Positions 1 to 64,000 of a stretch of 64,000 nucleotides of DNA are shown here, in pieces. The notes below the pieces were generated by a model. It ran no database searches. It was not told the origin of the DNA and was given only the letters and a program-made list of their open reading frames with translations. Origin of the DNA: Cyclobacteriaceae bacterium (GTDB taxonomy: Bacteria > Bacteroidota > Bacteroidia > Cytophagales > Cyclobacteriaceae); the NCBI GenBank assembly GCA_043750575.1, contig JAYVBH010000009.1, forward strand, positions 48,664 through 112,663. The letters run 5' to 3'. Both the position numbers and the translations under genes were made by a program. Each line of letters starts with the position of its first letter. The first letter of the stretch is position 1.

Positions 1-650
1 AGTGAGAATTTCCAGTTCTTACTTGGATCTTCAATGCGCTCCAGAAATCTTTTCTTCTGCTCCTTGTGCGAGACATGCAGAAAGAATTTCATAATGATCA
101 TTCCATTATCTGCCAGGTTCTTTTCAAATCGACGAATCTGCTTGTAACGCATCTTCCAGAAATCCTTATCCACATCTTTTGTAGACTCAACGTCAGGTAT
201 ATTTTCATTCAAGACAAATTCCGGGTGTACCTTGGTGACGAGTACATTTTCATAGTGTGACCTATTATGGATGGCGATTTCACCCCGTGCCGGCAAGGCC
301 AACTCATGGCGCCAAAGGTAGTCATGATCAAGCTCGGCCGTGTTTGGAGCCTTGAAGCTATAGACTTTAACTCCCAACGGATTAAATCCTGACATGATGT
401 GCTTGACTGCCCCATCCTTCCCGGCAGCGTCCATCGCCTGGAAAATGATCAATACAGAAAACCGGTTGTGGGCATAAAGCTTATCCTGAATTTCAGCTAA
501 ACCTTTGCGGCCCATGTCGAGCAGTGTCTCTGCATCTGCCTTAATCAAGGATTTACCTTCATACTTGGTGCTATAATCTTTAAGGGAAATATTAGTATCC
601 GGAGGTACCAATAGGTCCTTGGTGCGAATCAGTTTTTCATCGGTTAACAT
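1..650 (-). CDS. ppk2: Polyphosphate kinase 2 family protein, 3' end runs off the window
   Basis: Manual translation (not in ORF track): MLTDEKLIRTK...LIIFQAMDAAGKDGAVKHIMSGFNPLG...HDYLWRH...NRSHYENVL...KFFLHVSHKEQKKRFLER; PPK2 Walker-A-like DAAGKDG and NRSxYE motifs. Confidence 0.93.
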   Translation of the reverse strand, partial: MLTDEKLIRTKDLLVPPDTNISLKDYSTKYEGKSLIKADAETLLDMGRKGLAEIQDKLYAHNRFSVLIIFQAMDAAGKDGAVKHIMSGFNPLGVKVYSFKAPNTAELDHDYLWRHELALPARGEIAIHNRSHYENVLVTKVHPEFVLNENIPDVESTKDVDKDFWKMRYKQIRRFEKNLADNGMIIMKFFLHVSHKEQKKRFLERIEDPSKNWKFS

Positions 651-789
651 AGTGGTACGGTTTAGTTATCGTTTTATTAGTTAGCCAATGTAGCGAAATC
701 ACCAATTTTAGAGAATGATAAATGTCACCTTTTAGGTGCCCATTTTGCCTCTAAAACTGCGAATTAGGCCGATTTTGTTAAATTGCCAA

Positions 790-1266
790 ATGCAAGCGAT
801 TTCCGTCACCAAAAAAGGAATTCAAATCTCCCTCATCTTACTGATTATGGGGGCCGCACTAATGAGCTTTGGGCAGGAGGCCGATAAGGAAGCAATCAAA
901 CGCGTAGTCATGCAGGAGACGGAGTCCTATCTGGGTGTCGATCAGAATGCCTGGTTTGAGACTTGGCTGCACGTGCCGTACGCCTACTGGTCATTTTCAA
1001 ATAAGGAAGGGACGCAATTCGTTGATGGCTGGGATAAAATTCAAACTACGTTTGAAGAGTACTTCAAAACGCAAAAACCTTCGCGCTCAAAAGTGACCTA
1101 CATCTGGCAGGAAATACGCGTGTATGGCAATGGGGCCTATGTACGCTTCCGTGAGCGGGCCGACGACAATCATACTATTGAGGTGACTAATCAAATACGC
1201 GTCCTCGAAAAGAAAGAAGGAAAATGGAAGATGGTCTGCATGAGCGCTGTTGTCGAGTTACCTTAG
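790..1266 (+). CDS. Secreted NTF2-like/DUF4440-type protein
   Basis: ORF 736..1266; first ATG at 790; hydrophobic leader; EIRVYGNGAYVRF...QIRVLEKKEGKWKMV typical of NTF2-like fold. Confidence 0.65.
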   Translation: MQAISVTKKGIQISLILLIMGAALMSFGQEADKEAIKRVVMQETESYLGVDQNAWFETWLHVPYAYWSFSNKEGTQFVDGWDKIQTTFEEYFKTQKPSRSKVTYIWQEIRVYGNGAYVRFRERADDNHTIEVTNQIRVLEKKEGKWKMVCMSAVVELP

Positions 1267-1631
1267 TATTGGCCAGTCCGCAGCATGACGAGGGTACACG
1301 CTTCAATCACTGAAATCCCAGCATTCTCCAGTTCCTTTTCAAACTCAGGGTTCTCTGTGCCCGGATTAAAAATCACGCGTTTGGGCTTTAACCTTGGGAT
1401 ATACGCAATCAAGTCTTTCTGATTAGACACACCCACATATAGCGTCACTGTGTCTACGTCAGTGATGCTCGGAAAGGTTCGGATATCAATTATTTCCTTG
1501 CCGGATACAGTTCCCTTCCTTATGCCGAGTGGTACGATCTCATGTCCGCGCTCAGTAAGGAACGCTGCGGCCATGAAGGAGTAGCGGGAGGGATTGGGGG
1601 AAGCTCCGAGGATAACGGTCTTTTTAGGCAT
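1263..1631 (-). CDS. CoA-binding protein (YccU-like)
   Basis: KKTVILGASPNPSRYS, VDTVTLYV, RVIFNPGTEN, ACTLVML motifs. Confidence 0.9.
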   Translation of the reverse strand: MPKKTVILGASPNPSRYSFMAAAFLTERGHEIVPLGIRKGTVSGKEIIDIRTFPSITDVDTVTLYVGVSNQKDLIAYIPRLKPKRVIFNPGTENPEFEKELENAGISVIEACTLVMLRTGQY

Positions 1632-3198
1632 GCGCGTACTTTTTGATCACCGCTTCAGCGCATCTTTCACCGTCGATGGCTGCCGAGACAATTCCACCGG
1701 CATATCCCGCTCCTTCTCCACAAGGGAATAGCCTAGCCATCTGAGGATGCTCAAGCGTTTCGGCATCCCGCGGAATTCTTACAGGTGATGAGGTCCTGCT
1801 TTCAACACCGACCACCTGGGCCTCGTTCGTCAAATATCCCTTCATCTTTGTTCCAAAACTCCGGAAGCCCACCCGAAGCCCTTCAGAAATAAATTTTGGA
1901 AACAAAGCACCAACATCTATCGATGCAAGACCTGGCTGGTATGAGGTCTCCAGCAATGATCCGGATGATTTCTTGTCGACAAAGTCAACCAGTCGTTGCG
2001 CGGGAGCAGTTTGAGTTCCCCCCGCTTCGCGACATGCGCGCTGCTCAATCTCCATCTGGAAGTACAGCCCCCGTAACGGGCCATGCTTCGCATATCCCTC
2101 CAGGTCATTCAATCCAACTGCCACAACTATGCCGGAATTGGCGTAGCGTGAATCACGACGTGACGGGCTCATACCATTCACCACCACCTCTCCTGGAACT
2201 GTCGCTGAGGGCACAATAAATCCACCCGGGCACATGCAGAAGGAAAATACACCACGCTCTTGCCCATCCGTCTTGGACTGTGCCACCACCGAATAGGCCG
2301 AAGCTGGTAAATGAGGATTGCGATCTCCAAGGCAATGATACTGAATTGAATCAATCAACCGCTGCTCGTGCTCCACGCGAACGCCCATGGCGAAAGGCTT
2401 TGCTTCAATGAGGACATTCTTGTGCCGCAGCAATTCAAAGATATCCCGCGCCGAGTGACCTGTTGCTAAAATGCATGCCTCACCTTCAATCCGCTCCCCC
2501 TGCGCCGTCTGAACAGCCTGGAATTCATTTTCCGAAAAATGAATATCTGATATATGTGTGTCAAATCGAATTTCACCACCACATTGAAGAATCGTCTCAC
2601 GTATCTCCTGTATCAACTGTGGCAATTTGTTTGTCCCGATATGCGGGTGTGCATCGTAGAGAATCTCTGGCTTGGCCCCATGCGCGACCATGATTTCCAG
2701 GATTCGCTTGACATTGCCACGCTTCGTAGACCTTGTGTAGAGCTTCCCATCCGAATAGGTACCTGCTCCTCCTTCACCAAAGCAGTAGTTTGAATGTGGA
2801 TTAACCACGTGATCCTTGTTGATGGCGGCAATGTCCCGGCGGCGTGCCTGCACATCTTTGCCACGCTCCAGAATAATTGGTTTTATCCCACTGTCGAGGA
2901 GCCGCAGCGCAGCAAACAATCCTGCAGGGCCAGCACCAACTATGACTACCCGCTTGCATTTGGAAACATCTGCCTGAGGTTTCTGATAAGTGATCTTCCG
3001 AGCGGCCTCATCCCTGGAGACAACCTCACCGGCAATGCGGACCACAATATTCCGGCTGCGTGCGTCAATCGATCGCTTGAGGATCCGGAATCCCTGTTCA
3101 GCAGAAATATGAATCTGTTCGGAAACACACGCCGAGAACAAAGCGTCATCAAACGCTTCTTCCGGGGTTAAAACAAGTTCAAAAGATTTGTTGTTCAT
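1624..3198 (-). CDS. FAD-dependent oxidoreductase (uncharacterised dehydrogenase family)
   Basis: VGAGPAGLFAA dinucleotide fold, FGEGGAGTYSDGKL, FCMCPGG, GEGAGYAGGIVSAAIDG; likely start ATG 3198. Confidence 0.9.
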   Translation of the reverse strand: MNNKSFELVLTPEEAFDDALFSACVSEQIHISAEQGFRILKRSIDARSRNIVVRIAGEVVSRDEAARKITYQKPQADVSKCKRVVIVGAGPAGLFAALRLLDSGIKPIILERGKDVQARRRDIAAINKDHVVNPHSNYCFGEGGAGTYSDGKLYTRSTKRGNVKRILEIMVAHGAKPEILYDAHPHIGTNKLPQLIQEIRETILQCGGEIRFDTHISDIHFSENEFQAVQTAQGERIEGEACILATGHSARDIFELLRHKNVLIEAKPFAMGVRVEHEQRLIDSIQYHCLGDRNPHLPASAYSVVAQSKTDGQERGVFSFCMCPGGFIVPSATVPGEVVVNGMSPSRRDSRYANSGIVVAVGLNDLEGYAKHGPLRGLYFQMEIEQRACREAGGTQTAPAQRLVDFVDKKSSGSLLETSYQPGLASIDVGALFPKFISEGLRVGFRSFGTKMKGYLTNEAQVVGVESRTSSPVRIPRDAETLEHPQMARLFPCGEGAGYAGGIVSAAIDGERCAEAVIKKYAHA

Positions 3199-3244
3199 GA
3201 AAGGTAGTTTACCTCTAAATGACAAAACAAGGCGATATTGTCAA

Positions 3245-5065
3245 TCACCTTCGTCCATCAAAAGAAAAGGAGAAGCCAAAGTTAAGGACAAACCGAAAGC
3301 TATGGGAGAAGTTGTCTTGGCTCTGGGATTCGAAATATTGCTCCACGGCGGGATCAACATCAAACACGCGATAGCCCAAGTCGTAACCGATACTGGCATC
3401 GATCGTAAACCCATCGCCATTGTTCCTTTGCATCAAACGGGAACCCAGCATAATGCCGTACTCGGCCCGCTGCTCAGAGGCACTAACGGTAATGAGTTGG
3501 TTGGGTGATTGTGGAAAATTGACATTATTGAAGTAGCTGATGTTGGTGAGCCTTACCTCGTGTCCAAAATACCACATGCCCATGCTCAGCTCATTGTAGA
3601 ACTTCTGCTTAAGCGCAATAGAATAGCCACGTTGGTAGGTCGTACCTTCAGGAACCTCCGAGTCAGCAGTATAAAATGGAGATCGGATGGCTTCAAACTC
3701 AAACTCATGTCCCAAGCGCTCCTGGTTATAGAACTCGACCGCCAAGGGCAACCGGCCTACAAAAGACAGCATCGGGTTGGTACCGATAATGACGCTATGG
3801 TATTCGGGGTATCGCGGCTGGAAATAATAGAACCCACTGCGTCTGGCATTGCGGGCGGGTGTTGCAGGCGCGGCTGCCGCCCGGCTCTTGCTGATTAACG
3901 AATTGATTTCGTTTGCCAACTCGTTGTTCTCATAAAATGGCTTGTAATATCCTGACAAGGAACCATCAGGCTCATACAGTTCCCATGTACCCACGCGCAA
4001 TCCTTCTTCCATCTGGCCTTTCGTTTGAAGTGTACCCGTAGGATAGTATCCTTTGTAGAGGCCATTTCCTCCCTTGAATTCACATTCTCCTTCCAGCTTG
4101 CCGTCAATCGAAAAGTATTCCCATCGACCTTCATTCAAGCCATTAACAATCTGGCCCTTCGTCTTCAGTTTCTTTCCAGGGTAATATTCGCGGTACTCTC
4201 CCGCTTTGTTCGTGAATGTAATCTCGCTTTTTAGCGATCCATCAGGATTGGTGGCACTCCAGTATCCCTGTTTCTCGCCACCGGCAAACTCACCAGTGGA
4301 ACTTACGGTCCCATCCTCAAAATAGTACGACCACTTTCCTGTCTCTTCATCGGACTCATAACTACCCACAGACCGGATCTTGCCTGATGGAAAGTAATTC
4401 TTCCATTCACCAGATTTCTTTCCATTCGCATATTCACCTTCACTTTCCAGCGTACCATCTTCTGCAAAATATCGCCAAAGGCCAACGTTCTTAGATCCGG
4501 CCTTGGGGCCTTCGGCCTGAACTTTTCCCGAATGAAAATATTCTGTATGCCTGCCATGGTCATCGACATACTGCGCTTCACCCCGCTTGGAGCCGTCTTC
4601 AAAATAACTGATCCATAATCCTTCGCGTTTATTCTCCGCATAGGCACCCAGTTCCTTAAGCTTTCCGCTCTCATAGTATATTTTCCATTCCCCTTCCCTG
4701 TTCTTGCCGTTGACAAGGCCTTCCATGCTTTTCAATCCATTCTCATAAAAGTATTCCCACATTCCATAGTTAGAGTTCTGTCGAAGGATACCCCGCATTC
4801 TCAGGTTCCCTGTTTCAAAATAGAATTCCCACACTCCTGCCGTTTCATTGTTAACAAACTGTCCTTTTGATTCAATAGAGCCATTCAGGAAATACGAAAT
4901 GTACCGGCCCTGTAGCACGTTCTGAAATGTATCCTTCACCTGGTATACTTCCTTCACATTCTTTTTTGCAGCATCGTAATATGAAAAACGCGTAATGCCC
5001 TGACCCGCACAAAGCCAGGGAATGCCCATAATCGCCACCAAAGCAAGAATTCTGCTCATGCTCAT
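3245..5065 (-). CDS. Exported MORN-variant (YwqK-like) repeat protein with C-terminal beta-barrel-like region
   Basis: Signal peptide, many G.W..Y...G.L...G.Y repeats, C-terminal alternating aromatic strands ending FNFGFSFSFDGRR. Confidence 0.8.
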   Translation of the reverse strand: MSMSRILALVAIMGIPWLCAGQGITRFSYYDAAKKNVKEVYQVKDTFQNVLQGRYISYFLNGSIESKGQFVNNETAGVWEFYFETGNLRMRGILRQNSNYGMWEYFYENGLKSMEGLVNGKNREGEWKIYYESGKLKELGAYAENKREGLWISYFEDGSKRGEAQYVDDHGRHTEYFHSGKVQAEGPKAGSKNVGLWRYFAEDGTLESEGEYANGKKSGEWKNYFPSGKIRSVGSYESDEETGKWSYYFEDGTVSSTGEFAGGEKQGYWSATNPDGSLKSEITFTNKAGEYREYYPGKKLKTKGQIVNGLNEGRWEYFSIDGKLEGECEFKGGNGLYKGYYPTGTLQTKGQMEEGLRVGTWELYEPDGSLSGYYKPFYENNELANEINSLISKSRAAAAPATPARNARRSGFYYFQPRYPEYHSVIIGTNPMLSFVGRLPLAVEFYNQERLGHEFEFEAIRSPFYTADSEVPEGTTYQRGYSIALKQKFYNELSMGMWYFGHEVRLTNISYFNNVNFPQSPNQLITVSASEQRAEYGIMLGSRLMQRNNGDGFTIDASIGYDLGYRVFDVDPAVEQYFESQSQDNFSHSFRFVLNFGFSFSFDGRR

Positions 5066-5078
5066 CAATTGTGAATAC

Positions 5079-5086
5079 CAAATTTA
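5079..5086 (-). promoter_or_regulatory. Bacteroidota sigma-A -7 element TAAATTTG
   Basis: Exact TAnnTTTG match just upstream of the MORN-repeat gene. Confidence 0.6.
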
Positions 5087-5105
5087 ACGAATAATCGGCA
5101 ACCGC

Positions 5106-6056
5106 TCAGGGTTGCTGCAAAGCCTTCTCAATGGCAGGCTTCCCCCACTCCTCTTTCTCCTGGTCGCTCCACAATTCAGGGAAAAAAATAATCTTCTGAA
5201 ACCGTGGTGGGAGATACTTCTGCCAGTTCGTACCACCTGTTGCTTTAATGTCCTCCGGGCTTTTGTGCAAATATCGTCCGGCAGATTTCATGTGCGACAG
5301 CGGCCAAAAGACATTGGCCAGCAAATCAAACTCCCGGAGCACTTTGATGACAGCCGGCTTCCGGTCAAACTTGTTCTTGTAGATCCTCAACAGATTTTTG
5401 TCTGCATGCTCCTTCCCTGTAATCAGAAAATCCGCCATGTACTTGTTCTCAAATTGCTGAAGTGTAAGCGTCTTTTTACCCGACGCCAACTCGGTTGCTC
5501 CACTACGCCAGTATAACTTTTCCAATTGCTGCTCAACCGAACCCGCTGTCAGGGTTGGACGATTCACCGGATCTACCAGGTTGATCATGTCCGTTGATCG
5601 GATTTCAATCAACCTGTATTGTGCTGACTGAAAACCACTGGCTGGCAATAGTGACATTCTGAACATAAGAAACTGCTCCCGCTCCATGCCATCAGACATG
5701 ATATCGAAGCTGCTGCACAGGTTTTCAAAGTAACGTACCATCCGGGTAAGCCGGGCAACAAAAAACTTCTCATCCAGATCGGTTTTGTTGACAACCTGTT
5801 CGATTTCCCAGAGGACGAGGTTAAAATAGAGTTCGGTAATCTGGTGGTAGGCGATAAACACCTTCTCGTCGGGGAACTGGGTTTTGGGATTCTGCAAGCT
5901 CAGCAGCGTGTCCAGGTGGATGTAGTCCCAATAGGTCAGATAGTCTGCGTTGAGTAGCCCATCGAGATAGGACGTCAGGTCCTGGCCCATGACCTCGTAT
6001 TTTTGCTTCAGCTTGGCAAGCAAATCGCCAAGGGCTGGATCGACGGAAGTATCCAT
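5106..6056 (-). CDS. kynA: Tryptophan 2,3-dioxygenase family protein
   Basis: YWDYIHLDTLLSLQ, DEKVFIAYHQITELYF, PASGFQSAQYR, TGGT motifs. Confidence 0.9.
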   Translation of the reverse strand: MDTSVDPALGDLLAKLKQKYEVMGQDLTSYLDGLLNADYLTYWDYIHLDTLLSLQNPKTQFPDEKVFIAYHQITELYFNLVLWEIEQVVNKTDLDEKFFVARLTRMVRYFENLCSSFDIMSDGMEREQFLMFRMSLLPASGFQSAQYRLIEIRSTDMINLVDPVNRPTLTAGSVEQQLEKLYWRSGATELASGKKTLTLQQFENKYMADFLITGKEHADKNLLRIYKNKFDRKPAVIKVLREFDLLANVFWPLSHMKSAGRYLHKSPEDIKATGGTNWQKYLPPRFQKIIFFPELWSDQEKEEWGKPAIEKALQQP

Positions 6057-6065
6057 TCTTATCAC

Positions 6066-6084
6066 TAAATTTGAAGCAAATTAA
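6066..6084. promoter_or_regulatory. Overlapping divergent -7 promoter elements for gcdH (+) and kynA (-)
   Basis: TAAATTTG on + at 6066-6073; TTAATTTG (1 mismatch) on - at 6077-6084. Confidence 0.55.
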
Positions 6085-6093
6085 TCAAAATGT

Positions 6094-7314
6094 ATGGCAA
6101 CCGTATCAGCCTCCTCTACAACCGCAAAGAAGTCCCTCAAACAAGATGTTTATGAGCAGCCTGACTTCTACCAGATCGACAGTTTGCTAACTGAAGAGCA
6201 TAAGCTAATCCGGTCTTCCATCCGTGATTTTGTCAAGCGTGAAATCAGTCCCTACATAGAAGATTGGGCGCAACGAGCGCATTTCCCTTACGAAATGGTA
6301 AAGAAGTTTGGCGATATCGGTGCTTTCGGTCCTACCATTCCTCAGGAATACGGTGGCGGCGGTTTGGACTACATCTCATACGGCATACTGATGCAGGAAA
6401 TTGAACGCGGCGATTCGGGCATGAGGTCAACGGCCTCCGTCCAGGGATCGCTGGTGATGTACCCGATTTACAAATTTGGATCTGAAGTGCAGCGAAAAAA
6501 ATATCTACCCAAACTCGCATCCGGCGAATGGCTTGGATGCTTTGGTTTGACTGAACCGGACCACGGCTCGAACCCTAGCGGAATGGTCACCCATTTCAAA
6601 GACATGGGCGATCATTATCTATTGAACGGCGCGAAGATGTGGATCTCCAATTCACCTAAAGCAGATGTCGCTGTAGTTTGGGCCAAGAATGAAGCAGGCA
6701 GAATCCACGGACTAATTGTTGAGCGCGGCATGCCCGGATTCTCTACTCCAGAAACGCACGGCAAGTGGTCACTCCGTGCCAGCGCCACAGGCGAATTGGT
6801 ATTCGATAACGTGAAAGTTCCCAAAGAAAATCTACTGCCCAACAAGAGTGGACTTGGTGCGCCGATGATGTGCCTTGATTCTGCGCGGTACGGTATAGCC
6901 TGGGGTGCGCTAGGCGCCGCCATGGATTGCTACGAGTCGGCGAGAAGGTATGCAGCCGAACGTATCCAGTTTGGGAAACCCATTGGATCGTTTCAGCTTA
7001 TGCAGAAGAAACTTTCCGAAATGCTCACCGAAATCACCAAGGCCCAGTTGCTCAACTGGAGATTGGGTACACTCATGAATGAAGGCAAGGCCACAACACC
7101 GATGATCTCCCTCGCAAAACGCAATAATGTTCATATCGCCTTGCAGATTGCCCGCGAAGCACGACAGATGCATGGAGGCATGGGCATCACCGGAGAGTAC
7201 TCCATCATGCGGCATATGATGAATCTGGAATCTGTGGTCACCTACGAGGGTACGCATGACATTCACCTGCTCATTTTAGGTAACGAGATTACCGGAATTC
7301 CTGCTTTTTCCTGA
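6094..7314 (+). CDS. gcdH: Glutaryl-CoA dehydrogenase-like acyl-CoA dehydrogenase
   Basis: GCFGLTEPDHGSNP, LNGAKMWISN, SLRASATGEL, YEGTHDIH. Confidence 0.88.
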   Translation: MATVSASSTTAKKSLKQDVYEQPDFYQIDSLLTEEHKLIRSSIRDFVKREISPYIEDWAQRAHFPYEMVKKFGDIGAFGPTIPQEYGGGGLDYISYGILMQEIERGDSGMRSTASVQGSLVMYPIYKFGSEVQRKKYLPKLASGEWLGCFGLTEPDHGSNPSGMVTHFKDMGDHYLLNGAKMWISNSPKADVAVVWAKNEAGRIHGLIVERGMPGFSTPETHGKWSLRASATGELVFDNVKVPKENLLPNKSGLGAPMMCLDSARYGIAWGALGAAMDCYESARRYAAERIQFGKPIGSFQLMQKKLSEMLTEITKAQLLNWRLGTLMNEGKATTPMISLAKRNNVHIALQIAREARQMHGGMGITGEYSIMRHMMNLESVVTYEGTHDIHLLILGNEITGIPAFS

Positions 7315-8060
7315 TGCGCTGGAGAATCCTTTCATGGCTTTCTCTTGGGCTGGTCCTGCTTAACTGCGAGAAGAAGGGAGCAGAACCTGTTTACAGCAAT
7401 GTTCCGTTCATTGACTCGCCAGTTTTGGAATTCATCGAACGGCTGGAGCCTGCCAATCCTGACACACTCAAACTATCGTTTACTTTTACAGATGGTGATT
7501 TTGATCTGGGCTTTGACGTTGATTTCGAGACAAACAGACTGCTATACTTTTCAAAATCTACTGGGTTGCCAACCGACCCTTATACAGCCGACGACCTGAT
7601 TACATATAAGGACAGGGCACTGCTCGATTCCCTCCCAGCCTATGAGCATCCTTACCATTGCACCAACTGGTCAATTGACTATCTGCCCGGCACCGCAACC
7701 CTTGATACACTGTACTACCAGGTAAATCCGAATCACTTCAATATGTATGTTCGCTACTACTACCTTGAAAATGACGTATGGAAGGAGTTTAATTGGCTCA
7801 CCGATGTGATTGAATTTCCCCACTGCGGAATCACCTTTTCTGGAAGGTTCCCGCCAATAATTGGAGCTGGAAGAATGTTGGCCGGACCCTTCGATATCCA
7901 ATCCAACGGTAAGAACGCAGGCCTTATCCAATACAACATGCTAAGCATGGGATTCAAAGAACTTTTCGGAAGAAAAAAGATAAAGGTAAGCGTGCAAATT
8001 CAGGATAGAGCCTTTAACAAAAGTAACTTGATAGAGACGCCTGAGATTGAATTGCTGTAG
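7314..8060 (+). CDS. Hypothetical lipoprotein
   Basis: Lipobox LVLLNC; FTFTDGDFDLG motif; ATG overlaps gcdH stop. Confidence 0.75.
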   Translation: MRWRILSWLSLGLVLLNCEKKGAEPVYSNVPFIDSPVLEFIERLEPANPDTLKLSFTFTDGDFDLGFDVDFETNRLLYFSKSTGLPTDPYTADDLITYKDRALLDSLPAYEHPYHCTNWSIDYLPGTATLDTLYYQVNPNHFNMYVRYYYLENDVWKEFNWLTDVIEFPHCGITFSGRFPPIIGAGRMLAGPFDIQSNGKNAGLIQYNMLSMGFKELFGRKKIKVSVQIQDRAFNKSNLIETPEIELL

Positions 8061-8066
8061 AGGAAG

Positions 8067-8099
8067 TTTCTGAGTGGCCAGGTGCCGGAGTGCCAGGTG
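8067..8099. repeat. Short GCCAGGT/GCCGGAGT periodic repeat between convergent genes
   Basis: gagtggccaggtgccggagtgccaggtg. Confidence 0.4.
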
Positions 8100-8100
8100 A

Positions 8101-9516
8101 CTACTTTGATGACAATTTATCTGCTATTTCGTCTGGTGTTTTGAGATAGGTCCGGGATTTGCGCTTCTCCATGTTTACCAGCTGTGGCGCTCCAAATTTT
8201 GCCGGATCACCTTTGAATATAATCCGCCATATCTTTCCCTTCTTTGATTCAGATATATATAGTGATCCATCGGGTCCTTCCGATAATCCCATCGGCCTGT
8301 GCCTTGCATCTGCCATATAGGTAATCGTATCTACCCCTGCGAAACCATCGGCAAATACTTCCCACTTATCCACGGGCTTCCCATTTTCAAAAGGGATGAA
8401 CGCGACAATGTATCCGGCTTGTGGATAGGGTGCCCGATTGGTTGATCCGTGAAATGCAATAAATGCCCCACTCCTATAGCGTGCAGGAAATTGATTGCCT
8501 TTGTAGAACAATAAGTCGTTCGGTGCCCAGTGTGCTGGTAAGCCCATGATTGGATTTGCAAATTCCTTCGCTTCCCGGATACCATCTCCACCATATTCCG
8601 GTGCCACCATTTTCTTATGCTTGAATGGATCGTAGTAACTGTAAGGCCAGCCATAGTCTTCGCCCTCCTTGATGTTTACAAACTCCTCGGCAGGCAAAAC
8701 AGCGTTATCCCAAGGACTATAATATTGAGGGGCGTGGCCGTATAAGTAGTCCCGACCATGCTGAACCGCATATAAACTATTGTCCTCATAATTCCAGGAA
8801 ATGGCGACCACGCTTCTCAGCCCGGTGGCATATCGACGGCCATCCAATTGCGTTTGCTGTAATCGGTTCGCATCGAATCTCCAGATGCCGCCCTGGTCAA
8901 TCAGCTGAGAACAGGGATATTCACCCTTAACATTCTTGGTTGAATCACCATTCACCGAATCCCAATTCTCACAGACATTTGTCGGTGCGCTAAACGTGAC
9001 ATACATCCCATCGTCATTGTCAAAAGCCAGGGACTTGGCATTGTGCCACTGTAGCGGGTGCTGGTCCACAAATATTACCTCTGCCTTCTCTTCCGGAATC
9101 AATTTGCCTGGCGACAACTTTTGTCTGTACACCACCTGCTCCGAACTGAAATACAGATATCCGTTATGGATACGCATTTCCGTTCCAAAGCTTCCATCAT
9201 TGGGATAATCCCCAAAGCGTTGAAAAATATCTGCCCTGCCGTCCTGGTTCGTATCGCGCAATGCCATATTCCCCGCGATCCGATCAAAGAGATTTCCGGT
9301 CGTGATGCGCAACTTCACATAAATGTCACCATTATCATTCACGGCTATGTGCCGCGAAGGGCCAACGCTATCGGCTACTACCAGCGCGCCAAACCCACCG
9401 GGTAAGAACAGGCCACCATTATCCGGGTCCGCCCTGGGAATACCAACAGTCTCCTTGCTCTTGCACGCTGACAGGAGAACCAGGAAAATCAGTATAGAGA
9501 TAGGAGGATTGCCCAT
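8101..9516 (-). CDS. Sorbosone/glucose dehydrogenase-family (PQQ-dependent sugar dehydrogenase) lipoprotein
   Basis: Lipobox VLLSAC; YATGLRSVVAI, HGRD, YGWPY, AHWAPNDL, HGSTNRAP, RPMGLSEGPDGSLYISES; likely start ATG 9516. Confidence 0.85.
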   Translation of the reverse strand: MGNPPISILIFLVLLSACKSKETVGIPRADPDNGGLFLPGGFGALVVADSVGPSRHIAVNDNGDIYVKLRITTGNLFDRIAGNMALRDTNQDGRADIFQRFGDYPNDGSFGTEMRIHNGYLYFSSEQVVYRQKLSPGKLIPEEKAEVIFVDQHPLQWHNAKSLAFDNDDGMYVTFSAPTNVCENWDSVNGDSTKNVKGEYPCSQLIDQGGIWRFDANRLQQTQLDGRRYATGLRSVVAISWNYEDNSLYAVQHGRDYLYGHAPQYYSPWDNAVLPAEEFVNIKEGEDYGWPYSYYDPFKHKKMVAPEYGGDGIREAKEFANPIMGLPAHWAPNDLLFYKGNQFPARYRSGAFIAFHGSTNRAPYPQAGYIVAFIPFENGKPVDKWEVFADGFAGVDTITYMADARHRPMGLSEGPDGSLYISESKKGKIWRIIFKGDPAKFGAPQLVNMEKRKSRTYLKTPDEIADKLSSK

Positions 9517-9617
9517 TGACTTCGCTATTGAATATACCTTACCAAGGCTTCGAAGGTACAAATACAATTATTTATTATAGATATTCTGTCGCCTGACTGA
9601 ACCCCGCTCGGGCGGTG

Positions 9618-9714
9618 GTCGATGGTCCATAGTCCATAGCAGGGGCTCCAATGGACTAAAGGGACGTACTTTTTATCGGCCATCGAGATGGACCATAGAC
9701 TATGTACTATCAAC
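9618..9714. repeat. Inverted heptamer-array cassette (GTCCATA family), gene-less
   Basis: Left gtcgatg-gtccata-gtccata-g; reverse complement of right arm gttgata-gtacata-gtctatg-gtccat; a GC-rich imperfect hairpin precedes it (~9590-9615). Confidence 0.7.
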
Positions 9715-9762
9715 TCCCCATCCGTATCTTCACGGCTTCAACGACAGCACACTCATCTTGAT

Positions 9763-10836
9763 ATGAAAATTGTTACCGTCCTCGGCGCGAGGCCTCAATT
9801 CATAAAGGCAGCCACAGTCTCCAGGGCCCTGACCAAAGCAGGCATTGCTGAGCGCATCGTCCATACAGGTCAACATTTCGACAAGAATATGTCGGACATC
9901 TTCTTCCGTGAAATGGAAATCCCAGCCGCACACTATAACCTTGAAATCAATAGCCTTGGGCATGGAGCCATGACCGGACGAATGCTGGAAAAGGTGGAGG
10001 AGGTACTTAATATAGAGAAGCCCGATGCGGTATTGGTTTACGGAGACACCAATTCCACACTGGCTGGCGCCCTTGCAGCCGCCAAACTCAGCATTCCAGT
10101 CGCCCACGTCGAGGCCGGTCTCCGCAGCTTCAACATGGCCATGCCAGAAGAAATCAATCGGATCCTCACTGACCGCATCAGTTCAATTCTATTCTGCCCC
10201 ACCACAACTGCTGTGAAGAATTTAAAAAAGGAAGGATTCGATAAATTTGATTGTCATATAGAACAACCTGGTGATGTCATGTTTGATGCACTCAAGTACT
10301 ATGGGAAGAAAGCAGAAGGCGTTTCCCGGGTACTGCAGAAGCAGAATCTCGCCGGAAAAGAATTTGTACTGGCTACCATCCACCGCGAAGAAAACACAAA
10401 CAATCCAAAGCGACTACTTGCTATCGTCGATGCACTGAACACCATCAACAAAACAGTTACTGTAGTCCTCCCCCTCCATCCGCGTACGCGCAGCTATCTG
10501 GACTCACACAAGATAAAGCTTGACGTCACCCTGCTTGACCCCGTCGGTTATTTTGATATGCTTATGCTTCTTCGCAATTGCCGAATGGTTTTCACGGATA
10601 GCGGCGGCCTGCAGAAGGAGGCCTACCTGTCGGCAAAGTTTTGTGTAACGCTGCGTGATCAGACAGAATGGACAGAGCTTTTGAAGACCGGTGCGAATGT
10701 GCTGGTGGGCGCAGACACGCGCAAGATTCTAGGTGCTTTCAGGAAGAATAGAAAGAAGGTGGTCGTTGTTAAACCGCTCTATGGTCGTGGAGATGCGGCA
10801 GATAAGATCGCAAAACGGTTGAAAAGGCTTGGTTAG
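9763..10836 (+). CDS. wecB: UDP-N-acetylglucosamine 2-epimerase (non-hydrolysing)
   Basis: MKIVTVLGARPQFIK, VHTGQH, VYGDTNSTLAG, HVEAGLRS, TDSGGLQKEA; start ATG 9763. Confidence 0.95.
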   Translation: MKIVTVLGARPQFIKAATVSRALTKAGIAERIVHTGQHFDKNMSDIFFREMEIPAAHYNLEINSLGHGAMTGRMLEKVEEVLNIEKPDAVLVYGDTNSTLAGALAAAKLSIPVAHVEAGLRSFNMAMPEEINRILTDRISSILFCPTTTAVKNLKKEGFDKFDCHIEQPGDVMFDALKYYGKKAEGVSRVLQKQNLAGKEFVLATIHREENTNNPKRLLAIVDALNTINKTVTVVLPLHPRTRSYLDSHKIKLDVTLLDPVGYFDMLMLLRNCRMVFTDSGGLQKEAYLSAKFCVTLRDQTEWTELLKTGANVLVGADTRKILGAFRKNRKKVVVVKPLYGRGDAADKIAKRLKRLG

Positions 10837-10888
10837 TGGGCAGTTCATTCTGTAGCTCAAAGCTTGCAGGCGTGAATGCGGAAAACTA

Positions 10889-10985
10889 AATTCAGGGCCA
10901 CAACGAACACAAAGAAGGGCACGACGATCACAAAGGGGAGATTAGACATTCGCCGTGCGCTTCATAGTTCTTTGTGGTCTGAATT
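10889..10985. repeat. Inverted CACAAAG-family cassette, gene-less
   Basis: aattcagggccacaacgaacacaaag...cacgacgatcacaaag / ctttgtggtctgaatt. Confidence 0.6.
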
Positions 10986-11012
10986 CCTTGAGACTTACTA
11001 TCTGATTGCTAC

Positions 11013-12080
11013 CTAATCTTTAATGTAAACCAACACATTCAGCCACTGGACTGGGTTTCGCGGATCGTTCGTATAAACAGTTATCGCCTTCTGCTGCGTC
11101 CCACCCCGATTCTGTGGCTTGAAGCGTATCTTGATCTGAGTTGAGTCTCCGGCGCGGAGACTTTGCTTTGCTGATTCCGCAGAAATGCAAGTGCAGTTTC
11201 CTTGAAGTGCTCTGATCTTCAGCTCTCGTTTGCCTTTGTTGATCAACATAACATTTCGTTCCAGAGAAACCCCGGGCGTATGCTGTCCCAGGTCTACACT
11301 TTGCTCCCGCAGCACCGCCTGTGGCGCTCTCATCATATCTTCCGCCGTCGGGGTTGGATAGAACTCCTCAAGCGAAGCGAATACAGAGATTGATTTGTTT
11401 TCCTCTCCGGCATCGCTGGTGGTGAATAGCACATTATCAGAAACAAATCCAAAGGTATTCTTCATCCTGGCATCGTAGATCACATTGATTACTCCCTTTT
11501 GATGAGGCTCAATTACGGCAGGCATTCCAATCCGCATATAGTCAGGTTTTTCAACACCCAGAAACCGAAGGGGTTCGTCTCCATCATTCATAACCGGAAA
11601 CTGCTTTTGAACAGGCTCTTTATTAATATAGGCTGTCCCCATACTGAACGATTTTGTTTTCAACTTGAGCTTGCCCATGGTAATCGGATAAAGGTCATCC
11701 CCATTCGAAAATACCACCTGGCCTTTGATTTGGAGAACGACAGGGTTTGGGTCTGCATCCGTTAAGAGCGTAAGCGTCTTATTGAAATATCCAGGTCTAC
11801 CTTTAGGATCAAAACTTGCCTTGACAAATCCTGTCTTCCCGGAAGCAACCGGTTCCTTGGACCATCCAGGCGTTGTGCATCCACACGAGGTAGTGACGTT
11901 CAGGATCTTGACAGGCCTGCCACTGTTGTTGGTGAAGACAAATTCATGATCTGCATTACCCCTGGCTTCGAGGACGTCACCGAAGTCATAAACCTTCTCC
12001 CGGAAGATGAGCGACTCCAGGGCTTGTGCACCCAGAAATTCAGGAATCAAAAGAATGGCAGCAAGGATCAGTCTCCGCAT
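11013..12080 (-). CDS. DUF1573 domain-containing exported protein (three Ig-like modules)
   Basis: Signal MRRLILAAILL; TSCGCTTPGWSKEPVASGK and GNCTCISA DUF1573-type motifs; start ATG 12080. Confidence 0.85.
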   Translation of the reverse strand: MRRLILAAILLIPEFLGAQALESLIFREKVYDFGDVLEARGNADHEFVFTNNSGRPVKILNVTTSCGCTTPGWSKEPVASGKTGFVKASFDPKGRPGYFNKTLTLLTDADPNPVVLQIKGQVVFSNGDDLYPITMGKLKLKTKSFSMGTAYINKEPVQKQFPVMNDGDEPLRFLGVEKPDYMRIGMPAVIEPHQKGVINVIYDARMKNTFGFVSDNVLFTTSDAGEENKSISVFASLEEFYPTPTAEDMMRAPQAVLREQSVDLGQHTPGVSLERNVMLINKGKRELKIRALQGNCTCISAESAKQSLRAGDSTQIKIRFKPQNRGGTQQKAITVYTNDPRNPVQWLNVLVYIKD

Positions 12081-12094
12081 AGAACTATTTAACG

Positions 12095-12102
12095 CAAAAA
12101 TA
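12095..12102 (-). promoter_or_regulatory. -7 element TATTTTTG
   Basis: TAnnTTTG match 14 nt upstream of the DUF1573 start. Confidence 0.6.
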
Positions 12103-12140
12103 AGGGGATTTGCGTTAACCCTGTTTTCTTTGCATCTAAT

Positions 12141-13115
12141 ATGGCAAGAATTCTCACCGGCATTCAAAGCAGCGGGCGGCCTCACCTGGGTAACCTGCTG
12201 GGTGCCATCATTCCGGGAATAGCGCTTTCCCGCAAGCCGGGCAACGACTCTTTGTTCTTCATTGCCGACCTTCACTCACTGACCACCATTCGTGACGCCG
12301 AATTGAGAAAACAGAACACCCTCGCAGTCGCTGCAGCCTGGATCGCTTTTGGTTTCGATACAAACAAGAATCTTCTCTACCGCCAAAGCCGTATCCCTGA
12401 AGTCTGCGAGCTGACCTGGTATTTGAGCTGCTTCACACCCTTTCCTATGCTTGCCAACTCGCATGCTTTCAAGGACAAGTCCGACCGGCTGGCCGATGTA
12501 AACGCGGGATTGTTCATTTACCCGGTCTTGATGGCTTCGGATATCATTATGTACGATGCCAATATTGTGCCTGTCGGCAAAGACCAGAAGCAGCACATGG
12601 AAATGACCCGCGACATCGCCACTTCATTCAACACCCAATTCGGCGAAACATTTGTCGTTCCGGAAGCACAGATTGACGACCGGGTAATGACGGTCCCTGG
12701 AACAGACGGGCAAAAGATGAGCAAGTCATCCAACAACATCATTGACATCCTCCTCACCGAAAAGGAGCTGAAGAAACAGGTCATGTCAATCATCACCGAC
12801 AGTACCCCGATGGAGGCCCCGAAAAACCCGGATACGGACACTGTGTTTGCGATTTACAAATTAGTGGCTACTGCAGAGCAAACGGCCGAGCTTCGAAAGA
12901 AATACCTGGCCGGAAATTTTGGGTACGGACATGCGAAGCAGGAGCTCTTGGGACTGCTCATTGATAAATACAAGGCTGAACGCGAGGCTTTTCAGAATCT
13001 CATGGCTAACCCCAAGGAAATAAACAGGAGACTGGAAGAGGGCGAAGCCCGAGCCCGGGTAATCGCGAGAGAAGTGTTGGGGAGAGTTAGAATCAAATTG
13101 GGATTCTCGGAGTAG
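12141..13115 (+). CDS. trpS: Tryptophan--tRNA ligase
   Basis: ILTGIQSSGRPHLGN (HIGH), VPVGKDQKQH, KMSKS. Confidence 0.97.
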   Translation: MARILTGIQSSGRPHLGNLLGAIIPGIALSRKPGNDSLFFIADLHSLTTIRDAELRKQNTLAVAAAWIAFGFDTNKNLLYRQSRIPEVCELTWYLSCFTPFPMLANSHAFKDKSDRLADVNAGLFIYPVLMASDIIMYDANIVPVGKDQKQHMEMTRDIATSFNTQFGETFVVPEAQIDDRVMTVPGTDGQKMSKSSNNIIDILLTEKELKKQVMSIITDSTPMEAPKNPDTDTVFAIYKLVATAEQTAELRKKYLAGNFGYGHAKQELLGLLIDKYKAEREAFQNLMANPKEINRRLEEGEARARVIAREVLGRVRIKLGFSE

Positions 13116-13128
13116 AAAGGCAAAGGTT

Positions 13129-13655
13129 GCCACAGATTTCACAGATTAGCACAGATTGTAAGGTCAGAATATCAACCTCTTGTATTCTAAGCTTTTTCGC
13201 CCAAAATTGACAAGTAAGCCGACTTCACACCCTGAAACCTTCAGGTAGTTGATAGTTTGAGCAATTTGATCATTGACGAGGCCACCTTCTACGGCCTTTA
13301 TTTCAAGAATTATCTTGTCCCTCACCACAAAGTCAGCATAGAACTTGTGCGGGAGGATTGAGTCTTTATACTTTATTGAGTATTGTACCTCTCTGCCGAA
13401 AGTAATTTCCTTTCGCATAAGTTCGAATTGAATTGCATCCTTGTAAACTATCTCGAGGAATCCCTTCCCGAGTGTACGGTGGACATCCATGCAAATCCCA
13501 ATCAAAACATAAGTCTCGTCTTTTAGAGGGAAGTTTATGTCAGTCGATTCAATCGCCATCGCACGCAAGTTCGCGCGATTTAAGCTTGCAACATTATGGT
13601 TAGCCTCCGGAATTCCTGACTAAAAAAATCTGTGCTAATCTGCGTAATCTGTGGC
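13129..13655. mobile_element. Putative mini-element: GxxExxY gene enclosed by 29-bp inverted CACAGATT-triplet arms
   Basis: Left GCCACAGATTTCACAGATTAGCACAGATT (13129-13157); right arm 13627-13655 reverse-complements to GCCACAGATTACGCAGATTAGCACAGATT (27/29 identical). Confidence 0.6.
13164..13559 (-). CDS. GxxExxY protein (PD-(D/E)XK nuclease superfamily)
   Basis: VHRTLGKGFLEIVY (GxxExxY), YADFVV..KIILEIKA, QTINYL, GLLVNFG; likely start ATG 13559. Confidence 0.95.
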   Translation of the reverse strand: MAIESTDINFPLKDETYVLIGICMDVHRTLGKGFLEIVYKDAIQFELMRKEITFGREVQYSIKYKDSILPHKFYADFVVRDKIILEIKAVEGGLVNDQIAQTINYLKVSGCEVGLLVNFGRKSLEYKRLIF

Positions 13656-13661
13656 CAGACT

Positions 13662-14069
13662 CTACTTAGCCGTCCACACAATCTGCTGCTTCTCGCTGCC
13701 GATGTTTAGAACGATACGGGGAGGATTGGGAAGAATGGCAAGCTTTGTGTCTTTGCCGGCATAGTCATCCATCTCAACGAAGACGCCTTCGGTGTTGGCA
13801 ACACTGTATTCGTTGTTGGCGCTGATCTGGTACTTTTTCGCGATGTAGGCGATGGGCACAAGCACATCGCTGTCGGGGCAGTACTCATCGTGAATATCCT
13901 GTAAGGCATGCTCCAAGTCATCGCCAAACGTCTCCTGGAAGTCGTCCTCCAAGTCATGAAGCTTCTCTTCGAGGTCATCATAGGCCGGATTGTTGTAATC
14001 AAGCTTGGCCAGTTCCTGCCGATTTTTGATGATTTCAAGAAGGGCTATATCCAGGGCTTTGACGTCCAT
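13662..14069 (-). CDS. Acidic hypothetical protein
   Basis: 135-aa ORF with host-like codon usage; no motif recognised. Confidence 0.75.
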   Translation of the reverse strand: MDVKALDIALLEIIKNRQELAKLDYNNPAYDDLEEKLHDLEDDFQETFGDDLEHALQDIHDEYCPDSDVLVPIAYIAKKYQISANNEYSVANTEGVFVEMDDYAGKDTKLAILPNPPRIVLNIGSEKQQIVWTAK

Positions 14070-14101
14070 ATGTGCGAATTTAGGGCAAGATTAGGGAAAA
14101 G

Positions 14102-14278
14102 AGCTACAAGCTGCAAGCTACAAGCTGCAAGCATGGCGTTGTGGTTGATTCAGACCAAGTTGTAAAGCCAACTGAAGCTATGTGGGACCTTCCTTTTGCC
14201 AAGTGCAAAGGCCCTGGCCACATGGCTAAGACTAGTCGGATTTGGTAGCCGCAAGCTTGCCGCTTGTAGCCTGTAGCC
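14102..14278. repeat. Inverted GCTACAA/GCTGCAA heptamer cassette, gene-less
   Basis: Left agctacaagctgcaagctacaagctgcaagc (14102-14132); right gcttgccgcttgtagcctgtagcc (14255-14278). Confidence 0.75.
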
Positions 14279-14340
14279 GGAAGCAACCTAGGTGACAATC
14301 CAAGCCGAATACGTAAATTTACCAAGCCAATTAATTTACT

Positions 14341-15435
14341 ATGAATAAGGACTTCCTACCCATCAATGGAACAGATCACATAGAATTCTATGTCGGGAAC
14401 GCCAAACAGGCTGCACTGTTTTACCAACACTGCTTCGGCTTTTCACTGGTTGCCTATGCAGGGCCTGAAACTGGAGTCCGGGACAGATCTTCCTATGTGT
14501 TGCAGCAAGACAAGATCCGCTTTGTGCTGACCACGTCATTGCAGCTTGGTTCAGAAATTGCCGAGCATGTTGACAGGCACGGAGATGGTGTCAAAGTTCT
14601 CGCGCTATGGGTTGATGATGCTACCAAATCATTTAATGAAACAGTAGTTCGCGGAGCGCATCCCGCCTTCGCGCCGCAGACAATGAAAGATGAGTTCGGC
14701 GAAGTCGTGATTGCCGCTATTCACACTTACGGTGAAACTCTCCACACGTTTGTGGAGCGGAAGAATTACAAAGGAGCCTTTCTCCCCGGCTACCGGGCGG
14801 TAAAGTCTACATTTCAGAATGTAGGCATCGGCCTCAAGTATGTTGACCATTGCGTTGGCAACGTTGAACTGGGGAAAATGAACACCTGGGTAGACTTCTA
14901 TGAAAAGGTTATGGGCTTCAGTCTCCTGCTGACGTTTGATGACAAGGATATCTCGACGGAATACAGCGCGCTGATGTCGAAGGTCGTATCCAACGGAAAC
15001 GGGTACATCAAGTTTCCGATCAACGAACCGGCCTCAGGAAAGAAAAAATCGCAGATTGAAGAGTACCTCGATTTCTATAAAGGCCCCGGTGTACAACACA
15101 TCGCCATCGCAACAGACGATATTGTCAAAACCGTTTCCGAATTGCGCAAGCGTGGGGTGGAATTCCTATATGTCCCGGATACCTATTACAAAGACATCCT
15201 TGACCGGGTCGGCAAGATCAACGAAAACCTGGATGACCTGAAGAAACAAAACATCCTGATCGACCGGGACGAGGAGGGCTATTTATTGCAGATCTTCACC
15301 AAGCCAATTCAGGATCGGCCGACTGTATTTTTCGAGATTATCGAGCGTAATGGCGCCAAATCTTTTGGTAAAGGAAATTTCAAGGCACTCTTCGAATCCA
15401 TCGAACGCGAACAAGCCCTACGCGGAAACTTATGA
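14341..15435 (+). CDS. hppD: 4-hydroxyphenylpyruvate dioxygenase
   Basis: DHCVGNV, KFPINEP, SQIEEY, QHIA, LLQIFTKP, FFEIIER, FGKGNFKALFESIE. Confidence 0.97.
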   Translation: MNKDFLPINGTDHIEFYVGNAKQAALFYQHCFGFSLVAYAGPETGVRDRSSYVLQQDKIRFVLTTSLQLGSEIAEHVDRHGDGVKVLALWVDDATKSFNETVVRGAHPAFAPQTMKDEFGEVVIAAIHTYGETLHTFVERKNYKGAFLPGYRAVKSTFQNVGIGLKYVDHCVGNVELGKMNTWVDFYEKVMGFSLLLTFDDKDISTEYSALMSKVVSNGNGYIKFPINEPASGKKKSQIEEYLDFYKGPGVQHIAIATDDIVKTVSELRKRGVEFLYVPDTYYKDILDRVGKINENLDDLKKQNILIDRDEEGYLLQIFTKPIQDRPTVFFEIIERNGAKSFGKGNFKALFESIEREQALRGNL

Positions 15436-15758
15436 CAAATACGCTGAACCAACTTCAGGCACTGACGCCTCGTGAAATCTTTCCTGGGTTCATGGGGCGG
15501 ATCATTCACTCCACAAACATGACCTTCGTTTACTGGGAGGTTAAGAAAGGGAGCCTTGTGCCGGTCCATTCTCATGTTCACGAACAAGTCGTAAACATGT
15601 TTGAGGGAGAAATTGAACTCACTGTTAGTGACAAGACACATGTGCTTAAGCCAGGGGCTGTGCTTATTATCCCTTCCCATGCGGTTCATTCTGGCAAGGC
15701 CCTGACCGACTGCAAGATTTTGGATGTATTCTCACCCGTTCGCGAAGATTACCGGTAA
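15432..15758 (+). CDS. Cupin domain protein
   Basis: HSHVHEQ and IPSHAVHSG metal-binding motifs, DVFSPVREDY. Confidence 0.88.
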   Translation: MTNTLNQLQALTPREIFPGFMGRIIHSTNMTFVYWEVKKGSLVPVHSHVHEQVVNMFEGEIELTVSDKTHVLKPGAVLIIPSHAVHSGKALTDCKILDVFSPVREDYR

Positions 15759-15772
15759 AACGACTACGACCT

Positions 15773-17506
15773 ATGATAAAGACGTCTGATCTACTTTCAC
15801 AATCGACGACCCGCGCAAAAGAGTGGCTGGCAAGTTCCATAGACGCGGAATCGAAGAAACAGGTGGAGGCACTTCTTGCCCGTGAAGATCCCAAGCTTCT
15901 GATTGACAGCTTTTACAAGACGTTGGAATTTGGAACCGGCGGACTCCGCGGCCTCATGGGCGTGGGGTCAAACTGCATCAACCAATACACCATTGGATCC
16001 GCCACCCAAGGACTCGCCAACTACCTGAAGAAGTCTTTTCCCAATGAAGTCATCCAGGTAGCCATCGCCTACGACTGCCGGAACAAGAGCAAATATTTCG
16101 CTGAAGTTACGGCCAATGTATTCTCGGCAAACGGAATCACGGTGCACATATTCCCAGAACTCCGACCGACTCCGCTCCTCTCTTTCGCGATCAGGCATCT
16201 GAAATGCCAATCCGGCGTTGTCATCACGGCATCGCACAACCCTAAAGAATATAATGGCTACAAGGCCTACTGGAACGATGGCGCTCAACTCGTCCCGCCC
16301 CATGACGCCAATGTTATTAAAGAAGTAAACGCCATCACCAGTTTTGATAAGGTCCGTTTCACTCCTGACAAGTCAAAAATAAAAACAATCGGTCCAGAGA
16401 TAGAGGAAGCGTACTATGAGCAAGTCAATAAGCTGATTCCCCGCAAGGACAGCATCAAGCGGCAAAGCCAAACCGCAATCGTCTATTCCAGTCTTCATGG
16501 ATCGGGGATTACGATGGTACCGGAGTGTCTGAAGCGATTGGGGTTTGAGAATGTCACTATTATCGAAGAGCAAAGGGTCCCGGATGGAAATTTTCCTACC
16601 GTTGCTTCTCCCAATCCGGAAGAAAGGCCGGCCATGGACCTCGCCCTGCGCAAAGCCACACTACTTGGCGCCGACCTGGTCATGGCGACCGACCCTGATG
16701 CCGACCGGGTAGGGATTGGCATCAAAAACAGAAACAATGAATTCTTTCTCCTGAACGGCAACCAGGCGCTCAGCCTGATGATGTGGTTCATCCTGAAGAA
16801 CCTCAAAGAGAAGAAGGATACCTACATCGCAAAGACCATTGTCACATCAGATTTTATCGACAAGATGGCCGAGCAACTGGGTGTGGAATGTATAAATACA
16901 CTTACCGGCTTCAAGTACATCGCAGAGCTCATCCGCGAAAATGAGGGCAAGAAGAAATTTATTGCCGCCGGCGAAGAGAGCTATGGGTACATGGTAGGCG
17001 ACTTTGTACGCGACAAGGATGCGGTATCCGCGTGCGCATTCTTTGCAGCAATGGTTGCCGCAGCGAAAGATGACGGTCAGAGTTTGTTTACCTGGATGGT
17101 TGAGATGTACAAGGAGTTCGGACTCTACAAAGAAGGGCTTGTCAACCTGGTACGTACAGGAGCCGCAGGGGCGCAACAAATCAAATACATGATGGAGCGG
17201 TACAGAACCAACCCGCCCCATGTGATTGCGGGTCAAAAGGTGATACGCGTCCTCGACTACCAGAGCAGTATTGAAAGGAATCTTCTCAATGGTCACGAGC
17301 GACCCATCAAACAGCCAAAATCCGATGTGCTTCAATTCCTTACCTGGGAAGGTGGAAAAATCTCAGTACGTCCTTCGGGAACCGAGCCCAAGATCAAATT
17401 CTACATCAGTGTCAACCTCAGGCTCACTGATCCCAGCAATTTTGAACTAGCCTTGCAGCATTTGGATGATAAGATTGAAGCGATTGAGAAAGACTTGCTT
17501 AGATGA
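15773..17506 (+). CDS. pgm: Phosphoglucomutase/phosphomannomutase (phospho-sugar mutase)
   Basis: FGTGGLRG, ITASHNP, DPDADR, GEESYG, RPSGTEPKIK. Confidence 0.93.
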   Translation: MIKTSDLLSQSTTRAKEWLASSIDAESKKQVEALLAREDPKLLIDSFYKTLEFGTGGLRGLMGVGSNCINQYTIGSATQGLANYLKKSFPNEVIQVAIAYDCRNKSKYFAEVTANVFSANGITVHIFPELRPTPLLSFAIRHLKCQSGVVITASHNPKEYNGYKAYWNDGAQLVPPHDANVIKEVNAITSFDKVRFTPDKSKIKTIGPEIEEAYYEQVNKLIPRKDSIKRQSQTAIVYSSLHGSGITMVPECLKRLGFENVTIIEEQRVPDGNFPTVASPNPEERPAMDLALRKATLLGADLVMATDPDADRVGIGIKNRNNEFFLLNGNQALSLMMWFILKNLKEKKDTYIAKTIVTSDFIDKMAEQLGVECINTLTGFKYIAELIRENEGKKKFIAAGEESYGYMVGDFVRDKDAVSACAFFAAMVAAAKDDGQSLFTWMVEMYKEFGLYKEGLVNLVRTGAAGAQQIKYMMERYRTNPPHVIAGQKVIRVLDYQSSIERNLLNGHERPIKQPKSDVLQFLTWEGGKISVRPSGTEPKIKFYISVNLRLTDPSNFELALQHLDDKIEAIEKDLLR

Positions 17507-17510
17507 AAGA

Positions 17511-17726
17511 AGGTTCAATAGTTCAAAGATCAAGATCAAAGTTCAAAGTTCAACAGTTCAAGGCTTGCCCCGACGTGGGAATTACCGGAAGTGAAATCGT
17601 CTGGGTCGGCAGGTGTTCAACTTTGGAAGTGAAAGAGCTATGCATTTTTGTCGGGGTTCAATAGTTCAGGGTTGAATAGTTTAAGGTCGAAAGTCTAAGG
17701 TTGAAGGTCGAAAGTCGAAAATGCAT
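17511..17726. repeat. Two direct arrays of GTTCAA/GTCGAA 7-8-mers with palindromic pieces
   Basis: gttcaatagttcaaagatcaagatcaaagttcaaagttcaacagttcaagg; gttcaatagttcagggttgaatagtttaaggtcgaaagtctaaggttgaaggtcgaaagtcgaaa; second array closed by atgcatttt/aaaatgcat. Confidence 0.7.
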
Positions 17727-17756
17727 AAAATAAAAACACATTAAACTCATTTGACC

Positions 17757-18209
17757 ATGAATCTCGCAACAGAATCCTTACTCGCGCTTTACACACGGGA
17801 CCTTGATAAGTTGGCAGAAGAACTGCGGCTTTATCCTTCAGAGGAAGCTGTGTGGAAGGTTAGCCCCGGCATTACGAATTCAGCTGGTAACCTGAGCCTG
17901 CACTTGTGTGGCAACCTACAGCATTTCATTGGAGGGATTCTTGGTGACTCCGGGTACAAGCGCAACCGGGAGGCCGAGTTCAGTTTAAAGGATATACCGA
18001 GGATAGAACTGCTCGCGGAAATTGAGAGAACCAAATCTTCACTCGCCAACACCCTGGCAATATTGACCCCTGATCAACTCCATGGCCAATATCCTGTTGA
18101 TGTTTTTGGGAGACCCATGACGACGATCTACTTTCTCATGCACCTCGCAACGCATTTGGGGTATCATTTGGGGCAGGTGAATTATCATCGGAGGTTGGTG
18201 CGCAAGTAA
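17757..18209 (+). CDS. DinB/DUF1572 family protein
   Basis: NSAGNLSLHLCGNLQHFIG, RNREAEF, HLATHLGYHLGQVNY. Confidence 0.88.
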   Translation: MNLATESLLALYTRDLDKLAEELRLYPSEEAVWKVSPGITNSAGNLSLHLCGNLQHFIGGILGDSGYKRNREAEFSLKDIPRIELLAEIERTKSSLANTLAILTPDQLHGQYPVDVFGRPMTTIYFLMHLATHLGYHLGQVNYHRRLVRK

Positions 18210-18235
18210 CCATTTTTGGTTTTCTGTTGGAGCGC

Positions 18236-18333
18236 GGGTACTCACCGCAAAGGCGCAAAGCCGCGAAGGACCGCGAAGAATCCTTAGCGGTACTTCGCGG
18301 CTTTGCCCCGGCCTTGTGCCGGGGTGGTTACTC
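18236..18333. repeat. CGCAAAG/CGCGAAG-family palindromic element, copy 1
   Basis: gggtactcaccgcaaaggcgcaaagccgcgaaggaccgcgaagaatccttagcggtacttcgcggctttg...gtggttactc. Confidence 0.75.
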
Positions 18334-19648
18334 GCTCTCCATTTGAAACCATACTCCCCGAATTCACTCCAACACAGTCTTCTGTGATTTGATCGATATG
18401 GATCAATTGCAACGCATTCACTTGCGCCTGCTCCACCGGCACCTTCACCCGCACATAGTTTTCGGTGAAACCGTGAATCATCCCATCTTCAATATCGTTC
18501 TCGAACAATACCGTACGGGTCGTGCCCACGTTCGTTTCATAGAATGCCCTGCGCTTCTTATCTGAAAGAATATGCAGCATGCGTGAACGTTCACTACGAA
18601 CATTCATCGGCACCGGGCTGGGGAGCGTGACGGCCAGCGTATTCTCGCGTTCGGAGTAGGTGAAGACATGCAGGTATGAAATATTGAGCTCGTTGAGGAA
18701 GGTGTAGGTCTCGAGGAACTCGTCGTTCGTCTCACCCGGGAATCCGACAATGACGTCAACACCAATGCACGCTTGGGGCATCTCCGACTTGATTCTCGCC
18801 ACCCGCTCTACGTACAATTCACGCTGATATCTCCGCCGCATCATCTTCAATATCTTATTGGAGCCAGACTGGAGGGGGATGTGGAAGTGTGGGACAAAAC
18901 GGTTGGACTGTGCCACAAACGCAATGATCTCGTTGGTCAGCAAGTTGGGTTCGATGGATGAAATCCTGAATCGCTCAATGCCTTCCACCTGGTCGAGTGC
19001 TTTGATAAGGTCGATGAACCGCTCCTTGCGCTCGCCGCCCTGTAGTCCGAAGTCGCCGGTGTTGACGCCGGTGAGGACGATCTCCCGCACGCCCGTCGCC
19101 GCGATCTCTTGGGCGGTCTTCACGATGTTGGCCACCGTATCACTGCGGCTCCCACCCCGGGCAAGAGGAATGGTGCAGAAGCTGCACGAGTAGTCACATC
19201 CATCCTGCACCTTGAGGAACGTCCGTGTACGGTCCTGCATCGAAAACGATGTGTGAAAGGTATTGACCTGATCGATGTCGCACGAATAGACCACCGGCTT
19301 CGGGGGCCGCACGAACCCATCAAGCAATTCCACCAGCCTGAACTTCTCATTCGCCCCCAACACCGCATCGACACCCGGGATAGCCGATATCGCCTCCGGC
19401 TTCAGCTGGGCATAGCACCCGATGATGGCCACATACGCATCCGGAGATATCGCCCGCGCATCACGCACGATCTTGTGGCACTTCTTATCCGCGTTTTCTG
19501 TAACGGAACAGGTGTTGATGATGAAGATATCCGGCGTATCCGCAAAGTCGACTTTCAAATACCCCTTCTCCTCGAACTTCCGGGAAATGGTGGAGGTTTC
19601 TGAGTAGTTCAGTTTGCAGCCGAGGGTGTAAAAAGCAACCTTCTTCAT
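18284..19648 (-). CDS. mtaB: tRNA t6A37 methylthiotransferase MtaB
   Basis: MKKVAFYTLGCKLNYSET, INTCSVT, radical SAM CDYSCSFC, ISSIEP, HFHIPLQSG; start ATG 19648. Confidence 0.94.
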   Translation of the reverse strand: MKKVAFYTLGCKLNYSETSTISRKFEEKGYLKVDFADTPDIFIINTCSVTENADKKCHKIVRDARAISPDAYVAIIGCYAQLKPEAISAIPGVDAVLGANEKFRLVELLDGFVRPPKPVVYSCDIDQVNTFHTSFSMQDRTRTFLKVQDGCDYSCSFCTIPLARGGSRSDTVANIVKTAQEIAATGVREIVLTGVNTGDFGLQGGERKERFIDLIKALDQVEGIERFRISSIEPNLLTNEIIAFVAQSNRFVPHFHIPLQSGSNKILKMMRRRYQRELYVERVARIKSEMPQACIGVDVIVGFPGETNDEFLETYTFLNELNISYLHVFTYSERENTLAVTLPSPVPMNVRSERSRMLHILSDKKRRAFYETNVGTTRTVLFENDIEDGMIHGFTENYVRVKVPVEQAQVNALQLIHIDQITEDCVGVNSGSMVSNGERVTTPAQGRGKAAKYR

Positions 19649-19656
19649 TGGGAGTG

Positions 19657-19664
19657 CAAAGATA
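19657..19664 (-). promoter_or_regulatory. -7 element TATCTTTG of mtaB
   Basis: Perfect TAnnTTTG 8 nt upstream of ATG. Confidence 0.7.
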
Positions 19665-19710
19665 AGAGGAAAGTGTGTTAAGGGCTTAGTGTAGTTGATC
19701 CCGATAGAGT

Positions 19711-19801
19711 GGGTAACCACCGCTAAGACGCAACGGCGCAAAGGTCCGCGAAGAATTTCTTTGCGGAACTCTGCGTCTCTGTGCCTTTGCAGTGGTAACC
19801 C
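19711..19801. repeat. CGCAAAG-family palindromic element, copy 2
   Basis: gggtaaccaccgctaagacgcaacggcgcaaaggtccgcgaagaatttctttgcggaactctgcgtctctgtgcctttgcagtggtaaccc; aligns to copy 1. Confidence 0.8.
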
Positions 19802-19827
19802 CCTCTCTCCACGAAGCCATCCCCGTG

Positions 19828-19896
19828 CTACTACTACCCCACTATCACCCCATCCCTCATCTCCAACTTCCTATCCGCCATATTGGCAAATTCCTG
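19828..19896 (-). pseudogene. Detached duplicate of the ABC-ATPase 3' end (QEFANMADRKLEMRDGVIVG then three TAG)
   Basis: 47-bp direct repeat 19850-19896 vs 19953-19999 with one synonymous mismatch, continuing in frame to TAG TAG TAG. Confidence 0.75.
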
Positions 19897-19918
19897 CCTA
19901 CGCCAAGGCTTCGGCAGG
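19893..19918. repeat. REP-like palindrome CCTGCCTACGCCAAGGCTTCGGCAGG
   Basis: CCTGCC/GGCAGG stem lying between the two duplicated gene ends. Confidence 0.65.
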
Positions 19919-19930
19919 TGAATCAACGAC

Positions 19931-20590
19931 TTAAGCCTGACCAAGTATTAGTCCATCCCTCATCTCCAACTTCCTGTCCGCCATATTGGCAAATTCCTGG
20001 TTATGCGTGACGATGATAAACGTCTGTCCCATTTTCTCCCGAAGCCGAAAGAAAAGTTCGTGGAGGTCTTTTGCATTCTTGGAGTCGAGGTTTCCGCTGG
20101 GCTCGTCGGCGAGGATAATGTCGGGGCTATTCATGAGCGCGCGGGCGCAGGCCGTACGTTGTTGTTCGCCACCCGACAGCTCTGATGGCTTGTGATCCAG
20201 CCGGTCTTGAAGGCCTAGCTCCACCAGCAACTTGTGTGCGCGGTCCCTCACTTCGGCATCAGGTTTTCCCGACAAGAAACCAGGTATCATCACGTTCTCC
20301 AGCGCTGAAAATTCCGGGAGGAGATTATGAAACTGAAAGACGAAGCCGATGTGGCGGTTTCGGAATGCGGCGAGTGCATTGGAAGTCTGCTGAAAAACAT
20401 TGGTGCCGTTCACGGTAACCGTGCCTTTGTCAGGGTTGTCCAACGTACCCAGGATGTGCAGAAGCGTGCTTTTGCCAGCTCCGGAAGCCCCAACGATGGA
20501 TACGATCTCGCCCTTCTTGACGATCAGATTTACCCCTTTAAGCACCTTCAGGGCCCCGTACGACTTCTCAATACCTTTTGCTTCCAGCAT
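19931..20590 (-). CDS. lolD: ABC transporter ATP-binding protein, LolD-like
   Basis: GASGAGKST, GFVFQFHNLLPEF, LSGGEQQR, ADEPSGNLD, IVTHN. Confidence 0.85.
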   Translation of the reverse strand: MLEAKGIEKSYGALKVLKGVNLIVKKGEIVSIVGASGAGKSTLLHILGTLDNPDKGTVTVNGTNVFQQTSNALAAFRNRHIGFVFQFHNLLPEFSALENVMIPGFLSGKPDAEVRDRAHKLLVELGLQDRLDHKPSELSGGEQQRTACARALMNSPDIILADEPSGNLDSKNAKDLHELFFRLREKMGQTFIIVTHNQEFANMADRKLEMRDGLILGQA

Positions 20591-20650
20591 CCTGCAATTT
20601 CTTGAAATAAAGGTTTAAAAAAAGTAGATTGCTTGCAAAACTTACCCTTT

Positions 20651-21862
20651 ATGAACATTCACGAATACCAGGCTAAAGACTTACTCAAGAAGTTCGGTGT
20701 AGCAGTCCAGGGAGGCATCGTTGCAGACACGCCGGATCGTGCTGTGGCCGCCGCCAAAGAACTACATGCCGAGACGGGAACCAAGTGGTTTGTGGTAAAG
20801 TCGCAGATTCATGCCGGTGGACGCGGTAAGGGCACCGTCAATGAGACTGGCTCTAAAGGAGTCGTTTTGGCGAAAAGCATCGATGAAGTATTTGAGAAAT
20901 CAAAGGCTATCCTGGGCGGCACGCTGGTGACGCACCAGACTGGGCCAGCAGGAAAAAAAGTGAACAAAGTCCTTATCGCCGAGGATGTCTACTATCCGGG
21001 AGAATCAGAGCCGAAGGAGTATTATATGAGCATCCTCCTCGACCGCTCCGTAAGTATGCCCGTGATTATGGCCTCTACTGAAGGCGGAATGAACATTGAG
21101 GATGTGGCCGCCGAAACACCAGAAAAGATCATCAAAGAGTGGGTGGACCCCACTATCGGATTGCAACCATTCCAGGCCCGCAAAGTGGCTTTTGCCCTTG
21201 GCCTGGAGGGGAATGCCTTTAAGGAAATGATAAAGTTTATCAATGCCCTGTACACAGCATACGTAAGCACGGATGCATCGATGTTTGAGATCAACCCGGT
21301 ACTGAAGACCTCAGATAACAAGATTCTCGCTGTTGACGGCAAGGTGAATCTGGATGACAATGCGTTGTATCGTCACAAGGAACTGGCCGAACTGCGTGAT
21401 ATCACGGAAGAGGATCCATTGGAGGTTGAGGCCGGAAAATCAGGATTGAATTACGTGAAACTTGACGGCAACGTAGGTTGTATGGTCAACGGCGCCGGAC
21501 TGGCCATGGCGACCATGGATATCATCAAGATCTCGGGAGGTGAGCCTGCCAACTTCCTGGACGTGGGTGGTGGTGCCAATGCTGAGACTGTCGAGGCCGG
21601 TTTCCGGATCATCTTAAAAGACCCTAATGTCAAGGCCATCCTGATAAACATATTTGGTGGTATAGTCAGGTGCGACCGGGTGGCCAGCGGGGTTGTGGAG
21701 GCCTATAAGAAGGTTGGAAACATCCCTGTACCAATAATTGTGCGTTTGCAGGGCACAAACGCAGAAGAAGGGGCAAAAATCATCCAGCAATCGGGTTTAA
21801 AGGTCTATTCGGCCATCTTACTGAAAGACGCTGCTGAAAAAATCACCCAAGTTTTGGCCTGA
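20651..21862 (+). CDS. sucC: Succinyl-CoA ligase (ADP-forming) beta subunit
   Basis: [54 protein letters not shown]. Confidence 0.97.
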
Positions 21863-21920
21863 TAAGCGGTTTCCTTCTTGGGTTTATTTTGATAAATTGC
21901 TACAAAAAAGGGCTTTATTG

Positions 21921-22820
21921 ATGAAACGAGTCTTTCTGGTTGGGTTATTCGCTCTTGCTCTGGTTCCGGAATTGGTTTCGGCGCAGAGTTTTTATGCCAT
22001 GCGGAGGTCAAGGTCCTTGATGTTTGTGGGAGGAATAGGCACTTCCAGCTATTTGGGAGAACTCTCCAATCCAGGCGATTACCTTCAAGCCAAGCCCACT
22101 GTCAACCTGGGACTTCAGTACTACTTCACCCGAAACATCGCCATAAGGGGAGATGTGACTTGGTTTCAGCTAACCGGGTCAGATGCAAAGTCCAACGACG
22201 TGGAATCAGGGAGAAAGGGCCGCAATCTGTCATTCAGTTCTAACAACTTTGAAATGAGTGTAGTCGGGATCTATAACCTCTATCCCAACGGAAGGACCTT
22301 TTATCAGAGACCTGCCTTCAATGTTTACGGATTCGCAGGTATTGGCTTGTGTTATTTCAACCCAACCACCGATTATCAAGGAACAACTTACTCCTTACCT
22401 GAACTTCAAACTGAATTAGTTAGCTATAGCACATTTACACTCGTTATTCCGATGGGTCTGGGGGTTAGATTTAAGCTCGGACCTTTTATGAACCTTTCGT
22501 TTGAAGGAGGCTACCGACTAACATTTACAGACTACCTGGATGATGTTAGTACGATCCACAATGACGCATCATTATTTTCCAATCCCATTTCCGCTGCATT
22601 ATCAGATCGTCGTGGAGAGCTTACTCCGCCAGAGCCGCTCAAGGTTACCGGAGATATCCGCGGTAACCCAAAAACCAATGACGGATATATTCTATACAAT
22701 GTGAAGCTGGAATATTTCTTGCCCATTAATTTCTTTCAGGGCGGCGGTGGTCCCAAAAAGACAAAGCACAACAAGAAGGCTTTCTACCGATACAACAAGC
22801 GTGGCGGGTTGAGGAAGTAA
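21921..22820 (+). CDS. Outer-membrane beta-barrel protein (DUF6089/PorT-like)
   Basis: Signal ending VSA-Q; SSYLGEL, RNLSFSS, EGGYRLTFTDYLDDVS, RGNPKTNDGY. Confidence 0.75.
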   Translation: MKRVFLVGLFALALVPELVSAQSFYAMRRSRSLMFVGGIGTSSYLGELSNPGDYLQAKPTVNLGLQYYFTRNIAIRGDVTWFQLTGSDAKSNDVESGRKGRNLSFSSNNFEMSVVGIYNLYPNGRTFYQRPAFNVYGFAGIGLCYFNPTTDYQGTTYSLPELQTELVSYSTFTLVIPMGLGVRFKLGPFMNLSFEGGYRLTFTDYLDDVSTIHNDASLFSNPISAALSDRRGELTPPEPLKVTGDIRGNPKTNDGYILYNVKLEYFLPINFFQGGGGPKKTKHNKKAFYRYNKRGGLRK

Positions 22821-22857
22821 TTCGTTGATTCGGTTATTTGCTGATTCGTTGATTGGA
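22821..22857. repeat. Octamer array TTCGTTGA directly after the stop codon
   Basis: ttcgttga ttcggtta tttgctga ttcgttga ttgg. Confidence 0.55.
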
Positions 22858-22969
22858 GGAACCCCTTCATAGTGGCGGCCATCTGGTTGGTAGTACCTGA
22901 TCGGTAGTCCATGAAACAGTAAACGACTGACTTATCGATAAAGAATCCCCAATAACGTAACGTCCTGGA

Positions 22970-24892
22970 CTAGCTCAACTCGCTGAATCGCTGGGTGTCG
23001 AGCACTTCGTAGCGGCTGTAGTTGCTTTTGTACTCGGGGACGAGTTCCTTCATTAAAGCCACCATTTTCAGCTCGTTGCGGTCGTTGACAAGGTCGTGGA
23101 ACAGATCCACATACCGGTTGATCTCATCGTAGGAGTACTCCTGGACGCGGGCGATAAGGATCTTCTTGTGGTGCGTGGGGATGGTGTTCTCCTGGTTCGT
23201 GAGCAGTTCCTCAAACAACTTCTCTCCTTCTCTTAACCCCGTGAAATGAATCTCAATGTCGCGGTCGGGCTCGAGACCTGACAGCCAGATCATCTTCTTG
23301 GCGAGGTCAAGAATCTTCATGGACTTACCCATGTCAAAAATGAATATCTCACCCCCCTGCCCCATTGTACCGGCTTCAAGCACTAGCTGGCAAGCCTCTG
23401 GGATGGTCATGAAGAAACGCGTGATCTCCGGGTGCGTAACCGTTATCGGACCCCCTGCCTCAATCTGTTTCTTAAACAATGGGATAACCGAGCCGTTGGA
23501 TCCCAACACATTTCCAAAGCGAGTTGTGACAAAAGCCGTCCGGTGAGCCTTTCCGGTCGTGTAGTTATTTAAAGACTGAACATAGATTTCGGCGATGCGC
23601 TTTGAACAGCCCATCACATTGGTGGGGTTCACCGCCTTATCGGTGGAAATCATTACAAATTTCTGCACACCCGTTTCGGCAGAAATATCAGCCAGAATCT
23701 TGGTGCCAAGGATATTGCAGGCTACTGCCTCTGATGGATTGCTTTCCATCATCGGGACGTGCTTGTAGGCGGCAGCATGGTACACCAAATCCGGCTTCTG
23801 CTCTCTGAATATCGCGGCAATTCTCTCCTTGTTTGTGATGTCAACAAGAAAGATATTGATCTTGGCAGACGGCGCCAGGGCAACCATTTCCCGCTCGAGT
23901 TCATACAAAGCAGACTCTGCCTGATCAATCGCAATCACAGACTCCGGGTGATACTGAATGACCTGGCGGACCAATTCGCGGCCGATAGAACCAGCAGCCC
24001 CAGTAATACATATTCGCTTTCCCTTCAGGTCCCTTTCTACATTCTCTTTATTCAAACGGATGGCCTCCCTGCCCAGTAAGTCCTCAATGTTGATTTCCTT
24101 AATCTGGTTAAAGCTCAATTCACCTTTGGCCCACCGGTCAATTGGCGGTATCAGGCGTACACGGATCTGATGCTGAATACAAAGCTCTACCAGTTCATTC
24201 CGGCGTTCCGGGTCGATGTCCTTGGCCGCAATAACCAATTCGTCGAACGACCTATCTTTCAGCAAGGCTTCCAGTTGGACCTTGCCTGCATTATAAATCA
24301 TAACCCCGTCAAGCACTTTGCCGATCTTATCCGTATTGTCCTCCAGGAAGCCCATCACCCGCATTCGCTTTGAGGACTCGACGACATGACGGGTAATCAT
24401 TCCTGTATTGCCAGCCCCAAAAATTATAACCCTTGACCGCTTTAGCATTTGATCCTTGTAATAGGAGAAGATATACTTCACGAGGAGGCGATAATTGAAG
24501 AGCAAAAGAAATGACCCCAGGAAGCTAATCAATACGACGGAATACGGAACTGCGTATTGAAGCTTGTTGTAGGCATAGAAAAGATTGACCGATACAACCA
24601 GGGCCAGGTTCAACACGACCATAAACAATATCCTGGCTCCATCTTGTAAACCCGTATAGCGAATGATGCCTTTATAGCTTCCCGTGAGGAGGATGGAGAC
24701 TAGTCCGCAGAGCGAATAGATGAGTACACCCCGCTCGAGCCATTGCCCGGTGAGGTCGTTAAATGAAAAATTAAAGCGAAGTAGAAATCCCAGGAAAACT
24801 GAAAACGAAATGAAGGCAAGGTCTATGAAGATAATTACCCAGCGGGGCAATATGCGCAGATTGCGAACCAGATCAATCCACCAGCGGATCAC
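22970..24892 (-). CDS. Membrane-anchored UDP-GlcNAc 4,6-dehydratase (CapD/WbpM/PglF family)
   Basis: N-terminal TM helices, IFGAG, DLLGR, TGAAGSIG, HAAAYKHVP, ISTDKAVNPTNVMG, RFGNVLGSNGSV, GLREGEKLFEEL. Confidence 0.95.
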   Translation of the reverse strand: MIRWWIDLVRNLRILPRWVIIFIDLAFISFSVFLGFLLRFNFSFNDLTGQWLERGVLIYSLCGLVSILLTGSYKGIIRYTGLQDGARILFMVVLNLALVVSVNLFYAYNKLQYAVPYSVVLISFLGSFLLLFNYRLLVKYIFSYYKDQMLKRSRVIIFGAGNTGMITRHVVESSKRMRVMGFLEDNTDKIGKVLDGVMIYNAGKVQLEALLKDRSFDELVIAAKDIDPERRNELVELCIQHQIRVRLIPPIDRWAKGELSFNQIKEINIEDLLGREAIRLNKENVERDLKGKRICITGAAGSIGRELVRQVIQYHPESVIAIDQAESALYELEREMVALAPSAKINIFLVDITNKERIAAIFREQKPDLVYHAAAYKHVPMMESNPSEAVACNILGTKILADISAETGVQKFVMISTDKAVNPTNVMGCSKRIAEIYVQSLNNYTTGKAHRTAFVTTRFGNVLGSNGSVIPLFKKQIEAGGPITVTHPEITRFFMTIPEACQLVLEAGTMGQGGEIFIFDMGKSMKILDLAKKMIWLSGLEPDRDIEIHFTGLREGEKLFEELLTNQENTIPTHHKKILIARVQEYSYDEINRYVDLFHDLVNDRNELKMVALMKELVPEYKSNYSRYEVLDTQRFSELS

Positions 24893-25107
24893 TATTCTTT
24901 ATTTGATTTGTCCTTGCCAAGCATTCGCTTCAAACCAAGTAGTACTCCGCCCCCGATAAGAATTTCAATTCCCGTAATGGGCACGGCTGGTGGACAAGGT
25001 GGCTTAGGGCACGGCTTTCCGCCACCCCCCGGCTGAGCAGAACCCAAGAAAAAACTCAAGCAAAAAAATGCGGTAAGAAATAAAAGCCTCAAGAATTTCA
25101 TCTTCAT
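24892..25107 (-). CDS. PID-CTERM-like exosortase-target microprotein
   Basis: Signal peptide, QPGGGGKPCPKPPCPPA, VPITG, hydrophobic IEILIGGGVLLGL, basic KRMLGKDK tail; stop overlaps capD start. Confidence 0.75.
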   Translation of the reverse strand: MKMKFLRLLFLTAFFCLSFFLGSAQPGGGGKPCPKPPCPPAVPITGIEILIGGGVLLGLKRMLGKDKSNKE

Positions 25108-25112
25108 TACGC

Positions 25113-28100
25113 TCAATCTTTGATAATGCGAACTACGTCAACCTTGCTTCCGCGCTCAACTCGCAGGAAGTAAAAACCTGAACTTTCCTTATTGAAAGAA
25201 TACTCTCCTTTGTACCGGGAACCTGATGATTCAAAGTTGACAGGTCCGACGTATGCACCCATGAGGTTATACATCGATCCCACCGGCTTGGCATCAGCGT
25301 CCACACTAACCCGTAAGGTTTCTTTAACGGGGTTAGGATAGATCGTTATCCCCGCTGCACCAGAATTTGAAGGTTCAATGGCGGTTACTGCAAATACCTT
25401 GCTATCCGTAACGGTACATCCGTTCAATGTGACATCCAATCGGTATACACCACTTTGAACAGCCTGTAACGTATTGTTGGTAGCCCCAGGAATCAGGTTG
25501 CCATCGAGATACCACTGATTGCCCGTCTGGTAATTTGATTGAAGTGTAAACGCGTTAACAATCTCAATGACTGCAGGGTCCAAATTCGAGACATTCGCCA
25601 TCACTTCAACCCAAGGTCCTTCGCAGCCAAGGATATTGACAGCGGCAACATAATATGCTTTGCTTGAAGTCAGCTCGGGCGTTGTGTAGATAGCCAGTAT
25701 TTCATTCGGAATTGGGCTTACCGCTTCCAGCGAATCATACCAGTTGTAATGTCCATCCGCCGGAGCACCTGAAGCACTTATAACTGCATGCCCGGTACCG
25801 CAGGATGTGCCTGCTGTAACGGTGACTGCCGCAGGGACAGCAGCATAGTTGATTGATACCAGAAGTGTGGATTCCAGGTTTGTGCAATACCTGTTCGCTG
25901 CCTTTACTTGAAATTGGTTTTGTCCTGCTGTAATCTGATCTGCCGGGATATACAACCGTAATGGACCATCTTCTCCTTGTGTAGGTGCTACGACCACTGC
26001 GCCGGTTGATGGCTTAATAAGTGAATAGTCGTAATCTGAAGAACTGTTCGTCACATTGACCAATCCGGTTCCGGTATCACAAACGCCTGGAGTCTCGCTG
26101 GCGATTGTCACAAGGCCCCCTTCATAGGTAAACGCCAGACTAAAACGATCCGAGCCGAACGTATTCGGGTCAGTCTCATCCACAGAGAACGGATAATTTG
26201 GATTCAACCGAACATCGATGAGCGCATTTGTAAAATTATCCCTGAATTGAATTTTCATCGCCGAACTCATCGATTCAAACTCGGTGAAACTCAACTGATA
26301 CGTTCCTGTTGTGACATCACTGACGTCTAACGGCACCTGGGCAGCGCATGCCGACAAAGGCATTGCATTAATGGAGTATTTCTCGTTTGCCGAGATGGTT
26401 GACAGGTTCAGGTACCAATACGGGTTTCTGAATTTACGTGCGTCATATTTCGAATCAAACGCGATGGTAGCTGAGTCTGAAAAATAGATCACCGCTTCAT
26501 CTGTCAAATTATCCCTGGACAATGCAATCCGGATCAAGTCGGTAGGGCCTGATTGGCGGAAGAAGGTAGTTTGCGTTCCGGCAACTTTAACGGTTTCCCT
26601 AATGGTTAAAACCGGAGCTGCAGCATTTGCTTTCACCCAGAAGCCCTGACCTGTGGCGATGAATCGACTTCCGCCGTTCGTCCCAACGCCTGCAACAAAG
26701 GATGCAAATACGGGATTTGCCGTACTGTAGTCTGACATGTAAATGGCATCGTCCATGTTGGTTTTGGTCCAACCGGCAGAGAGCCAATCAATCGTGGAGG
26801 CATAGGGGTTCCCAACTAAATTCCAGCCATCGTTGGCGAGCACGGTAGGAGCAGACGATGTAAAGGTTACTGGCATAGACAGTGTTCCACTGTTAACTGT
26901 CCCTGAAACTGCCCATTGCGAATTAAGATTCGTGCTTACGGGAACGTCGCTACCAAAAATGAAAATCGAATAACCACGACCCGGTGACAATGCTTCTGAC
27001 GCATCTGCGACTGGAAAGGCCACATACCCGTTCTCCAAATCGCCCGTAACCAGTTCACTATAACTATACATGGATGGATCACCTGTTTGTCCTGGTATAA
27101 AGTCGGTCTGCGGAAAAGATCCGATAACGGGAAGCTCCTGTTGTATGTCGGCAACAGTCGTGGCGACAGGCGATGAAATATTTCGCCAAACCTGGAAGTT
27201 ATACAAGCCAACCCCCTGACGATTCATGTACCGTTGTACGGAAACATTACCTGTCACTTGGCCTGCTGCAACACTCATCTGCGCAATGCTGGCATCCTGC
27301 GTCGTAAAGGTACCCGAGGTCACCGGTCCTGTGGAAAGCAATGTCAACACTCTGGCGCCCCCAGCTCCATCCGCATCGAAAGTCGAGTTTGCTGCAGTAG
27401 TCATATTTAGGATACCGCCCAAATCGATGCCCACTGTATTCTCATTAATCAAATCCGGATTAGCTGTAACGTTTCCATTCACGGTAAGATTATTCAACGT
27501 AATCTTTGCACTACCATTGATCGTCTTCGTCAAGGTCGTCGATACGATGTTCACCAAACCGGTGCCTGCAGTAAATGTGCCGTCGTTGGTCAAGGTTGAG
27601 TTGATGTTCAGCGTTGCTGGGGCGATGAACGTACCAGTTGCATCGACTACAAAATTGAAGAACTGAGGAGAGGCTCCTGTCATGGTGATCGTAAAGCCTG
27701 CGCCAACACGAACCGTTCCGGTGCTCGTGAATGTGCCGGGTGTGAACGTTCCTGTAAACGCCAAAGTCATTCCGTTGCTTGCGCCGGCGGTCGGCGCGTT
27801 GAATGTACCGGCATTGGAGAACCCACCAACTGAAACATTGTTTGCTCCGGAAGTGAAGATGCGGCCTGTGGTCTGGATTGTAAAAATACCTGAAACATTC
27901 AGTGGTTGACCCACTGCCAACGTGACTGTAGTTGCATTATTAGTATTTACGGTCAAGTTCTTGATCGCACCCAAAGTTGGAATCTCAAATGCCGTAGTCT
28001 TTGTAGCACCCGTATAGGTTAGGTTCCATGGTCCACCACCTGGACTTGACGTAGTAATTGTGCCCGCAGCCCGAGAAATCGTTGCTCCATCCGCAAGCGT

Positions 28101-30839
28101 AAGCAAATTACCAGTGATTGCCATTGTACCAGCCGTAAGCGTAATCACGCTCGAAGCGTTCGGCATATCCACGGCCGTTGCAATCGACAGTGTTCCAGCA
28201 GTAAGGGTGAGGTTGTTGTTTATCGTCTGAGCCGAATTAACCGACAGCGTATTGGCGCTCTTGTTTACAGTGAAGTTGAAGAACCCGGCATCCGTACCCG
28301 TAATGGCCTGCGCGTTTCCTCCGCTAAAGTTAACCGTATTAACTCCTGGTGTGAACGTGAATTGGTTGAAAAAGTCTCCTTGAATATTCAGTGTCGTTGG
28401 GGAGACCAGTTCAGCAGCCGGGTTTATGGTGATATTCCGGAAATTTGTAGTGGATGCAGCTGTTCCCAGGATTGTCTGGTCAGCCGTGCCGCCAAATACA
28501 ACCGTTCCCGCGTTGTTTGTAAACGTTCCGTCGATGGTCAGGTCATCGTTGTTCAGACCACCGTTAAGCGTCAGGGTTGAGCTCGGTGCTGTAAACGTTC
28601 CAGCGGTAATTGTTAGAAAAGCTGTTGAGATTGCGTTCGCACCTGCATTGAATGTACCTGAAGTTTGTGTGAAGCCACCTACACCAATAACCAGTATCTG
28701 ATCGAGTGTAATGGTACTGGTATTGCTTGCCGTAAGACTAACCAAGCTACCAGAGACCGGAATCTCAAAACCAGTTGGATTAATTGCTGTAGTACCCGAA
28801 TAGATCAGGTTCCATGGACCGCCGGCAGGGCTTGATGTGGTGATTGATCCGGCAGAATTCAGGGTGATCGTTGGTACCGGTGCATTGCCCATACTAAGAG
28901 CGCTCCCTGTAATACTCAACTGCCCGTTGAGAACAGTAAGTGCATTGGATACATTCAGGGCACTTGAAATCGTAACTGAAAGGCCTGCATTGGACTTGTT
29001 AAGAATCAGGTCCTGAAGGGTATTGTTAAGTGGGTCAAAGTTTAATGGTGAGGCTAAGGCTGTACTCCCATTGAGTGTTAGCACAGATCCGCCACTGGAG
29101 GCCAGCTGACCGCCCGCCGAAGAATAGTTACCTCCGGCAGCACCAACATTCCCCAAAGTCAAGTTCTGACCGTCGAATGACAATGTCCCGCTGGTAAGCG
29201 TAGTTGTAGAGGTGATAAGTACATCATTGCCAAACTGAACAGCTCCTGCACCGCCCGTACGGTTCATTGTAAAATTTCGAATAGTGATGGCCCCAGCAGG
29301 GAATGGGAAAACTCCAAAGTCTCCAACGCCATTAACAGTCAGATCAGAATTTGCGCCCGAAAATGAAACTGCGGCTCCACCGGTATTCAGGATATCCGTA
29401 CTCAAGACCAACCCCCTTGCTGTTGCGGTGCTTGCGACACTAAGATTGCCGTTTGTAAGCTCAAGGATTCCAGGGATAGTTAGAATTGTTGCCGCAGAAT
29501 TACCCACTGTCGTTGTGTTAAAAGTAACACCAGCCGCGTTGTCAATTTCTGTTGTCACGCCGACCGTTGTAGGATGACCGCTGCCAATGAATTGAGCGCC
29601 CGTGCCGGCGTAGACCACACGACTGCTCGCCCCAAATGTTCTCGTTCCATTCGTCATTACGTTACCTGCCGTACGACCGGTTATCAGCGCGCCTGTTGTA
29701 TTGAGAGACCCCAGGCGAATTGTTCCATTAAGTGTAAAAGTCCCAGTCGCTGTGGCACTTCCCAATGGAGATTCATTGAGAACATCCAAAGTAGATGTAG
29801 AGGAAATGGTGAAATCAATCGTTAGTGTAATTGAGCCTGTGTTGGTGAACGTTTGAGTGCCGCTACCCACAAAATTTACAGCCCCTCTCCCATTCCCTGT
29901 TTCAGAAAGCGTACCGGCAGTCAAAGAAAAATTCCCGGTAAGGTTCATTGTACCTGTGTTGCCATTCCCTCCACTCAAAAGCAGCAGTCCCCCGGTTGCA
30001 TTCATATCAAAACCGCCAGTTACATTCAACGTGTAGGATCCGGTTGTTTTTAAAGGTGAGCCAGTAGCATTGGTTGACTGATAGTTGAAATTACCACCAA
30101 CGTTAATTGTTGCGCCAGTACCGGTCGTCACAAACGCGACCCTTGAGTTACCTGAAATCAAAAGGTCACCTGTAATCGCAATAACCAGGGCAGTAGTCGT
30201 AGCAAACTGCAACTGATTCCCATTCGTAGAACTTACACTAAGATTCCCAGTCACTGTCGTCAGGTTTCCAGCCAAATTGATCGTCGCGCTCTGTGTCGTT
30301 GCGTTCCAGGTGAAGTCATGGAACGATTGAGTAAGGCCAGTTGGAACAGTATTCGTGATTCCGGCAATGTTACATTCAGACCCGGTAATCCACGTGGCTG
30401 GAGGAACAATTCCTCCGTTCCGGTTATGTATGAAGTGGGATAAATTATTGAATTGAAAATTAGCTGCTGCGGGATTTGTAATAGCGCCCGTTCCTGTCAC
30501 GGTCACTGTGCCATTGACGACCAAAGCATTGGTATTATTCGCCAAGGTGAGCGTTGTGCTGCTAACTGTGAGGGTCGCTGTTGCACCTACTGTAGTACCA
30601 TCGATGGTTACTGGGCCGGTTACAGTTACTACATCGTTACCAATTATCTGAATGTCGACGCTGTTCGCTGACGTCGGGACATTTAACGTTGCAAGGTATG
30701 GCTGAATACCATCAGTACTTTCAAGCCAAGTGGTATTCACACTCCAGGTACCACCCCCAGCTCCATTTGTTTGAAAGAACTGCGCTGAGGCAGTGCTCCC
30801 GATCAACATGAAAACTACCAATGCCCCTATTTTACCCAT
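25113..30839 (-). CDS. 1908-aa T9SS type A cargo protein (Thr/Gly/Asn-rich beta-repeat adhesin-like)
   Basis: Signal ending ASA-Q, long T/G/N-rich repeats, GWNLVGNPY module, Ig-like YYVAA module, CTD IYPNPV...GFYFLRV...RIIKD. Confidence 0.9.
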   Translation of the reverse strand: MGKIGALVVFMLIGSTASAQFFQTNGAGGGTWSVNTTWLESTDGIQPYLATLNVPTSANSVDIQIIGNDVVTVTGPVTIDGTTVGATATLTVSSTTLTLANNTNALVVNGTVTVTGTGAITNPAAANFQFNNLSHFIHNRNGGIVPPATWITGSECNIAGITNTVPTGLTQSFHDFTWNATTQSATINLAGNLTTVTGNLSVSSTNGNQLQFATTTALVIAITGDLLISGNSRVAFVTTGTGATINVGGNFNYQSTNATGSPLKTTGSYTLNVTGGFDMNATGGLLLLSGGNGNTGTMNLTGNFSLTAGTLSETGNGRGAVNFVGSGTQTFTNTGSITLTIDFTISSTSTLDVLNESPLGSATATGTFTLNGTIRLGSLNTTGALITGRTAGNVMTNGTRTFGASSRVVYAGTGAQFIGSGHPTTVGVTTEIDNAAGVTFNTTTVGNSAATILTIPGILELTNGNLSVASTATARGLVLSTDILNTGGAAVSFSGANSDLTVNGVGDFGVFPFPAGAITIRNFTMNRTGGAGAVQFGNDVLITSTTTLTSGTLSFDGQNLTLGNVGAAGGNYSSAGGQLASSGGSVLTLNGSTALASPLNFDPLNNTLQDLILNKSNAGLSVTISSALNVSNALTVLNGQLSITGSALSMGNAPVPTITLNSAGSITTSSPAGGPWNLIYSGTTAINPTGFEIPVSGSLVSLTASNTSTITLDQILVIGVGGFTQTSGTFNAGANAISTAFLTITAGTFTAPSSTLTLNGGLNNDDLTIDGTFTNNAGTVVFGGTADQTILGTAASTTNFRNITINPAAELVSPTTLNIQGDFFNQFTFTPGVNTVNFSGGNAQAITGTDAGFFNFTVNKSANTLSVNSAQTINNNLTLTAGTLSIATAVDMPNASSVITLTAGTMAITGNLLTLADGATISRAAGTITTSSPGGGPWNLTYTGATKTTAFEIPTLGAIKNLTVNTNNATTVTLAVGQPLNVSGIFTIQTTGRIFTSGANNVSVGGFSNAGTFNAPTAGASNGMTLAFTGTFTPGTFTSTGTVRVGAGFTITMTGASPQFFNFVVDATGTFIAPATLNINSTLTNDGTFTAGTGLVNIVSTTLTKTINGSAKITLNNLTVNGNVTANPDLINENTVGIDLGGILNMTTAANSTFDADGAGGARVLTLLSTGPVTSGTFTTQDASIAQMSVAAGQVTGNVSVQRYMNRQGVGLYNFQVWRNISSPVATTVADIQQELPVIGSFPQTDFIPGQTGDPSMYSYSELVTGDLENGYVAFPVADASEALSPGRGYSIFIFGSDVPVSTNLNSQWAVSGTVNSGTLSMPVTFTSSAPTVLANDGWNLVGNPYASTIDWLSAGWTKTNMDDAIYMSDYSTANPVFASFVAGVGTNGGSRFIATGQGFWVKANAAAPVLTIRETVKVAGTQTTFFRQSGPTDLIRIALSRDNLTDEAVIYFSDSATIAFDSKYDARKFRNPYWYLNLSTISANEKYSINAMPLSACAAQVPLDVSDVTTGTYQLSFTEFESMSSAMKIQFRDNFTNALIDVRLNPNYPFSVDETDPNTFGSDRFSLAFTYEGGLVTIASETPGVCDTGTGLVNVTNSSSDYDYSLIKPSTGAVVVAPTQGEDGPLRLYIPADQITAGQNQFQVKAANRYCTNLESTLLVSINYAAVPAAVTVTAGTSCGTGHAVISASGAPADGHYNWYDSLEAVSPIPNEILAIYTTPELTSSKAYYVAAVNILGCEGPWVEVMANVSNLDPAVIEIVNAFTLQSNYQTGNQWYLDGNLIPGATNNTLQAVQSGVYRLDVTLNGCTVTDSKVFAVTAIEPSNSGAAGITIYPNPVKETLRVSVDADAKPVGSMYNLMGAYVGPVNFESSGSRYKGEYSFNKESSGFYFLRVERGSKVDVVRIIKD

Positions 30840-30861
30840 AAAATTGCTTTAGCTAAGCCTA

Positions 30862-30869
30862 CAAAAATA
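30862..30869 (-). promoter_or_regulatory. -7 element TATTTTTG upstream of the T9SS cargo gene
   Basis: TAnnTTTG match 22 nt upstream of ATG. Confidence 0.6.
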
Positions 30870-31207
30870 AGAAATAACATGACAGTATGGATGCCCAAAA
30901 CCCGTTAGGTGTAACCAATTTCATAAGATAATATGCAGGTGCTGAACCTTTTGGGATCGTCCAAAAAAATGAAACCCTCATTTCCTATAATATTCTCATA
31001 TTCAGGCACTTGGCATTATGCTGACTGACGTCAGTTGTTGGATCGATAAAATGTCTCGCGCTTGAAGGAAATGGGACTCCTCAATCATGCAATTTTGAGT
31101 ACCTAAAAGAGGGGTATTCTAAACCAGGGATCGGCTCCAATAACAGGGAATGGGAGCCAAAAATGGCCTAATTGGCGGTGGATTGCAGAATTGCCACAGG
31201 GACACTT

Positions 31208-31621
31208 TTAGTCCCTCTTCCTGAAGCGCTCTTGAAAATAAACCGCCGGAATAAGGAGCAGCATGAGCGTAGGATTGACAATGAGGCGGTGGAATTGGGA
31301 AAGCAACGGCGATGAAATCTCGGATGTCCCTTCCCATGATAGTTTTACTATGAAGTACAAGGGTAACATTACCAAGGCATCAATAACCTGTATACCCAGC
31401 GCAAGGCGAGTTACTGTTGGCTTGTTGAATAACCCAATAATTACCAAAATCATCCCTGCATCATTCAATAAGACGCGGCATGTCTTGCGGATCACAAAGC
31501 CCTTGACCTCAGAAATATCCCCAAAGCCAAAATCCAACTGCTCCTGAAAAAGATAGGTGACTACGATAATAGCCAGGCCGCTGGAGATCATCACCGCGTG
31601 CCTGAAATCAATCTTGACCAT
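31208..31621 (-). CDS. Exosortase F system-associated membrane protein
   Basis: Likely start MVKIDF (31621) overlapping xrtF; RVLLND, FHRLIVNPTLMLLLIPA motifs; 3-4 TM segments. Confidence 0.8.
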   Translation of the reverse strand: MVKIDFRHAVMISSGLAIIVVTYLFQEQLDFGFGDISEVKGFVIRKTCRVLLNDAGMILVIIGLFNKPTVTRLALGIQVIDALVMLPLYFIVKLSWEGTSEISSPLLSQFHRLIVNPTLMLLLIPAVYFQERFRKRD

Positions 31622-32147
31622 TGCGCTTGCTTGACACCATCCGGATCCAGCCGTACCAAATGGCAAATACAAAAACATAAATGAATCCGGTGAAGAGGTA
31701 CTTGTGAAAGAAGTAGAGCTGGTCAGGGAAATGCAAGGCAACGCCATACAATAATCCTATTCGCGCTAGGTTTAGAAAATGAATTGCGGGAATACCCAGT
31801 AGGACAAACCAAATCAATAGCCTGCCCGGTCCACGAAAAGCAAGAAGGAAGCTGACATACACGATGACGACATTCAACCCATTGCAGCCCTCGAATACAT
31901 AGATCAGGTTCTGCTGATCGTTCGAAATGGCGATGTACTCGGCCACATCCGATCTATACTGCGCGATGCTTGGATCAAAGAAGCCGAGGCACCAAACTAC
32001 CTGACGGGCAATCCATTGCGTAAAAGGATCAGAGGTCGGCGCGTAGTGGTTGACAAACAACCCGTAGACTGAATTCAGGAGGATATAAACCGCAATAAAC
32101 ACCCCGATGAACCGGAGGGCCTGCTTGTTTTCAGTCAGCAGTTTCAC
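31608..32147 (-). CDS. xrtF: Exosortase family protein XrtF
   Basis: VFEGCNGLNV (Cys), NLARI (Arg), YFFHKYLF (His), YVFVFAIW. Confidence 0.9.
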   Translation of the reverse strand: MKLLTENKQALRFIGVFIAVYILLNSVYGLFVNHYAPTSDPFTQWIARQVVWCLGFFDPSIAQYRSDVAEYIAISNDQQNLIYVFEGCNGLNVVIVYVSFLLAFRGPGRLLIWFVLLGIPAIHFLNLARIGLLYGVALHFPDQLYFFHKYLFTGFIYVFVFAIWYGWIRMVSSKRNGQD

Positions 32148-32782
32148 ACGGATATCTTTTTGGCCGGTACGCCGGCAACTGTAGTGTCTGCCTCAACCGA
32201 TTCCAACACAACCGCGCCCGCACCTACCACGGCGTTCTTGCCGATGGAAAGATTCTGGAGGGTCCTCGCCCCTGTTCCGATCAACACACATTCGCCAATG
32301 GCGACGTTGCCTGAAATACTGCATGACGGCATGAGCGTGGAAAATTTCCCGATGCGCACGTCATGGCCAACGGTACATGAAAGATTAACAATCACAAAGT
32401 CACCAAGGTGAATACCTGTCGTCAAAATCACGCCGGCTGTGATAATGCTTCCTTTGCCAAAACTATTCCCAATGGCTCCCGTGTTTGCCAACGGATGAAT
32501 CAACAGTGGAAAATGAACGTGCTTGTTGCTGATCGAGGAAACTAACGTCCTCCGAACCTGCGGATCCGCGATGGCCACAACAATATCCAGTGAAGTTCCC
32601 CATGTGTTGAGTTCCGCCAATCCGCCAAGGACAGGTAAATCATCGACGAGTTTTCCATGTATTACGCCATCATCGAAAAAGCCCAGGAGGTTCCATTGGT
32701 CCTGGACCTGGTTGATCTGCTGCACCAGCCAGGCAGTCTCGCGACCGAAGCCGCCGGCACCGTAGATGGCGAGGTCTTTCAT
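32144..32782 (-). CDS. PglD/NeuD-family sugar N-acetyltransferase
   Basis: IYGAGGFGRE, FFDD, LIHP, hexapeptide repeats with GHDV, AGVPAK. Confidence 0.92.
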   Translation of the reverse strand: MKDLAIYGAGGFGRETAWLVQQINQVQDQWNLLGFFDDGVIHGKLVDDLPVLGGLAELNTWGTSLDIVVAIADPQVRRTLVSSISNKHVHFPLLIHPLANTGAIGNSFGKGSIITAGVILTTGIHLGDFVIVNLSCTVGHDVRIGKFSTLMPSCSISGNVAIGECVLIGTGARTLQNLSIGKNAVVGAGAVVLESVEADTTVAGVPAKKISV

Positions 32783-32839
32783 GGCTCTAAAATACTTAAT
32801 TGTAATTTGTGATTGTGTATTCGGCCCGGATCAAGAAGG

Positions 32840-32877
32840 CCTCACCCCCGGCCCCTCTCCGAAGCAGAGAGGGGGGA
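32840..32877. repeat. CCTCACCCCCGGCCCCTCTCC...GAGAGGGG REP-like hairpin
   Basis: Perfect 8-bp stem CCCCTCTC (32852-59)/GAGAGGGG (32867-74), 7-nt loop. Confidence 0.7.
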
Positions 32878-32899
32878 GATGGATGGTCAAAGGGATTTT

Positions 32900-33997
32900 T
32901 CAGCGACGGACTACTATGTCGACAATTTGTTTTATGTCCTCAAGGCTAAGCTCACCTCCAGACGGCAAGCACAAGCCCTGATCAAACAACTTTTCAGCAA
33001 CCGTCCCGCCAAAGGCAAGAGCGTCCTTAAAAAGCGGCTGATGATGCATCGGCTTCCACTGTCTCCTTCCCTCGATATTCGCGCGAGCCAAGCGTTCGAG
33101 AACCTCTCCGGGATGTACATCCTGAGGAAGAATGCAGGCGGGTAACCACGGTTGAAAATCAACCTCCGGTCCTGCCGCCTGGAAACGCAACCCAAACTTT
33201 TCACCGAGTGAGCGATAGTGCTCATAAATCTCTTTCCTTAACCGAAGCAACTCTGCCATCCGCGTCAACTGCAACAACCCATACGCAGCGATCAGCGGGC
33301 TCATGCGATAGTTGTGTCCTACTTCCTCATGCTGGTAGTATTGAACCGCAGAGCGGGCGTGCGATGCCAGGTACCTGGCCTTATCAATGATATCCGGATT
33401 ACCTGAGACAAGTGCCCCTCCGCCAAATGCGGTCACTCCCTTGTTGCTATTGAAAGACAAGACTCCGACATCGCCCAGTGTTCCTGTCCATTTCCCACGG
33501 AACCTGGATCCAAAAGATTCCGCGGCATCCTCGATAAGGGGGATGCCCCATTTTTTCGCAATCGGCAAAATCAAATCCATACGTGCGGGCATTCCGTAAT
33601 TATGCACCACAACAATGGCTCCCACCTTTTTTCCCAAGCTACAGATTTGGGTGATGCCCTGTTCCAGCAACACGGGATCCATATTCCACGTAAGTTCCTC
33701 ACTGTCAATCAAAACCGGATGAGCACCCAGGTACAGTATTGGACTTACGGAAGCTACATAGGCAAAGGTTGGGGCGATAACAAAATCACCCGGCTGAACA
33801 CCAACAACACGCAACGCAAGGTGCATCGCCGCTGTTCCCGATTGCACCGCTGTTACATTAGAGCATCCTACTTCGGTGCCTAACCGTTGCTCAAAGTCAT
33901 GCACGATTTCCTGATGGTCCCGACCTTGATATGATTTCAGAACCGCAGACAAGCCATCAGCATCGATTTCATTGTAGGATAGCGGAGTGCGGGTCAT
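32900..33997 (-). CDS. DegT/DnrJ/EryC1/StrS aminotransferase (PglE-like)
   Basis: SGTAAMHLAL, DSEELTWNMDP, IEDAAESFG, SFNSNK, GHNYRMSP. Confidence 0.92.
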   Translation of the reverse strand: MTRTPLSYNEIDADGLSAVLKSYQGRDHQEIVHDFEQRLGTEVGCSNVTAVQSGTAAMHLALRVVGVQPGDFVIAPTFAYVASVSPILYLGAHPVLIDSEELTWNMDPVLLEQGITQICSLGKKVGAIVVVHNYGMPARMDLILPIAKKWGIPLIEDAAESFGSRFRGKWTGTLGDVGVLSFNSNKGVTAFGGGALVSGNPDIIDKARYLASHARSAVQYYQHEEVGHNYRMSPLIAAYGLLQLTRMAELLRLRKEIYEHYRSLGEKFGLRFQAAGPEVDFQPWLPACILPQDVHPGEVLERLARANIEGRRQWKPMHHQPLFKDALAFGGTVAEKLFDQGLCLPSGGELSLEDIKQIVDIVVRR

Positions 33998-34001
33998 GGG
34001 G

Positions 34002-34099
34002 GGAGTTAGGAGTTGGGTATTGGGTGTTGGGCGTTCGGTGTTGGGAGTTCGGTGTTCGGTGTTCGGTGTTCGGTGTTGGGTATTAGGCGTTAGGTGTTA
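34002..34099. repeat. 14 in-phase heptamers GGNRTTV filling the intergenic gap
   Basis: ggagtta ggagttg ggtattg ggtgttg ggcgttc ggtgttg ggagttc ggtgttc ggtgttc ggtgttc ggtgttg ggtatta ggcgtta ggtgtta. Confidence 0.92.
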
Positions 34100-34707
34100 G
34101 GATTTCCGCGGAAGGGTTGTTCCGTGAGTGAGATGTCTTTTCGGAAGGATAAAAGTAGCACAATGGTTTTAAGAAGAATGCGCAGGTCGAGGATGAAAGA
34201 TTGGTTATTCACGTATTCAACATCGAGCTCGAACTTCTTCTGCCATGAAATGCCATGCCGGCCATTCACCTGCGCCCAGCCGGTGATGCCGGGCTTCATG
34301 GTGTGCCTCCTTCGTTGCTCCTCCGAGTAAAGCGGAAGGTACTCGAGCGGTAACGGCCGGGGACCCACGACAGACATATCCCCCGTGAGAACATTCCAGA
34401 GCTGAGGTAGTTCATCGAGGCTTGTGGTGCGCAGAAAGGAGCCCATCCAGAATTTCCGCTCAGGCAACGGCAGGCTATCATCAGTCGCCAACGTTCTGAA
34501 CTTGTACAACGTGAACGGCTGACCATCCTTGCCCGTTCGCAGCTGTTTGAAGATCATTGGGAAATGGCGTGTGATCAAAAAGGCAAAAGCCGTAGCCAGG
34601 AATAATGGCGACAAGAGGATGATACCCATTGCGGCAGCTATCCGGTCAACGATTGGTTTAACGAAAGACACATATATTCCCGGCATCTGGCTCGAGGGCA
34701 ATGGCAT
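34090..34707 (-). CDS. Priming sugar transferase (PglC-like phosphoglycosyl transferase)
   Basis: KFRTL, LRTTSLDELPQLWNVL.GDMSVVGPRP, KPGITGWAQVNGR; alternative start 34686. Confidence 0.93.
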   Translation of the reverse strand: MPLPSSQMPGIYVSFVKPIVDRIAAAMGIILLSPLFLATAFAFLITRHFPMIFKQLRTGKDGQPFTLYKFRTLATDDSLPLPERKFWMGSFLRTTSLDELPQLWNVLTGDMSVVGPRPLPLEYLPLYSEEQRRRHTMKPGITGWAQVNGRHGISWQKKFELDVEYVNNQSFILDLRILLKTIVLLLSFRKDISLTEQPFRGNPNT

Positions 34708-34737
34708 GCAAATTACGAAAGTTCGGGAGGCTTATTC

Positions 34738-34763
34738 ACCGCAGAGTCGGAGAGACGCAGAGG
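34738..34763. repeat. Half CGCAGAG-type periodic element
   Basis: accgcagagtcggagagacgcagagg. Confidence 0.45.
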
Positions 34764-34767
34764 AGTA

Positions 34768-35066
34768 CCCTATGGAATGTCTCACCGGACGGCGTCTCGC
34801 GTTCCGGTGTCCCGCGGCAGCCGCACAAATGCACCGGACGGCGCCTCTACGTTCCGGCAGCCGCACAAAGGCATTTCATCAAGCCGCACACAACACCCTA
34901 TGGAATGTCTCACCAGACGGCGTCTCGCGTTCCGGTGTCCCGCGACAGCCGCACAAATGCACCGGACGGCGTCTCGCGTTCCGGTGTCCCGCAGCAGCCG
35001 CACAAATGCACCGGACGGCGTCTCGCGTTCCGGTGTCCCGCGGCAGCCGTACAAACGTATTTCATT
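34768..35066. repeat. Array of 49-bp hairpin units in two higher-order blocks
   Basis: Unit caccggacggcgtctcgcgttccggtgtcccgcggcagccgcacaaatg at 34783, 34832 (variant), 34911, 34960, 35009; leader ccctatggaatgtct at 34768 and 34896. Confidence 0.93.
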
Positions 35067-35067
35067 A

Positions 35068-36063
35068 TTACGCAGCGACACTATCGGATGAAGCGCCGGA
35101 ATTCTTGACTTGTCTAGCTACCCAACCTCTCACCGCTACGTAGACTAGAAAAAAAACAACCGTAGCCAGAACCGGGAGAAACACCTGCCTCTGGACTAGT
35201 GATCCCACGACAATCACGTTGAACATAACCTGAATACCCCCAAAGAGCAACGCAACCTGCCGGTGCGACCATTTCATTTCATTGGATAGGTATTGAAACA
35301 AATGCGCACGGTGAGGCGTAAAAATGTTTTCTCTTCTTCTGATCCGCAATACAATGGTGACGATCGAATCGGTACCATAAACCAGAAAAACCAAAGGCCA
35401 CAGCAAGTTGTGCGTCACGTGGATCAGCTGGAGCAGTATGAAGATCAACACAAAGGCAATCGTCACGCTCCCCACATCGCCGGCAAAGCATCGCGCCCGG
35501 ACGCGAAAATTGAAAAAGAGAAAGATCACTACAGCGATTGCCATGATGATCAGCAACGAAATATCCGTAAAGGGTTGATAGTAAATCTGAATGTAGCCAA
35601 ACGTTACCAGCGTGACCATGGCATATATCCCCGTAATCCCATTGATCCCGTCCATGAAATTGAACGCATTGAGCGTGCCGACACACATAACCACTGCGAG
35701 AATCAGCAAATATGCAGGCCAATGAATCGGCCAAAGTTGGGCGAACAAGAGCAACACAGCACACAGTTGCACGAGGAAGCGAACAAGGGGATTAAGCGAA
35801 ATGATGTCATCGAAGAAGCTGACCACAGCTATGATAAGCGTACCCGCTGCAAACCATGGCCAGGAAAATCCTGACTGAAGAAACCAAAAAACGATTGCCA
35901 CAAAGAAGATCACCCCTCCCCCTCGAATAACCGGCCTCATATGTGAACTCCGGTCATTTGGATGATCTACGATTCTGAATTTCAGGGCCACACGGAAATA
36001 CAAAAGCTCCGTGGCCAGGAGCCCTGCACCGATCGCCACAAATATCAGCAACTGACTATCCAT
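35068..36063 (-). CDS. MraY/WecA/WbpL-family UndP sugar-1-phosphate transferase
   Basis: DHPNDRSSH..PVIRGGG, SFFDD, NAFNFMDGINGI, FAGDVGS, HRAHLFQ. Confidence 0.92.
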   Translation of the reverse strand: MDSQLLIFVAIGAGLLATELLYFRVALKFRIVDHPNDRSSHMRPVIRGGGVIFFVAIVFWFLQSGFSWPWFAAGTLIIAVVSFFDDIISLNPLVRFLVQLCAVLLLFAQLWPIHWPAYLLILAVVMCVGTLNAFNFMDGINGITGIYAMVTLVTFGYIQIYYQPFTDISLLIIMAIAVVIFLFFNFRVRARCFAGDVGSVTIAFVLIFILLQLIHVTHNLLWPLVFLVYGTDSIVTIVLRIRRRENIFTPHRAHLFQYLSNEMKWSHRQVALLFGGIQVMFNVIVVGSLVQRQVFLPVLATVVFFLVYVAVRGWVARQVKNSGASSDSVAA

Positions 36064-36973
36064 TCATCGAACGTATTGTGCGTCTCAACCCTTCGCGCAT
36101 ATCCACAGGAAGTGGTCCTTCAAGGTACTGAAGCAATTTGGCGTTGGAGACTTTCATATCCTCCGTCAATTTAATCAGCACATCCTGCTTGCCTATGGCT
36201 GATGCAAAACTTTTAACCACTGCTGGCGGAAGATTCCAAATCCAGGGCTTTTTTCCCAGCACACCGCTGATTAATTCATAGAGCTCCCTTGTAGACAGAT
36301 ATCCATTATCCGCCAGATGAAAGATGCCCGAGGGTATGTCTTTGTACATGAAGGTTCGTATGATCGCAATCAAGTTCTCCATACTGAGAAAAGACCGTTG
36401 GTTATTGAATGTTCCAAACGGATAGGGCACCGGCATCCTGACGAATTTTAACAGTGCGTTTAGGTTACCCTTGTTGTCAGGGCCATGAATCATGCAAGGC
36501 CTGAAGATGTAGAAGCGCTTATCATCCGGAAGCGCTACAGAGAGCAAGTACTCCTCTGCCCTTCTCTTTGACTTCCCATATTCGGTTAAGGGCAATGCTT
36601 GCGCTGACTCATCTACTGGCTCGGGGGCTGTGTCCGCTACGGCCTTGATGGAACTGAAAAAAATAAATCGGGTTGCCCCGGATTCCCTGAACGCATCAAA
36701 AACAGATTTTGCATGATCTACATTCGCAGCCTGGTAATCAACTGCCGTATATTTTCCTTTGAGATCATGTGCAATGCCGGCAAGGTGAATAACCGAATCT
36801 ATGCCTGCATCGTCCAATGACCCGGCGCTTATATCGGAAAGCCATTGGACTGGAAGTTGTGCTACCGGATTACGGCTGTGGCCAAAAATTTGAATGCCCG
36901 TGGTCTCTTTAAAGGCATGAACCAGGTTCCTACCAATAAATCCTGAAATACCGGTAATAAGAATCTTCCTCAC
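36056..36973 (-). CDS. NAD-dependent epimerase/reductase (WbpV-like)
   Basis: TGISGFIG, IHLAGIAH, SSIKAV, YGKSK, GPDNKGNL, NQRSFLS. Confidence 0.88.
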   Translation of the reverse strand: MRKILITGISGFIGRNLVHAFKETTGIQIFGHSRNPVAQLPVQWLSDISAGSLDDAGIDSVIHLAGIAHDLKGKYTAVDYQAANVDHAKSVFDAFRESGATRFIFFSSIKAVADTAPEPVDESAQALPLTEYGKSKRRAEEYLLSVALPDDKRFYIFRPCMIHGPDNKGNLNALLKFVRMPVPYPFGTFNNQRSFLSMENLIAIIRTFMYKDIPSGIFHLADNGYLSTRELYELISGVLGKKPWIWNLPPAVVKSFASAIGKQDVLIKLTEDMKVSNAKLLQYLEGPLPVDMREGLRRTIRSMNG

Positions 36974-36986
36974 GCAGCTAATTGCA

Positions 36987-37730
36987 TCAAATTAACTCAA
37001 ACAATTTCCGAAAGTACTTGCTATACACCATGAACCCATTTGAGTAGATTCCATTTTCCTTGCAGGCCCTGAGAATTTCCCGATTGAGTATGATGTTACT
37101 CATCAGGCCTCGCGAACTTACTCCTCCCCTGCGCATATGAACCATCGTTAACGGCAGGTAGCGATACCTGAGCCGATTCACAAACAAGAACCTGATTAGT
37201 AATTCATAGTCTGCAGCAATGCGGTAATCGGTCTTGAAGAGGCCGATCTCCTCATAGAATTTCCTGCGTACAAAGAAGGTTGGATGGGCAGGCATGAAAC
37301 CCCAGGCGAATTTTTCTGGGTTCCATCGGGCGGAAGAATACCGCCGAACTACTTTTCCCAGATTCTGAGGATCAACAACGACCAGATCGCCAAAGACCGC
37401 ATCCACGGAAGGATCAGAAAATGCATCAGCGACGGAGGAAAGAATCTGCGGGGTGGCATAAAAATCATCTGAGTTGATGATGCCTACTACGTCCCCGGTG
37501 GCCAGGCGGATAGCCTTGTTCATCGCGTCATAAATGCCATGGTCGGGCTCACTGATCCAGCGTGTTACCACGTTGCCGGCGTTGCGGACAATATCCAGCG
37601 TTGAATCTTTGGATTGCCCGTCTACGACGATGTACTCAATGTTGTTGTGGGTTTGCTCCCGCACAGAGCGGATGGTATCACCGATGGTAGCTGCGGAATT
37701 AAAGGAAACGGTGAGGAGGGAAATCTTCAT
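36987..37730 (-). CDS. Glycosyltransferase family 2 (WcaE-like)
   Basis: EYIVVDGQSKD, SEPDHGIYDAMNK, INSDD, PAHPTFF, ADYEL. Confidence 0.92.
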   Translation of the reverse strand: MKISLLTVSFNSAATIGDTIRSVREQTHNNIEYIVVDGQSKDSTLDIVRNAGNVVTRWISEPDHGIYDAMNKAIRLATGDVVGIINSDDFYATPQILSSVADAFSDPSVDAVFGDLVVVDPQNLGKVVRRYSSARWNPEKFAWGFMPAHPTFFVRRKFYEEIGLFKTDYRIAADYELLIRFLFVNRLRYRYLPLTMVHMRRGGVSSRGLMSNIILNREILRACKENGIYSNGFMVYSKYFRKLFELI

Positions 37731-37743
37731 TCCGGAACGCGGC

Positions 37744-37955
37744 TAAATGCACTTTGCCACAGATTACACAGATTCACACAGATTATCGGATCAAATTTTT
37801 CTCGGCGTTCTTTGCGCATATTCCTCAGCGACCTCTGCGGTTAAATGCACTTTGCCACAGATTACACGGATTCACACAGATTATCGGATCAAATTCTTCT
37901 CGGCGTCCTTTGCGCCTATTCCTCAGCGGCTCTGCGGCTCTGCGGTTAAATGCAT
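37744..37955. repeat. Tandem 98/105-bp units, each a CACAGATT-triplet arm joined to a CTCTGCG-family arm
   Basis: taaatgca at 37744, 37842, 37947; GCCACAGATTACACAGATTCACACAGATT from 37757 and a 1-mismatch copy from 37855. Confidence 0.92.
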
Positions 37956-39683
37956 TTAACCCCGCTCAATCAAGCAGTTCTCCAACACAAGCATATCCAT
38001 TTCAGTGCGCAAAAAACAATTCAGCGCCTCTTGCGGGGTATTGACGATGGGCTCATTCTCATTGAACGAAGTATTCAACAAGATCGGGACTCCCGTCCTC
38101 TTTCTAAAGCACTCTATGAGACCGTAATACCGGGGCGATACCTCCTTCATGACCGTTTGCAACCTGCCCGTGCCATCCACGTGCGTTACCGCCGGGATGA
38201 TGGAGCGCTTTTCGGGACGGATGGGAAATACTTTCTCCATGAACGGAACGTCCTCGACTTTTTCAAAATACTCACTGGTGTATTCTTTCAGAATAGACGG
38301 GGCGAACGGGCGAAAGCTTTCTCGACGTTTGATCTTCGAGTTAAGCAAGTCTTTCGCCTTTGGGTTGCGCGGGTCGGCGAGGATGGAGCGTGCACCCAAT
38401 GCCCTCGGACCAAACTCTGCCCTTCCCGAAAACCAGCCTACTACTCCCGGCTCCAGCAGCTTATCCGTGATTTTCTCGAATAGTTCATCATCCGGCAGAC
38501 GACGGTAACTCACACCCTGCCCCTTGAGAAAAGTCTCAATCTCATCATTGGAAAACTTGCTGCCCGTGTAGGCACTGTAGATCGCTGGGGCGCGTTTATT
38601 ACGGAGCACATGATTATGCACATACAGCGCACTGCCCATGCTGATACCCGCATCATGACCGGCAGAAGGAATGTAGAGATTCTTAAAGGCAGTCTTCTCC
38701 AAAATCTTTCCATTGGCTACCGAGTTCTGTGCCACGCCGCCGGCAATACAAACGTTTCCCAATCCCGTTCGGTCTTGAAGTTTATTCAGAATGTGAAGGA
38801 TCAATTCCTCGCAGACCAATTGAACACTGGCGGCGATGTCCTTATGTTTTTGAGTTAGCTCTTCCGTGGGCTTGCGGGCAGGTCCGAAAATATCTTCGAT
38901 CTTCTTCCCGTACAGGGTGGAAATGACCGGGACAGACGTAGAATAATCCAGTTTGATCTCGGTAGGGCTGGCAAAATAGGACGCATCCCATCCGAACAGT
39001 CCGTCTGGTTTGAAGTGTAAAACTTTTCGGATCTCTTCCGCAAATACCGGCTTGCCATAAGGGGCCAGGCCCATTACCTTGTATTCATCCCCATAGTGCG
39101 GGAAGCCCAGGTACTGTGTAAAGGCCGTGTAAAACAATCCAGCGGAGACCGGAAAATCCACAGAATCAAGAACCTCGATCTGGTTGCCACGACCAACCGC
39201 AATCATGGTAGTGGTAAAATCTCCGGAGCCATCAATAGAGAGTATGGCCGCTTCCTCAAATGGACTGGCGAAGAAAGCCGAAGCGAGGTGACTGCGGTGG
39301 TGCTCGACTTGAACGATGCGGGGCTTGATCTCCGATTCGCTTAATCCACTGATGGCTGCAAGCTCATGCTCCAGGCTGGCCACCTTACTGGAGTTCTTCA
39401 GCCGATCCGACAACAGGGTATTCTTCTTGCCAATATTTTTCAGAACAAATCCAACCTTCCTCCAGAATTTAGCCCTGAGGTCTCGCCCAATGCAAATATG
39501 GTCAACCTCTTTCAACGTTATCCCGGCCTCTTGCAAGCAGAACTTCACCGCCTCACTCGGGAATCCCACCCAGTGTTTAATGCGACGGAACCGTTCTTCT
39601 TCAGTGGCCGCAATAAGAACGCCATCTTTAAAGATGGCGGCGGAAGAGTCTGCGTGGTGGGCGTTAAGGCCGAGGATGTACAT
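37956..39683 (-). CDS. Carbamoyltransferase (NodU/CmcH family)
   Basis: HADSSAA, EEERFRR.KH, VEHHRSH, GGVAQN, EFGPRALGARSIL, RESFRPFAP, THVDGTGRLQTV, LNTSFN. Confidence 0.95.
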   Translation of the reverse strand: MYILGLNAHHADSSAAIFKDGVLIAATEEERFRRIKHWVGFPSEAVKFCLQEAGITLKEVDHICIGRDLRAKFWRKVGFVLKNIGKKNTLLSDRLKNSSKVASLEHELAAISGLSESEIKPRIVQVEHHRSHLASAFFASPFEEAAILSIDGSGDFTTTMIAVGRGNQIEVLDSVDFPVSAGLFYTAFTQYLGFPHYGDEYKVMGLAPYGKPVFAEEIRKVLHFKPDGLFGWDASYFASPTEIKLDYSTSVPVISTLYGKKIEDIFGPARKPTEELTQKHKDIAASVQLVCEELILHILNKLQDRTGLGNVCIAGGVAQNSVANGKILEKTAFKNLYIPSAGHDAGISMGSALYVHNHVLRNKRAPAIYSAYTGSKFSNDEIETFLKGQGVSYRRLPDDELFEKITDKLLEPGVVGWFSGRAEFGPRALGARSILADPRNPKAKDLLNSKIKRRESFRPFAPSILKEYTSEYFEKVEDVPFMEKVFPIRPEKRSIIPAVTHVDGTGRLQTVMKEVSPRYYGLIECFRKRTGVPILLNTSFNENEPIVNTPQEALNCFLRTEMDMLVLENCLIERG

Positions 39684-39687
39684 CAGG

Positions 39688-41154
39688 CTAAAATTGAAAA
39701 TAGATAAATTGACTGATTGGCCTCAGAAAAGTAAAGACGAGGATGATAATGAATGTGTAACGGACACAATTCAAACAGAAATACAGTGGTCCAATGCGTT
39801 TCAGTCTTTCCTCCAGGTAAGTGGTGAAAAAATAACTCAGAAGAAATAGCAAGACTAAGAGCGCTGCAATGATATAGACGTTCTCCCTCATGGTATAAAA
39901 CAGATAGTACCGGGGCACAAAAACCTTTCCCATCATCAAGAAGGTGTCTTTCAGATTTGCAGCCCTAAATGGGATCCAGCTAAGCATAGCCAGGGGCAAT
40001 ACCAATAACCACCCGACAAGGCGGGCTTCAAGGAACGGTATGCGCTTCTTTATCGGCCGCAATATGCGTTCCATGAAGATCATTGTCGCATGATATAGGC
40101 CCCAAAAGACAAACGTCCAATTCGCACCATGCCAGAGACCCATGATCCCCCATGTAAGAAACAGAGCGCCATTTTTTGTTTGCGTGCTTGTCGCCTCCAA
40201 ACCCTCCCCGATGCCACCCTTTCCCGTGGTCTTTGTTACCCTCACCCCGGACAGCGGCAGATAAAGGTAATCTCTTATCCAAGACGACAAGGAAATATGC
40301 CATCTCTTCCAAAAGTCCTTAAACGAGGAGGCGATATAGGGATAGTTAAAGTTTTCAGGGATGGTGATACCCATCAGCCTTGCGGCTCCGACGGCAATAT
40401 GAGAATAGGCTGAAAAATCAAAGTAGATCTGAAACCCAAAGAGAAAAGCCAGGGTCCACACATCTATCGCTGATAGCGTTGCGGCACTTACGGAAAAGCC
40501 CTCATCCACCAAGGGGCTAATGTTGTCTGCCAAAACAACTTTCAGGAACAATCCATACAGGATTCTCTTGATTCCATCCGTAACAAAATCCAGCTGAAAT
40601 GCCGGGCGCGTTTTCAATTGAACGAGGAGCTCAGAAGCGCGTTGAATGGGGCCCGCTACCAACTTGGGAAAAAACGTTACAAACAATGCATAGTCAACAA
40701 ACGTCTTCTCAGGTTTGATCAAACCACGATAGACGTCCACCGTATAGCTGATCGTTTCAAATGTGTAGAAGCTTATCCCGAAGGGCAACAATACATGGAG
40801 CAACGGGAACTGGTAATGAAAACCCAGGAGTTCCAACAATCCGTTCGTGTTCTCCGTGAAAAAATACAAATACTTGAAATAACATAGCAGGCCGAGGTTT
40901 ACAACCAGTGTAACCGCCAACAGGGCGTTCCGCCGCCGTTTATCAGTTGCAGCAGTATTCCCAATGGCAAGTGCGGTGTAATAATCCGTGAGCGCAGAAA
41001 TAAACATCACACTCAGGTACTCCCATTTCCAGAAACCATAAAATATGCAACTGACGATCAATAGCATCCACTTCTTCAATCGCAATGGAAGCGTCCAATA
41101 AAGGGCTACCACCAAAATGAGAAATACAATAAATGTTACTGAATTGAAAATCAC
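39688..41154 (-). CDS. MBOAT O-acyltransferase (AlgI/DltB family)
   Basis: LPFGISFYTF, FFPKLVAGPI.R, YFDFSAYS, ENFNYPY, FWKRWHISLS, GLWHGA. Confidence 0.95.
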   Translation of the reverse strand: MIFNSVTFIVFLILVVALYWTLPLRLKKWMLLIVSCIFYGFWKWEYLSVMFISALTDYYTALAIGNTAATDKRRRNALLAVTLVVNLGLLCYFKYLYFFTENTNGLLELLGFHYQFPLLHVLLPFGISFYTFETISYTVDVYRGLIKPEKTFVDYALFVTFFPKLVAGPIQRASELLVQLKTRPAFQLDFVTDGIKRILYGLFLKVVLADNISPLVDEGFSVSAATLSAIDVWTLAFLFGFQIYFDFSAYSHIAVGAARLMGITIPENFNYPYIASSFKDFWKRWHISLSSWIRDYLYLPLSGVRVTKTTGKGGIGEGLEATSTQTKNGALFLTWGIMGLWHGANWTFVFWGLYHATMIFMERILRPIKKRIPFLEARLVGWLLVLPLAMLSWIPFRAANLKDTFLMMGKVFVPRYYLFYTMRENVYIIAALLVLLFLLSYFFTTYLEERLKRIGPLYFCLNCVRYTFIIILVFTFLRPISQFIYFQF

Positions 41155-41155
41155 G

Positions 41156-42358
41156 CTACTTGTTGCTCATTCCCATCAATACATGCTGTAGTGAATCAGC
41201 CAAGATCTCATGCCCCCTGTATTGGAAATGCATGAAGTCAACTTCCCGCTTTGACATGAGATTGGTGGCCGCTTGAAAGCCCCATAAAGGGCCAGGAACA
41301 ATATTCTCATAATTTCGGAACTCCACATCAGCACCAGAATGCTGTGCAATTCGAACAACCGCATCCTTAAAATTCATGTATTCTTCGGGGGCATACGGAG
41401 GCGTGGTATCGGGACGGATTGGAGGGATATACAATAAGACCTTGTGTTTGTACTCTCTGCATTTGGTCAGTATCAACCTTAATGATTCCATATTGTCATC
41501 ATACCGCTGCGGTATCATTCTCCGGATGCTGTTGGCACCGACTCCAAACACTGTGTTGCGCAACCTATAGACCCAACTAAAAACATCTCCGCGCACATTT
41601 TGCCGATTGCTCCAGGCCAGGGAGTTCTCGGTCAGTTGGGCATTGAGGTATATCTCAGCCTTCTCTTGCAGGGTCTCTTTTAACGCCGCCAAATCATCGT
41701 CTTGTGCAGATGTCTTGCTGTTGGGATTGCTCGACCAATAATCGCGCAAGTTCTTGTTAATCTTCTGGGCTAGATGAGAAGAATCCCTTTCCACCTGATA
41801 ATTCTCATCGATTAACTTAGTAAAAAATACATTCCGGATACCATCTTCCCGCATGTCATCCATGAACAGAGGAATTACAATGATTTGCAGAGGTAGCCGG
41901 TCTTTCCAATACATATAGGAAAGGTAGAATTCCTGCAAGCCGGCATTGGGCAGGCTATTACCAAGTACTTCGGAGCTGTCATTGAGCGCATTTCTGAATA
42001 TCAATTCCAGGAAGTTAACCTCATCTTCCCGCTTTTGATTGATGCTATGCATCTGGGAGTTGCCCAGGAAAAGAGTAACCTTCTTTTCGCCCCTCGCTCT
42101 CCAACTATCAACAAACTCCTTCTCCTCTGCCCCGCTGATCCTGACAATATGGATTAACTTACCATTGCTATCCAGAGCTTGATAACTTGCTGTTTCTGTG
42201 CCCAAAGCTAAGTCCTCAAACTTCACAGTTCCGGCGAACCAAGTGGTGATAATCCAATACGCAAGCACAAACGCAAAGGAAAGTTCAATCAAAGGCGTGT
42301 ATCTTCTCATATGAATCCTAGTCCACAGTCTTCGCTGCTTCCCTTGAGTCATTGTCAT
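41156..42358 (-). CDS. Membrane-anchored periplasmic protein, possible SGNH-like (AlgJ/DltD-type) partner
   Basis: One N-terminal TM; FLGNSQ and DFMHF resemble SGNH blocks I and V; adjacent to MBOAT. Confidence 0.6.
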   Translation of the reverse strand: MTMTQGKQRRLWTRIHMRRYTPLIELSFAFVLAYWIITTWFAGTVKFEDLALGTETASYQALDSNGKLIHIVRISGAEEKEFVDSWRARGEKKVTLFLGNSQMHSINQKREDEVNFLELIFRNALNDSSEVLGNSLPNAGLQEFYLSYMYWKDRLPLQIIVIPLFMDDMREDGIRNVFFTKLIDENYQVERDSSHLAQKINKNLRDYWSSNPNSKTSAQDDDLAALKETLQEKAEIYLNAQLTENSLAWSNRQNVRGDVFSWVYRLRNTVFGVGANSIRRMIPQRYDDNMESLRLILTKCREYKHKVLLYIPPIRPDTTPPYAPEEYMNFKDAVVRIAQHSGADVEFRNYENIVPGPLWGFQAATNLMSKREVDFMHFQYRGHEILADSLQHVLMGMSNK

Positions 42359-43479
42359 TATTGAAATAGGAAACCATACTCCTTCACATAATCCTTGCTA
42401 GCCCAGTATTGCTCCGCAAACCTCGTTGCATTTACTCGCATTTCACTATACGTACTATCACTGAGATTACTTACCGTTTCCAACTGACTACACAAATCGT
42501 CAGACCCATCGATATCTGTATAAAATCCAAGATTATCTTCTGTGACGTTTTTCCATGGAGTAGTCCTAGAAATTATTACTGGAGTGCCTGATGCAAATGC
42601 GTCAAAAATTGCATGTCCGAAGTTTTCCCCCTGAGTGGGCAGAACAAAAAAGTGATACTGTTGAAGAATGTTTGGCACATTCCATGGTGGTATTGCGCCC
42701 TTATAAGATACTTCAGCCTTTTCACTAATCAGAGCATCGCATTGGGACCAATATTCCTCGTCCGCAATTGGACCATAAATATCCAGCATGAACCTTCCCC
42801 CCAACCCATTAACAGCTTGTATGATAAGATGGAGATTCTTGTTTGGGCTAATCAACGAAAGAAAGACCAAACGGATCTTTCCCGTTACCTCCGGGAATTC
42901 AAGTGCTTTGGGCTGAACAGGTCGTCTGGGAATATTTGGAGCAACATGAACCTTCTGAAATGGACCAAAGACCTTAAGAATCTCATCCTTCTCACGGCTG
43001 TCTGTTGCGTGCCACTCCTGTCGACTACCAACCCCAACACGAAATACGCCTAGATAGATCCGCTTCTTCAGCCAGTGCCTTCTCAAAGCCCAATCCTGAA
43101 GCATGCCTCGCGGCGAAATTACGGTTCTAATACCCATCATTCTTCCAATCACGAGGCCAAAAAAGGACGTATGCCAATGGAATATACCATTTACAAAAAT
43201 GGTATGAGGCCGAACTTCCCGCAATTTTGTTAAAATCAGTGATGGAGAGATCGACGAAGTGATAAAAATGTTTTCGCCATTCGGGCCGACGTTCCAACGA
43301 TCCTTACTCAATACCTTGTCGAGAGGTTGGTGATCAATATCCCGGTTTAAGGAAATAGTGTAGAAAACAATCTCAGGTTTAAGGAAAGACACAAGGTTCA
43401 TTAGCGACTGCACTGGACCTCCTGCCTTATAAAGAGGCCAATAGAAGGGATACATAAAAAAGACTCGTCTCGCTTTCAA
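42358..43479 (-). CDS. Glycosyltransferase family 4
   Basis: ISPRG, KNLH, LPTQGENFGHAIFDA; probable TTG start overlapping upstream TGA. Confidence 0.88.
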   Translation of the reverse strand: MKARRVFFMYPFYWPLYKAGGPVQSLMNLVSFLKPEIVFYTISLNRDIDHQPLDKVLSKDRWNVGPNGENIFITSSISPSLILTKLREVRPHTIFVNGIFHWHTSFFGLVIGRMMGIRTVISPRGMLQDWALRRHWLKKRIYLGVFRVGVGSRQEWHATDSREKDEILKVFGPFQKVHVAPNIPRRPVQPKALEFPEVTGKIRLVFLSLISPNKNLHLIIQAVNGLGGRFMLDIYGPIADEEYWSQCDALISEKAEVSYKGAIPPWNVPNILQQYHFFVLPTQGENFGHAIFDAFASGTPVIISRTTPWKNVTEDNLGFYTDIDGSDDLCSQLETVSNLSDSTYSEMRVNATRFAEQYWASKDYVKEYGFLFQ

Positions 43480-44759
43480 CGAATATTTTGCCAATAGCGC
43501 GTCGGCCAAATTTGCTTACGAACGAAATTCACCAGCAGAAAGACCAGAAACCCTTTCACAAGACCATTAAAGAAAACATAGAAGTCATTATCAGCCCTAA
43601 CCAAATAGGTGAACATGAATGGTATCCAGACAACATTAATCGGATCCGGAATAACATACAGTATGATAAATCGTCTAAGGAGCCATGAAATCAATGCGCC
43701 AAATACAAACAGCATCGCTAAGGAACCCCACCATCCAAAGTTTATGTAGAAATCTCCCAATATTCCAATTGTCATCGCTGTCTTTTTGGACAATTTATGG
43801 CCAGTGTATTTATAGAATTTCTCATTGGTATGCGTGACCTTCTTATCGGGGAATAACAATCTTGGTGTAAAAGAGGCTGCAATATCCCCAGCCATCTCCT
43901 GCCCCTCAGAAAATGGTTCCTTCTTTGGCACTCGCCGAAGTACCATCCCCAAATGCCAACCTTGATTTAGACGGCCAATAGTACCAACGACTCCCTTTGC
44001 TTTGAAAAATGAAGCGCCTGTGTTTTCCAAAGCACTCCTCTCCGCCAATTCAGTAAACAGACTAATCCCTGCTTCTCGCTTTCCGGACCAAGTGGCGGCT
44101 CGATATTCTCCCTTCACACTTTGAATCACTATCAATACCAGGACTCCCACGGCAACAAAACCGGCCCTAATCCCAAAAGCAAAACGATAAGCCAGGTTGA
44201 TCATAAAGAAAAGATATGTAGACCAGATAATGAAGTCCATGAAGACACCACTCTGCAGGACTTCAAATACTAGCTCGACATAAATTAGGCCGATTAATAA
44301 AATCTTCAATCTCGACTTACTAAACAAAAAACAAAAGGCGGCAACATATTTAAGATATTTAGTAAACGAAAGCACTGACCCCAAAGACGCAATCTCAAAG
44401 ACAGCAATAGCCTCGAAACTATAAGCCACTACAAGCAGGCCTAAACCCATATAGAATGCTTCTTCTTGATCAATCCGAATTACTAGGTCCTTCAATGGCA
44501 AGTCTCTATTGAGAACAAACACACCGATGAACAATGCTAGCATTGCAGGAATCATGAAGGAAAATAGCTGATTCTGCCCAATCGGCATCTGACTCTTCAG
44601 GACTTCATACTCATTGTAAATCAGGTAGGTCGAAAATATGTATTGAACATAAAAGGTAAATAGAAAGAGGTATAGTAATGGAAATGACCGTCCTGCCTTC
44701 CATATCAATAGGAAGAAAACACAGCCTAAAAGGGAATATGCAATTAAATTATTCACCAT
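43476..44759 (-). CDS. Polytopic membrane protein, probable O-antigen polymerase (Wzy-like)
   Basis: About 10 hydrophobic segments, large loop GRLNQGW, position within the glycan cluster. Confidence 0.65.
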   Translation of the reverse strand: MVNNLIAYSLLGCVFFLLIWKAGRSFPLLYLFLFTFYVQYIFSTYLIYNEYEVLKSQMPIGQNQLFSFMIPAMLALFIGVFVLNRDLPLKDLVIRIDQEEAFYMGLGLLVVAYSFEAIAVFEIASLGSVLSFTKYLKYVAAFCFLFSKSRLKILLIGLIYVELVFEVLQSGVFMDFIIWSTYLFFMINLAYRFAFGIRAGFVAVGVLVLIVIQSVKGEYRAATWSGKREAGISLFTELAERSALENTGASFFKAKGVVGTIGRLNQGWHLGMVLRRVPKKEPFSEGQEMAGDIAASFTPRLLFPDKKVTHTNEKFYKYTGHKLSKKTAMTIGILGDFYINFGWWGSLAMLFVFGALISWLLRRFIILYVIPDPINVVWIPFMFTYLVRADNDFYVFFNGLVKGFLVFLLVNFVRKQIWPTRYWQNIR

Positions 44760-44807
44760 GCTCTAAAACCTTTTTGTCAATTCCAATTTAGTAAGGATAC
44801 ATACTTC

Positions 44808-45806
44808 CTAGGACCTATTCTCACTAAGCAATTCGTAGATCCCTGTATATTGCCTTGCAATTTGACTAACGTCAAAGCGTTTGACGTTAGCAAGTCCATT
44901 TCTAATCAACTCTTCTCTCAATGAATCATCCTCAATCAGACGCATGATTCCATTTCTTATAGAACTAACATCAAAAGGGTCAACTAGAATCGCTGCATTT
45001 CCAGCAACCTCCGGCATGGACAAGAGATTGCTGGTTACAACCGGTCTTCCTATAGCATTTGCCTCAACAATTGGCATCCCAAAGCCCTCGTACGTAGACA
45101 CGAATGATACGATGTCAGCTTGCTTATACTTTTCATGCACTTGTTCATCCGAAAGGTTTTTCGAGTGACCAAATTCGATTTTGCATGTTCTGATCTCTGT
45201 GGCTAGCTCATCGTTCACGTCTCCAACTATTTCCAGCTTGCAACAAATCCCAACCAATGCCCGTACAAGTCGAATTACATTCTTATTGGGTTTAGTTCCA
45301 ATTTGTAGAATAGTGGGTTTTGCTTTATTAAACATTTTTGGATCAAATACATACCGCTCTGATATTGGCACATAGACTACCTTGACACGAGCAGGATCTA
45401 CTCTTACATGCCTCAATAGTTCATTCTTCGTCGATTGCGAAATCGTAGTGATGATAGCCGATCTCCTAACAGGTAACTGAATCCAAAACAGTTTCAATAA
45501 CCAACGGGCAAATCCTTTGGAATGATTTAGTAATCCCAAATCAAGAATGGTAAGCACGGTGTAGCGCTTCTTGAGGAATAGCGCGATGAAATTAACGTCG
45601 CCAGTAATGTGATTAATCCCCTTCTGAGAAAAGAGCGCTTCAATGCCTATATAAAGCCTCTTAAATAGTCCACTGCTGAAATAGCGCAACTCCTTCACCT
45701 CCCAATCCACATGAGGCGGAAGATGACTTCTGACAAATTTAAACAAGTTCTCTACGCTAAAATTAAAATCGGGCCGGGGCTTACGATGAAAGTAGACAAC
45801 CTTCAT
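44808..45806 (-). CDS. Glycosyltransferase family 4
   Basis: HITGDV, KPNKN, STYEGFGMPIVEA, MPEVAG; start ATG 45806. Confidence 0.92.
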   Translation of the reverse strand: MKVVYFHRKPRPDFNFSVENLFKFVRSHLPPHVDWEVKELRYFSSGLFKRLYIGIEALFSQKGINHITGDVNFIALFLKKRYTVLTILDLGLLNHSKGFARWLLKLFWIQLPVRRSAIITTISQSTKNELLRHVRVDPARVKVVYVPISERYVFDPKMFNKAKPTILQIGTKPNKNVIRLVRALVGICCKLEIVGDVNDELATEIRTCKIEFGHSKNLSDEQVHEKYKQADIVSFVSTYEGFGMPIVEANAIGRPVVTSNLLSMPEVAGNAAILVDPFDVSSIRNGIMRLIEDDSLREELIRNGLANVKRFDVSQIARQYTGIYELLSENRS

Positions 45807-46798
45807 AGCCGGTTTCCAGTCTTTACCTCCCACTTAAGCAATTCCTTCTCATCGCTAATAAGCTGATGAATCAGCAATTCAGTAGTCAGGCTATACTCCC
45901 ATCCAAGTTGGGTCTTTGCCTTTCCATTGTCGCCATAAATGATCTCCAGGTCAAGAGCTCTTAAAAGTGAAGTATCCACGGTAACATAGCGTGACATATC
46001 CAAGTCAAGATGATTGAAAACAGCCGTCACAAAGCCATTCAGACTGGTTGGTATCCCTGAGCAAATCAAAAAATCATCCATTTTCTCTTGCTGCATCATA
46101 CGCCACATAGCATCAACATACAGCGGCGCATAACCCCAATCTCTCACAATTGCCAAATTACCTAAAGCCAAGCTGTCTTCATCACCATTCTTAATCCGAA
46201 TCGCGGTTCGAATCACCTTCTTTATTACAAAGTGTGAAGGACGAAGGGCGGATTCGTGATTAAACAAAATACCGCAGCAAGCATCCAGCTTATATGCCTC
46301 GCGGTAATTTACGGCTAACCAATGAGCAGATGCCTTGGAAATACCGTATGGACTAGCTGGATGAAATAGAAATGACTCCTTTATAGGCAATCTGGATTTG
46401 CCAATATTCCCAAACATTTCGCTACTGGATGCCTGGTAAAACCTGGTCTTTGGCGAGACGTGTCGAATCGCCTCCAAAATATTAAGTACACTTATGGTAT
46501 TGAATTCAAATGTAGCTGATGGCTGCTTGAATGAATCCCCTACAGAACTCATAGCGGCCAAATTATAGAACTCATCAATTCTTGTTCTCGTCAGTATCTC
46601 CTCTACTTCCTTTTGGCTCTGCAAATTCACTCGTCTAACAACTATTCGATCCCTAATTCCTAGATACGTCAATCGAAGCAAGGAAGAATCCCGATGAGCA
46701 GGAGACAAACCAATAACTTCATATCCTTTTTTCAATAAATATTCTGCCAAAAGAGCCCCATCCTGCCCTCCAATCCCAGAGATAATAGCCGTCTTCAT
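45803..46798 (-). CDS. gmd: GDP-mannose 4,6-dehydratase
   Basis: GIGGQDG, NLAAMSSV, YQASSSEMFG, SPYGISK, GILFNHES, RDWGYA. Confidence 0.88.
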   Translation of the reverse strand: MKTAIISGIGGQDGALLAEYLLKKGYEVIGLSPAHRDSSLLRLTYLGIRDRIVVRRVNLQSQKEVEEILTRTRIDEFYNLAAMSSVGDSFKQPSATFEFNTISVLNILEAIRHVSPKTRFYQASSSEMFGNIGKSRLPIKESFLFHPASPYGISKASAHWLAVNYREAYKLDACCGILFNHESALRPSHFVIKKVIRTAIRIKNGDEDSLALGNLAIVRDWGYAPLYVDAMWRMMQQEKMDDFLICSGIPTSLNGFVTAVFNHLDLDMSRYVTVDTSLLRALDLEIIYGDNGKAKTQLGWEYSLTTELLIHQLISDEKELLKWEVKTGNRL

Positions 46799-46820
46799 TG
46801 GCCCAGATTAGGAATTGAAT

Positions 46821-47948
46821 TCATATCTCAAGCAATTTGTCAACGAGAGGAGCCAGAGCAAATTCACTAAAGTACTCAGAATCTCGACCTACCGAACTAT
46901 CTGCATGAAGATGTGAATTGTAGTCAAACTCATCCATTGAGCCAAAGTCCACTGCAACAACAACCGGATAACTAGATTGCGTACAATAGGACAAGCTCCC
47001 TGTCATTACCGACGGAAGCCATACATTTAAACCGCAAGCTAAATATTCAAACAATTTATTAGGTGCATTCAGTATATAATTAGGGATATGACCCTTATAC
47101 AATATTACTCCTACATCATATTTTGGCAGAATATTCGAAAGTTTATCATATTCTACGCCGTGGAGTAAACTTATCCATGGGCATGATAACTCTCTAAGAA
47201 ACCTTTCGGCCTCGGAAGTGAAATTAAAGGAGTATATATCCCAGAGTATCCGTCCATGCTTCTCATTGATCCACCTTGCAAACTCCTTGACATACATGGT
47301 ATTCAAACTCAGAGCCCCAACGTATACAATCCTGAGAGGATTGGTCGCAATACATCTCGGCTGGACTTTCCATGCTAGTGGGGGATAGTTGGGTACAATT
47401 TGAGGATAACTCACTTCAACAGGAAATACATCTTTTCTAAACCTGTCCATTCGAGCCTCGTTGGTATGAGAAACCCAAATTGCCCGAGGATATACCCACT
47501 TTTCAAGGTTATGGAAATACCGTGTAAGCTTCATTCCACTTGCGTATTCCTGCTCACTTGTATACTCATGATAATGCGCTAATATCTTAGATCGACTAGC
47601 AACGAAACGAGAATAGAAATACACTGGCCAGGCTGAAATTGTTTCAAAGTACATAACCCGCTTCGGTCGATACCAGGCAAGAAGTAACAAACAGGCAGCA
47701 TAGAAGTGAAAATAGTAGGCATATCTGGTTGTAGCGCCAAGCTCTTTATCGGTAGCACCAAGCCTAATTATTTTAACCCGAGAGGATCTCGGCCTATATT
47801 TATCAAGTTCAGAATTGGCAGCTCGCGTAGTTAACACTACAATCCGATGATTGCCACCTCTTCTAATCAATTCTTGAAGCAGATTTTGTACCGGAGGATA
47901 AAATTCAACTGGCGCAAAATGAACTATCACCAAAATTTCAGAATTCAT
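46821..47948 (-). CDS. Putative glycosyltransferase (GT-B-like)
   Basis: VYVGAL, DVGVILY, NAPNKLFEYLACG. Confidence 0.7.
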   Translation of the reverse strand: MNSEILVIVHFAPVEFYPPVQNLLQELIRRGGNHRIVVLTTRAANSELDKYRPRSSRVKIIRLGATDKELGATTRYAYYFHFYAACLLLLAWYRPKRVMYFETISAWPVYFYSRFVASRSKILAHYHEYTSEQEYASGMKLTRYFHNLEKWVYPRAIWVSHTNEARMDRFRKDVFPVEVSYPQIVPNYPPLAWKVQPRCIATNPLRIVYVGALSLNTMYVKEFARWINEKHGRILWDIYSFNFTSEAERFLRELSCPWISLLHGVEYDKLSNILPKYDVGVILYKGHIPNYILNAPNKLFEYLACGLNVWLPSVMTGSLSYCTQSSYPVVVAVDFGSMDEFDYNSHLHADSSVGRDSEYFSEFALAPLVDKLLEI

Positions 47949-48863
47949 CTATGCCTTAAGAATACTAGCTAGACCAGCTTCCAAAGAAATCAATGGCCTA
48001 TTCAATACAGTCATCATTTTGGCAATATCAGGCTGTCTTCGCGTCATATCACCTTCTTTTAGTGGGGGTAAATTAATAATTCTTGATCGCGATTTCGTAA
48101 TCTTCAAAATTGTTTCCGCCAATTCCAAAACCGCAGTTAATCTATCATTCCCAACGTTAACCACATCATTTACAAAATGATTCCCCTCAAGGACCTTTAG
48201 GGTGAATTCTGTATTGTCATCAACATAGCAAAACGTCCGCGTTTGACCCCCATCACCATAAACAGTAATATCTTCATTTAGCTTTGCAGCCTTCATAAAC
48301 TTTGAAATCACAAAATCCTCACTTTGCCTCGGTCCATAAGTATTAAAGAATCTAAAAACAGTATAATCCAGACCAAACTCTTTTTGATATGACTTGCAGA
48401 AGCACTCGCCCAAGTTCTTCACAACGGCATACGGCAATCTTGAATTGAGCGGAGTCACATGCTCATGCTGAGGCAAATGCACAGGCTCACCATAGACTTC
48501 AGAAGAAGATGAAAAGAATATTCTCTTTACACAGGTATTCTTTGATAACTCAAAAATGTTTTGCAGTCCCTTGATATCCTCCAATACCAATTTTGGATTA
48601 TCCGTTGTTCTGGCTACCCCGACTACAGCAGCATAATGAAAAACATAATCAAAATCATAGTGGAGCATTACCGACGCCAAACTCGGGAAATCATTAACAT
48701 CGCACCTGATAAACCTGTAATTTGGGTGAGCAGGTAAGTTTCCCGTTTTCCCGGTAAGCAGACTATCCACACCAACAACCAAGTACCTACCCGAGTTAAG
48801 GAGGGTATCAGCAAGCGAACTAGGAATAAATCCAGCGGCCCCAGTGATAAGAACAGTTTTCAT
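47949..48863 (-). CDS. NAD-dependent epimerase/dehydratase (UDP-glucuronate decarboxylase-like)
   Basis: TGAAGFI, SSSEVYG, PYAVVK, RFFNTYGPRQ, QTRTFCYVDD. Confidence 0.88.
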   Translation of the reverse strand: MKTVLITGAAGFIPSSLADTLLNSGRYLVVGVDSLLTGKTGNLPAHPNYRFIRCDVNDFPSLASVMLHYDFDYVFHYAAVVGVARTTDNPKLVLEDIKGLQNIFELSKNTCVKRIFFSSSSEVYGEPVHLPQHEHVTPLNSRLPYAVVKNLGECFCKSYQKEFGLDYTVFRFFNTYGPRQSEDFVISKFMKAAKLNEDITVYGDGGQTRTFCYVDDNTEFTLKVLEGNHFVNDVVNVGNDRLTAVLELAETILKITKSRSRIINLPPLKEGDMTRRQPDIAKMMTVLNRPLISLEAGLASILKA

Positions 48864-49903
48864 GCAGTCAACGGAACAGAGTCTTCCAATAATTTCACTA
48901 TTCTTGATAATCGCGTTGTATAATTGTGCGTGCTCACGATTTTACTTTGAGCTTCACTTCTAATTTTATGCGCCTCATCCGGGTTATTAATTATCCATTC
49001 AACATTGTTAATAGCATCCAATTCATTTTCAAAATAGACAACCTCCCTTTTATGAGTAAATTCCACTTCCATTTCTGGACAACTTGAGCATAATTCCAAT
49101 CCGCCAGAAGCAGGGATTTCAAAAAACCGCATATTTGCTGCAGGGTAATTAGTGTCATCAATAACATTAATATTTATCATACTTCTATTAAAATGTGCAG
49201 ATAGATCTTCCCCAAAAAGCCCATTTCCTTTCCATTTAGCAAGCACTCCCCTATCCATGCAATTTCTCTTCCAATAGCCCCCATGTATCTCAATTCTGAG
49301 GTGCCCAAATTTTTCAATAATTGCTTTCAAGATCCTCTGCCGCTCAGGCCTCCACATCCCAACAAAAGAAAGGTCGCAGGCGAACTCCTTATTAAGTGTG
49401 ACTTCCCTAAAATGCAACTTCAGGTCGCCAGCCAACGGCACCCAATGTACATTTCGAAATCCCAGTCTACTCAAAACATCCCTGGTAGATTCGCTGTATG
49501 CGGCCGACAAGTCCAAGATAGGTCCGTAATTCAGATTATTGGTATTAAGATTCAATGGAGTATCCGGCCAAACCCAAGCAAGTTTACAATTTGGTAATAT
49601 TGCTTTGATCGTGGCAAGCGTCCCATATAAAACGCTAGAACCACCTACAATCATGATTATATCAGGTCTCGTTTCTTTGGCCTTAATAATTAATTCACGA
49701 TTCATTTTCCTGGTCCATATTTCAATATTCACCAAGCCATTTACGAGACGACCCAGTTTCCCGAACCGAATGTGCTTCTGGATCTCTCTCGACGGGTCAA
49801 ATCTAGTGACATCAAAATTCAACTCTGCCGCAGCACTGGCATAAGAACTTTCCAGGCAATATTCATTGATAGTTCCAACAATCAAAATACTATGATGTCT
49901 CAT
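48860..49903 (-). CDS. CgeB-like glycosyltransferase family protein
   Basis: DLSFVG...R, ININV, NMRFFEIPASGG, HNYTTR. Confidence 0.78.
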   Translation of the reverse strand: MRHHSILIVGTINEYCLESSYASAAAELNFDVTRFDPSREIQKHIRFGKLGRLVNGLVNIEIWTRKMNRELIIKAKETRPDIIMIVGGSSVLYGTLATIKAILPNCKLAWVWPDTPLNLNTNNLNYGPILDLSAAYSESTRDVLSRLGFRNVHWVPLAGDLKLHFREVTLNKEFACDLSFVGMWRPERQRILKAIIEKFGHLRIEIHGGYWKRNCMDRGVLAKWKGNGLFGEDLSAHFNRSMININVIDDTNYPAANMRFFEIPASGGLELCSSCPEMEVEFTHKREVVYFENELDAINNVEWIINNPDEAHKIRSEAQSKIVSTHNYTTRLSRIVKLLEDSVPLTA

Positions 49904-49987
49904 AACCTTAATTCACAGATATTGCCACCCCTGCTATATTGATAGAGGCGTTCAATTTTTTTAAAAAGAAAACCATTCGCAATACCA

Positions 49988-50731
49988 TTAGAGATCCCTA
50001 GCAATAAATATTGCATCTGCCCAGGCAATGTTTCCATTTCCATAAATCGGCGAATAAATATCTTGAAGGGAAAAGCCTTGCCCGTAGAGCAGCTCTGCAA
50101 TACTATGGAACAAAGGTTGGCCTTCGTACTGCCGAATAAAATAGACCTCCGAATAGATACATCTCACTTTTCGTTTACTTAAACAATTCATTGCACCTAC
50201 CAATGCCGAAAACTCACCACCCTGAATATCCATTTTCAATATATCAATACTTTCAATTGCCATCTCCGTCGCAAAATTATCAATGGATGTTGAGCGGACC
50301 CGAATGACTTTTTCGTTAATTACTTGACTATCCGATGAAAGTCCAGCCCGCCTAGGCTTCAGTAAAGAGTTTGTGTCAACATTCCTATTCACATAAAACT
50401 CCTTTTCATCATTAGATTCTGAAATCGCTAAATTATGACAATGTACAGACGGTTTGTCCAGGAAGCGGTTCTGCAGAATTTTAAAAGACTCAGGAAATGG
50501 TTCGAATGCATGAATAATTGCTCTCGGAAATAAATTCAAATAGACATCGGTAATATCACCTCGGTTTGCGCCTATATCAAAGATCACCGGACGATCAGTA
50601 CCAATCAGCTCTTTTTGCCTTTGAAACGGGTCATCTTTAAATGAACTCTTCTTTAACGCTTGAATGAACCCCGTACCATGAATTTCGAAACCAAATCGGC
50701 CAAGCAACCCATTAATTTGCGCCTTATTCAT
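49988..50731 (-). CDS. FkbM-family methyltransferase
   Basis: FDIGANRG, FEPFP, DILKMDIQGGE. Confidence 0.92.
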   Translation of the reverse strand: MNKAQINGLLGRFGFEIHGTGFIQALKKSSFKDDPFQRQKELIGTDRPVIFDIGANRGDITDVYLNLFPRAIIHAFEPFPESFKILQNRFLDKPSVHCHNLAISESNDEKEFYVNRNVDTNSLLKPRRAGLSSDSQVINEKVIRVRSTSIDNFATEMAIESIDILKMDIQGGEFSALVGAMNCLSKRKVRCIYSEVYFIRQYEGQPLFHSIAELLYGQGFSLQDIYSPIYGNGNIAWADAIFIARDL

Positions 50732-51624
50732 AATTTCCTTATTGACTTGACAAGCAAAGCATTTGCTTCCTCAAATGGACCTTCATAAACATCGAAATCC
50801 AATCCCACCGGCCTTAATGATGCATGCAAATGGTCCGGGTGCATAATTAATAGAGCGTCAGAGATGAATCCAGCCCAATAGCTAAACGTACTTCCTGCGG
50901 AAGTAATAATTACTTTGCTTTTGCTCAATAAAAGCATATCCAGAATATCATTCTTTCCATTTACAACATCAACATTTTCTAATTTAAGTATATCAGCCAA
51001 TTCTTCCCTCTTCCCATCAGTGAAGATTCCGACTTCCAATGACGTGCCATGAACCTGCCGAATCTTTCCAATTACTTCAGTAAAATAATCTAAAGGCGTT
51101 CTTACGGCACCTACTTTTGCGAAATCCTCACCTGCTTTCAATTTTCTGAAATCTCCCAATCTAACGTGAACACCTATTTTGTGAGGAACTAAACTCCCTA
51201 ATTGCTGTATAATTGACGGTCGTATAGCATCCAAAAACAGCTCAATTACCAATGGACGGAAATCCTTCAGCTGGGCAAAGTAATCCGTCCAATGAGGCAT
51301 TCTTGAAAACACATAAATAGCATTATGGCTTTTATCAATAACCGTTAAGTCTGGCTCTTCGATAACCCGATAGCCAGTCCGTGAGAGAAAATTGATTCGT
51401 ATCCGATCCCAAGCTTCAGCAAATAAGGTCTTCTCGAAAGTAAAATAACCCAAATAGTTGCGCTTGGACCTTTCGCCCCTAAAATAAGGCCCCAACTTCA
51501 CCTGGTGATACCCAATAACCGATGCAGATACGCCGTTCAATCTTGCAAATACCAACGCCTTCATCAGAGGAAAAAGCTGATTTCCCAGACCTGCTTTTGG
51601 TAATTTGCAAACAACGAAAATCAT
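50728..51624 (-). CDS. Alpha-1,2-fucosyltransferase family (GT11)
   Basis: GLGNQLF, GVHVRLGDF, FTD, STFSYWA. Confidence 0.88.
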   Translation of the reverse strand: MIFVVCKLPKAGLGNQLFPLMKALVFARLNGVSASVIGYHQVKLGPYFRGERSKRNYLGYFTFEKTLFAEAWDRIRINFLSRTGYRVIEEPDLTVIDKSHNAIYVFSRMPHWTDYFAQLKDFRPLVIELFLDAIRPSIIQQLGSLVPHKIGVHVRLGDFRKLKAGEDFAKVGAVRTPLDYFTEVIGKIRQVHGTSLEVGIFTDGKREELADILKLENVDVVNGKNDILDMLLLSKSKVIITSAGSTFSYWAGFISDALLIMHPDHLHASLRPVGLDFDVYEGPFEEANALLVKSIRKL

Positions 51625-52805
51625 GGCTTATATAATGAGATAACTTTCTCTAAGGAGAGTTTGTGGGAAATTTCTTGAAACTGCTCTGCAAAGCAATGGC
51701 TCGCAGTTGAAAAACTCCTCATTAAAGCCTTGTCATCACACAATCGAAGAATCTTTTTAGACAGGTCCTCAATATTACCCCAAGGAAATACAAATCCATT
51801 TTTTCCTTCCTGAACATCATCATTCTCACCATAACTCCCACATCGGTCACTGACTATGATAGGAAGACCCATATAAATTGCCTCACTGACAGCAATTGAA
51901 TGAGGCTCTACAGAGGCTGGGTGAACATAGATATCTGCCGTAGCATAATAAGAAGGCAGATCTTCAGGTGGAATGAAGCCCACAAAATGGACGCTGCTTG
52001 AACGTAATTGGCCGGCCTTCGTACGCAATTCTGCTAGCCTTGGCCCAGAACCAACCATTAAAAGTTGCAAAGTCAACCCTTGGCCTTCTAATTTGATCAA
52101 TGCATCGATGATGTGGTCCTGACTCTTCCAAGGAACCAACTTTCCAACAACAATCAATACTATATCCTCTATGCTGATACCAAGCTGCTTTCGAACACTC
52201 TTACGCAGGAAGTCTTTGTTTGCAAATGCAGTCTTATACAAATCAATGTCAATAGGAAAGTGCATCCTAATGAATTTGCGTTTTGGGACTCGGTAACGCT
52301 CATAGTATTCCTCATTCGCATTCCCAACCGTCAAGAAATGGTCAATGTGATAAAAATACCATGTCAAGAAAGGATACTTAACTATATCCCAGAATACTGA
52401 GTTTTCTTGTCTCCGTTCACTATCCGAAATATAAAGGATAGAAACGTCTCTCTTTCTCGCCCAGCGATAGGCTCTCCGCTGAACCTTCTGATAATATCCG
52501 TAGACTATTAGCAGGGAAGGAGCAAACTTGGTCAGCGCTGTATCAAGTGAAGGCGCATCCAAATCACGATTGGACGACAATACACTGTCTCCATTGAGAA
52601 ACTCATGATCAAAGGAATCAAGTCGAAGGTTTCCCCATGAGATCTCCTTTTGAAATAGCTCGTCATGGTACTTTCTAAAACCAAGCGCTGACGCAAAAAA
52701 CACCTTAAACTCAACGTCGCCATTTCCAGCAAAACTTGAGTACTGCGGACAAAAGTGTTGTATCGGATGTGACACAACCAAGGCAATTCTAACCTTTTCA
52801 CTCAT
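51621..52805 (-). CDS. Glycosyltransferase family 4
   Basis: SHPIQH, VGKLVPWK, EPHSIAVSEA, NGFVF. Confidence 0.9.
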   Translation of the reverse strand: MSEKVRIALVVSHPIQHFCPQYSSFAGNGDVEFKVFFASALGFRKYHDELFQKEISWGNLRLDSFDHEFLNGDSVLSSNRDLDAPSLDTALTKFAPSLLIVYGYYQKVQRRAYRWARKRDVSILYISDSERRQENSVFWDIVKYPFLTWYFYHIDHFLTVGNANEEYYERYRVPKRKFIRMHFPIDIDLYKTAFANKDFLRKSVRKQLGISIEDIVLIVVGKLVPWKSQDHIIDALIKLEGQGLTLQLLMVGSGPRLAELRTKAGQLRSSSVHFVGFIPPEDLPSYYATADIYVHPASVEPHSIAVSEAIYMGLPIIVSDRCGSYGENDDVQEGKNGFVFPWGNIEDLSKKILRLCDDKALMRSFSTASHCFAEQFQEISHKLSLEKVISLYKP

Positions 52806-53940
52806 TTATCAGTGCCTCAATCCGCATTAACTGTGACCCGTAAGTATTGTCACGCGCATAGGCTACCCTTCTTGCACGCAATTCATCGCTATTATAACTA
52901 AGCAATTTGCCTATTACTTCCGTGAAAAGTGCCGGTAAGGCGCGATTGCTATCGCGGTCAGGCGCCATCACAATCAAATCTGGACTATCACGATAAGTGG
53001 TAATGTTATTAGAGATAATCACTGAGCCCGATGCGAGGTACTCCATAACCTTGTGGTAGTTTGTTCCTTTACTCTGATCCTTAAGCACGTCATAACAGAT
53101 CAGAAAAGTATCCATTCTTTGGAGCGAAGTCGCAAGAACCTCTGTTGAAACAACGCCATGCAGAATTACGTTACCGTAGTTCTGCAGGGTCTTAACAAAT
53201 TCTCTTGCACCTTCATCATCGGCCCCACCAATATTGCTATCCTTGAATTGATAGCTACCCCAAAATTCGAACTGACACCCAGGATTGTCTTTGATAATCT
53301 GCAATAATGTAGTGCGGTCAATATCCGGTCTTAATAAATTGCCTGAAAAGCCAACCCGAACAGGACCCGTAGCATTGCGACGCCCATCATCCGAAATGAA
53401 AAAGTCCAATGTAACACCATGGTTGACAAAGTGACGTGGGCAACTGTATCCTTCGTACTTATCCAAAATCTCCTTTGTCACTGAAAAAATCACCTGCGCA
53501 CCTTCTGCGGCGTCAATGGCGGCACTATTTAAAGGTTCGTCTACAGGATGAAATATCTTGTAGACCTTTCGATCAAAAAAAGTTAAAGGGTAAGTGAAAC
53601 CGAGGTCAAAGGACCAAACAATATCGATGGGTGTTTTAAGTATGCTGAGGATACGTTTGATCTGAATCCTCATCAGCCCATGAAACATAGACATCAGATG
53701 AAACTTCAGAGCGTATGGAAAAAACAGGATGTGGTCAACAATGAACAAATTCTGCTGAACTTCCTGAATGCTAATCTCAGGGCACCGGATGCTGATCCTT
53801 TCCTGGTTTGGCGGATTTAGAAAGTAGACTGTATTGCCTAGCTTTGTCAATTCTCTGGCATAATGATGCTTCGACAAGGACATTGCACCCCAGGCCTGCG
53901 GAGAAAGAATGAGAATTGTACGATTCCTTAAATCAGGCAA
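52798..53940 (-). CDS. Putative glycosyltransferase (GT-B-like)
   Basis: SKHHYARELT, NHGV, GFSGNL, HKVMEYLASG; probable TTG start overlapping upstream stop. Confidence 0.7.
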   Translation of the reverse strand: MPDLRNRTILILSPQAWGAMSLSKHHYARELTKLGNTVYFLNPPNQERISIRCPEISIQEVQQNLFIVDHILFFPYALKFHLMSMFHGLMRIQIKRILSILKTPIDIVWSFDLGFTYPLTFFDRKVYKIFHPVDEPLNSAAIDAAEGAQVIFSVTKEILDKYEGYSCPRHFVNHGVTLDFFISDDGRRNATGPVRVGFSGNLLRPDIDRTTLLQIIKDNPGCQFEFWGSYQFKDSNIGGADDEGAREFVKTLQNYGNVILHGVVSTEVLATSLQRMDTFLICYDVLKDQSKGTNYHKVMEYLASGSVIISNNITTYRDSPDLIVMAPDRDSNRALPALFTEVIGKLLSYNSDELRARRVAYARDNTYGSQLMRIEALINE

Positions 53941-55045
53941 TGGAATGGTAGAAAGCTTTAATTGAACCAGCCACATGGTCAATCATCTCGTGGGTCAGTT
54001 CAGGATACATTGGCAGAGAAAGGATCTCAGACTGAAGCTTAGTAGCTATCGGGAAGTCTGATGGACTGTGCCCCAAATATCTATATGCTTCTAAATTAGG
54101 TAGTGCCGTTGGATAGTGAATGGCTGTTTCTATTCCTTGCGTCTTCAAATACCGCATCAGCCGATCGCGTTGTTTGGCCTTGATTACATACAAATGAAAT
54201 GTGTGTTTCGTGACCGGCCTAACCAGAGGCACCTCCATTTCCTCCACATCATTGAGGGCCTTCGAATACCGTTCCGCGTGATGGATTCTTTGCTCGGTCC
54301 ACGAAAGAATATGAGGCAACTTGGCTGATAGAATTGCCGCCTGCAATCCATCCATCCTGCTATTAACTCCCTCCATTCTGTGCTCATGCTTTTTCAGGGC
54401 ACCATGCCTCGCATACATTCTGAATTTTTCCGCCAAACTATCATTATTCGTAATAATGCATCCAGCGTCGCCATACGCCCCAAGGTTCTTCCCAGGATAA
54501 AAGCTAAAAGAACCCGCAACACCTGAGAGTCCGGCCCTAACACCATTGTACTCTGAAAAATGAGCCTGGGCACAGTCTTCAATCAAGTAAATGTTATGCT
54601 TCTGACAAATGGATTTGATCATATTCATTTCACACATCTGCCCATGCAGATGAACGACAATCAACGCTTTTGTCTTTACAGTAATCTTACTCTCAATCAG
54701 GTTTTCATCGACACTATAATAGCAAGGGCTAGCATCGACAAAAACAGGTTTTGCGCCTGTCTGCGTTATCGTTTCTGAACTGGAAATCCAGCTATTGGCT
54801 ACCGTAACTACCTCATCCCCAAATCCAATACCGAGCATCTTCATGATAATATACAGCGAATCAGTTCCGTTGGCACAGGAAATCACGTGCTGAACACCGT
54901 ATAGCCTCGCAAACCCTTCCTCAAATTCGTTTACATAATGACCTCCAATAAACGCAGTATCCTCAATTACACTGGCAATTGCTCGATCAATATCACTCTT
55001 TATCTGCTGGTACTGAGCCGAAAGATCTACAAAGGGAACGTTCAT
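53933..55045 (-). CDS. DegT-family aminotransferase (WbpE-like)
   Basis: PFVDL, ANGTD, EDCAQAH, SFYPGKNLGAYGDAG, GVNSRMDGLQAAIL, SLPMYP. Confidence 0.93.
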   Translation of the reverse strand: MNVPFVDLSAQYQQIKSDIDRAIASVIEDTAFIGGHYVNEFEEGFARLYGVQHVISCANGTDSLYIIMKMLGIGFGDEVVTVANSWISSSETITQTGAKPVFVDASPCYYSVDENLIESKITVKTKALIVVHLHGQMCEMNMIKSICQKHNIYLIEDCAQAHFSEYNGVRAGLSGVAGSFSFYPGKNLGAYGDAGCIITNNDSLAEKFRMYARHGALKKHEHRMEGVNSRMDGLQAAILSAKLPHILSWTEQRIHHAERYSKALNDVEEMEVPLVRPVTKHTFHLYVIKAKQRDRLMRYLKTQGIETAIHYPTALPNLEAYRYLGHSPSDFPIATKLQSEILSLPMYPELTHEMIDHVAGSIKAFYHSIA

Positions 55046-55065
55046 TGTATTTGGTCTTGAAGACC

Positions 55066-55530
55066 CTATAATCGTCTGATCAGTTGAGCTGGATTTCCAG
55101 CGTAAACACCTGAAAGGTCGATATCCCTCGTTACAACTGCTCCAGCACCAATCACAACATGATCACATATGCGCACCGGCAGAATTGTTGCATTCGATCC
55201 GATTGAAACCCTGTTACCAATAGTTGTAGACTTCCATAGCGACTGGTCGCCTCCCGCCGGTGATCCCTTCGCAAAGAGATCATTGATGAACATGACTCCA
55301 TGACCCACAAAACAATTCTCACCAATGGCAACTTTACTGCAAATAAATGTATGCGATTGAACTTTCGAATGGCGACCAATAATAACACCAGCCTGAATCT
55401 CCACAAATGGACCTATAAAACACCCATCGCCAATAGAGCACTCATAAAGGTTTACAGGCTCAACGACTTTTACGTCATGTCCAAAAGCAACATCCCTGAT
55501 TTGGGTTTTCAGAATTTGGGGCTCGTTCAT
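55066..55530 (-). CDS. Hexapeptide N-acyltransferase (WbpD-like)
   Basis: NLYECSIGDGCFIGPFVEIQ, QSHTFIC, GHGVMFIND, YAGNPA. Confidence 0.88.
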   Translation of the reverse strand: MNEPQILKTQIRDVAFGHDVKVVEPVNLYECSIGDGCFIGPFVEIQAGVIIGRHSKVQSHTFICSKVAIGENCFVGHGVMFINDLFAKGSPAGGDQSLWKSTTIGNRVSIGSNATILPVRICDHVVIGAGAVVTRDIDLSGVYAGNPAQLIRRL

Positions 55531-56552
55531 ATACGCACCGCAGCCTTATAAATCTTTTCAATGATCTCCACTGTTTTCAATCCTTCAAATGAATTTGTTG
55601 TAATAGAGGCATTGTGTTGCAATACTTCTATAATGTTGTCATATACTTTATCATGATTGCTCATGGAGCCCACATAATTACCATAGTTGTTAGGCTTGTT
55701 TCCCTCTGCCAAATTTTCAATACGGTATCCATCTATGCACTGATATTCCAGTTCGTTAAGATATTGGCCACCGATCTTTACCGTGCCTTTCTCTCCAAAA
55801 AGCGTTAGTGAGCCCTCCATATTCTTCTCAAAACTGTTCACTGTATAGTTCATCGTACCAATAGTGCCACTATGAAATTCCATAATCACCACTCCAGTAT
55901 CCTCGAATTCGATGATATTTTTATGGTGATAGTTACCCATGTAAGCTTGCACATTCCGGACATCCCCCAGGAACCAATACAACAAATCAACAAAGTGACT
56001 GAATTGTGTGTATAGTGTTCCACCATCCATTTTCAAGGTGCCTTTCCAGGAGTTGTGATAGTAGTCTGGGTTACGGTTCCAAAAGCATGAGAGTTGAAAA
56101 TTCATGATTTTTCCCAGCCTACCTTCGTCAATTAATCGCTTCACAGCAGCAACAGGAGGATTATACCGATTTTGCTTGATCGCAAACAAACGCCTATTGG
56201 CCCTTTCCGCAGCTTGTATCATGCGACCACAATCATATGAGGAAATAGCCATGGGTTTTTCACACAATGCATGGAATCCTCCCTGCAAAACTCTGATTGA
56301 ATGCTCAGCATGTAATCCATTCGGCGAGCAAATGGCAACCACATCCAGGTCAACAACCCCCGTCAAGAAAGTATCAATATCATAATATGCCTTCGCATTG
56401 TATTTAGTTGCCAGGTCGTCTGCTTTTTCCCGTACGACATCACATACAGCAACCAATTCTCCTTTACAATGAATGTGCTCGGCATGACGTTGTGCTATTC
56501 TACCGCATCCGATAATTCCGAATTTTAAACGATTGTGAGGCTCCCCCATCAT
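55527..56552 (-). CDS. Gfo/Idh/MocA oxidoreductase (WbpB/WlbA-like)
   Basis: IIGCGRIAQRH, CSPNGLH, CEKPMA, QNRYNP, GGTLYTQFSH. Confidence 0.92.
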   Translation of the reverse strand: MMGEPHNRLKFGIIGCGRIAQRHAEHIHCKGELVAVCDVVREKADDLATKYNAKAYYDIDTFLTGVVDLDVVAICSPNGLHAEHSIRVLQGGFHALCEKPMAISSYDCGRMIQAAERANRRLFAIKQNRYNPPVAAVKRLIDEGRLGKIMNFQLSCFWNRNPDYYHNSWKGTLKMDGGTLYTQFSHFVDLLYWFLGDVRNVQAYMGNYHHKNIIEFEDTGVVIMEFHSGTIGTMNYTVNSFEKNMEGSLTLFGEKGTVKIGGQYLNELEYQCIDGYRIENLAEGNKPNNYGNYVGSMSNHDKVYDNIIEVLQHNASITTNSFEGLKTVEIIEKIYKAAVRI

Positions 56553-56553
56553 T

Positions 56554-57726
56554 TTAAGTATGTTTTAATAGGTAACGAAATTTTTTGGTACGCTGAAGAA
56601 ACCGCATATACATCTGCTTCTTCCAGGTGTCCGTCTCAAAGTCAAAATGGCTTCGTGGTGTGGTCTCCATGATCGCAAGAAATTCATCTGCCTGAAGGCC
56701 CCATTTTTTCAGGATGTATTCCTTATCCCGCCTCAACGTTTCAGAATCGTAAAGGGGAAGACTCAATTCATACAAAGCCTCTTCGCGCGTTATCTGTCCC
56801 GAACAAATCAGTGTTGAAAGATGAGCTTTCCGTTTATCTATTTTGAATTTCTCAGGTAAGATATAAGCCTGATAGAATTTTGTAAATGTAGATTCATAGT
56901 GCTTTCCACCATAGTCACGCCAACCCAATTCACGGCTGATCAAGGTCTTGATCTCCTTCTTGTTATATGGAACATAGTTCAAAATGGAAATAGGCGTTAG
57001 CTTAAGGGCAGCTGAATAATACACATATCGCTTGAAGTCCATATAGGGATAAGTCTTTAACTTAACCTTTCCATACTGATTGTGAATACTTTGTAGATTG
57101 TCAAAATCCATCTTTGAATAAAGCCACAAGGGCGGCATAATGTACTCCGTGACAACGTTGGTTCCACTGATGATATAGCTGATGCTATGCTTTCGTGCCA
57201 GTCTGTACATCGTTGCAAAAATGGCGTGATCGGATACAACTTCAATATCGACCACAGAAGCTTTGAAATAGGCAAGCTGAATATCCCTGAACTCTTCCCA
57301 ATCAATCACCAGTGTAAAAAGGTCTATGTCAAGTTTGCGAATTACATTTTCGATATTTTGAACGGCCAATTCTGAGTTCCACCCATTATCAAGGTGAACA
57401 GCCAAAGGTCGTAACCCATGTTTCTTCACGAGATAAGCCACATACGTGCTGTCCACACCCCCGCTCAACCCAATCAGGCAATCGTATGCTTTTCCCCTGC
57501 CCTTTCGTTTAATGGCTGATACCAACTCTGCCAGGCGTGACTGGCCAGCTTTACCGACAAGGACACTCTCAATCTCCGCCTTTTTGTATTCATGGACATA
57601 ATTGCATACTCCACTTTCGTCAAATTCAATACTTGGGTCAGCAATATTGTCCATCACGGTCAGTGAGCATTGCCTGTAAAGAGGATCGCTGATATCCAAA
57701 ATCACTTTCGACTTAAATTTTCTCAA
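56554..57726 (-). CDS. N-acetyl sugar amidotransferase (WbpG/WbuX-like PP-loop ATPase)
   Basis: YDCLIGLSGGVDST, HLDNGWNSELA, SGTN, YGGKHYES, ITREEAL. Confidence 0.92.
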   Translation of the reverse strand: MRKFKSKVILDISDPLYRQCSLTVMDNIADPSIEFDESGVCNYVHEYKKAEIESVLVGKAGQSRLAELVSAIKRKGRGKAYDCLIGLSGGVDSTYVAYLVKKHGLRPLAVHLDNGWNSELAVQNIENVIRKLDIDLFTLVIDWEEFRDIQLAYFKASVVDIEVVSDHAIFATMYRLARKHSISYIISGTNVVTEYIMPPLWLYSKMDFDNLQSIHNQYGKVKLKTYPYMDFKRYVYYSAALKLTPISILNYVPYNKKEIKTLISRELGWRDYGGKHYESTFTKFYQAYILPEKFKIDKRKAHLSTLICSGQITREEALYELSLPLYDSETLRRDKEYILKKWGLQADEFLAIMETTPRSHFDFETDTWKKQMYMRFLQRTKKFRYLLKHT

Positions 57727-58480
57727 AAAGACCTTCCCGTAACTCCTCCTGAGAAGGATAGCTAATCAATACAGCCCGATGAGGGCCTTTGAAAACAAAC
57801 ATACTTCCAGCAGCAACTGCCGAGGCGCCATTGGCAATGGCGGATTCAAAATCAGCAATACAGGAAGCCCCGCCAAGGGCAACTACCGGAATATCAACTC
57901 CATGAGCTACCAATCTCAACAGGTCCAAGTCATAACCTCCAAGAGTTCCATCACGCTCGATTGAGTTTAGAATGATTTCACCCGCACCCATCCGTTCTGC
58001 TTCTCGAGCATATTCGAGTGGGCCCTTGCCCGTATTAACAGATCCGTTACAAGTGTACGTTTGATACTTACCCCAAATATTCTTTCGCACATCTATGGAT
58101 ACAACCACACTTTGGCTACCTACGTAGTCTGAACACACTCGCACCAATGAAGGCTTTTCGTTAAACGCTGAATTGATAACGACCTTTTCTACTCCTGATG
58201 AAATTAAAGCCTGAACTTGCTCAACACTGGTAATTCCTCCTCCATAAGCTATTGGCATAAATGCCTCACTTGCGATCTCCCGTATCCGATCTAAGTCAGG
58301 AGCTCGCTGAGCAATAGTCGCAGATAAATCGAGAATAACCAGTTCATCAACCTCCTTCTCGTTAAATATTCTTACTGCATTGATAGGATCACCAACATAT
58401 TTTTGATTTTTGAACTGAGTCGATTTAACCAGGCCAGTGTCCTTGATTAGCAATGTTGGAATAACACGCACTCTCCGCAT
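57713..58480 (-). CDS. HisF-like cyclase paralogue of glycan clusters
   Basis: RVIPTLL, YVGDPINAVRIFNEKEVDEL, YGGGI, SIERDGT.GYD, AAGSMFVF. Confidence 0.9.
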   Translation of the reverse strand: MRRVRVIPTLLIKDTGLVKSTQFKNQKYVGDPINAVRIFNEKEVDELVILDLSATIAQRAPDLDRIREIASEAFMPIAYGGGITSVEQVQALISSGVEKVVINSAFNEKPSLVRVCSDYVGSQSVVVSIDVRKNIWGKYQTYTCNGSVNTGKGPLEYAREAERMGAGEIILNSIERDGTLGGYDLDLLRLVAHGVDIPVVALGGASCIADFESAIANGASAVAAGSMFVFKGPHRAVLISYPSQEELREGLFEKI

Positions 58481-59098
58481 TTAGAATTTTTCAATAAAAT
58501 TAGCGAACAGTTTCATGCCGAATTTATGGCTCTTCTCAGGATGAAACTGAATGCCCATAATATTGCCCTCTTCAACACCAGCCACAAATGAATATCCATG
58601 ATGTGCCACCATGCTTGCGGCTCCCTCATCCTCGAGAATCGCATGGTATGAATGAACAAAATAGAATCGAGGAATAATAATACCCTTCAATAGCCTAGAA
58701 GGTTTAACCGCCTCTACTTCAGTCCATCCCATATGAGGTATCTTCAATTCCTGGGGCAACCTACTCCGGTCAAATCGAACATTTCTGCCTTTGATCCATC
58801 CAAATCCAGGAAGACGACCTTCCTCACTGCCCTCTAGGAGCATCTGCATTCCAACACATAGTCCCAGAATGGGAACTTTGAGGCGTATCACTTGATTCTC
58901 AATAACACCAAACAAATCAGAGTCTTTTAATTTCCCTATACATGAATCAAATGCACCAACACCAGGCAAGATCAGCCTCGTCGCTTCCGCAATCTGCTGT
59001 GAATCCTTTGCCAAGTAACTGTCAATACCCGCCTTATCGAGCATATTTTTAATTGAGCCCACGTTCCCAACACCATAATCAATTATGCCCAACATCAA
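58481..59098 (-). CDS. HisH-like glutamine amidotransferase of glycan clusters
   Basis: DYGVGN, LPGVGAF, GLCVGMQ, PHMGW, YFVHSY, QFHPEKS. Confidence 0.92.
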   Translation of the reverse strand: MMLGIIDYGVGNVGSIKNMLDKAGIDSYLAKDSQQIAEATRLILPGVGAFDSCIGKLKDSDLFGVIENQVIRLKVPILGLCVGMQMLLEGSEEGRLPGFGWIKGRNVRFDRSRLPQELKIPHMGWTEVEAVKPSRLLKGIIIPRFYFVHSYHAILEDEGAASMVAHHGYSFVAGVEEGNIMGIQFHPEKSHKFGMKLFANFIEKF

Positions 59099-59772
59099 AA
59101 ATTAAGATAATCATCTCGAAACTTATCAAACTCCGATGACCGAATAAATCCATTGAATTCATGCCTATTGCTGTACCTAAGAAATTTTTTCTTCACTTCC
59201 TTATTTGCGCTGTAATCCGCATGCATTCTAGCTGGATTACCACTGATTACGCAATAGCCTTCCGGAAACGAACATGCAACAATAGAACCAGCCGCTACTG
59301 TAGTGAAATCACCCAAGACAACCCCAGGAAGAATTACCGACCCCATTCCGATTCTGCAGTATTCTCCAATTTGAATTTCATTTATCACATGCTTTCGGAT
59401 ATCGAGCATGAAATGGTTAGAACTAATTATTCCAACATTTGCAGCAATTTGTGTGTAATCTCCAATCCAAACCCTACCCATAGCCTGAATGTAACACCCC
59501 GGTGAAATTCCAGGTGCTGCATCAATACCAACTATCACATTCCTCCATGACCCAGTAATGACTGACGTCGGGTGCATCGGCCAGTAACACCCCGAATTGG
59601 GGCCAAGTACCTGATACTTAAACCACTGCTTAAAACTAATTGGACTCTCATTTTCTCTTGTTTCATCCAATGGCGAGAAAAATGGTACAAATTTCACCAC
59701 AGCTGTATAAAGGCGACCATGGAAAAGAAAAGCATACACTCTACTAAAGAACCTTAGAAAAACAAGTATCAT
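59095..59772 (-). CDS. Hexapeptide-repeat O-acyltransferase
   Basis: YWPMH, PGISPGCYIQ, IISSNH, VILPGVVLG, ISGNPA. Confidence 0.8.
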   Translation of the reverse strand: MILVFLRFFSRVYAFLFHGRLYTAVVKFVPFFSPLDETRENESPISFKQWFKYQVLGPNSGCYWPMHPTSVITGSWRNVIVGIDAAPGISPGCYIQAMGRVWIGDYTQIAANVGIISSNHFMLDIRKHVINEIQIGEYCRIGMGSVILPGVVLGDFTTVAAGSIVACSFPEGYCVISGNPARMHADYSANKEVKKKFLRYSNRHEFNGFIRSSEFDKFRDDYLNF

Positions 59773-60020
59773 TCGCTTGGCCTCGCCTTTAGTACATATT
59801 CACAATAATCTCCAACACATTGTGCATCAAAAATAAAGTCAATTGAGAATGTAATCTTGAATTCTCTTTCCATCGCAGAGATTAAGAACAAATTCGTTAT
59901 AGAGGTCCAGTTGGCTACAGAGTCTGGACTTGATTCATAAGTAATCTCAAGGCTCTCATCTCCTAACTCTTGCCTGAAAATTCTCTCCACTCTCTTGAGA
60001 ATCTCTTCCATTGAATTCAT
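59769..60020 (-). CDS. Acyl/aminoacyl carrier protein
   Basis: 83 aa, acidic; NWTSITNL (WDS-type Ppant site variant), AMEREFKITF. Confidence 0.8.
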   Translation of the reverse strand: MNSMEEILKRVERIFRQELGDESLEITYESSPDSVANWTSITNLFLISAMEREFKITFSIDFIFDAQCVGDYCEYVLKARPSE

Positions 60021-60023
60021 AAA

Positions 60024-60770
60024 TCATTCTGTTTTAGTATAAAGTATATATGAACTAGTCTCCTTAAATCCAAGTGAAAGATATAGTGGCTTACCAATTC
60101 TTGTCGATTGTAGATAGCAACTTTCAATTTTCAAACCATTCAATATTCTAAGGCAATGAATTAATAATGTCTTGCCGAACCCTTGCGCGCGATACTCCTT
60201 CTTGACACAAACCATATAGATACCTGCATTCCCATCCTCATCAAAATATAACATCGAAGCCCCAACCAACTCACCTCGGACTTTGAGACCAATAAGCCTA
60301 GATGAATTCATTCCTAATTCATTGAAGATATTTGAATCTAACTTTCTAGAGCTAAAAAGACATTGACTAACTAAACTGGTCCATTCAGGCAAATCAAGAG
60401 AGCCCTCAACAAATTCTGCCACCCTGTCTCCAGCGCAGATAGCATTGCTAACACTAAAATCTTTCAGTGACATACCAGTAGTTCGATCCGCTGGAATAAA
60501 TCCCTTTGCTCTTAGTGCAGCCTCGTGATTTGCACTGCCAAGTACCAATGGATTCATTCGAGCATTGCGCAAATCCTGAAGAATACCTTCAACTGTATCC
60601 AACCCTATACCAATTGAAGAAGTAATGAAGGCAAGATTAGGCCAAGAGGAATTCGAATGCTTAACAATACTGTAAAGCTCTTCTTCATAAAATTCCCCCC
60701 TCCACAAGCCCCCAATTCTTCTATAAAGCGAAAATAGATTTCGCTGATTTAATAGAACATCTGAAATCAT
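60024..60770 (-). CDS. GNAT-family N-acyltransferase
   Basis: GIYMVCVKKEYRAQGFGK, LQST..G..LY..LGF. Confidence 0.85.
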   Translation of the reverse strand: MISDVLLNQRNLFSLYRRIGGLWRGEFYEEELYSIVKHSNSSWPNLAFITSSIGIGLDTVEGILQDLRNARMNPLVLGSANHEAALRAKGFIPADRTTGMSLKDFSVSNAICAGDRVAEFVEGSLDLPEWTSLVSQCLFSSRKLDSNIFNELGMNSSRLIGLKVRGELVGASMLYFDEDGNAGIYMVCVKKEYRAQGFGKTLLIHCLRILNGLKIESCYLQSTRIGKPLYLSLGFKETSSYILYTKTE

Positions 60771-62287
60771 CCAATCATACTAAGTATTTGTCTCCTATCA
60801 ACTTTTCCACTAGTGCCTATTGGAAACTCACCTATTGATGCTATTCTTGCAGGGACCATATAGTATGGCAATTTCTTCTTAAGAAAACTCAATACCTTTG
60901 CGGTGTCAACTAGCGTAGTGGATTCAAGCACTAGCACAATTTCCGAAGTCCCATAACGATTACTCACCACTGTAGCACAATTGAGATCAAACTCTTGCCT
61001 AACCAAATATTCAATCTCGCTTAACTCAACTCGATACCCCTGGATTTTTACTTGGTTATCTATTCTGCCACAGTAGTATAGGTCTCCAACCTCATCCTTG
61101 TAGCACAAATCGCCAGTTCGGTAAAAACGGACTAATTTATTGCCTATGGTAAAAACTAAAAATGCAACGGCATTCTTTTCCGGGCAATTCAAGTAGCCGC
61201 TAGTAAGCTGGGGTCCGCTAATTAGCAACTCTCCCTTCTCATATTCTGCCACTGGATTCCCATATTCATTAATAATTAGAGATGTGGCCCCGCCAAATAG
61301 CTTACCAATTGACAGCATACCGTTGTAATTCTTAACCCTATAGGAGTCAACAGTATAACAAGAAACCCAAATTGTAGTTTCCGTTGGGCCATACAAATTC
61401 CTTATCATCGCATTCGGAACGACTTGTCGCCAAGCTTCCAACAAGTCCACTTGAGTCGCCTCTGCCGTTAATAGACAATTTCGAACCCTGGAAAACTTCA
61501 ATTGACTTAGATATGGTTTTAATAAGGCAATTAAAGAGGGCACGATTGTTATTATCGTAAGCTCGTACTGCATAATAATCTTTGCAGCATTCAAATATTT
61601 AATTCCATGAGGTGGCACCGTGTAAACTTGTGCTCCAGAAAGAAGCGGAAGTAGAAAACAAGCAATTGATACATCAAATGTCAAATCAAACATTTGAAGA
61701 CACCTGTCATTCCCATTAATTGGAATAGCTAAAAGATTCCAGGAATCCACGAAGGCACTTACGTTTCCATATGAAATTGGAACGCCTTTAGGACTGCCAG
61801 TACTACCCGAGGTAAACAGAATGTACAACTCCGAATCTGAACCCCGCCCAATTATCTCAAAATCCCCATCCTCCATCTCCACATGGTGCCTTGTGTCAAT
61901 AAACCTAACAGAAGGGGGCAAATTGAGGGAATTATCTGAGGTTGAGTCCAATATATAACTGATATCAGCTTGGTCAATAATTTCGAGATTTCGGCTCAAA
62001 GGGAAATCTTGATTAATGGGAACATAAGAGTTACCCGAAAACCAACAAGCTAGGAATGAAGCATAGGTGTCAATTGCATTTCTTGTGACAATACCTAATC
62101 TAGCACCGCCTTTAGGGTATTCTTTTACAATTTTAGCCTGAATGCCAACAGTCCTTTTACGTAAATCTCCGTAGCTATAGTAATTCCCATCTATACAAAA
62201 TGCTACATTACTCTCATGTTTACTCAAAGATTCTCTAAGTTTTTCAAATAAAGCTAAAGGTTCAGAACCAACATTCATTCTTCCCAT
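60767..62287 (-). CDS. Stand-alone amino-acid adenylation enzyme (DltA-like)
   Basis: YILFTSGSTGSPKGV, FDVS, NLYGPTETT, GELLI, YRTGDL, GRIDNQVKIQGYRVEL, SGKVDR. Confidence 0.93.
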   Translation of the reverse strand: MGRMNVGSEPLALFEKLRESLSKHESNVAFCIDGNYYSYGDLRKRTVGIQAKIVKEYPKGGARLGIVTRNAIDTYASFLACWFSGNSYVPINQDFPLSRNLEIIDQADISYILDSTSDNSLNLPPSVRFIDTRHHVEMEDGDFEIIGRGSDSELYILFTSGSTGSPKGVPISYGNVSAFVDSWNLLAIPINGNDRCLQMFDLTFDVSIACFLLPLLSGAQVYTVPPHGIKYLNAAKIIMQYELTIITIVPSLIALLKPYLSQLKFSRVRNCLLTAEATQVDLLEAWRQVVPNAMIRNLYGPTETTIWVSCYTVDSYRVKNYNGMLSIGKLFGGATSLIINEYGNPVAEYEKGELLISGPQLTSGYLNCPEKNAVAFLVFTIGNKLVRFYRTGDLCYKDEVGDLYYCGRIDNQVKIQGYRVELSEIEYLVRQEFDLNCATVVSNRYGTSEIVLVLESTTLVDTAKVLSFLKKKLPYYMVPARIASIGEFPIGTSGKVDRRQILSMIG

Positions 62288-62348
62288 AAATTAGGAGTTT
62301 ACTATTGTACCTCACTTGAAAATCAAGTTTTTAGACTCTTTCAGACCA

Positions 62349-63203
62349 TCAATAAATTCTGCCCTTCCAATCAGTCTGAAAAAGAAATGTAACCGCTTCA
62401 GCTACTGCGCTAAACTTAAGTCTAATTGCATCCTTAGTTATTTGTCGAATCAATATGGCCCTTTCACTGGCTATTAATTTGAGCCGGCAAGGAAGCGGCA
62501 GAGGACATGATTTATGCAAGAGAAAGGCAATGGTGATCGAGAGATATGTAAAGCGATACTTCCCAAAATCATTCATCTCCTGTGACAGATGCTCTCTATA
62601 CCAAACCATTCCATCAGGCATAAGCACAACTCTATTTGTTTGCCCAAGTCGATGCCACATTTCAAAATCCCCCGCCATTCGAATATTCTTGAATCCTCCT
62701 AATAAATGAAATACATCACGCTTTACTATTGATGACAATGGTGCCTTATGAAATAAGCCATGGTTCAAATAGTGATACTCATACGCCTGCTTTGGTGATA
62801 AATCAAAAGGGAATGTCTTTTCTTTATTTGGAAAAAGTGAGCACAAACCCCAGGTAGCTTCAGGAAATCTCTCCATCATTGAAACCATTAATTCCAAGCC
62901 CCAAGGGTAGATCAAATCATCAGCATCCACATATTTCAAGTACTTTCCTGAGGCATAGGAGGCTGACACATTTCGATTTGGGTAGTCTCCAACGTTTTCA
63001 ACATTAACATAAACCTTCACCCTTCTATCCCTCGCCTCGTAAGACCTCGCAATTTCAACAGTTCTATCTTTGGAGCAATCATCAACAATAATCAGTTCCA
63101 AATTCGTATAAGTTGAGGCCAATACACTCTCAATTGCTTCCGCAACATACTTTTCACGGTTATAAGCCGTCATTAAAACACTCACTAGTGGCTGCTCTTT
63201 CAC
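62349..63203 (-). CDS. Glycosyltransferase family 2
   Basis: VSVLMTAYN, IIVDDCSKD, YVDADD, AGDFEMW. Confidence 0.92.
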   Translation of the reverse strand: MKEQPLVSVLMTAYNREKYVAEAIESVLASTYTNLELIIVDDCSKDRTVEIARSYEARDRRVKVYVNVENVGDYPNRNVSASYASGKYLKYVDADDLIYPWGLELMVSMMERFPEATWGLCSLFPNKEKTFPFDLSPKQAYEYHYLNHGLFHKAPLSSIVKRDVFHLLGGFKNIRMAGDFEMWHRLGQTNRVVLMPDGMVWYREHLSQEMNDFGKYRFTYLSITIAFLLHKSCPLPLPCRLKLIASERAILIRQITKDAIRLKFSAVAEAVTFLFQTDWKGRIY

Positions 63204-63985
63204 TTAGAAATTAAACTTCTGTTTATGCCTATTGTCAATTCCCCAGCATTGAAAACAAAAAAACCATTCGTAATCAGAATATCGGAAATAACCTGTCTGC
63301 AATTCAATTCATCATGGATTTCAAGTGCTATTATCTTTGTTTTAGCCAAAAAAGACAAATCACGTCCAAGTCTAAAAACTTCTGCTTCACTCCCCTCAAT
63401 ATCCATTTTCAAAAAATCGATTGACTCAATATCATATCGGGCTATTAGATATTCCAAAGGAATCCCCTCTATTGGTAGTTTTGACTTTTTCTGCACGGTA
63501 GAAACACTTCTCGACCAATCCTCACCATCGCGAAAATCATTATTAAGGAATAGCGTTTCTTGTCTATACCACAGCGCATTATTCAAAAGAGATACATTGA
63601 GTGAAAAGTTTTTCAGGTTCTTACTCATCTGTATGTAATTCTGGCCATCTGGCTCAATACAAATAATGTGTGCGTTAGGAAATTTTTGGATTAGAAGAAT
63701 TGATGTAAGACCAATATTACACCCCGCATCAATTATTGTCCTCATCTTGATTCCATTTTTCAAAATAAGATCAATAACCGGTTCATATTCTCGTCCAATG
63801 AAAACCTGTTGAAAGGCCTTGATGTCACTACTGTACTTTCTTAGCTCTATTTCAACATTCTCCCTCCTTATGACTAAAATCCCATTCCCGTTTTTTGAAG
63901 TGAGTATTTCAAAACCCAAACTTTCAATTTTATCAAGTAAAATTCTATAGTTGCGTAAGGAATCAAAATTCATGATATGCAACAT
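63200..63985 (-). CDS. FkbM-family methyltransferase
   Basis: SSDIKAFQQVF, IDAGCNIG, IEPD, DFLKMDIEGSE, LEIHD. Confidence 0.9.
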   Translation of the reverse strand: MLHIMNFDSLRNYRILLDKIESLGFEILTSKNGNGILVIRRENVEIELRKYSSDIKAFQQVFIGREYEPVIDLILKNGIKMRTIIDAGCNIGLTSILLIQKFPNAHIICIEPDGQNYIQMSKNLKNFSLNVSLLNNALWYRQETLFLNNDFRDGEDWSRSVSTVQKKSKLPIEGIPLEYLIARYDIESIDFLKMDIEGSEAEVFRLGRDLSFLAKTKIIALEIHDELNCRQVISDILITNGFFVFNAGELTIGINRSLISK

Positions 63986-64000
63986 TCTACTTACAAATGC

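Follow-up and report, generated by a model that had tools for sequence, protein, structure and literature searches.

The 64,000-nucleotide stretch of Cyclobacteriaceae DNA analyzed here (the window) holds a tiny gene that is real, evolves under protein-level selection, is linked to a giant type IX secretion system (T9SS) cargo gene and to the exosortase gene xrtF, and encodes a PID-CTERM-like protein. We hold, with slightly better than even confidence, that XrtF has this protein as its dedicated substrate and that the protein's role is tied to display of the T9SS adhesin at the cell surface. Exosortase F is widespread in Bacteroidota, and one genetic study found it to be needed for biofilm formation and surface colonization and named no target (mBio 2024, PMC10936215). 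The tiny family, proteins of ~60-70 residues with almost nothing beyond a sorting signal, is a concrete and easily tested candidate target. Its near-invariable pairing with giant T9SS type-A cargo suggests an unrecognized link between exosortases and type IX secretion, which may bear on the anchoring of T9SS adhesins in Bacteroidota other than Porphyromonas. So small a substrate would be ideally suited to mass spectrometry aimed at the site where an exosortase cuts and the acceptor it uses.

Gene layout and protein architecture

The translated ORF reads MKMKFLRLLFLTAFFCLSFFLGSA/QPGGGGKPCPKPPCPPA-VPITG-IEILIGGGVLLGL-KRMLGKDKSNKE, where the slash marks a signal peptidase I site, predicted from the sequence, that would leave an N-terminal Gln. 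Its parts are as follows.

24892..25107, minus strand: tiny gene, 71 aa plus stop, with an ATG start (alternative TTG at 25116)
25036..25107, minus strand: signal peptide, residues 1-24 (MKMKFLR, hydrophobic core, GSA/Q), judged by eye
24985..25035, minus strand: linker, residues 25-41 (QPGGGGKPCPKPPCPPA), low-complexity Pro/Gly with a Cys pair
24964..24984, minus strand: conserved motif VPITGIE, residues 42-48, from residue counts in 156 relatives
24931..24969, minus strand: hydrophobic GxxxG helix, residues 47-59 (IEILIGGGVLLGL), with Gly conserved in 156 relatives
24895..24930, minus strand: basic cytoplasmic tail, residues 60-71 (KRMLGKDKSNKE), K/R-rich

All the elements listed in the initial annotation (signal peptide, VPITG, helix and basic tail) are present in the 71-aa product, and their arrangement matches the tripartite layout of exosortase-type signals that it had proposed, a layout conserved in the family. 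VPITGIE is presumed to be the recognition or cleavage motif. The Gln that follows the signal peptide, also pointed out earlier, fits the Q-rule for exported proteins of Bacteroidetes (PMC5837995, PMC10653852).

The gene is closely packed between its neighbors. Its ATG lies 5 nt (25108-25112) past the cargo stop codon (25113-25115), and its TAG stop (24892-24894) overlaps the GTG from which the capD-like gene starts by one base, 24892 (TAGTG); the coordinates bear out both junctions as first described. A terminator scan of the cargo gene, tiny gene and capD placed no sites at the junctions and gave counts no higher than those in shuffled sequences. The sequencing runs that contain the window are DNA only, from sediment metagenomes; RNA runs were sought and none was found.

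Conservation and selection

Relatives of 41-94 aa fall into at least 411 clusters at 50% identity and at least 1,873 clusters at 90% identity. Across 74 distinct DNA versions of a 22-codon core, the mean pairwise difference is 0.34, 0.23 and 0.68 at codon positions 1, 2 and 3, respectively; third positions are saturated, and the invariant P, G, E and L residues use every synonymous codon. Because homologs of the same layout are abundant, the codon-position test points the same way and the position of the gene is kept across dozens of diverged loci, the ORF lies far beyond chance: it is a real gene under purifying selection at the amino-acid level. These data bear on the idea that the gene has no product with a function of its own: the ORF might be spurious, might only tune capD translation as a leader or coupling ORF, or might encode a secreted signaling peptide. 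Such an idea could draw on the very small size of the ORF, on the overlap of its stop with the capD start and on its annotation as "hypothetical" in all databases (NCBI and JGI among them; UniProt labels one relative "PEP-CTERM sorting domain-containing protein"). It is largely refuted, and we give it next to no credence: besides amino-acid selection with saturated third positions, it must contend with more than 1,800 sequence clusters of the same architecture, with retention of the tiny gene at loci without a downstream capD, and with a conserved signal peptide plus membrane anchor, which a coupling ORF would have no reason to keep.

Conservation is confined to the two ends of the protein, a signal peptide ending in A/QP and the VPI(T/S)GIE-GxxxG helix-KK tail. 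At the end of the signal peptide (median length 23 aa), [A/G/S]-Q occurs in 152 of 154 relatives; in the family consensus Q is invariant and the following P is at least 90% conserved. Among 156 relatives, the motif has P in all 156, I in 140, T or S in 141, G in 154 and E in 145, and two helix positions are Gly in 156 and 155. The helix is followed at once by [KR][KR] and then by the K/R-rich tail. Linkers vary; they run to 10-44 aa, with a median of 15, and P (36%), G (20%) and D (8%) make up most of them. The two Cys residues noted at the outset do occur in the window protein but are no family feature, being found in the linkers of 39 of 154 relatives and paired in 38 of those 39; the pair is clade-specific, and it was rejected as a functional center because three quarters of the family lacks Cys.

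Proteins carrying the signal are all tiny, 41-94 aa among the 150 and 120 matches listed, and no large ORF with the sorting signal turned up in the window or in the 0.82 Mb of loci examined with it. P0155, considered as a large carrier, was rejected as a gene-call artifact at a contig edge; it occupies the canonical position.

Genomic context and linkage

The neighbors of the tiny gene comprise T9SS, exosortase and amino-sugar genes.

21897..22820, plus strand: PorG-like/DUF6089 outer-membrane beta-barrel (NF052316 T9SS_PorG, 103.9 bits, cut-off 130)
22970..24892, minus strand: CapD/PglF-like membrane 4,6-dehydratase, 640 aa, overlapping the tiny-gene stop at its start
25113..30839, minus strand: T9SS type-A cargo, a giant surface protein of 1908 aa with Ig_7 plus Por_Secre_tail
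31208..31621, minus strand: putative XrtF-associated membrane protein, ~137 aa from an internal ATG (TIGR04127, 32.9 bits, cut-off 35)
31608..32147, minus strand: exosortase XrtF, 179 aa (TIGR04128, 108.6 bits, cut-off 90)
32144..32782, minus strand: NeuD/PglD-type sugar N-acetyltransferase (TIGR03570, 193.9 bits)
32900..33997, minus strand: DegT/LegC/PglE-type sugar aminotransferase
34090..34707, minus strand: small PglC-type phosphoglycosyl transferase, Bac_transf

The cargo C-terminus matches Por_Secre_tail with 30.2 bits in PF18962 (Pfam) and 24.5 bits in TIGR04183, both above the cut-offs; a PDB sequence search with the conserved central region of this protein gave no meaningful match. 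At 73 of 74 related loci the gene upstream of the tiny gene ends in a PF18962 type-A CTD, with gaps that usually span -4 to +10 nt. The position of the CapD-like gene downstream is also conserved across loci, and the tiny gene is retained at some loci without it. The PorG-like/DUF6089 gene is convergent with capD (tail to tail) and stays beside it despite differing outer flanks. The operon NeuD-XrtF-associated protein-aminotransferase-cargo-tiny-CapD is conserved, and is kept even where, in one lineage, the motif has become VPFEGLG.

The initial annotation called the neighboring exosortase XrtF. The assignment stands, the score exceeding the family cut-off; the adjacency does not, as xrtF lies ~6.5 kb from the tiny gene with the cargo gene between. 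On the XrtX model (NF046081) it reaches 101 bits, short of the cut-off of 170. Among 22 operon exosortases, 21 match XrtF at E<=2e-25, a threshold picked to approximate the 90-bit cut-off, and all keep the Cys/Arg/His residues; C88, N89, R129 and H148 are invariant in the 22 sequences. The gene for the putative XrtF-associated membrane protein follows xrtF in all loci. The exosortase is the sole protease-type gene conserved in the block.

A lack of homologs near xrtF had been named in advance as grounds for abandoning the XrtF assignment; instead, of the 53 tiny-gene loci where this could be judged, 51 have xrtF at most 10 kb upstream. Conversely, the tiny gene is present in 22 of 26 determinable xrtF loci, the other four (L093, L109, L112 and L128, from two subclades) having no tiny gene within 9-10 kb. 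At these four and other xrtF loci without the cargo block, no tiny gene was detected at E<=50, nor did a loose regular expression find an ORF with a Pro motif, helix and basic tail. The cargo-tiny pair occurs without nearby xrtF at L056-58, L022 and L023: one lineage (L056-58, of which L057 belongs to GCA_025933435.1) has no xrtF within 10 kb, and two MAGs carry second pairs away from xrtF. Because that lineage and these second copies keep the pair alone, and because four xrtF loci lack the tiny gene, the T9SS cargo is its tightest genomic partner, tighter than xrtF. As sucC and lolD are likewise conserved neighbors in many loci, phylogenetic inertia may account for some of this synteny; inertia as the sole explanation is weakened by the cultured Shiella aurantiaca, in which the block from PglD to DUF6089 is kept amid different outer flanks and whose tiny protein is WP_320005183.1, at locus L145.

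The linkage data also bear on a different role, that of an uncleaved single-pass inner-membrane microprotein, a permanent subunit or regulator whose VPITGIE-GxxxG helix would be a docking surface for the CapD/PglF-like dehydratase, for XrtF and its partner, or for a periplasmic step of cargo export. The tiny gene invariably lies next to cargo, in translational coupling with it, and in most cases the same holds for capD; it accompanies cargo at the loci without nearby xrtF; GxxxG is a classical helix-packing motif; and the scores with sorting-signal models are sub-threshold. We consider this role possible, if somewhat unlikely. The conserved elements, a signal peptide followed by a Pro motif at the membrane face, a short Gly-rich helix and a basic stretch ending the protein, are precisely those of exosortase and sortase signals, the HMM matches are solely to sorting-signal models, the periplasmic part consists of 10-44 variable low-complexity residues, and a PID-CTERM sibling adjoins XrtX at a locus with no capD.

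Class of the sorting signal

The proposed profile search of the window protein with PID-/PEP-CTERM models returned nothing; indeed, the protein has no match in NCBIfam or Pfam at E<=10. Its family gives a clearer picture: 57 of 100 relatives match PID_CTERM (NF046080/PF28310), with a best E-value of 3.3e-6, and the only other matches among these 100 are to other sorting-signal models, including weak ones to LPXTG_anchor in nine. When eleven relatives were scored singly against the curated PID_CTERM cut-off of 26 bits, P0148 alone passed (42.5 bits) and the others reached 13-23 bits or nothing. The label "PID-CTERM-like" is thus apt insofar as PID_CTERM is the closest curated model to the tiny family; the window protein itself, lacking a match, and with most relatives below the threshold, is not a PID-CTERM member.

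Several general features of an exosortase-type signal are found: a signal peptide (by eye), a Pro motif, a helix and a C-terminal Lys/Arg cluster, together with co-occurrence of an exosortase within 10 kb. Several different carriers per genome are not found, the signal being confined to tiny proteins among the matches listed and in the 0.82 Mb of loci. Neither are the marks of an LPXTG sortase substrate, as the window protein has no LPXTG_anchor match and no sortase gene was seen among those of the conserved block.

Processing by a sortase-like enzyme is nevertheless conceivable because VPITG fits the LPXTG pattern [LV]-P-x-T-G and precedes a helix and a basic tail. The protein would then be a substrate of another transpeptidase, a sortase-like or membrane-proximal Cys protease or a relocated PorU, with xrtF a mere neighbor. 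The nine weak LPXTG_anchor matches, the motif statistics (V/P/I/T-S/G) and the association of the tiny gene with T9SS cargo would agree with this. It is, however, very improbable in our judgment, given that the conserved block encodes an exosortase as its one protease-type enzyme, that PID_CTERM matches far exceed those to LPXTG (57 vs 9), and that PorU substrates are folded CTDs at the outer membrane rather than inner-membrane helices (PMC7468200).

Proposed role

As a dedicated XrtF substrate, the tiny precursor would be exported by Sec and cut by signal peptidase I after GSA, giving an N-terminal Gln-Pro; the Gln would probably be cyclized to pyroglutamate, as in most exported Bacteroidota proteins. 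The GxxxG helix and basic tail would anchor this short precursor in the inner membrane, and VPITGIE would lie at the periplasmic face. XrtF, a polytopic Cys/Arg/His enzyme, and its partner membrane protein would then recognize the motif-helix-tail signal, and XrtF would cut at or near VPITG and transfer a Pro-rich peptide of ~20 residues to an envelope acceptor. Most likely, the processed peptide would be a stoichiometric component in display or anchoring of the giant adhesin, as suggested by its translational coupling to the cargo and by the context of PglF/E/D/C-type amino-sugar genes. The cleavage and its site, pyroglutamylation, the acceptor and the anchoring role are what we infer from these sequences. 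The absence of the signal from large proteins fits a dedicated target, and the tight stop/start junctions with cargo and capD fit 1:1 co-production. We know of no demonstrated case of exosortase cleavage of a PID-type signal.

In a more specific version, which we regard as tentative and quite unlikely, the tiny protein would be a gene-encoded, consumable linker peptide for anchoring of T9SS cargo. XrtF would join the new C-terminus of the peptide to the amino sugar of a glycolipid or LPS, a bacillosamine-type sugar made by the PglF/E/D/C-like gene products of the operon. Attachment of the giant type-A adhesin to this product would next fall to the T9SS attachment complex (PorU/PorZ/PorV). This would explain the 1:1 translational coupling of the tiny gene to cargo and the phenotype common to F. 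johnsoniae mutants in xrtF, porU, porZ, the DegT aminotransferase and a tiny hypothetical gene. If true, exosortase F would build the T9SS cargo anchor in Cytophagales, and perhaps in Flavobacteriia, with the seryl/glycyl linking sugar as its equivalent in Porphyromonas and Tannerella.

Comparison with known systems

In P. gingivalis and T. forsythia, an amino-acid unit, joined by a peptide bond, sits between the C-terminus of type-A cargo and a glycolipid's modified amino sugar (PMC7468200). The window resembles this Wbp/Vim system in encoding a peptide, amino-sugar genes and type-A cargo together. The likeness is a functional analogy without Vim/Wbp homology; where those species use one amino acid, a gene-encoded peptide of ~20 residues would serve here, and a linkage of that kind would be blocked if the N-terminus were pyroglutamate.

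With LPXTG substrates of sortase A, the tiny protein shares [LV]-P-x-T-G, a hydrophobic helix, a C-terminal basic tail and export by Sec, but it differs in its Gram-negative host, its sortase-less block and the invariant Glu two residues past the Gly. PEP-CTERM proteins and XrtA (EpsH) offer the same general plan, a signal peptide plus a C-terminal motif-helix-Arg/Lys signal, and XrtA is encoded within polysaccharide biosynthesis clusters, according to Haft 2006 as cited in PMC10936215. Their genomes, however, hold many substrates of varied size, as opposed to one tiny substrate here (two in some genomes), and the tiny family has neither the PEP motif nor a match to the PEP-CTERM model. XrtJ/PExPT-CTERM is also an exosortase subtype with one tiny curated target (TIGR04200 "targ_of_XrtJ", 57 positions), but the motif and the enzyme subtype are different. 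We know of no T9SS link for XrtJ/PExPT-CTERM.

The XrtF system of F. johnsoniae (Fjoh_1448/Fjoh_1449; TIGR04128/TIGR04127) shares the enzyme family by HMM, a putative partner protein and a genetic tie to T9SS attachment components and the DegT aminotransferase. [quoted passage not shown] The TIGR04128 model names no target. For Fjoh_0651, a candidate family member, an X-padded query built from primer-derived termini only found no candidates.

XrtX/PID-CTERM (NF046081, NF046080, NF046082; PF28310) likewise combines a small exosortase of ~170-180 aa and an associated membrane protein with a tiny target that has a signal peptide ending in AQ, a Pro-rich linker, P-[IL]-x-G, a Gly-rich helix and a basic tail. 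In the literature searched, the term "PID-CTERM" was absent and the XrtX system was curated from genomes alone. The window motif is VPI(T/S)GIE rather than P-I/L-D-G-G, the window enzyme passes the cut-off for XrtF and not that for XrtX, and a giant T9SS cargo gene parts the tiny gene from its enzyme. At L062, a T9SS-CTD-like ORF is followed by the tiny PID-CTERM protein P0148, by XrtX (178 bits, cut-off 170) and by a last ORF, a putative XrtX-associated membrane protein that is cut by the contig end (15 bits, cut-off 75).

Gene Neighborhood

Minus-strand genes for the candidate exosortase F (XrtF) substrate and for the XrtF block lie at the 3' end of a >30-kb polysaccharide cluster that contains glycosyltransferases, a carbamoyltransferase, an MBOAT protein, an epimerase and a WecA-like enzyme.

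Features of the XrtF block (window coordinates)
34090..34707, minus: PglC-type Bac_transf
32900..33997, minus: DegT/LegC-type aminotransferase
32144..32782, minus: NeuD/PglD acetyltransferase
31608..32147, minus: XrtF (TIGR04128, 108.6 bits vs cut-off 90; XrtX, 101 bits vs 170)
between XrtF and cargo, minus: XrtF-associated membrane protein (32.9 bits vs cut-off 35)
25113..30839, minus: T9SS cargo, 1908 aa (Ig_7 and Por_Secre_tail)
24892..25107, minus: tiny gene, 71 residues (ATG start; in-frame TTG at 25116)
22970..24892, minus: CapD/PglF-type dehydratase, 640 aa, directly downstream of the tiny gene
21897..22820, plus: PorG-like DUF6089 outer-membrane beta-barrel (NF052316, 103.9 bits, cut-off 130), convergent with capD, tail to tail

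XrtF retains the invariant Cys88, Asn89, Arg129 and His148. Upstream of the block, 34000-57000 (minus strand) is an unbroken run of polysaccharide genes: WecA-like GT4, epimerase, GT2, 575-aa carbamoyltransferase, MBOAT, GT1s and two ORFs with no Pfam match.

A Genuine Gene Family

The elements that the initial annotation listed for the tiny ORF, from signal peptide and VPITG to helix and basic tail, are all found in the window sequence. The protein reads MKMKFLRLLFLTAFFCLSFFLGSA followed by QPGGGGKPCPKPPCPPAVPITGIEILIGGGVLLGLKRMLGKDKSNKE, the predicted signal-peptidase site lying between the two; five nucleotides separate the stop of the cargo ORF from its ATG, and the final G of its TAG stop doubles as the first base of the capD start codon, GTG.

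A word-index search returned six homologues of 65-72 aa with near-identical mature parts and divergent signal peptides. In a profile search of 1.84 billion representatives, at least 411 clusters matched at E<=1e-3, the 150 listed among them all being 46-94 aa long and matched over their full length; a profile of the mature regions matched 1,873 clusters at 90% identity, of which the 120 listed are all 41-79 aa. Across 74 distinct DNA versions of a 22-codon core, mean pairwise differences at codon positions 1, 2 and 3 are 0.34, 0.23 and 0.68, and all synonymous codons occur at the invariant Pro, Gly, Glu and Leu positions, a pattern that shows selection acting on the protein in this frame. The tiny ORF is a real gene, and that it should have no function of its own is scarcely credible.

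Protein Anatomy

An [A/G/S]-Q pair occupies the predicted signal-peptidase site in 152 of 154 members, after a signal peptide with a median of 23 aa; the Gln following the cut is invariant and is itself followed by Pro in at least 90% of members. In Bacteroidota, most signal peptidase I substrates carry such a Gln at the new N-terminus, where it is converted by cyclisation to pyroglutamate (PMC5837995, PMC10653852). Between the Gln and the Pro of the motif lies a linker of 10-44 aa (median 15), in which Pro makes up 36%, Gly 20% and Asp 8%; a typical member has QPGDPGGDPD. The two Cys noted earlier are present in the window protein but are not family-wide: linker Cys occurs in only 39 of 154 members (paired in 38), which makes CPKPPC a clade feature.

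The conserved portion is the C-terminal ~32 residues, with the pattern [V]-P-I-[T/S]-G-I-E-x-L-x-x-x-G-x-x-x-G-x-[KR]-[KR] and then a basic tail (n=156: P 156, I 140, T/S 141, G 154, E 145, helix G 156 and 155). Given the short, variable linker and this conserved signal, the tiny protein consists almost entirely of a signal peptide and a tripartite C-terminal signal and leaves no space for a folded domain.

Relation to Curated Sorting Signals

The window protein has no match in NCBIfam release 20 or Pfam even at E<=10; 57 of 100 relatives match NF046080 PID_CTERM (best E-value 3.3e-6). Among eleven relatives scored singly, P0148 alone exceeds the 26-bit cut-off, the rest reaching 13-23 bits or none; P0148, a distant profile match with the motif VPLDGG, shares the tiny architecture and, at 42.5 bits, is a true PID-CTERM protein. 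The remaining HMM matches of the 100 relatives are to sorting-signal models only (PFE-CTERM, PVV-CTERM, LPXTG, Heimdall-CTERM). The relatives are entered as "hypothetical protein" at NCBI and JGI, and UniProt auto-labels one a PEP-CTERM protein. Since the window protein is unmatched and its relatives score mostly below the cut-off, the family is a near but separate relative of PID-CTERM; the label PID-CTERM-like, which the initial annotation had proposed, stands for the signal layout, not for membership.

VPITG (24964-24978), with the helix and basic tail behind it, also conforms to the [LV]-P-x-T-G pattern of Gram-positive sortases, and LPXTG_anchor is weakly matched by 9 of the 100 relatives.

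Conserved Synteny

A scan of one genome per species yielded 53 loci, all in Cytophagales MAGs (Ohtaekwangia, Chryseolinea, Chryseosolibacter, Cyclobacteriaceae, Roseivirgaceae, Flammeovirgaceae), with the recurrent order NeuD-XrtF-associated protein-aminotransferase-cargo-tiny-CapD and then PorG-like. Homologues lie near xrtF: among 79 unique tiny genes, 51 share their locus with it, xrtF being a median 6.7 kb upstream. For 26 the flanks are too short to judge, and the remaining two lack xrtF over at least 9 kb of upstream sequence; in one of these (locus L050) the XrtF-associated gene is cut at the locus edge. The spacing between the end of the upstream gene and the tiny start is -4 to +10 nt in most loci, and in 73 of 74 cases that gene terminates in Pfam Por_Secre_tail; these cargo proteins are homologous across their C-terminal ~900 residues. 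Cultured Shiella aurantiaca keeps the block with other genes in place of sucC and lolD, so regional inertia alone does not account for the conservation. The block persists also where the motif has drifted to VPFEGLG.

Cargo residues ~1000-1700 (25740-27842, minus strand) are conserved in all tiny-gene partners, match no Pfam domain or PDB sequence relative, and form an uncharacterised region peculiar to this cargo family. The PorG-like barrel recurs in L002, L145, L146, L150 and other loci; it persists even when the genes further out differ, and could be part of the same system.

Approached from the xrtF side, 80 metagenome loci were recovered, and 22 of the 26 with sufficient downstream sequence carry the tiny gene. 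The other four (L093, L109, L112, L128) represent two XrtF subclades, several from marine samples, in which NeuD-XrtF-associated protein is present and the tiny gene, cargo, aminotransferase and capD are all absent downstream; the target of these subclades, if any, is elsewhere.

Several loci depart from the recurrent order. In L056-58 (GCA_025933435.1 and metagenomes) the tiny gene (motif VPITGIEYLIAAGAAFGAKK, weak PID_CTERM match) follows a T9SS cargo of 2140 aa; an AMP-binding gene and priA flank the two, and no exosortase is encoded within 10 kb. Two MAGs with a canonical locus (L040, L054) have a further cargo-tiny pair away from xrtF, in L022 (44-6648) and L023 (154-3783); the L022 pair adjoins a PorE-like gene (PD40, CarboxypepD_reg, OmpA) on the other strand. 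L008 (9974-15382) shows a local duplication of the module: downstream of the first cargo come tiny genes of 70 and 59 aa in tandem, then a second Ig_7/CTD cargo of 1634 aa. What stays intact throughout is thus the pair of T9SS type-A cargo followed by tiny gene. The tiny gene is indeed linked to the neighboring exosortase, but its closest partner is the cargo, and in the exceptional loci XrtF would have to act in trans. A distant 77-aa profile match, P0100 (L148, 10001-10234; motif VPFSGLG, tail IWKISQRAK), is isolated: no cargo gene precedes it and the nearest 10 kb contain no exosortase. It may be a separate subfamily or a mere look-alike.

Mechanism

Exosortases are polytopic Cys enzymes, encoded in polysaccharide clusters and thought to cut motif-helix-basic signals (Haft 2006, 2012, cited in PMC10936215). 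The initial interpretation is borne out in part: the tiny protein, whose gene is linked to xrtF, carries a PID-CTERM-like signal of the exosortase type. XrtF would remove its helix and tail and would transfer the ~20-residue pGlu-Pro-rich peptide to an acceptor. Stop/start coupling to the cargo suggests that the peptide is required in proportion to it, and the interleaved PglF/E/D/C-type genes suggest an amino-sugar acceptor. In P. gingivalis and T. forsythia, T9SS type-A cargo is joined by a peptide bond, via Ser or Gly, to the modified amino sugar of a glycolipid (PMC7468200). We lean toward a dedicated XrtF substrate coupled to adhesin display. That the protein instead persists uncleaved as a microprotein subunit is rather unlikely; processing by another transpeptidase, suggested by the resemblance of VPITG to LPXTG, is more doubtful still.

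The F. johnsoniae genes xrtF, Fjoh_1449 (its partner), porU, porZ, Fjoh_0334 (a DegT aminotransferase) and Fjoh_0651 give one identical phenotype row when deleted, and XrtF substrates are described as unknown (PMC10936215). Fjoh_0651 ("hypothetical, no COG") is complemented by a 434-bp fragment including the promoter (PMC10936215) and must therefore be tiny; its C-terminus, ...VIYRNKIKKASI, and deletion junction, ...QIRKKIYF/IKKASI, read from the published primers (PMC10936215), place basic residues at both ends. Fjoh_0651 may be the Flavobacterium counterpart of the tiny family.

Comparison With Known Exosortase Systems

The 1.3-kb contig L062 begins with an ORF ending in a CTD-like segment (weak, 15 bits), followed after 2 nt by a 71-aa PID-CTERM protein and 16 nt further by XrtX (178 bits, cut-off 170); its last ORF, cut by the contig end, is a membrane protein scoring 15 bits vs a cut-off of 75 on the XrtX-associated model. 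L062 thus links, independently, a tiny protein of such architecture to an XrtF/XrtX-clade exosortase. For XrtJ, NCBIfam describes the tiny target by a whole-protein model of 57 positions, which makes a single tiny target an accepted arrangement. An exosortase with its cognate signal is a known kind of system; the link suggested here between exosortases and type IX secretion is possibly new.

Follow-up and report, generated by a model that had tools for sequence, protein, structure and literature searches.

Short repeats and intervening sequences in prokaryotic genomes

Intervening sequences (IVSs) of 23S rRNA genes are small selfish insertions whose terminal inverted repeats form a stem, and their origin and mobility are unexplained (PMC4990558). 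In Coxiella burnetii, the IVS arm consists of tandem GACAGAT heptamers, two or three depending on the strain, and encloses a small ORF; IVS stems are substrates of RNase III (PMC4990558). In the REP/REPIN-RAYT system, dispersed intergenic palindromes often occur as doublets or clusters, the associated gene is bracketed by inverted copies, and the non-autonomous copies far outnumber the gene (PMC3116915, PMC3337134). The cyanobacterial STRR (short tandemly repeated repetitive) sequences are tandem units of ~7 bp that lie between genes and also within operons (hupS-hupL); they can form hairpins, their function is unknown, and the hairpins at operon junctions are suspected stabilizers (PMC2670836).

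The window analyzed here is a stretch of 64,000 nucleotides from a Cyclobacteriaceae bacterium, and all coordinates are positions within it. At 37.7 kb it carries a tandem repeat between a carbamoyltransferase gene and a family 2 glycosyltransferase (GT2) gene, in the glycan operon where the first-pass annotation had placed it. With a probability of roughly 0.6, this feature belongs to a class of hairpin repeats that is widespread between genes, as a gene-less, probably non-autonomous, partly hybrid and dimerized member. Rather than a new kind of gene, it is probably a passenger copy, now decayed, of a mobile repeat class that has received little description.

Architecture of the tandem repeat

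Tandem Repeats Finder (TRF) reports a repeat of period 98 at 37739-37939 (2.1 copies, 92% matches, score 351). Together with pairwise alignment, this delimits a first unit of 98 nt (37744-37841) and a second of 105 nt (37842-37946). Aligned directly, the units differ by five substitutions, four of them transitions, and by one 7-nt indel, which is an additional CTCTGCG sub-repeat in unit 2. The first-pass annotation, which had described two units of these lengths with a CTCTGCG-type insertion and a few substitutions, is confirmed.

Each unit combines one GCCACAGATT-type triple-octamer arm with one partner arm of the CGCAGAG/CGCAAAG type. On the plus strand the order is TAAATGCACTTT, then GCCACAGATTACAC(A/G)GATTCACACAGATT, a 13-nt spacer and the partner arm. 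The CACAGATT x3 arm lies on the plus strand at 37756-37784 in unit 1 (GCCACAGATTACACAGATTCACACAGATT) and at 37854-37882 in unit 2 (GCCACAGATTACACGGATTCACACAGATT, with one A>G change). The partner arms lie on the minus strand, at 37798-37840 in unit 1, where that strand reads CCGCAGAGGTCGCTGAGGAATATGCGCAAAGAACGCCGAGAAA, and at 37896-37945 in unit 2, where CGCAGAG occurs twice together with CGCTGAG, CGCAAAG and CGCCGAG. As the first-pass annotation had stated, the reverse complement of the partner arm reads TTAACCGCAGAG(CCGCAGAG)CCGCTGAGGAATAGGCGCAAAGGACGCCGAGAAG; across the whole stretch the series is CCGCAGAG...CGCTGAG...CGCAAAG...CGCCGAG. It does not belong to the same sub-family as the CACAGATT arm, and between the two only the terminal 7 nt pair, with a G.U on one strand. 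The array is closed by a perfect palindrome, TTAAATGCATTTAA (37946-37959; inverted repeats I4 and I8), and near-copies of this palindrome at 37744-37755 and 37842-37853 form the unit bounds. The boundary motif AAATGCA is equally frequent near arms and elsewhere (0.22 per kb in both cases), so it is local to the source genome.

The triple-octamer arms were said by the first-pass annotation to share the 29-nt triplet structure of the arms at 13.1-13.7 kb, and the alignments bear this out. Compared with 13129-13157 (GCCACAGATTTCACAGATTAGCACAGATT), the unit 1 arm is identical at 26 of 29 positions, with all three differences in the spacers between octamers, and the unit 2 arm at 25 of 29, with three spacer differences and one inside an octamer. 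Arms of the GCCAC-N-GAT-T class, defined in this analysis as the terminal inverted repeats of GxxExxY genes, start with GCCAC and contain two or three CAC-N-GA-TT octamers at a spacing of 9-10 nt, and their identity to 13129-13157 places both 37.7-kb arms in this class. The motif CACAGATTNCACAGATT (at most 3 mismatches) occurs four times in the window, exclusively at the 37.7-kb and 13.1-13.7-kb loci, where 0.68 occurrences are expected, and none of 100 shuffles of the window reached four. As the first-pass annotation had also proposed, the copies at 37.7 kb are orphans: no GxxExxY ORF lies inside or next to them, and the distance between the arms is only 13 nt. Two other identities were considered for the block. 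A CRISPR was set aside, the repeat having two copies, a 98-nt period and no supporting sign, and a reading of the inner unit as a relic of a GxxExxY C-terminus (...EEYAQRTPRKI*) was dropped as no similarity supported it.

The window comes from a metagenome assembly, in which repeats are prone to collapse or expansion, and the array might therefore be an assembly or chimeric-contig artefact, or else a chance low-complexity repeat. However, a 23.5-kb contig in the Logan assemblies of two runs is identical to the window, and a 313-nt contig from a run of another study covers 37692-38004 with 0 differences. Three independent assemblies from two studies agree on the two-unit sequence, so the array was not created by assembly, and the description and coordinates of the first-pass annotation are accurate. 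The differences between the units are frequent enough to be resolved by the assembler's 31-nt words, the longest exact match between them being shorter than one such word, and no single-unit allele was found among the assembled contigs of four metagenomes. The motif count, far above that of the shuffles, also speaks against chance, and this explanation is extremely improbable.

Insertion at the carbamoyltransferase-GT2 junction

Both neighboring genes are on the minus strand. The carbamoyltransferase gene (37956-39683; Pfam Carbam_trans_N, E 1e-62, and Carbam_trans_C, E 6e-70) lies on the upstream side of the junction and the GT2 gene (36987-37730; Pfam Glycos_transf_2, E 4e-22) on the downstream side, separated by an intergenic gap of 225 nt. 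Metagenome X3 holds the window's own filled allele and also a contig from a related strain, in which 37730 is linked straight to 37963 with no letters shared at the joint and none between. Relative to this empty allele, a segment of 232 nt (37731-37962) is inserted between the carbamoyltransferase stop and the GT2 start, with no target duplication at the joint 37730|37963. The empty form reads GAGCG|ATGAAG on the minus strand (coding strand ...TTGATTGAGCG|ATGAAGATT...), and the TGA of the carbamoyltransferase gene overlaps the ATG of the GT2 gene in a 4-nt ATGA stop/start overlap. The identical overlap is found at this junction in Cytophagales bacterium WSM2-2, whose GT2 is 75% identical. These alleles show that the 232-nt block was inserted exactly into the ATGA overlap. 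The GT2 ATG is intact after the insertion, and the carbamoyltransferase of the window is one residue longer, its TAA stop (37956-37958) being supplied by the terminal palindrome of the insert. Two points were absent from the first-pass annotation: the insertion into an ATGA-overlap junction, and the cross-phylum, 23S IVS-like character of the arm class.

In other lineages, the same junction holds different elements. In GCA_031384895.1 (L002; GT2 89% identical), the carbamoyltransferase gene ends with GAGCGATGA and is followed by a 97-nt element in which a loop separates four CTTTGCG units from three CGCAAAG units. This element forms an 18-bp perfect hairpin (RNA z-scores of -4.4 for one strand and -6.0 for the other), and a GATGAA duplication borders it. 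In a third lineage, L207, the L002 hairpin recurs at the junction in diverged form, with another arm upstream of it. The insert of the window and the different hairpins of L002 and L207 indicate that different members of one repeat superfamily have colonized the junction on at least two occasions. The first-pass annotation had proposed a search for orthologous junctions carrying a GxxExxY gene; none was found, and the junctions seen are either empty or occupied by other gene-less hairpins.

Other junctions of the same operon are also filled in the window. About 13 CACCGAA heptamers (period 7) lie exactly between the sugar transferase gene and the aminotransferase gene, at 33998-34089, and a 360-nt block at 34708-35067, between the GT4 and sugar transferase genes, contains a 49-nt repeat as well as CGCAGAG units. 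In the related loci L004-L006, the orthologous junctions are 8 nt long or overlapping. Arrays of at least three C-R-C-N-R-A units number eight in the window versus 0.12 in shuffles. A scan of 37500-38200, which includes the insert, revealed no sigma-70-like promoter or intrinsic-terminator-like site. Rfam gave no match for the whole window at gathering thresholds and none at E values up to 10 for 37650-38050, and no tRNA or tmRNA gene was found in the window.

The GxxExxY gene and its arms

The gene-bearing counterpart of the arm lies at 13.1-13.7 kb, where a GxxExxY / PD-(D/E)XK_3 nuclease gene (13164-13568, minus strand; PF13366, E 3e-33; TIGR04256, E 2e-36) is enclosed by inverted repeat I1. 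The arms of I1 are 29 nt long, 93% complementary and 469 nt apart; the one on the 3' (stop-codon) side of the gene is at 13129-13157 on the plus strand and the one on the 5' (upstream) side at 13627-13655 on the minus strand. A profile search of six-frame ORFs of at least 60 amino acids found a single GxxExxY match (PF13366 / TIGR04256) in the window, at 13167-13559. The AlphaFold model of the protein (pLDDT 93) has a Cas4/lambda-exonuclease-like fold, and its best structural matches are Cas4 SSO0001, the lambda and alkaline exonucleases, and the Holliday-junction resolvase Hjc. These matches come from fold comparison; a sequence search of the PDB found nothing. Since the D...E-x-K motif (ADF...LEIK) is intact, the protein is plausibly an active DNA nuclease.

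The arms and the gene are separable. At this trpS locus, the allele of a variant strain in X3 consists of the two arms, the intervening 450 nt being absent (joint 13157->13608), and other contigs of the same communities have the same arms around loops of 20-35 nt.

GCA_031384895.1 carries the GxxExxY element at the same locus (L208). Between the two genomes the element is 98-100% identical, and the identity of the flanks declines smoothly on both sides, to ~0.95 at a distance of 300 nt, 0.87 by 600 nt and ~0.75 farther than 1 kb away. Such a gradient is the trace that a recent homologous-recombination tract centered on the GxxExxY element would be expected to leave. Homing endonuclease genes produce the same identity pattern through co-conversion of their flanks. 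Within the near-identical tract, the upstream arm has 4 differences in 30 nt versus 9 in 551 elsewhere (Fisher p 0.003), an excess that suggests arm-specific turnover or conversion from other copies.

Distribution of the arms

From metagenomes, 80 loci were fetched that encode GxxExxY relatives of 50-71% identity. At 63 non-redundant loci, at least 17 of 24 bases are complementary between the upstream and downstream flanks. Nearly all of their arms have the form GCCAC-N-GA-(T/A)T...GTGGC, and many continue into runs of T and A; the gene lies within the arm pair at 44 of these loci and between two hairpins at the other 19. As the arms flank most GxxExxY loci surveyed, the name "GxxExxY arm" is justified. 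The commonest units are CACAGAT (31), CACGAAT (15), CACTAAT and CACGGAT (8 each), CGCAGAT (4) and CGCAAAG (1). Mixed arm pairs also occur around single GxxExxY genes, for example at L129 and L149. The proteins are slightly more alike within the same arm family (58.8% identity versus 55.1%; permutation p 0.0005), for which host relatedness could be an alternative cause.

These counts bear on the partner arm at 37.7 kb. Of the 86 GxxExxY genes examined, a single one is flanked by CGCAAAG/CGCAGAG units and 31 by CACAGAT, which upholds the proposal that the partner arm is from another family. The counts also bear on the idea that the 37.7-kb repeat is what is left of a complete GxxExxY cassette, which lost its gene by internal deletion before its solo arms were duplicated. 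Such a history has a parallel in the arms-only trpS allele of the variant strain, from which exactly 450 nt are absent, and the arms are indeed common to gene-bearing and gene-less forms. However, the 13-nt stretch between the arms is unlike either end of the GxxExxY element, the partner arm belongs to the family that so rarely flanks the gene, and no relative with the gene at this junction was found. A cassette remnant is accordingly quite improbable, and an element of the gene-less repeat class is the preferred reading.

This class extends well beyond the communities sampled here. An exact scan for CACAGATTNCACAGATT, with one genome per species, yielded at least 120 genome stretches. Among the matches listed, isolates are represented by Flavobacterium, Chryseobacterium and Herpetosiphon, and metagenome-assembled genomes by Bacteroidota, Chloroflexota, Acidobacteriota, Planctomycetota, Verrucomicrobiota, Cyanobacteria, Cloacimonadota, Spirochaetota, Proteobacteria, Firmicutes and archaea. 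A GxxExxY ORF is near only three of the stretches among these listed matches. In the same set, about 35 stretches show an arm, a short loop and an inverted arm within 150 nt, nine have their partner more than 300 nt away, and 78 have no same-family partner, many of them adjoining arms of other unit types. The 37.7-kb element, with its arm beside an arm of another unit type, resembles many of these partnerless stretches. The listed arms are located at co-directional gene junctions in 45 cases, at convergent ones in 21 and at divergent ones in 10. No description of these arms was found in the literature searched by family name and arm sequence, nor any account there that combines nuclease gene, arms, gene-less copies and a recombination tract.

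Contigs of the source metagenomes reach a depth of 200-330 over the arm, compared with a flank baseline of ~20, and the remainder of the 98-nt unit is at baseline depth. The CACAGATT arm is therefore multi-copy and the whole 98-nt unit is present at a single locus in the metagenomes examined. This counts against a mobile reading in the strict sense, in which the 98-nt unit as such would have transposed.

RNA folding and possible function

The block could be a functional intercistronic RNA element, that is, a processing site for RNase III or another enzyme, or a stabilizer that sets the relative expression of the carbamoyltransferase and GT2 genes; by analogy, REP/BIME elements, the STRR hairpins of hupS-hupL and the stems of 23S IVSs might serve as models. 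The terminal CCGCAGA and UCUGUGG pair with each other on the minus strand, which is that of the mRNA, with one G.U among the pairs, and the boundary sequence AAGUGCAUUU is self-complementary. Unit 2 folds on this strand with -30 kcal/mol versus -23.3 for shuffles (z -2.25), and the antisense strand has z about 0; this one-sided fold leaves room for an RNA role. The hairpin of L002 at the same junction is very stable (z -4.4 to -6.0), RNase III cuts IVS stems, whose arms have the same build (PMC4990558), and STRR hairpins at operon junctions are suspected stabilizers (PMC2670836). Against this, unit 1 (z -0.3) and the whole gap (z -0.56) fold no better than shuffles, and the longest unbroken helix has ~10 bp, few for RNase III, in a stem of ~10 + 7 bp that includes G.U pairs. 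Nor do the mismatches of the 63 GxxExxY arm pairs favor G.U over A.C when read on the sense strand (34 versus 26), and the element is dispensable, as a co-occurring strain and relatives lack any insert at the junction. Because of the weak folds, the lack of G.U bias and the empty junction of the co-occurring strain, a selected RNA role is ranked below a neutral or selfish insertion and is unlikely, being nevertheless the most plausible of the competing explanations. No good evidence of a selected function at 37.7 kb was found.

Origin of the hybrid dimer

The preferred reading, a gene-less and partly hybrid member of the hairpin-repeat class, suggests the following course of events. The arms of the class are built of short C-R-C-N-R-A units repeated every 7-10 nt, and its GCCAC-N-GAT-T branch comprises the terminal inverted repeats of GxxExxY PD-(D/E)XK genes, including those at 13.1-13.7 kb. 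The 37.7-kb block may then be a dimer of a unit that consists of the boundary palindrome, a CGCAGAG/CGCAAAG-type arm, the 13-nt spacer and the CACAGATT x3 arm. Unequal recombination, or slippage during replication, between the palindromic boundaries TTAAATGCAYTT may have produced the dimer. Slippage by a single sub-repeat may account for the 7-nt difference, and arm exchange or nested insertion for the hybrid arm pair. Mobilization could have occurred in trans, via breaks made by a GxxExxY-type nuclease and their repair by recombination; the case for the nuclease consists of its association with the arms, and one recombination tract was observed. The block would have no selected function, and its effects would be the translational uncoupling of two genes and a modest hairpin in the polycistronic mRNA.

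Changes in whole periods are observed elsewhere among these repeats. The heptamer-armed element at 14103-14284 has one 14-nt period fewer, and a core deletion, in L208, with conserved flanks; the 49-nt repeat at 34911-35055 has a variant shorter by 99 nt in two metagenomes; and whole arm or hairpin units stand in tandem beside GxxExxY genes at five loci (L133, L152, L175, L188 and L189). Period-wise and tandem change is typical of the repeat class and is shared by the IVS heptamers of Coxiella (PMC4990558). The first-pass annotation had held that arms of different families recombine and expand in whole repeat periods. The expansion is supported by the 7-nt, 14-nt and 99-nt variants and the tandem hairpins; for the recombination, nested insertion or divergence is equally possible.

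Three routes to the hybrid can be distinguished. Exchange between arms of different sub-families fits the data, and the mixed pairs at L129 and L149 and the fast-changing upstream arm provide indirect support. It is equally possible that a CACAGATT arm was inserted beside a CGCAAAG arm of the L002/L207 type. The right arm of L002 and L207, GCGCAAAGGA-CGC-N-AGA-N-AATTT, can be aligned with the partner arm, and the likeness, at the family level, fits either orthology or a shared family. Drift along the continuum of C-R-C-N-R-A units, from CACAGAT through CGCAGAT and CGCAGAG to CGCAAAG, fits as well.

Considered by itself, the 37.7-kb repeat is unremarkable, the colonization of a gene junction in a variable polysaccharide locus by a small repeat. 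It is less ordinary that nearly the same arm is found in many bacterial and archaeal phyla and regularly brackets a small uncharacterized nuclease gene, and that, in one case, two diverged genomes share a sharp recombination tract with such an element at its center. A wider proposal, tentative and on balance doubtful, is that GxxExxY nucleases and their short-period GCCAC-type arms constitute a cross-phylum mobile system, with autonomous members that have gene and arms and many non-autonomous hairpins, driven by break-induced recombination, of which IVSs and STRR-like arrays would be special cases or by-products. Under this proposal, spread would be homing-like, with co-conversion of the flanks, instead of classical transposition, and at 37.7 kb the nuclease would have stimulated an exchange between arm families that gave rise to the chimeric unit. 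If the nuclease does drive the spread, this would provide a testable model for the origin and movement of IVSs, STRR-like arrays and hairpins, and would explain many odd short ORFs and repeat tails annotated in genomes of Bacteroidota, Planctomycetota and Verrucomicrobiota.

Comparison with known systems

The 37.7-kb element fails defining features of IVSs, STRRs, MITEs (miniature inverted-repeat transposable elements) and REP/REPIN-RAYT elements, and it resembles each of them in part. The likeness to IVSs is in the build of the arm, which is the same as that of 23S IVS arms: the GACAGAT unit of Coxiella resembles the CACAGAT-T of the 37.7-kb arm, and both are made of short units. The origin of IVSs has been open since about 1990. 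In Coxiella burnetii, Leptospira and Salmonella, IVSs are located in helix 25 or 45 of 23S rRNA, contain an ORF for the S23p four-helix bundle and are excised by RNase III. In contrast, the 37.7-kb element lies between protein-coding genes, contains no ORF and has a weak stem, and its related gene-bearing form carries a PD-(D/E)XK nuclease gene. An Rfam scan found no rRNA in the window, and the element is therefore outside the site that defines an IVS. The stem also differs in strength, with 28 bp in the Coxiella IVS and ~10 + 7 bp with G.U pairs (z -0.3 to -2.25) at 37.7 kb.

The STRRs are simple arrays of heterocystous cyanobacteria, and PMC2670836 describes no link to a nuclease gene or to arms of inverted repeats around genes. 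The CACCGAA array of the window (34001-34098) is of this STRR-like kind, whereas the 37.7-kb element has a period of 8-10 nt within its arm, a unit of 98 nt and a Cytophagales-like host. The likeness to MITEs is that the element is gene-less and short, that its presence is polymorphic between strains and that a longer, gene-bearing form is related by internal deletion. It differs from them in having no target-site duplication and no recognized transposase, in that its arms are not true inverted copies, and in that the whole unit is not multi-copy.

REP/RAYT systems employ an HUH tyrosine (IS200/IS605-like) transposase, and their REP sequences are lineage-specific and inherited mostly vertically in Proteobacteria. 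The class to which the 37.7-kb element is assigned is instead associated with a Cas4/lambda-exonuclease-like PD-(D/E)XK gene and has a cross-phylum motif and internally repetitive arms. The organization is in part REP/REPIN-like: the gene is bracketed by inverted copies, and gene-less copies are abundant both in the community and in other genomes.

The GxxExxY locus and its neighborhood

The GxxExxY element at the trpS locus, a PD-(D/E)XK_3 nuclease gene (13164-13568) between 29-nt inverted arms, is 98-100% identical to its counterpart in the relative GCA_031384895.1, as seen when window positions 11006-14118 are compared with the corresponding stretch of that genome (L208). Identity declines on both sides of the element, to ~75% within roughly 1 kb, and this decay on both flanks gives the profile the look of a recombination tract with the GxxExxY element at its center. 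The upstream arm by itself differs at 4 of 30 nt between the window and L208. An arms-only allele of the trpS locus is present in a variant strain from metagenome X3; 450 nt containing the GxxExxY gene are missing, with the joint at 13157/13608. Further contigs carry the arms of the element enclosing loops of 20-35 nt.

An acidic ORF of 135 aa (13662-14069) adjoins the element. It has no match in Pfam or NCBIfam and is kept in L208 at an unchanged position. Between this ORF and a 4-hydroxyphenylpyruvate dioxygenase-like gene is an inverted repeat (14103-14284), in which arms of GCTACAA/GCTGCAA heptamers surround a 116-nt core. The L208 version has one 14-nt period less and a 32-nt deletion in the core, and a variant from X3 has 23 nt inserted at 14113 as well as another joint, from 14161 to 14292.

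Other repeat arrays and hairpins

The gap between the phosphoglucomutase-like and DinB-like genes (17507-17750) is filled by two types of array, GTTCAAA-type (17513-17561) and GTTGAA/GTCGAAA-type (~17656-17720), flanking a core of ~95 nt; the filling terminates in AAAATGCAT. A CGCAAAG/CGCGAAG hairpin with 27-nt arms and a 4-nt loop (18246-18309) sits in a convergent gene junction and extends into the final codons of a 485-aa radical-SAM-like ORF. Upstream of the same ORF is a CACAGAG/CGCAGAG/CGCAAA array (19760-19783).

Gene junctions in the glycan operon

The aminotransferase (32900-33997) and sugar transferase (34090-34707) genes, both on the minus strand, are 8 nt apart at the orthologous junctions in L004-L006, whereas in the window the entire gap (33998-34089) is occupied by ~13 tandem copies of a heptamer, CACCGAA on the coding strand, and the sugar transferase stop codon lies inside this array. 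Similarly, the GT4 and sugar transferase genes overlap by 8 nt in L004 but are separated by a 360-nt block in the window (34708-35067). This block contains CGCAGAG-type units (34740-34762), older copies of a 49-nt repeat (~34776-34870), and three further copies (34911-35055), each with a CACCGGA...TCCGGTG hairpin. A variant shorter by 99 nt, with the joint 34918 to 35018, occurs in two metagenomes.

At the carbamoyltransferase-GT2 junction, two related lineages (L002, from GCA_031384895.1, 2898-3000; L207, 1-178) have a different hairpin, CTTTGCG/CGCAAAG. In L002 it is bordered by a GATGAA duplication, which supplies the TGA stop codon as well as the ATG start codon.

In the right part of the window (42000-64000), G+C drops from ~48-53% to 37-43%, and GC skew is strongly negative over the long run of minus-strand genes. 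Together with the identity of GT2 to GCA_031384895.1, which is unlike that of the housekeeping flanks, these compositional features suggest a variable, horizontally exchanged polysaccharide locus.

Follow-up and report, generated by a model that had tools for sequence, protein, structure and literature searches.

Several bacterial systems activate small acyl groups and place them on surface glycans or lipids. The Dlt system (DltA/DltC/DltB/DltD), which D-alanylates teichoic acids, pairs an adenylation enzyme of about 500 aa with a small dedicated carrier to decorate a surface polymer, and leaves the amine of the added residue free. The rfbK-O genes of Vibrio cholerae O1 (tetronate on perosamine) combine an AMP-forming ligase, a carrier and an acetyltransferase-like enzyme for a proposed N-acylation of an amino sugar; the acyl group is a hydroxy acid made via extra reductases, and the set has neither a GNAT nor an amino-acid-type adenylation domain. 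In AlmEFG of Vibrio cholerae, the AlmE substrate is glycine, which ends up on lipid A, and AlmG is a lipid A-modifying enzyme (PMC4278540). The Wbp/Vim linking sugars of Porphyromonas gingivalis and Tannerella forsythia, which bind type IX secretion cargo through an amide, are 2-N-seryl- or 2-N-glycyl-3-N-acetyl-hexuronic acids (or amides) derived from the WbpB/E/D product, the amino acid being added by the FemAB-like VimA after deacetylation by VimE (PMC7468200). Finally, for the WfpC-G proteins of Flavobacterium psychrophilum it is predicted that ketosynthases and a reductase build a dihydroxyhexanoyl group and that WfpG, a hexapeptide-repeat (LbH) homologue of PglD, passes the acyl group borne by the carrier WfpD to UDP-Qui2NAc4N (PMC6519341).

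The locus considered here, part of a 64,000-nucleotide stretch of Cyclobacteriaceae DNA that we call the window, is a variant of such glycan-decoration routes; we found no experimental study of its four-gene cassette in the literature. With Dlt it shares the adenylation enzyme and the dedicated carrier, and sister adenylation domains in Bacteroidota lie in true Dlt-like operons. In contrast to Dlt, its proposed transferase is a soluble cytoplasmic LbH enzyme, and its GNAT would neutralise the amine. It resembles AlmEFG as a Gram-negative combination of a small-amino-acid adenylation enzyme, a carrier and a cytoplasmic-face acyltransferase, but it has an LbH transferase, a polysaccharide or sugar target instead of lipid A, and the additional GNAT; no AlmG-type transferase was seen among the genes scanned. 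The Wbp/Vim route belongs to the same phylum, places Ser or Gly on a WbpB/E/D product and has an AsnB-type amidotransferase in its locus. However, the cassette uses an adenylation enzyme and a carrier in place of VimA, and its amine is probably capped, which would prevent cargo attachment. WfpC-G, from the same phylum, is an O-polysaccharide locus that likewise has a dedicated carrier and an LbH enzyme predicted to act on an amino sugar, whereas the cassette has an amino-acid adenylation loader and a GNAT, and its LbH enzyme is of the maltose-acetyltransferase/WbbJ type rather than the PglD type.

The cassette occupies positions 59095-62287 of the reverse strand as four open reading frames that match the observed coordinates exactly (Table 1). 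Overlaps of 4 bp (ATGA/TGATG type) join the adenylation and GNAT genes, the carrier and LbH genes, and the LbH and HisH genes, and a 3-nt gap separates the GNAT gene from the carrier gene. The four genes are translationally coupled, and the overlapping codons, together with the fixed gene order, argue for a single pathway.

Table 1. Genes of the cassette and its operon, with positions in the window.
Feature	Position	Strand	Basis
GT2 glycosyltransferase, immediately 5' of the adenylation gene	62349..63203	-	PF00535, 109.6 bits
Stand-alone NRPS-type adenylation enzyme, 506 aa (P0001)	60767..62287	-	Pfam and NCBIfam matches, core motifs, invariant residues
Tandem-GNAT acyltransferase, 248 aa (P0002)	60024..60770	-	Pfam matches, alignments, AF2 model, fold matches
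Dedicated carrier protein, 83 aa, pI 4.4 (P0003)	59769..60020	-	PF00550, invariance of W and S
Hexapeptide-repeat (LbH) acyltransferase, 225 aa (P0004)	59095..59772	-	Family and PDB sequence matches, carrier pairing, complex prediction
HisH-like protein	58481..59098	-	Amidotransferase set 56554..59098
HisF2/WbuZ	57713..58480	-	Amidotransferase set 56554..59098
WbuX	56554..57726	-	Amidotransferase set 56554..59098
WbpB-like oxidoreductase	55527..56552	-	Pfam and NCBIfam matches
WbpD-like LbH acetyltransferase	55066..55530	-	Pfam and NCBIfam matches
WbpE-like aminotransferase	53933..55045	-	Pfam and NCBIfam matches
Conserved 394-aa protein without clear family	52798..53982	-	Weak Glyco_trans_1_2 match (Pfam, 18.9 bits only)
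MBOAT	39688..41154		

The adenylation enzyme is the sole enzyme of its type in the genome. It matches PF00501 (184.8 bits) and scores slightly under the cut-off of the amino acid adenylation domain model TIGR01733 (295.6 against 317.4 bits). All ten core motifs (A1-A10) can be read in its translation, including SGSTGSPKG, FDVS, NLYGPTE, YRTGDL, GRIDNQVKIQGYRVELSEIE, LPYYMVP and SGKVDR. A preliminary description of this DNA had called the domain DltA-like. The architecture bears this out, and matches to solved DltA structures reach E about 1e-47, but membership of the family does not hold, as the two DltA equivalog models give 231 bits (cut-off 560) and 246 bits (cut-off 476). With these cut-offs missed by a factor of two, and with neither an MBOAT nor a DltD in the cassette, we rejected an identification as a Dlt system. 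The same description had noted the Asp of FDVS and proposed that an amino acid is activated. This Asp (Asp205) is indeed present and, like Lys495 of SGKVDR, is invariant in 26/26 relatives; given this invariance and the complete motifs, the comparison supports a substrate that bears an amino group. The specificity code, extracted with motif anchors and what we take to be the GrsA numbering, reads DVATLTLIWK and matches no canonical code; the adenylation family falls into two code types. In the specificity region the nearest solved domains are those of FscH, EntF and AlmE (4oxi, the second-best), and the codes extracted from FscH and EntF are presumably Ser codes. A small, Gly/Ala/Ser-like amino acid is the most likely substrate.

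The carrier barely passes its family model (PF00550; score 20.9 bits, cut-off 20.8). Its attachment site, W38-T39-S40 in the context N-W-T-S-I, had been described as atypical. The W-T-S reading is real, but it deserves little weight: in an alignment of ten related carriers, all have W38 and S40, and the position between them holds D in seven, T in two (this carrier and one Dlt-like carrier) and E in one, so W-T-S is a tolerated variant and does not mark a dead or special carrier.

The order adenylation enzyme-GNAT-carrier-LbH recurs unchanged in seven further metagenomic loci (L005, L006, L008, L094, L095, L096 and one more contig), with adenylation domains 44-48% identical, and the four genes can be regarded as one conserved unit across eight loci. 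All eight adjoin WbuX/HisH/HisF amidotransferase genes, an amidotransferase gene lies directly 3' of the LbH gene in 9/9 loci, and an Acidobacteriota copy has the same four parts. A block in another Bacteroidota genome (G063) encodes Wzt, FkbH (587 aa), a carrier (81 aa), an LbH enzyme 46% identical to that of the window, and WbuX, and contains neither an adenylation enzyme nor a GNAT. This exchange of loader indicates that the carrier and the LbH enzyme are the constant pair and that the GNAT accompanies the enzyme that loads the amino acid. The GNAT is missing where the loader would supply an amine-free acyl group, which fits and supports a role in capping the alpha-amine. In L097, a related adenylation-carrier pair stands beside a formyltransferase, with no GNAT in that place; the formyltransferase would be an alternative N-cap.

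The GNAT and the hexapeptide transferase were correctly recognized as neighbours. The former matches PF00583, PF13508 and PF13673, and alignments show a GNAT-like N-terminal half followed by a C-terminal GNAT with R-x-x-G-x-G and an invariant Tyr230. Its AF2 model (pLDDT 95.2) is a tandem GNAT. The structures that it matches in fold are acetyl-CoA-dependent tandem GNATs (4ius, VipF, the glucosamine N-acetyltransferase 5kf1, MshD and WecD), the closest being N-acetyltransferases of amino sugars or aminoacyl-amino sugars (5kf1, MshD and WecD); in the wider tandem-GNAT family we found no tie to glycan loci. From this fold and the co-inheritance with the adenylation enzyme, we propose that it N-acetylates the aminoacyl group. 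It could also use the phosphopantetheine arm of the carrier rather than CoA.

The LbH enzyme matches PF00132, is 58-64% identical across the cassette loci and has an invariant His120. O-acetyltransferases are its nearest sequence neighbours, and its best fold matches comprise one N-acetyltransferase and several O-acetyltransferases; both an N- and an O-linkage would be compatible with these relatives. The proposal that it transfers a carrier-bound acyl group is supported by the FkbH exchange and by a complex prediction. Specifically, the LbH trimer with the carrier gave a median score of 0.68 (best control 0.01), a mark reached by 58/80 solved complexes and 2/110 mismatched pairs; the three runs gave 0.73, 0.00 and 0.68, with contact agreement of at least 0% and partner pLDDT of at least 76. 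Ser40-41 and helices II/III of the carrier are predicted to contact two neighbouring subunits: in one the loop 119-129 around His120, in the other residues 175-198. The latter include a basic C-terminal segment (187-197) that is kept in 7/7 cassette LbH enzymes, is two residues shorter in the FkbH-linked enzyme and is lacking in two paralogues that have no adjoining carrier gene. LpxA/LpxD-ACP complexes have already been solved, so the passing score may partly reflect likeness to them, and the prediction supports binding without demonstrating it. Carrier use would be a trait of a subgroup rather than of the whole family, since 12 sampled genomes that lack the cassette adenylation enzyme have LbH relatives (40-50% identity), and at least one such relative (L116) has no carrier gene nearby.

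The neighbouring genes suggest what the acyl group is attached to. The WbuX/HisH/HisF set scores above its cut-offs (NF038364, 350 bits; TIGR03573, 296.8 bits; TIGR01855, 213.6 bits) and its sequences identify it as an N-acetyl-sugar amidotransferase set for acetamidino formation. The WbpB/D/E-like genes (53933..56552), whose counterparts in most of the cassette loci are 35-80% identical, are a probable source of a 2,3-diamino sugar acceptor. We infer the substrate, acceptor and order of steps as follows. The adenylation enzyme, whose motifs are intact, would activate a small amino acid with ATP and load it as a thioester on Ser40 of the carrier, after phosphopantetheinylation by the single Sfp-length PPTase of a genome that encodes three carrier proteins. 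The GNAT would then N-acetylate the alpha-amino group with acetyl-CoA, either on the carrier or after transfer, and the LbH enzyme would move the acyl group to a sugar, either a nucleotide sugar or a residue of the polymer. The most probable acceptor would be an amino group on the product of the WbpB/E-like enzymes, a 2,3-diamino-2,3-dideoxy-hexose or hexuronic acid, synteny being the sole basis for this choice; for the 3-amino group, the WbpD-like acetyltransferase would compete. WbuX/HisH/HisF would convert another N-acetyl group of the acceptor to an acetamidino group, and the product would be a glycan with an N-acetyl-aminoacyl side chain. Taken whole, from loading through N-acetylation to cytoplasmic LbH transfer, we think this pathway on balance probable.

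A different outcome follows if the LbH enzyme moves the amino acid to the diamino sugar without a cap and the GNAT acetylates another target, for example a sugar amine. The product would then be an aminoacyl-diamino-uronic acid with a free alpha-amine, and the locus would provide type IX cargo with an equivalent of the Wbp/Vim linking sugar made without VimA or VimE. The WbpB/D/E-like genes and an AsnB-type amidotransferase in the operon are in keeping with this, as are genes for type IX cargo and a PID-CTERM microprotein next to the locus in both the window and L005, the lack of any match to the VimA model TIGR03019 in the genome, and a tandem-GNAT fold that also matches sugar-amine acetyltransferases. 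We nevertheless consider it unlikely: a GNAT inherited with the adenylation enzyme and absent with FkbH fits an amino-acid cap better than a sugar acetyltransferase, the cargo link is found in only 2/8 loci, and there is no CE4 deacetylase in the locus, the only one of the genome lying on a different contig. The VimA/VimE route itself was rejected, as no VimA was found in the genome and the locus has no CE4.

Alternatively, the GNAT could move the amino acid from the carrier or the adenylate to a sugar amine, leaving the LbH enzyme as an ordinary acetyl-CoA O-acetyltransferase. The same role has been proposed for VimA, tandem GNAT folds include aminoacyl transferases (e.g. MprF and Sba18/Sbb17), and the LbH family consists mostly of acetyl-CoA enzymes. 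Moreover, a Bacteroidales MAG (L011) has neighbouring genes for a CE4 deacetylase, a related adenylation enzyme (35% identity) and a tandem GNAT that shares the conserved W-P-N motif; neither a carrier nor an LbH gene accompanies them. On the other hand, G063 keeps the carrier-LbH pair without any GNAT, the complex prediction places Ser40 of the carrier at the LbH active-site loop, and the GNAT has an intact CoA pyrophosphate-binding motif and acetyl-CoA enzymes as best fold matches. This makes such a division of labour improbable, a little more so than transfer of the uncapped amino acid.

The MBOAT gene, 18 kb downstream of the cassette in the same operon, raises the prospect that the aminoacyl-carrier feeds this protein, which would esterify the glycan extracytoplasmically in the manner of DltB and D-alanine. 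Two other Bacteroidota genomes (L098 and L099) have carrier-MBOAT-(DltD-like)-adenylation operons with related adenylation enzymes (38-40% identity), and the MBOAT of the window is 32% identical to theirs and scores 186.6 bits with the DltB model. However, the DltA and DltB models stay far under their cut-offs, no MBOAT lies within 10 kb in any of the six other cassette loci compared as DNA, the partner protein of the window MBOAT does not resemble the partner proteins of L098 or L097, and the specificity codes of the Dlt-like clade are unlike those of the cassette; we regard esterification by the MBOAT as very improbable. Equally little credence goes to adenylation of a hydroxy acid, sugar acid or other carboxylate beside a GNAT and an LbH enzyme that are merely syntenic acetyltransferases: the unmatched specificity code and the TIGR01733 score would permit it, but the invariant Asp that pairs with the alpha-amino group, the Ser- or Gly-activating domains nearest in the specificity region, and the fixed order with overlapping codons tell against it.

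For the preferred pathway of carrier loading, N-acetylation and LbH transfer, the host is most likely an ABC-transporter-type surface polysaccharide. In L006, L094 and L095, a homologue of the GT2 glycosyltransferase (40-57% identity) lies immediately 5' of the adenylation gene, and the 394-aa protein has a homologue, at 28-53% identity, in 6/6 other cassette loci compared as DNA.

The four genes of the cassette lie in one compact block (table), and the span 59095-62287 that had been given for them matches four minus-strand open reading frames exactly, confirming that observation. Three junctions (adenylation enzyme/GNAT, carrier/hexapeptide (LbH) transferase and LbH/HisH) overlap by 4 bp and the GNAT/carrier junction is a 3-nt gap; this makes the four genes translationally coupled, with the HisH-like gene continuing the series. 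The scheme proposed in the preliminary description, in which an amino acid is activated, N-acylated on the carrier and transferred to the glycan, is still the best-supported reading, and we give it slightly better than even chances. What did not survive is the weight it had put on the W-T-S attachment site and on the DltA family label.

Genes of the cassette and their positions in the window
Feature	Length	Position	Strand	Type
Adenylation enzyme	506 aa	60767-62287	minus	ORF
GNAT	248 aa	60024-60770	minus	ORF
Carrier protein	83 aa	59769-60020	minus	ORF
Hexapeptide (LbH) transferase	225 aa	59095-59772	minus	ORF

The long operon that bears the cassette has a G+C content of ~0.40, against 0.48 in the rest of the window. 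It starts beyond the window end on the same contig (L004), with a NusG/UpxY-like gene, Wza, a Wzc-like gene and an AsnB-type amidotransferase, and also encodes there Wzm, Wzt with a Wzt_C domain and a 190-aa LbH protein. Within the window, the order is FkbM methyltransferase, GT2, the cassette four, HisH, HisF2/WbuZ, WbuX and WbpB-, WbpD- and WbpE-like genes, followed by a conserved 394-aa protein and more glycosyltransferases and, much further down, by an MBOAT pair and a carbamoyltransferase. These genes make up a Bacteroidota surface polysaccharide locus of the ABC-transporter type. The neighbouring WbuX/WbuY/WbuZ acetamidino module is recognized by TIGR03573 (296.8 vs a cut-off of 203.2), NF038364 (350 vs 310) and TIGR01855 (213.6 vs 105.4). 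The 394-aa protein (window 52798-53982) has a sub-threshold glycosyltransferase-like match only and a homologue in all six other cassette loci with DNA sequence available; its role may be to transfer the modified sugar. A second LbH acyltransferase gene sits right after Wzt and before the FkbM methyltransferase (L004 724-1296 and, in two other cassette loci, L006 1998-2642 and L095 1520-2131), and its product may contribute to a cap at the chain end that the C-terminal domain of Wzt reads. A second polysaccharide locus with the cassette has, immediately upstream (L005 1-1119), a gene for a type IX-secreted peptidase and then one for a 66-aa PID-CTERM microprotein, and the same type of neighbourhood occurs at window 24892-25107.

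The adenylation enzyme had been described as an A domain with all core motifs and with the Asp that binds alpha-amino groups, and this holds. Motifs A1-A10 are all legible in the translation (PF00501, 184.8 bits), and both the A10 lysine (Lys495) and the Asp of the FDxS motif (Asp205, in FDVS), which corresponds to GrsA Asp235 and pairs with the substrate alpha-amino group, are invariant in 26/26 relatives. The amino acid adenylation model TIGR01733 scores 295.6 bits, just below its curated cut-off of 317.4. The term ‘DltA-like’, on the other hand, does not extend to family membership, as the equivalog models give 231.1 vs 559.85 bits (TIGR01734) and 246.5 vs 476 bits (NF003417). Membership by operon partners (the MBOAT protein DltB, and DltD) was likewise rejected, with no MBOAT gene within 10 kb in the six other cassette loci.

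Which amino acid is activated can be approached through the specificity code, DVATLTLIWK, whose ten positions were read from motif anchors in the GrsA numbering and checked only against the 1amu match ranges. These ranges fit the mapping at both ends (205=235 and 306=330). Applied to an enzyme from a different arrangement (L097), the same method returns DATKIGHVCK; this resembles the published Asp/Asn codes, which indicates that the method gives sensible output. The cassette A domains carry two types of code, DVA[TSAC]xTLIWK and DVSQITFIYK, although the cassette around them is the same, and the codes of Dlt-like relatives are unlike either. Positions 322, 330 and 331 hold the bulky residues Leu, Ile and Trp, which points to a small substrate side chain. 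In the specificity region, the closest solved domains are FscH and EntF, whose extracted codes read as the Ser code, and then AlmE. Of the single domains of LgrA, the one that scores best in the full-length search is the second A domain, which activates Gly. Glycine is also the residue ligated by AlmE (PMC4278540). Judging from the sequence, the activated amino acid is likely to be Gly, Ala or Ser.

The carrier protein scores just above the threshold of its family (PF00550, 20.9 bits vs the Pfam cut-off of 20.8). Its attachment site does read W-T-S, as first reported, with Trp38 and Ser40 invariant among ten related carriers and the Ser at the start of helix II. The site is not atypical: the middle residue is D in seven of these carriers, T in two and E in one, and one of the T-carriers comes from a Dlt-like operon, so W-T-S is an ordinary variant. 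The whole genome has three carrier proteins and a single PPTase gene, in a frame of 221 aa.

The GNAT protein (PF00583, 38.8 bits) is modelled by AF2 as a tandem GNAT with a pLDDT of 95.2, and its pyrophosphate loop, R194-A-Q-G197-F-G199, lies in the C-terminal half. G197 and G199 are invariant in the seven cassette GNATs; an alignment of 96 GNAT sequences shows Tyr230 in every one and a conservation of at least 90% for G197. In the fold comparison, acetyl-CoA enzymes rank highest (4ius, VipF, the glucosamine N-acetyltransferase 5kf1, MshD and WecD), with aminoacyl-tRNA transferases of the GNAT fold ranked lower. MshD acetylates the amine of cysteinyl-glucosamine, a reaction that would be a close chemical analogy for the role of the GNAT here. 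The enzyme likely caps the aminoacyl amine. A plain homologue search with this protein returned the GNAT alone, and its relatives were reached by a profile search, which gave 238 full-length representatives at E <1e-30, the more distant ones in unrelated contexts. Two leads from the wider family were set aside: a Rosetta-stone candidate (P0237, a tandem GNAT fused to a PLD-like domain), whose restriction/defence-like context is uninformative on glycans, and a distant member (P0260) in an unrelated context. Locus L101 (8001-9659) encodes such a fusion, between a tandem GNAT from this broad family and a PLD-like nuclease domain; MmeI-like and DNA methylase genes lie next to it, so that the surroundings are of a defence type.

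The last enzyme carries hexapeptide repeats (PF00132, 44.3 bits) and is closest in sequence to maltose/galactoside O-acetyltransferases. Its His120 sits in a loop that follows the N-terminal helices, is shared by all 11 sequences compared and aligns with the A-T-H His of the maltose acetyltransferase 3hjj, which is the catalytic His. A monomer model of medium quality (pLDDT 74.6) is closest in fold to the Pcryo_0619 N-acetyltransferase and to maltose O-acetyltransferases. The LpxA/LpxD family models match only weakly, with no sequence membership. The protein is likely the transferase. When an LbH trimer was modelled with the carrier, the median score was 0.68 vs 0.01 for the best control; the score mark is reached by 58/80 solved complexes and 2/110 mismatched pairs, a calibration that is only rough here because our own alignments and a trimer were used. 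The three runs gave 0.73, 0.00 and 0.68, with a contact agreement of at least 0% and a partner pLDDT of at least 76. In the predicted complex, Ser40-41 and helices II/III of the carrier pack against two subunits: in one against loop 119-129, which surrounds the invariant His120, and in the next against residues 175-198. Within this second region, all seven cassette LbHs have segment 187-197, the FkbH-linked LbH has a version two residues shorter, and two paralogues without an adjacent carrier gene have lost it. Because complexes of LpxA/LpxD with ACP have been solved, some of the score may come from resemblance to them. The model supports, rather than shows, binding between carrier and LbH.

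Of the variant arrangements, that in genome G063 tells the most. There (locus L115, G063:C1, 7750-11590), a 587-aa FkbH-type protein (PF21211, 204.5 bits) is followed by an 81-aa carrier, an LbH protein 46% identical to that of the cassette, and then WbuX; this block, which sits between two Wzt ABC-transporter genes, has neither an adenylation enzyme nor a GNAT. In polyketide pathways, carrier proteins receive a glyceryl unit from FkbH enzymes, and here a glyceroyl-type side chain is probably made by the same carrier-LbH pair. Since the loader changes while the carrier-LbH-WbuX block stays, LbH is likely a carrier-dependent transferase; the absence of the GNAT with the FkbH loader links it to the amino-acid loader, which is what an alpha-amine cap would show. 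The swap points to a modular system, with the loader deciding which side chain is attached. If true, this would help to deduce the chemistry of glycans from genome sequences, and would be of use in glycoengineering. Carrier use is a subgroup trait, as there are LbH relatives without a carrier gene (for example at L116, with 40% identity). The partner of the window MBOAT (41156-42358), which has no family, has a 32%-identical homologue in the same L116 locus (18506-19615, genome G195).

A-domain relatives also occur in arrangements other than the cassette. In L098 (G127, 9626-13858) and L099 (G289, 9611-13731), A enzymes at 38-40% identity lie in operons with a carrier, an MBOAT and a DltD-like or unknown partner; these are true, complete Dlt-like systems. 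The L097 enzyme (G391, 9007-14623), with its Asp/Asn-like code, forms an A-carrier pair beside a formyltransferase and a priming sugar transferase, flanked by proteins of 383 and 349 aa that have no family. In L011 (a Bacteroidales MAG, 9038-12218), a CE4 polysaccharide deacetylase, a related A enzyme and a tandem GNAT are adjacent, next to gldB, with no carrier or LbH gene beside them. This layout recalls VimE/VimA and differs by the added adenylation enzyme.

N-acyl-aminoacyl groups on amino sugars recur in bacterial surface glycans, and our literature search found no described gene set that installs them and no experimental study of the cassette. In this context, the cassette is a compact, testable four-gene candidate, with a soluble transferase, for such a decoration. 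Its closest Bacteroidota precedent for a dedicated carrier with an LbH transferase is WfpD/WfpG of Flavobacterium psychrophilum, themselves a predicted pair (PMC6519341). The first two steps are alike in the cassette, Dlt and AlmEFG (PMC4278540), yet by neither DltA nor DltB/DltD does the cassette belong with Dlt.

In the Wbp/Vim pathway, known from the same phylum, the uronic acid derived from WbpB/E/D receives Ser or Gly through VimE and VimA and anchors type IX cargo (PMC7468200). The cassette touches this pathway and, in Bacteroidota, also comes close to the question of surface-protein anchoring on aminoacylated diamino-uronic acids, but the VimA family (TIGR03019) has no match in the 100%-complete genome and a VimE-type CE4 (PF01522) is absent from the locus, the single PF01522 gene of the genome being on another contig. 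We regard it as very unlikely that the cassette is a second, VimA/VimE-independent route to an aminoacylated 2,3-diamino-uronic acid, with at least some of the product keeping a free alpha-amine and acting as the linking sugar to which surface proteins encoded beside the locus, type IX-secreted or exosortase-F-sorted, are attached. If true, that route would use an adenylation enzyme and carrier instead of a FemAB-like transferase. An MBOAT as the main route was rejected, as the window MBOAT lies 18 kb off and the protein paired with it bears no relation to its counterparts in L098 and L097.

More than 100 relatives of the adenylation enzyme, at 42-50% identity, come mostly from Bacteroidota metagenomes. 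All seven contigs that were opened have the same order (A, GNAT of ~250 aa, carrier of ~80 aa and LbH of ~224 aa), with a WbuX-, HisH- or AsnB-type amidotransferase gene right after the cassette in each; WbpB/D/E-like genes are nearby in most. Across the cassette loci, LbH is the best conserved protein (58-64% identity) and the GNAT the least (24-36%). Among 401 sampled Bacteroidota genomes, the cassette occurs in the window's own only, with more distant A-domain relatives in four others, and it is thus a patchy, strain-variable glycan module. An Acidobacteriota MAG has the same four parts beside Wza/Wzz/GT2 genes, with the carrier (W-D-S) on the opposite strand.
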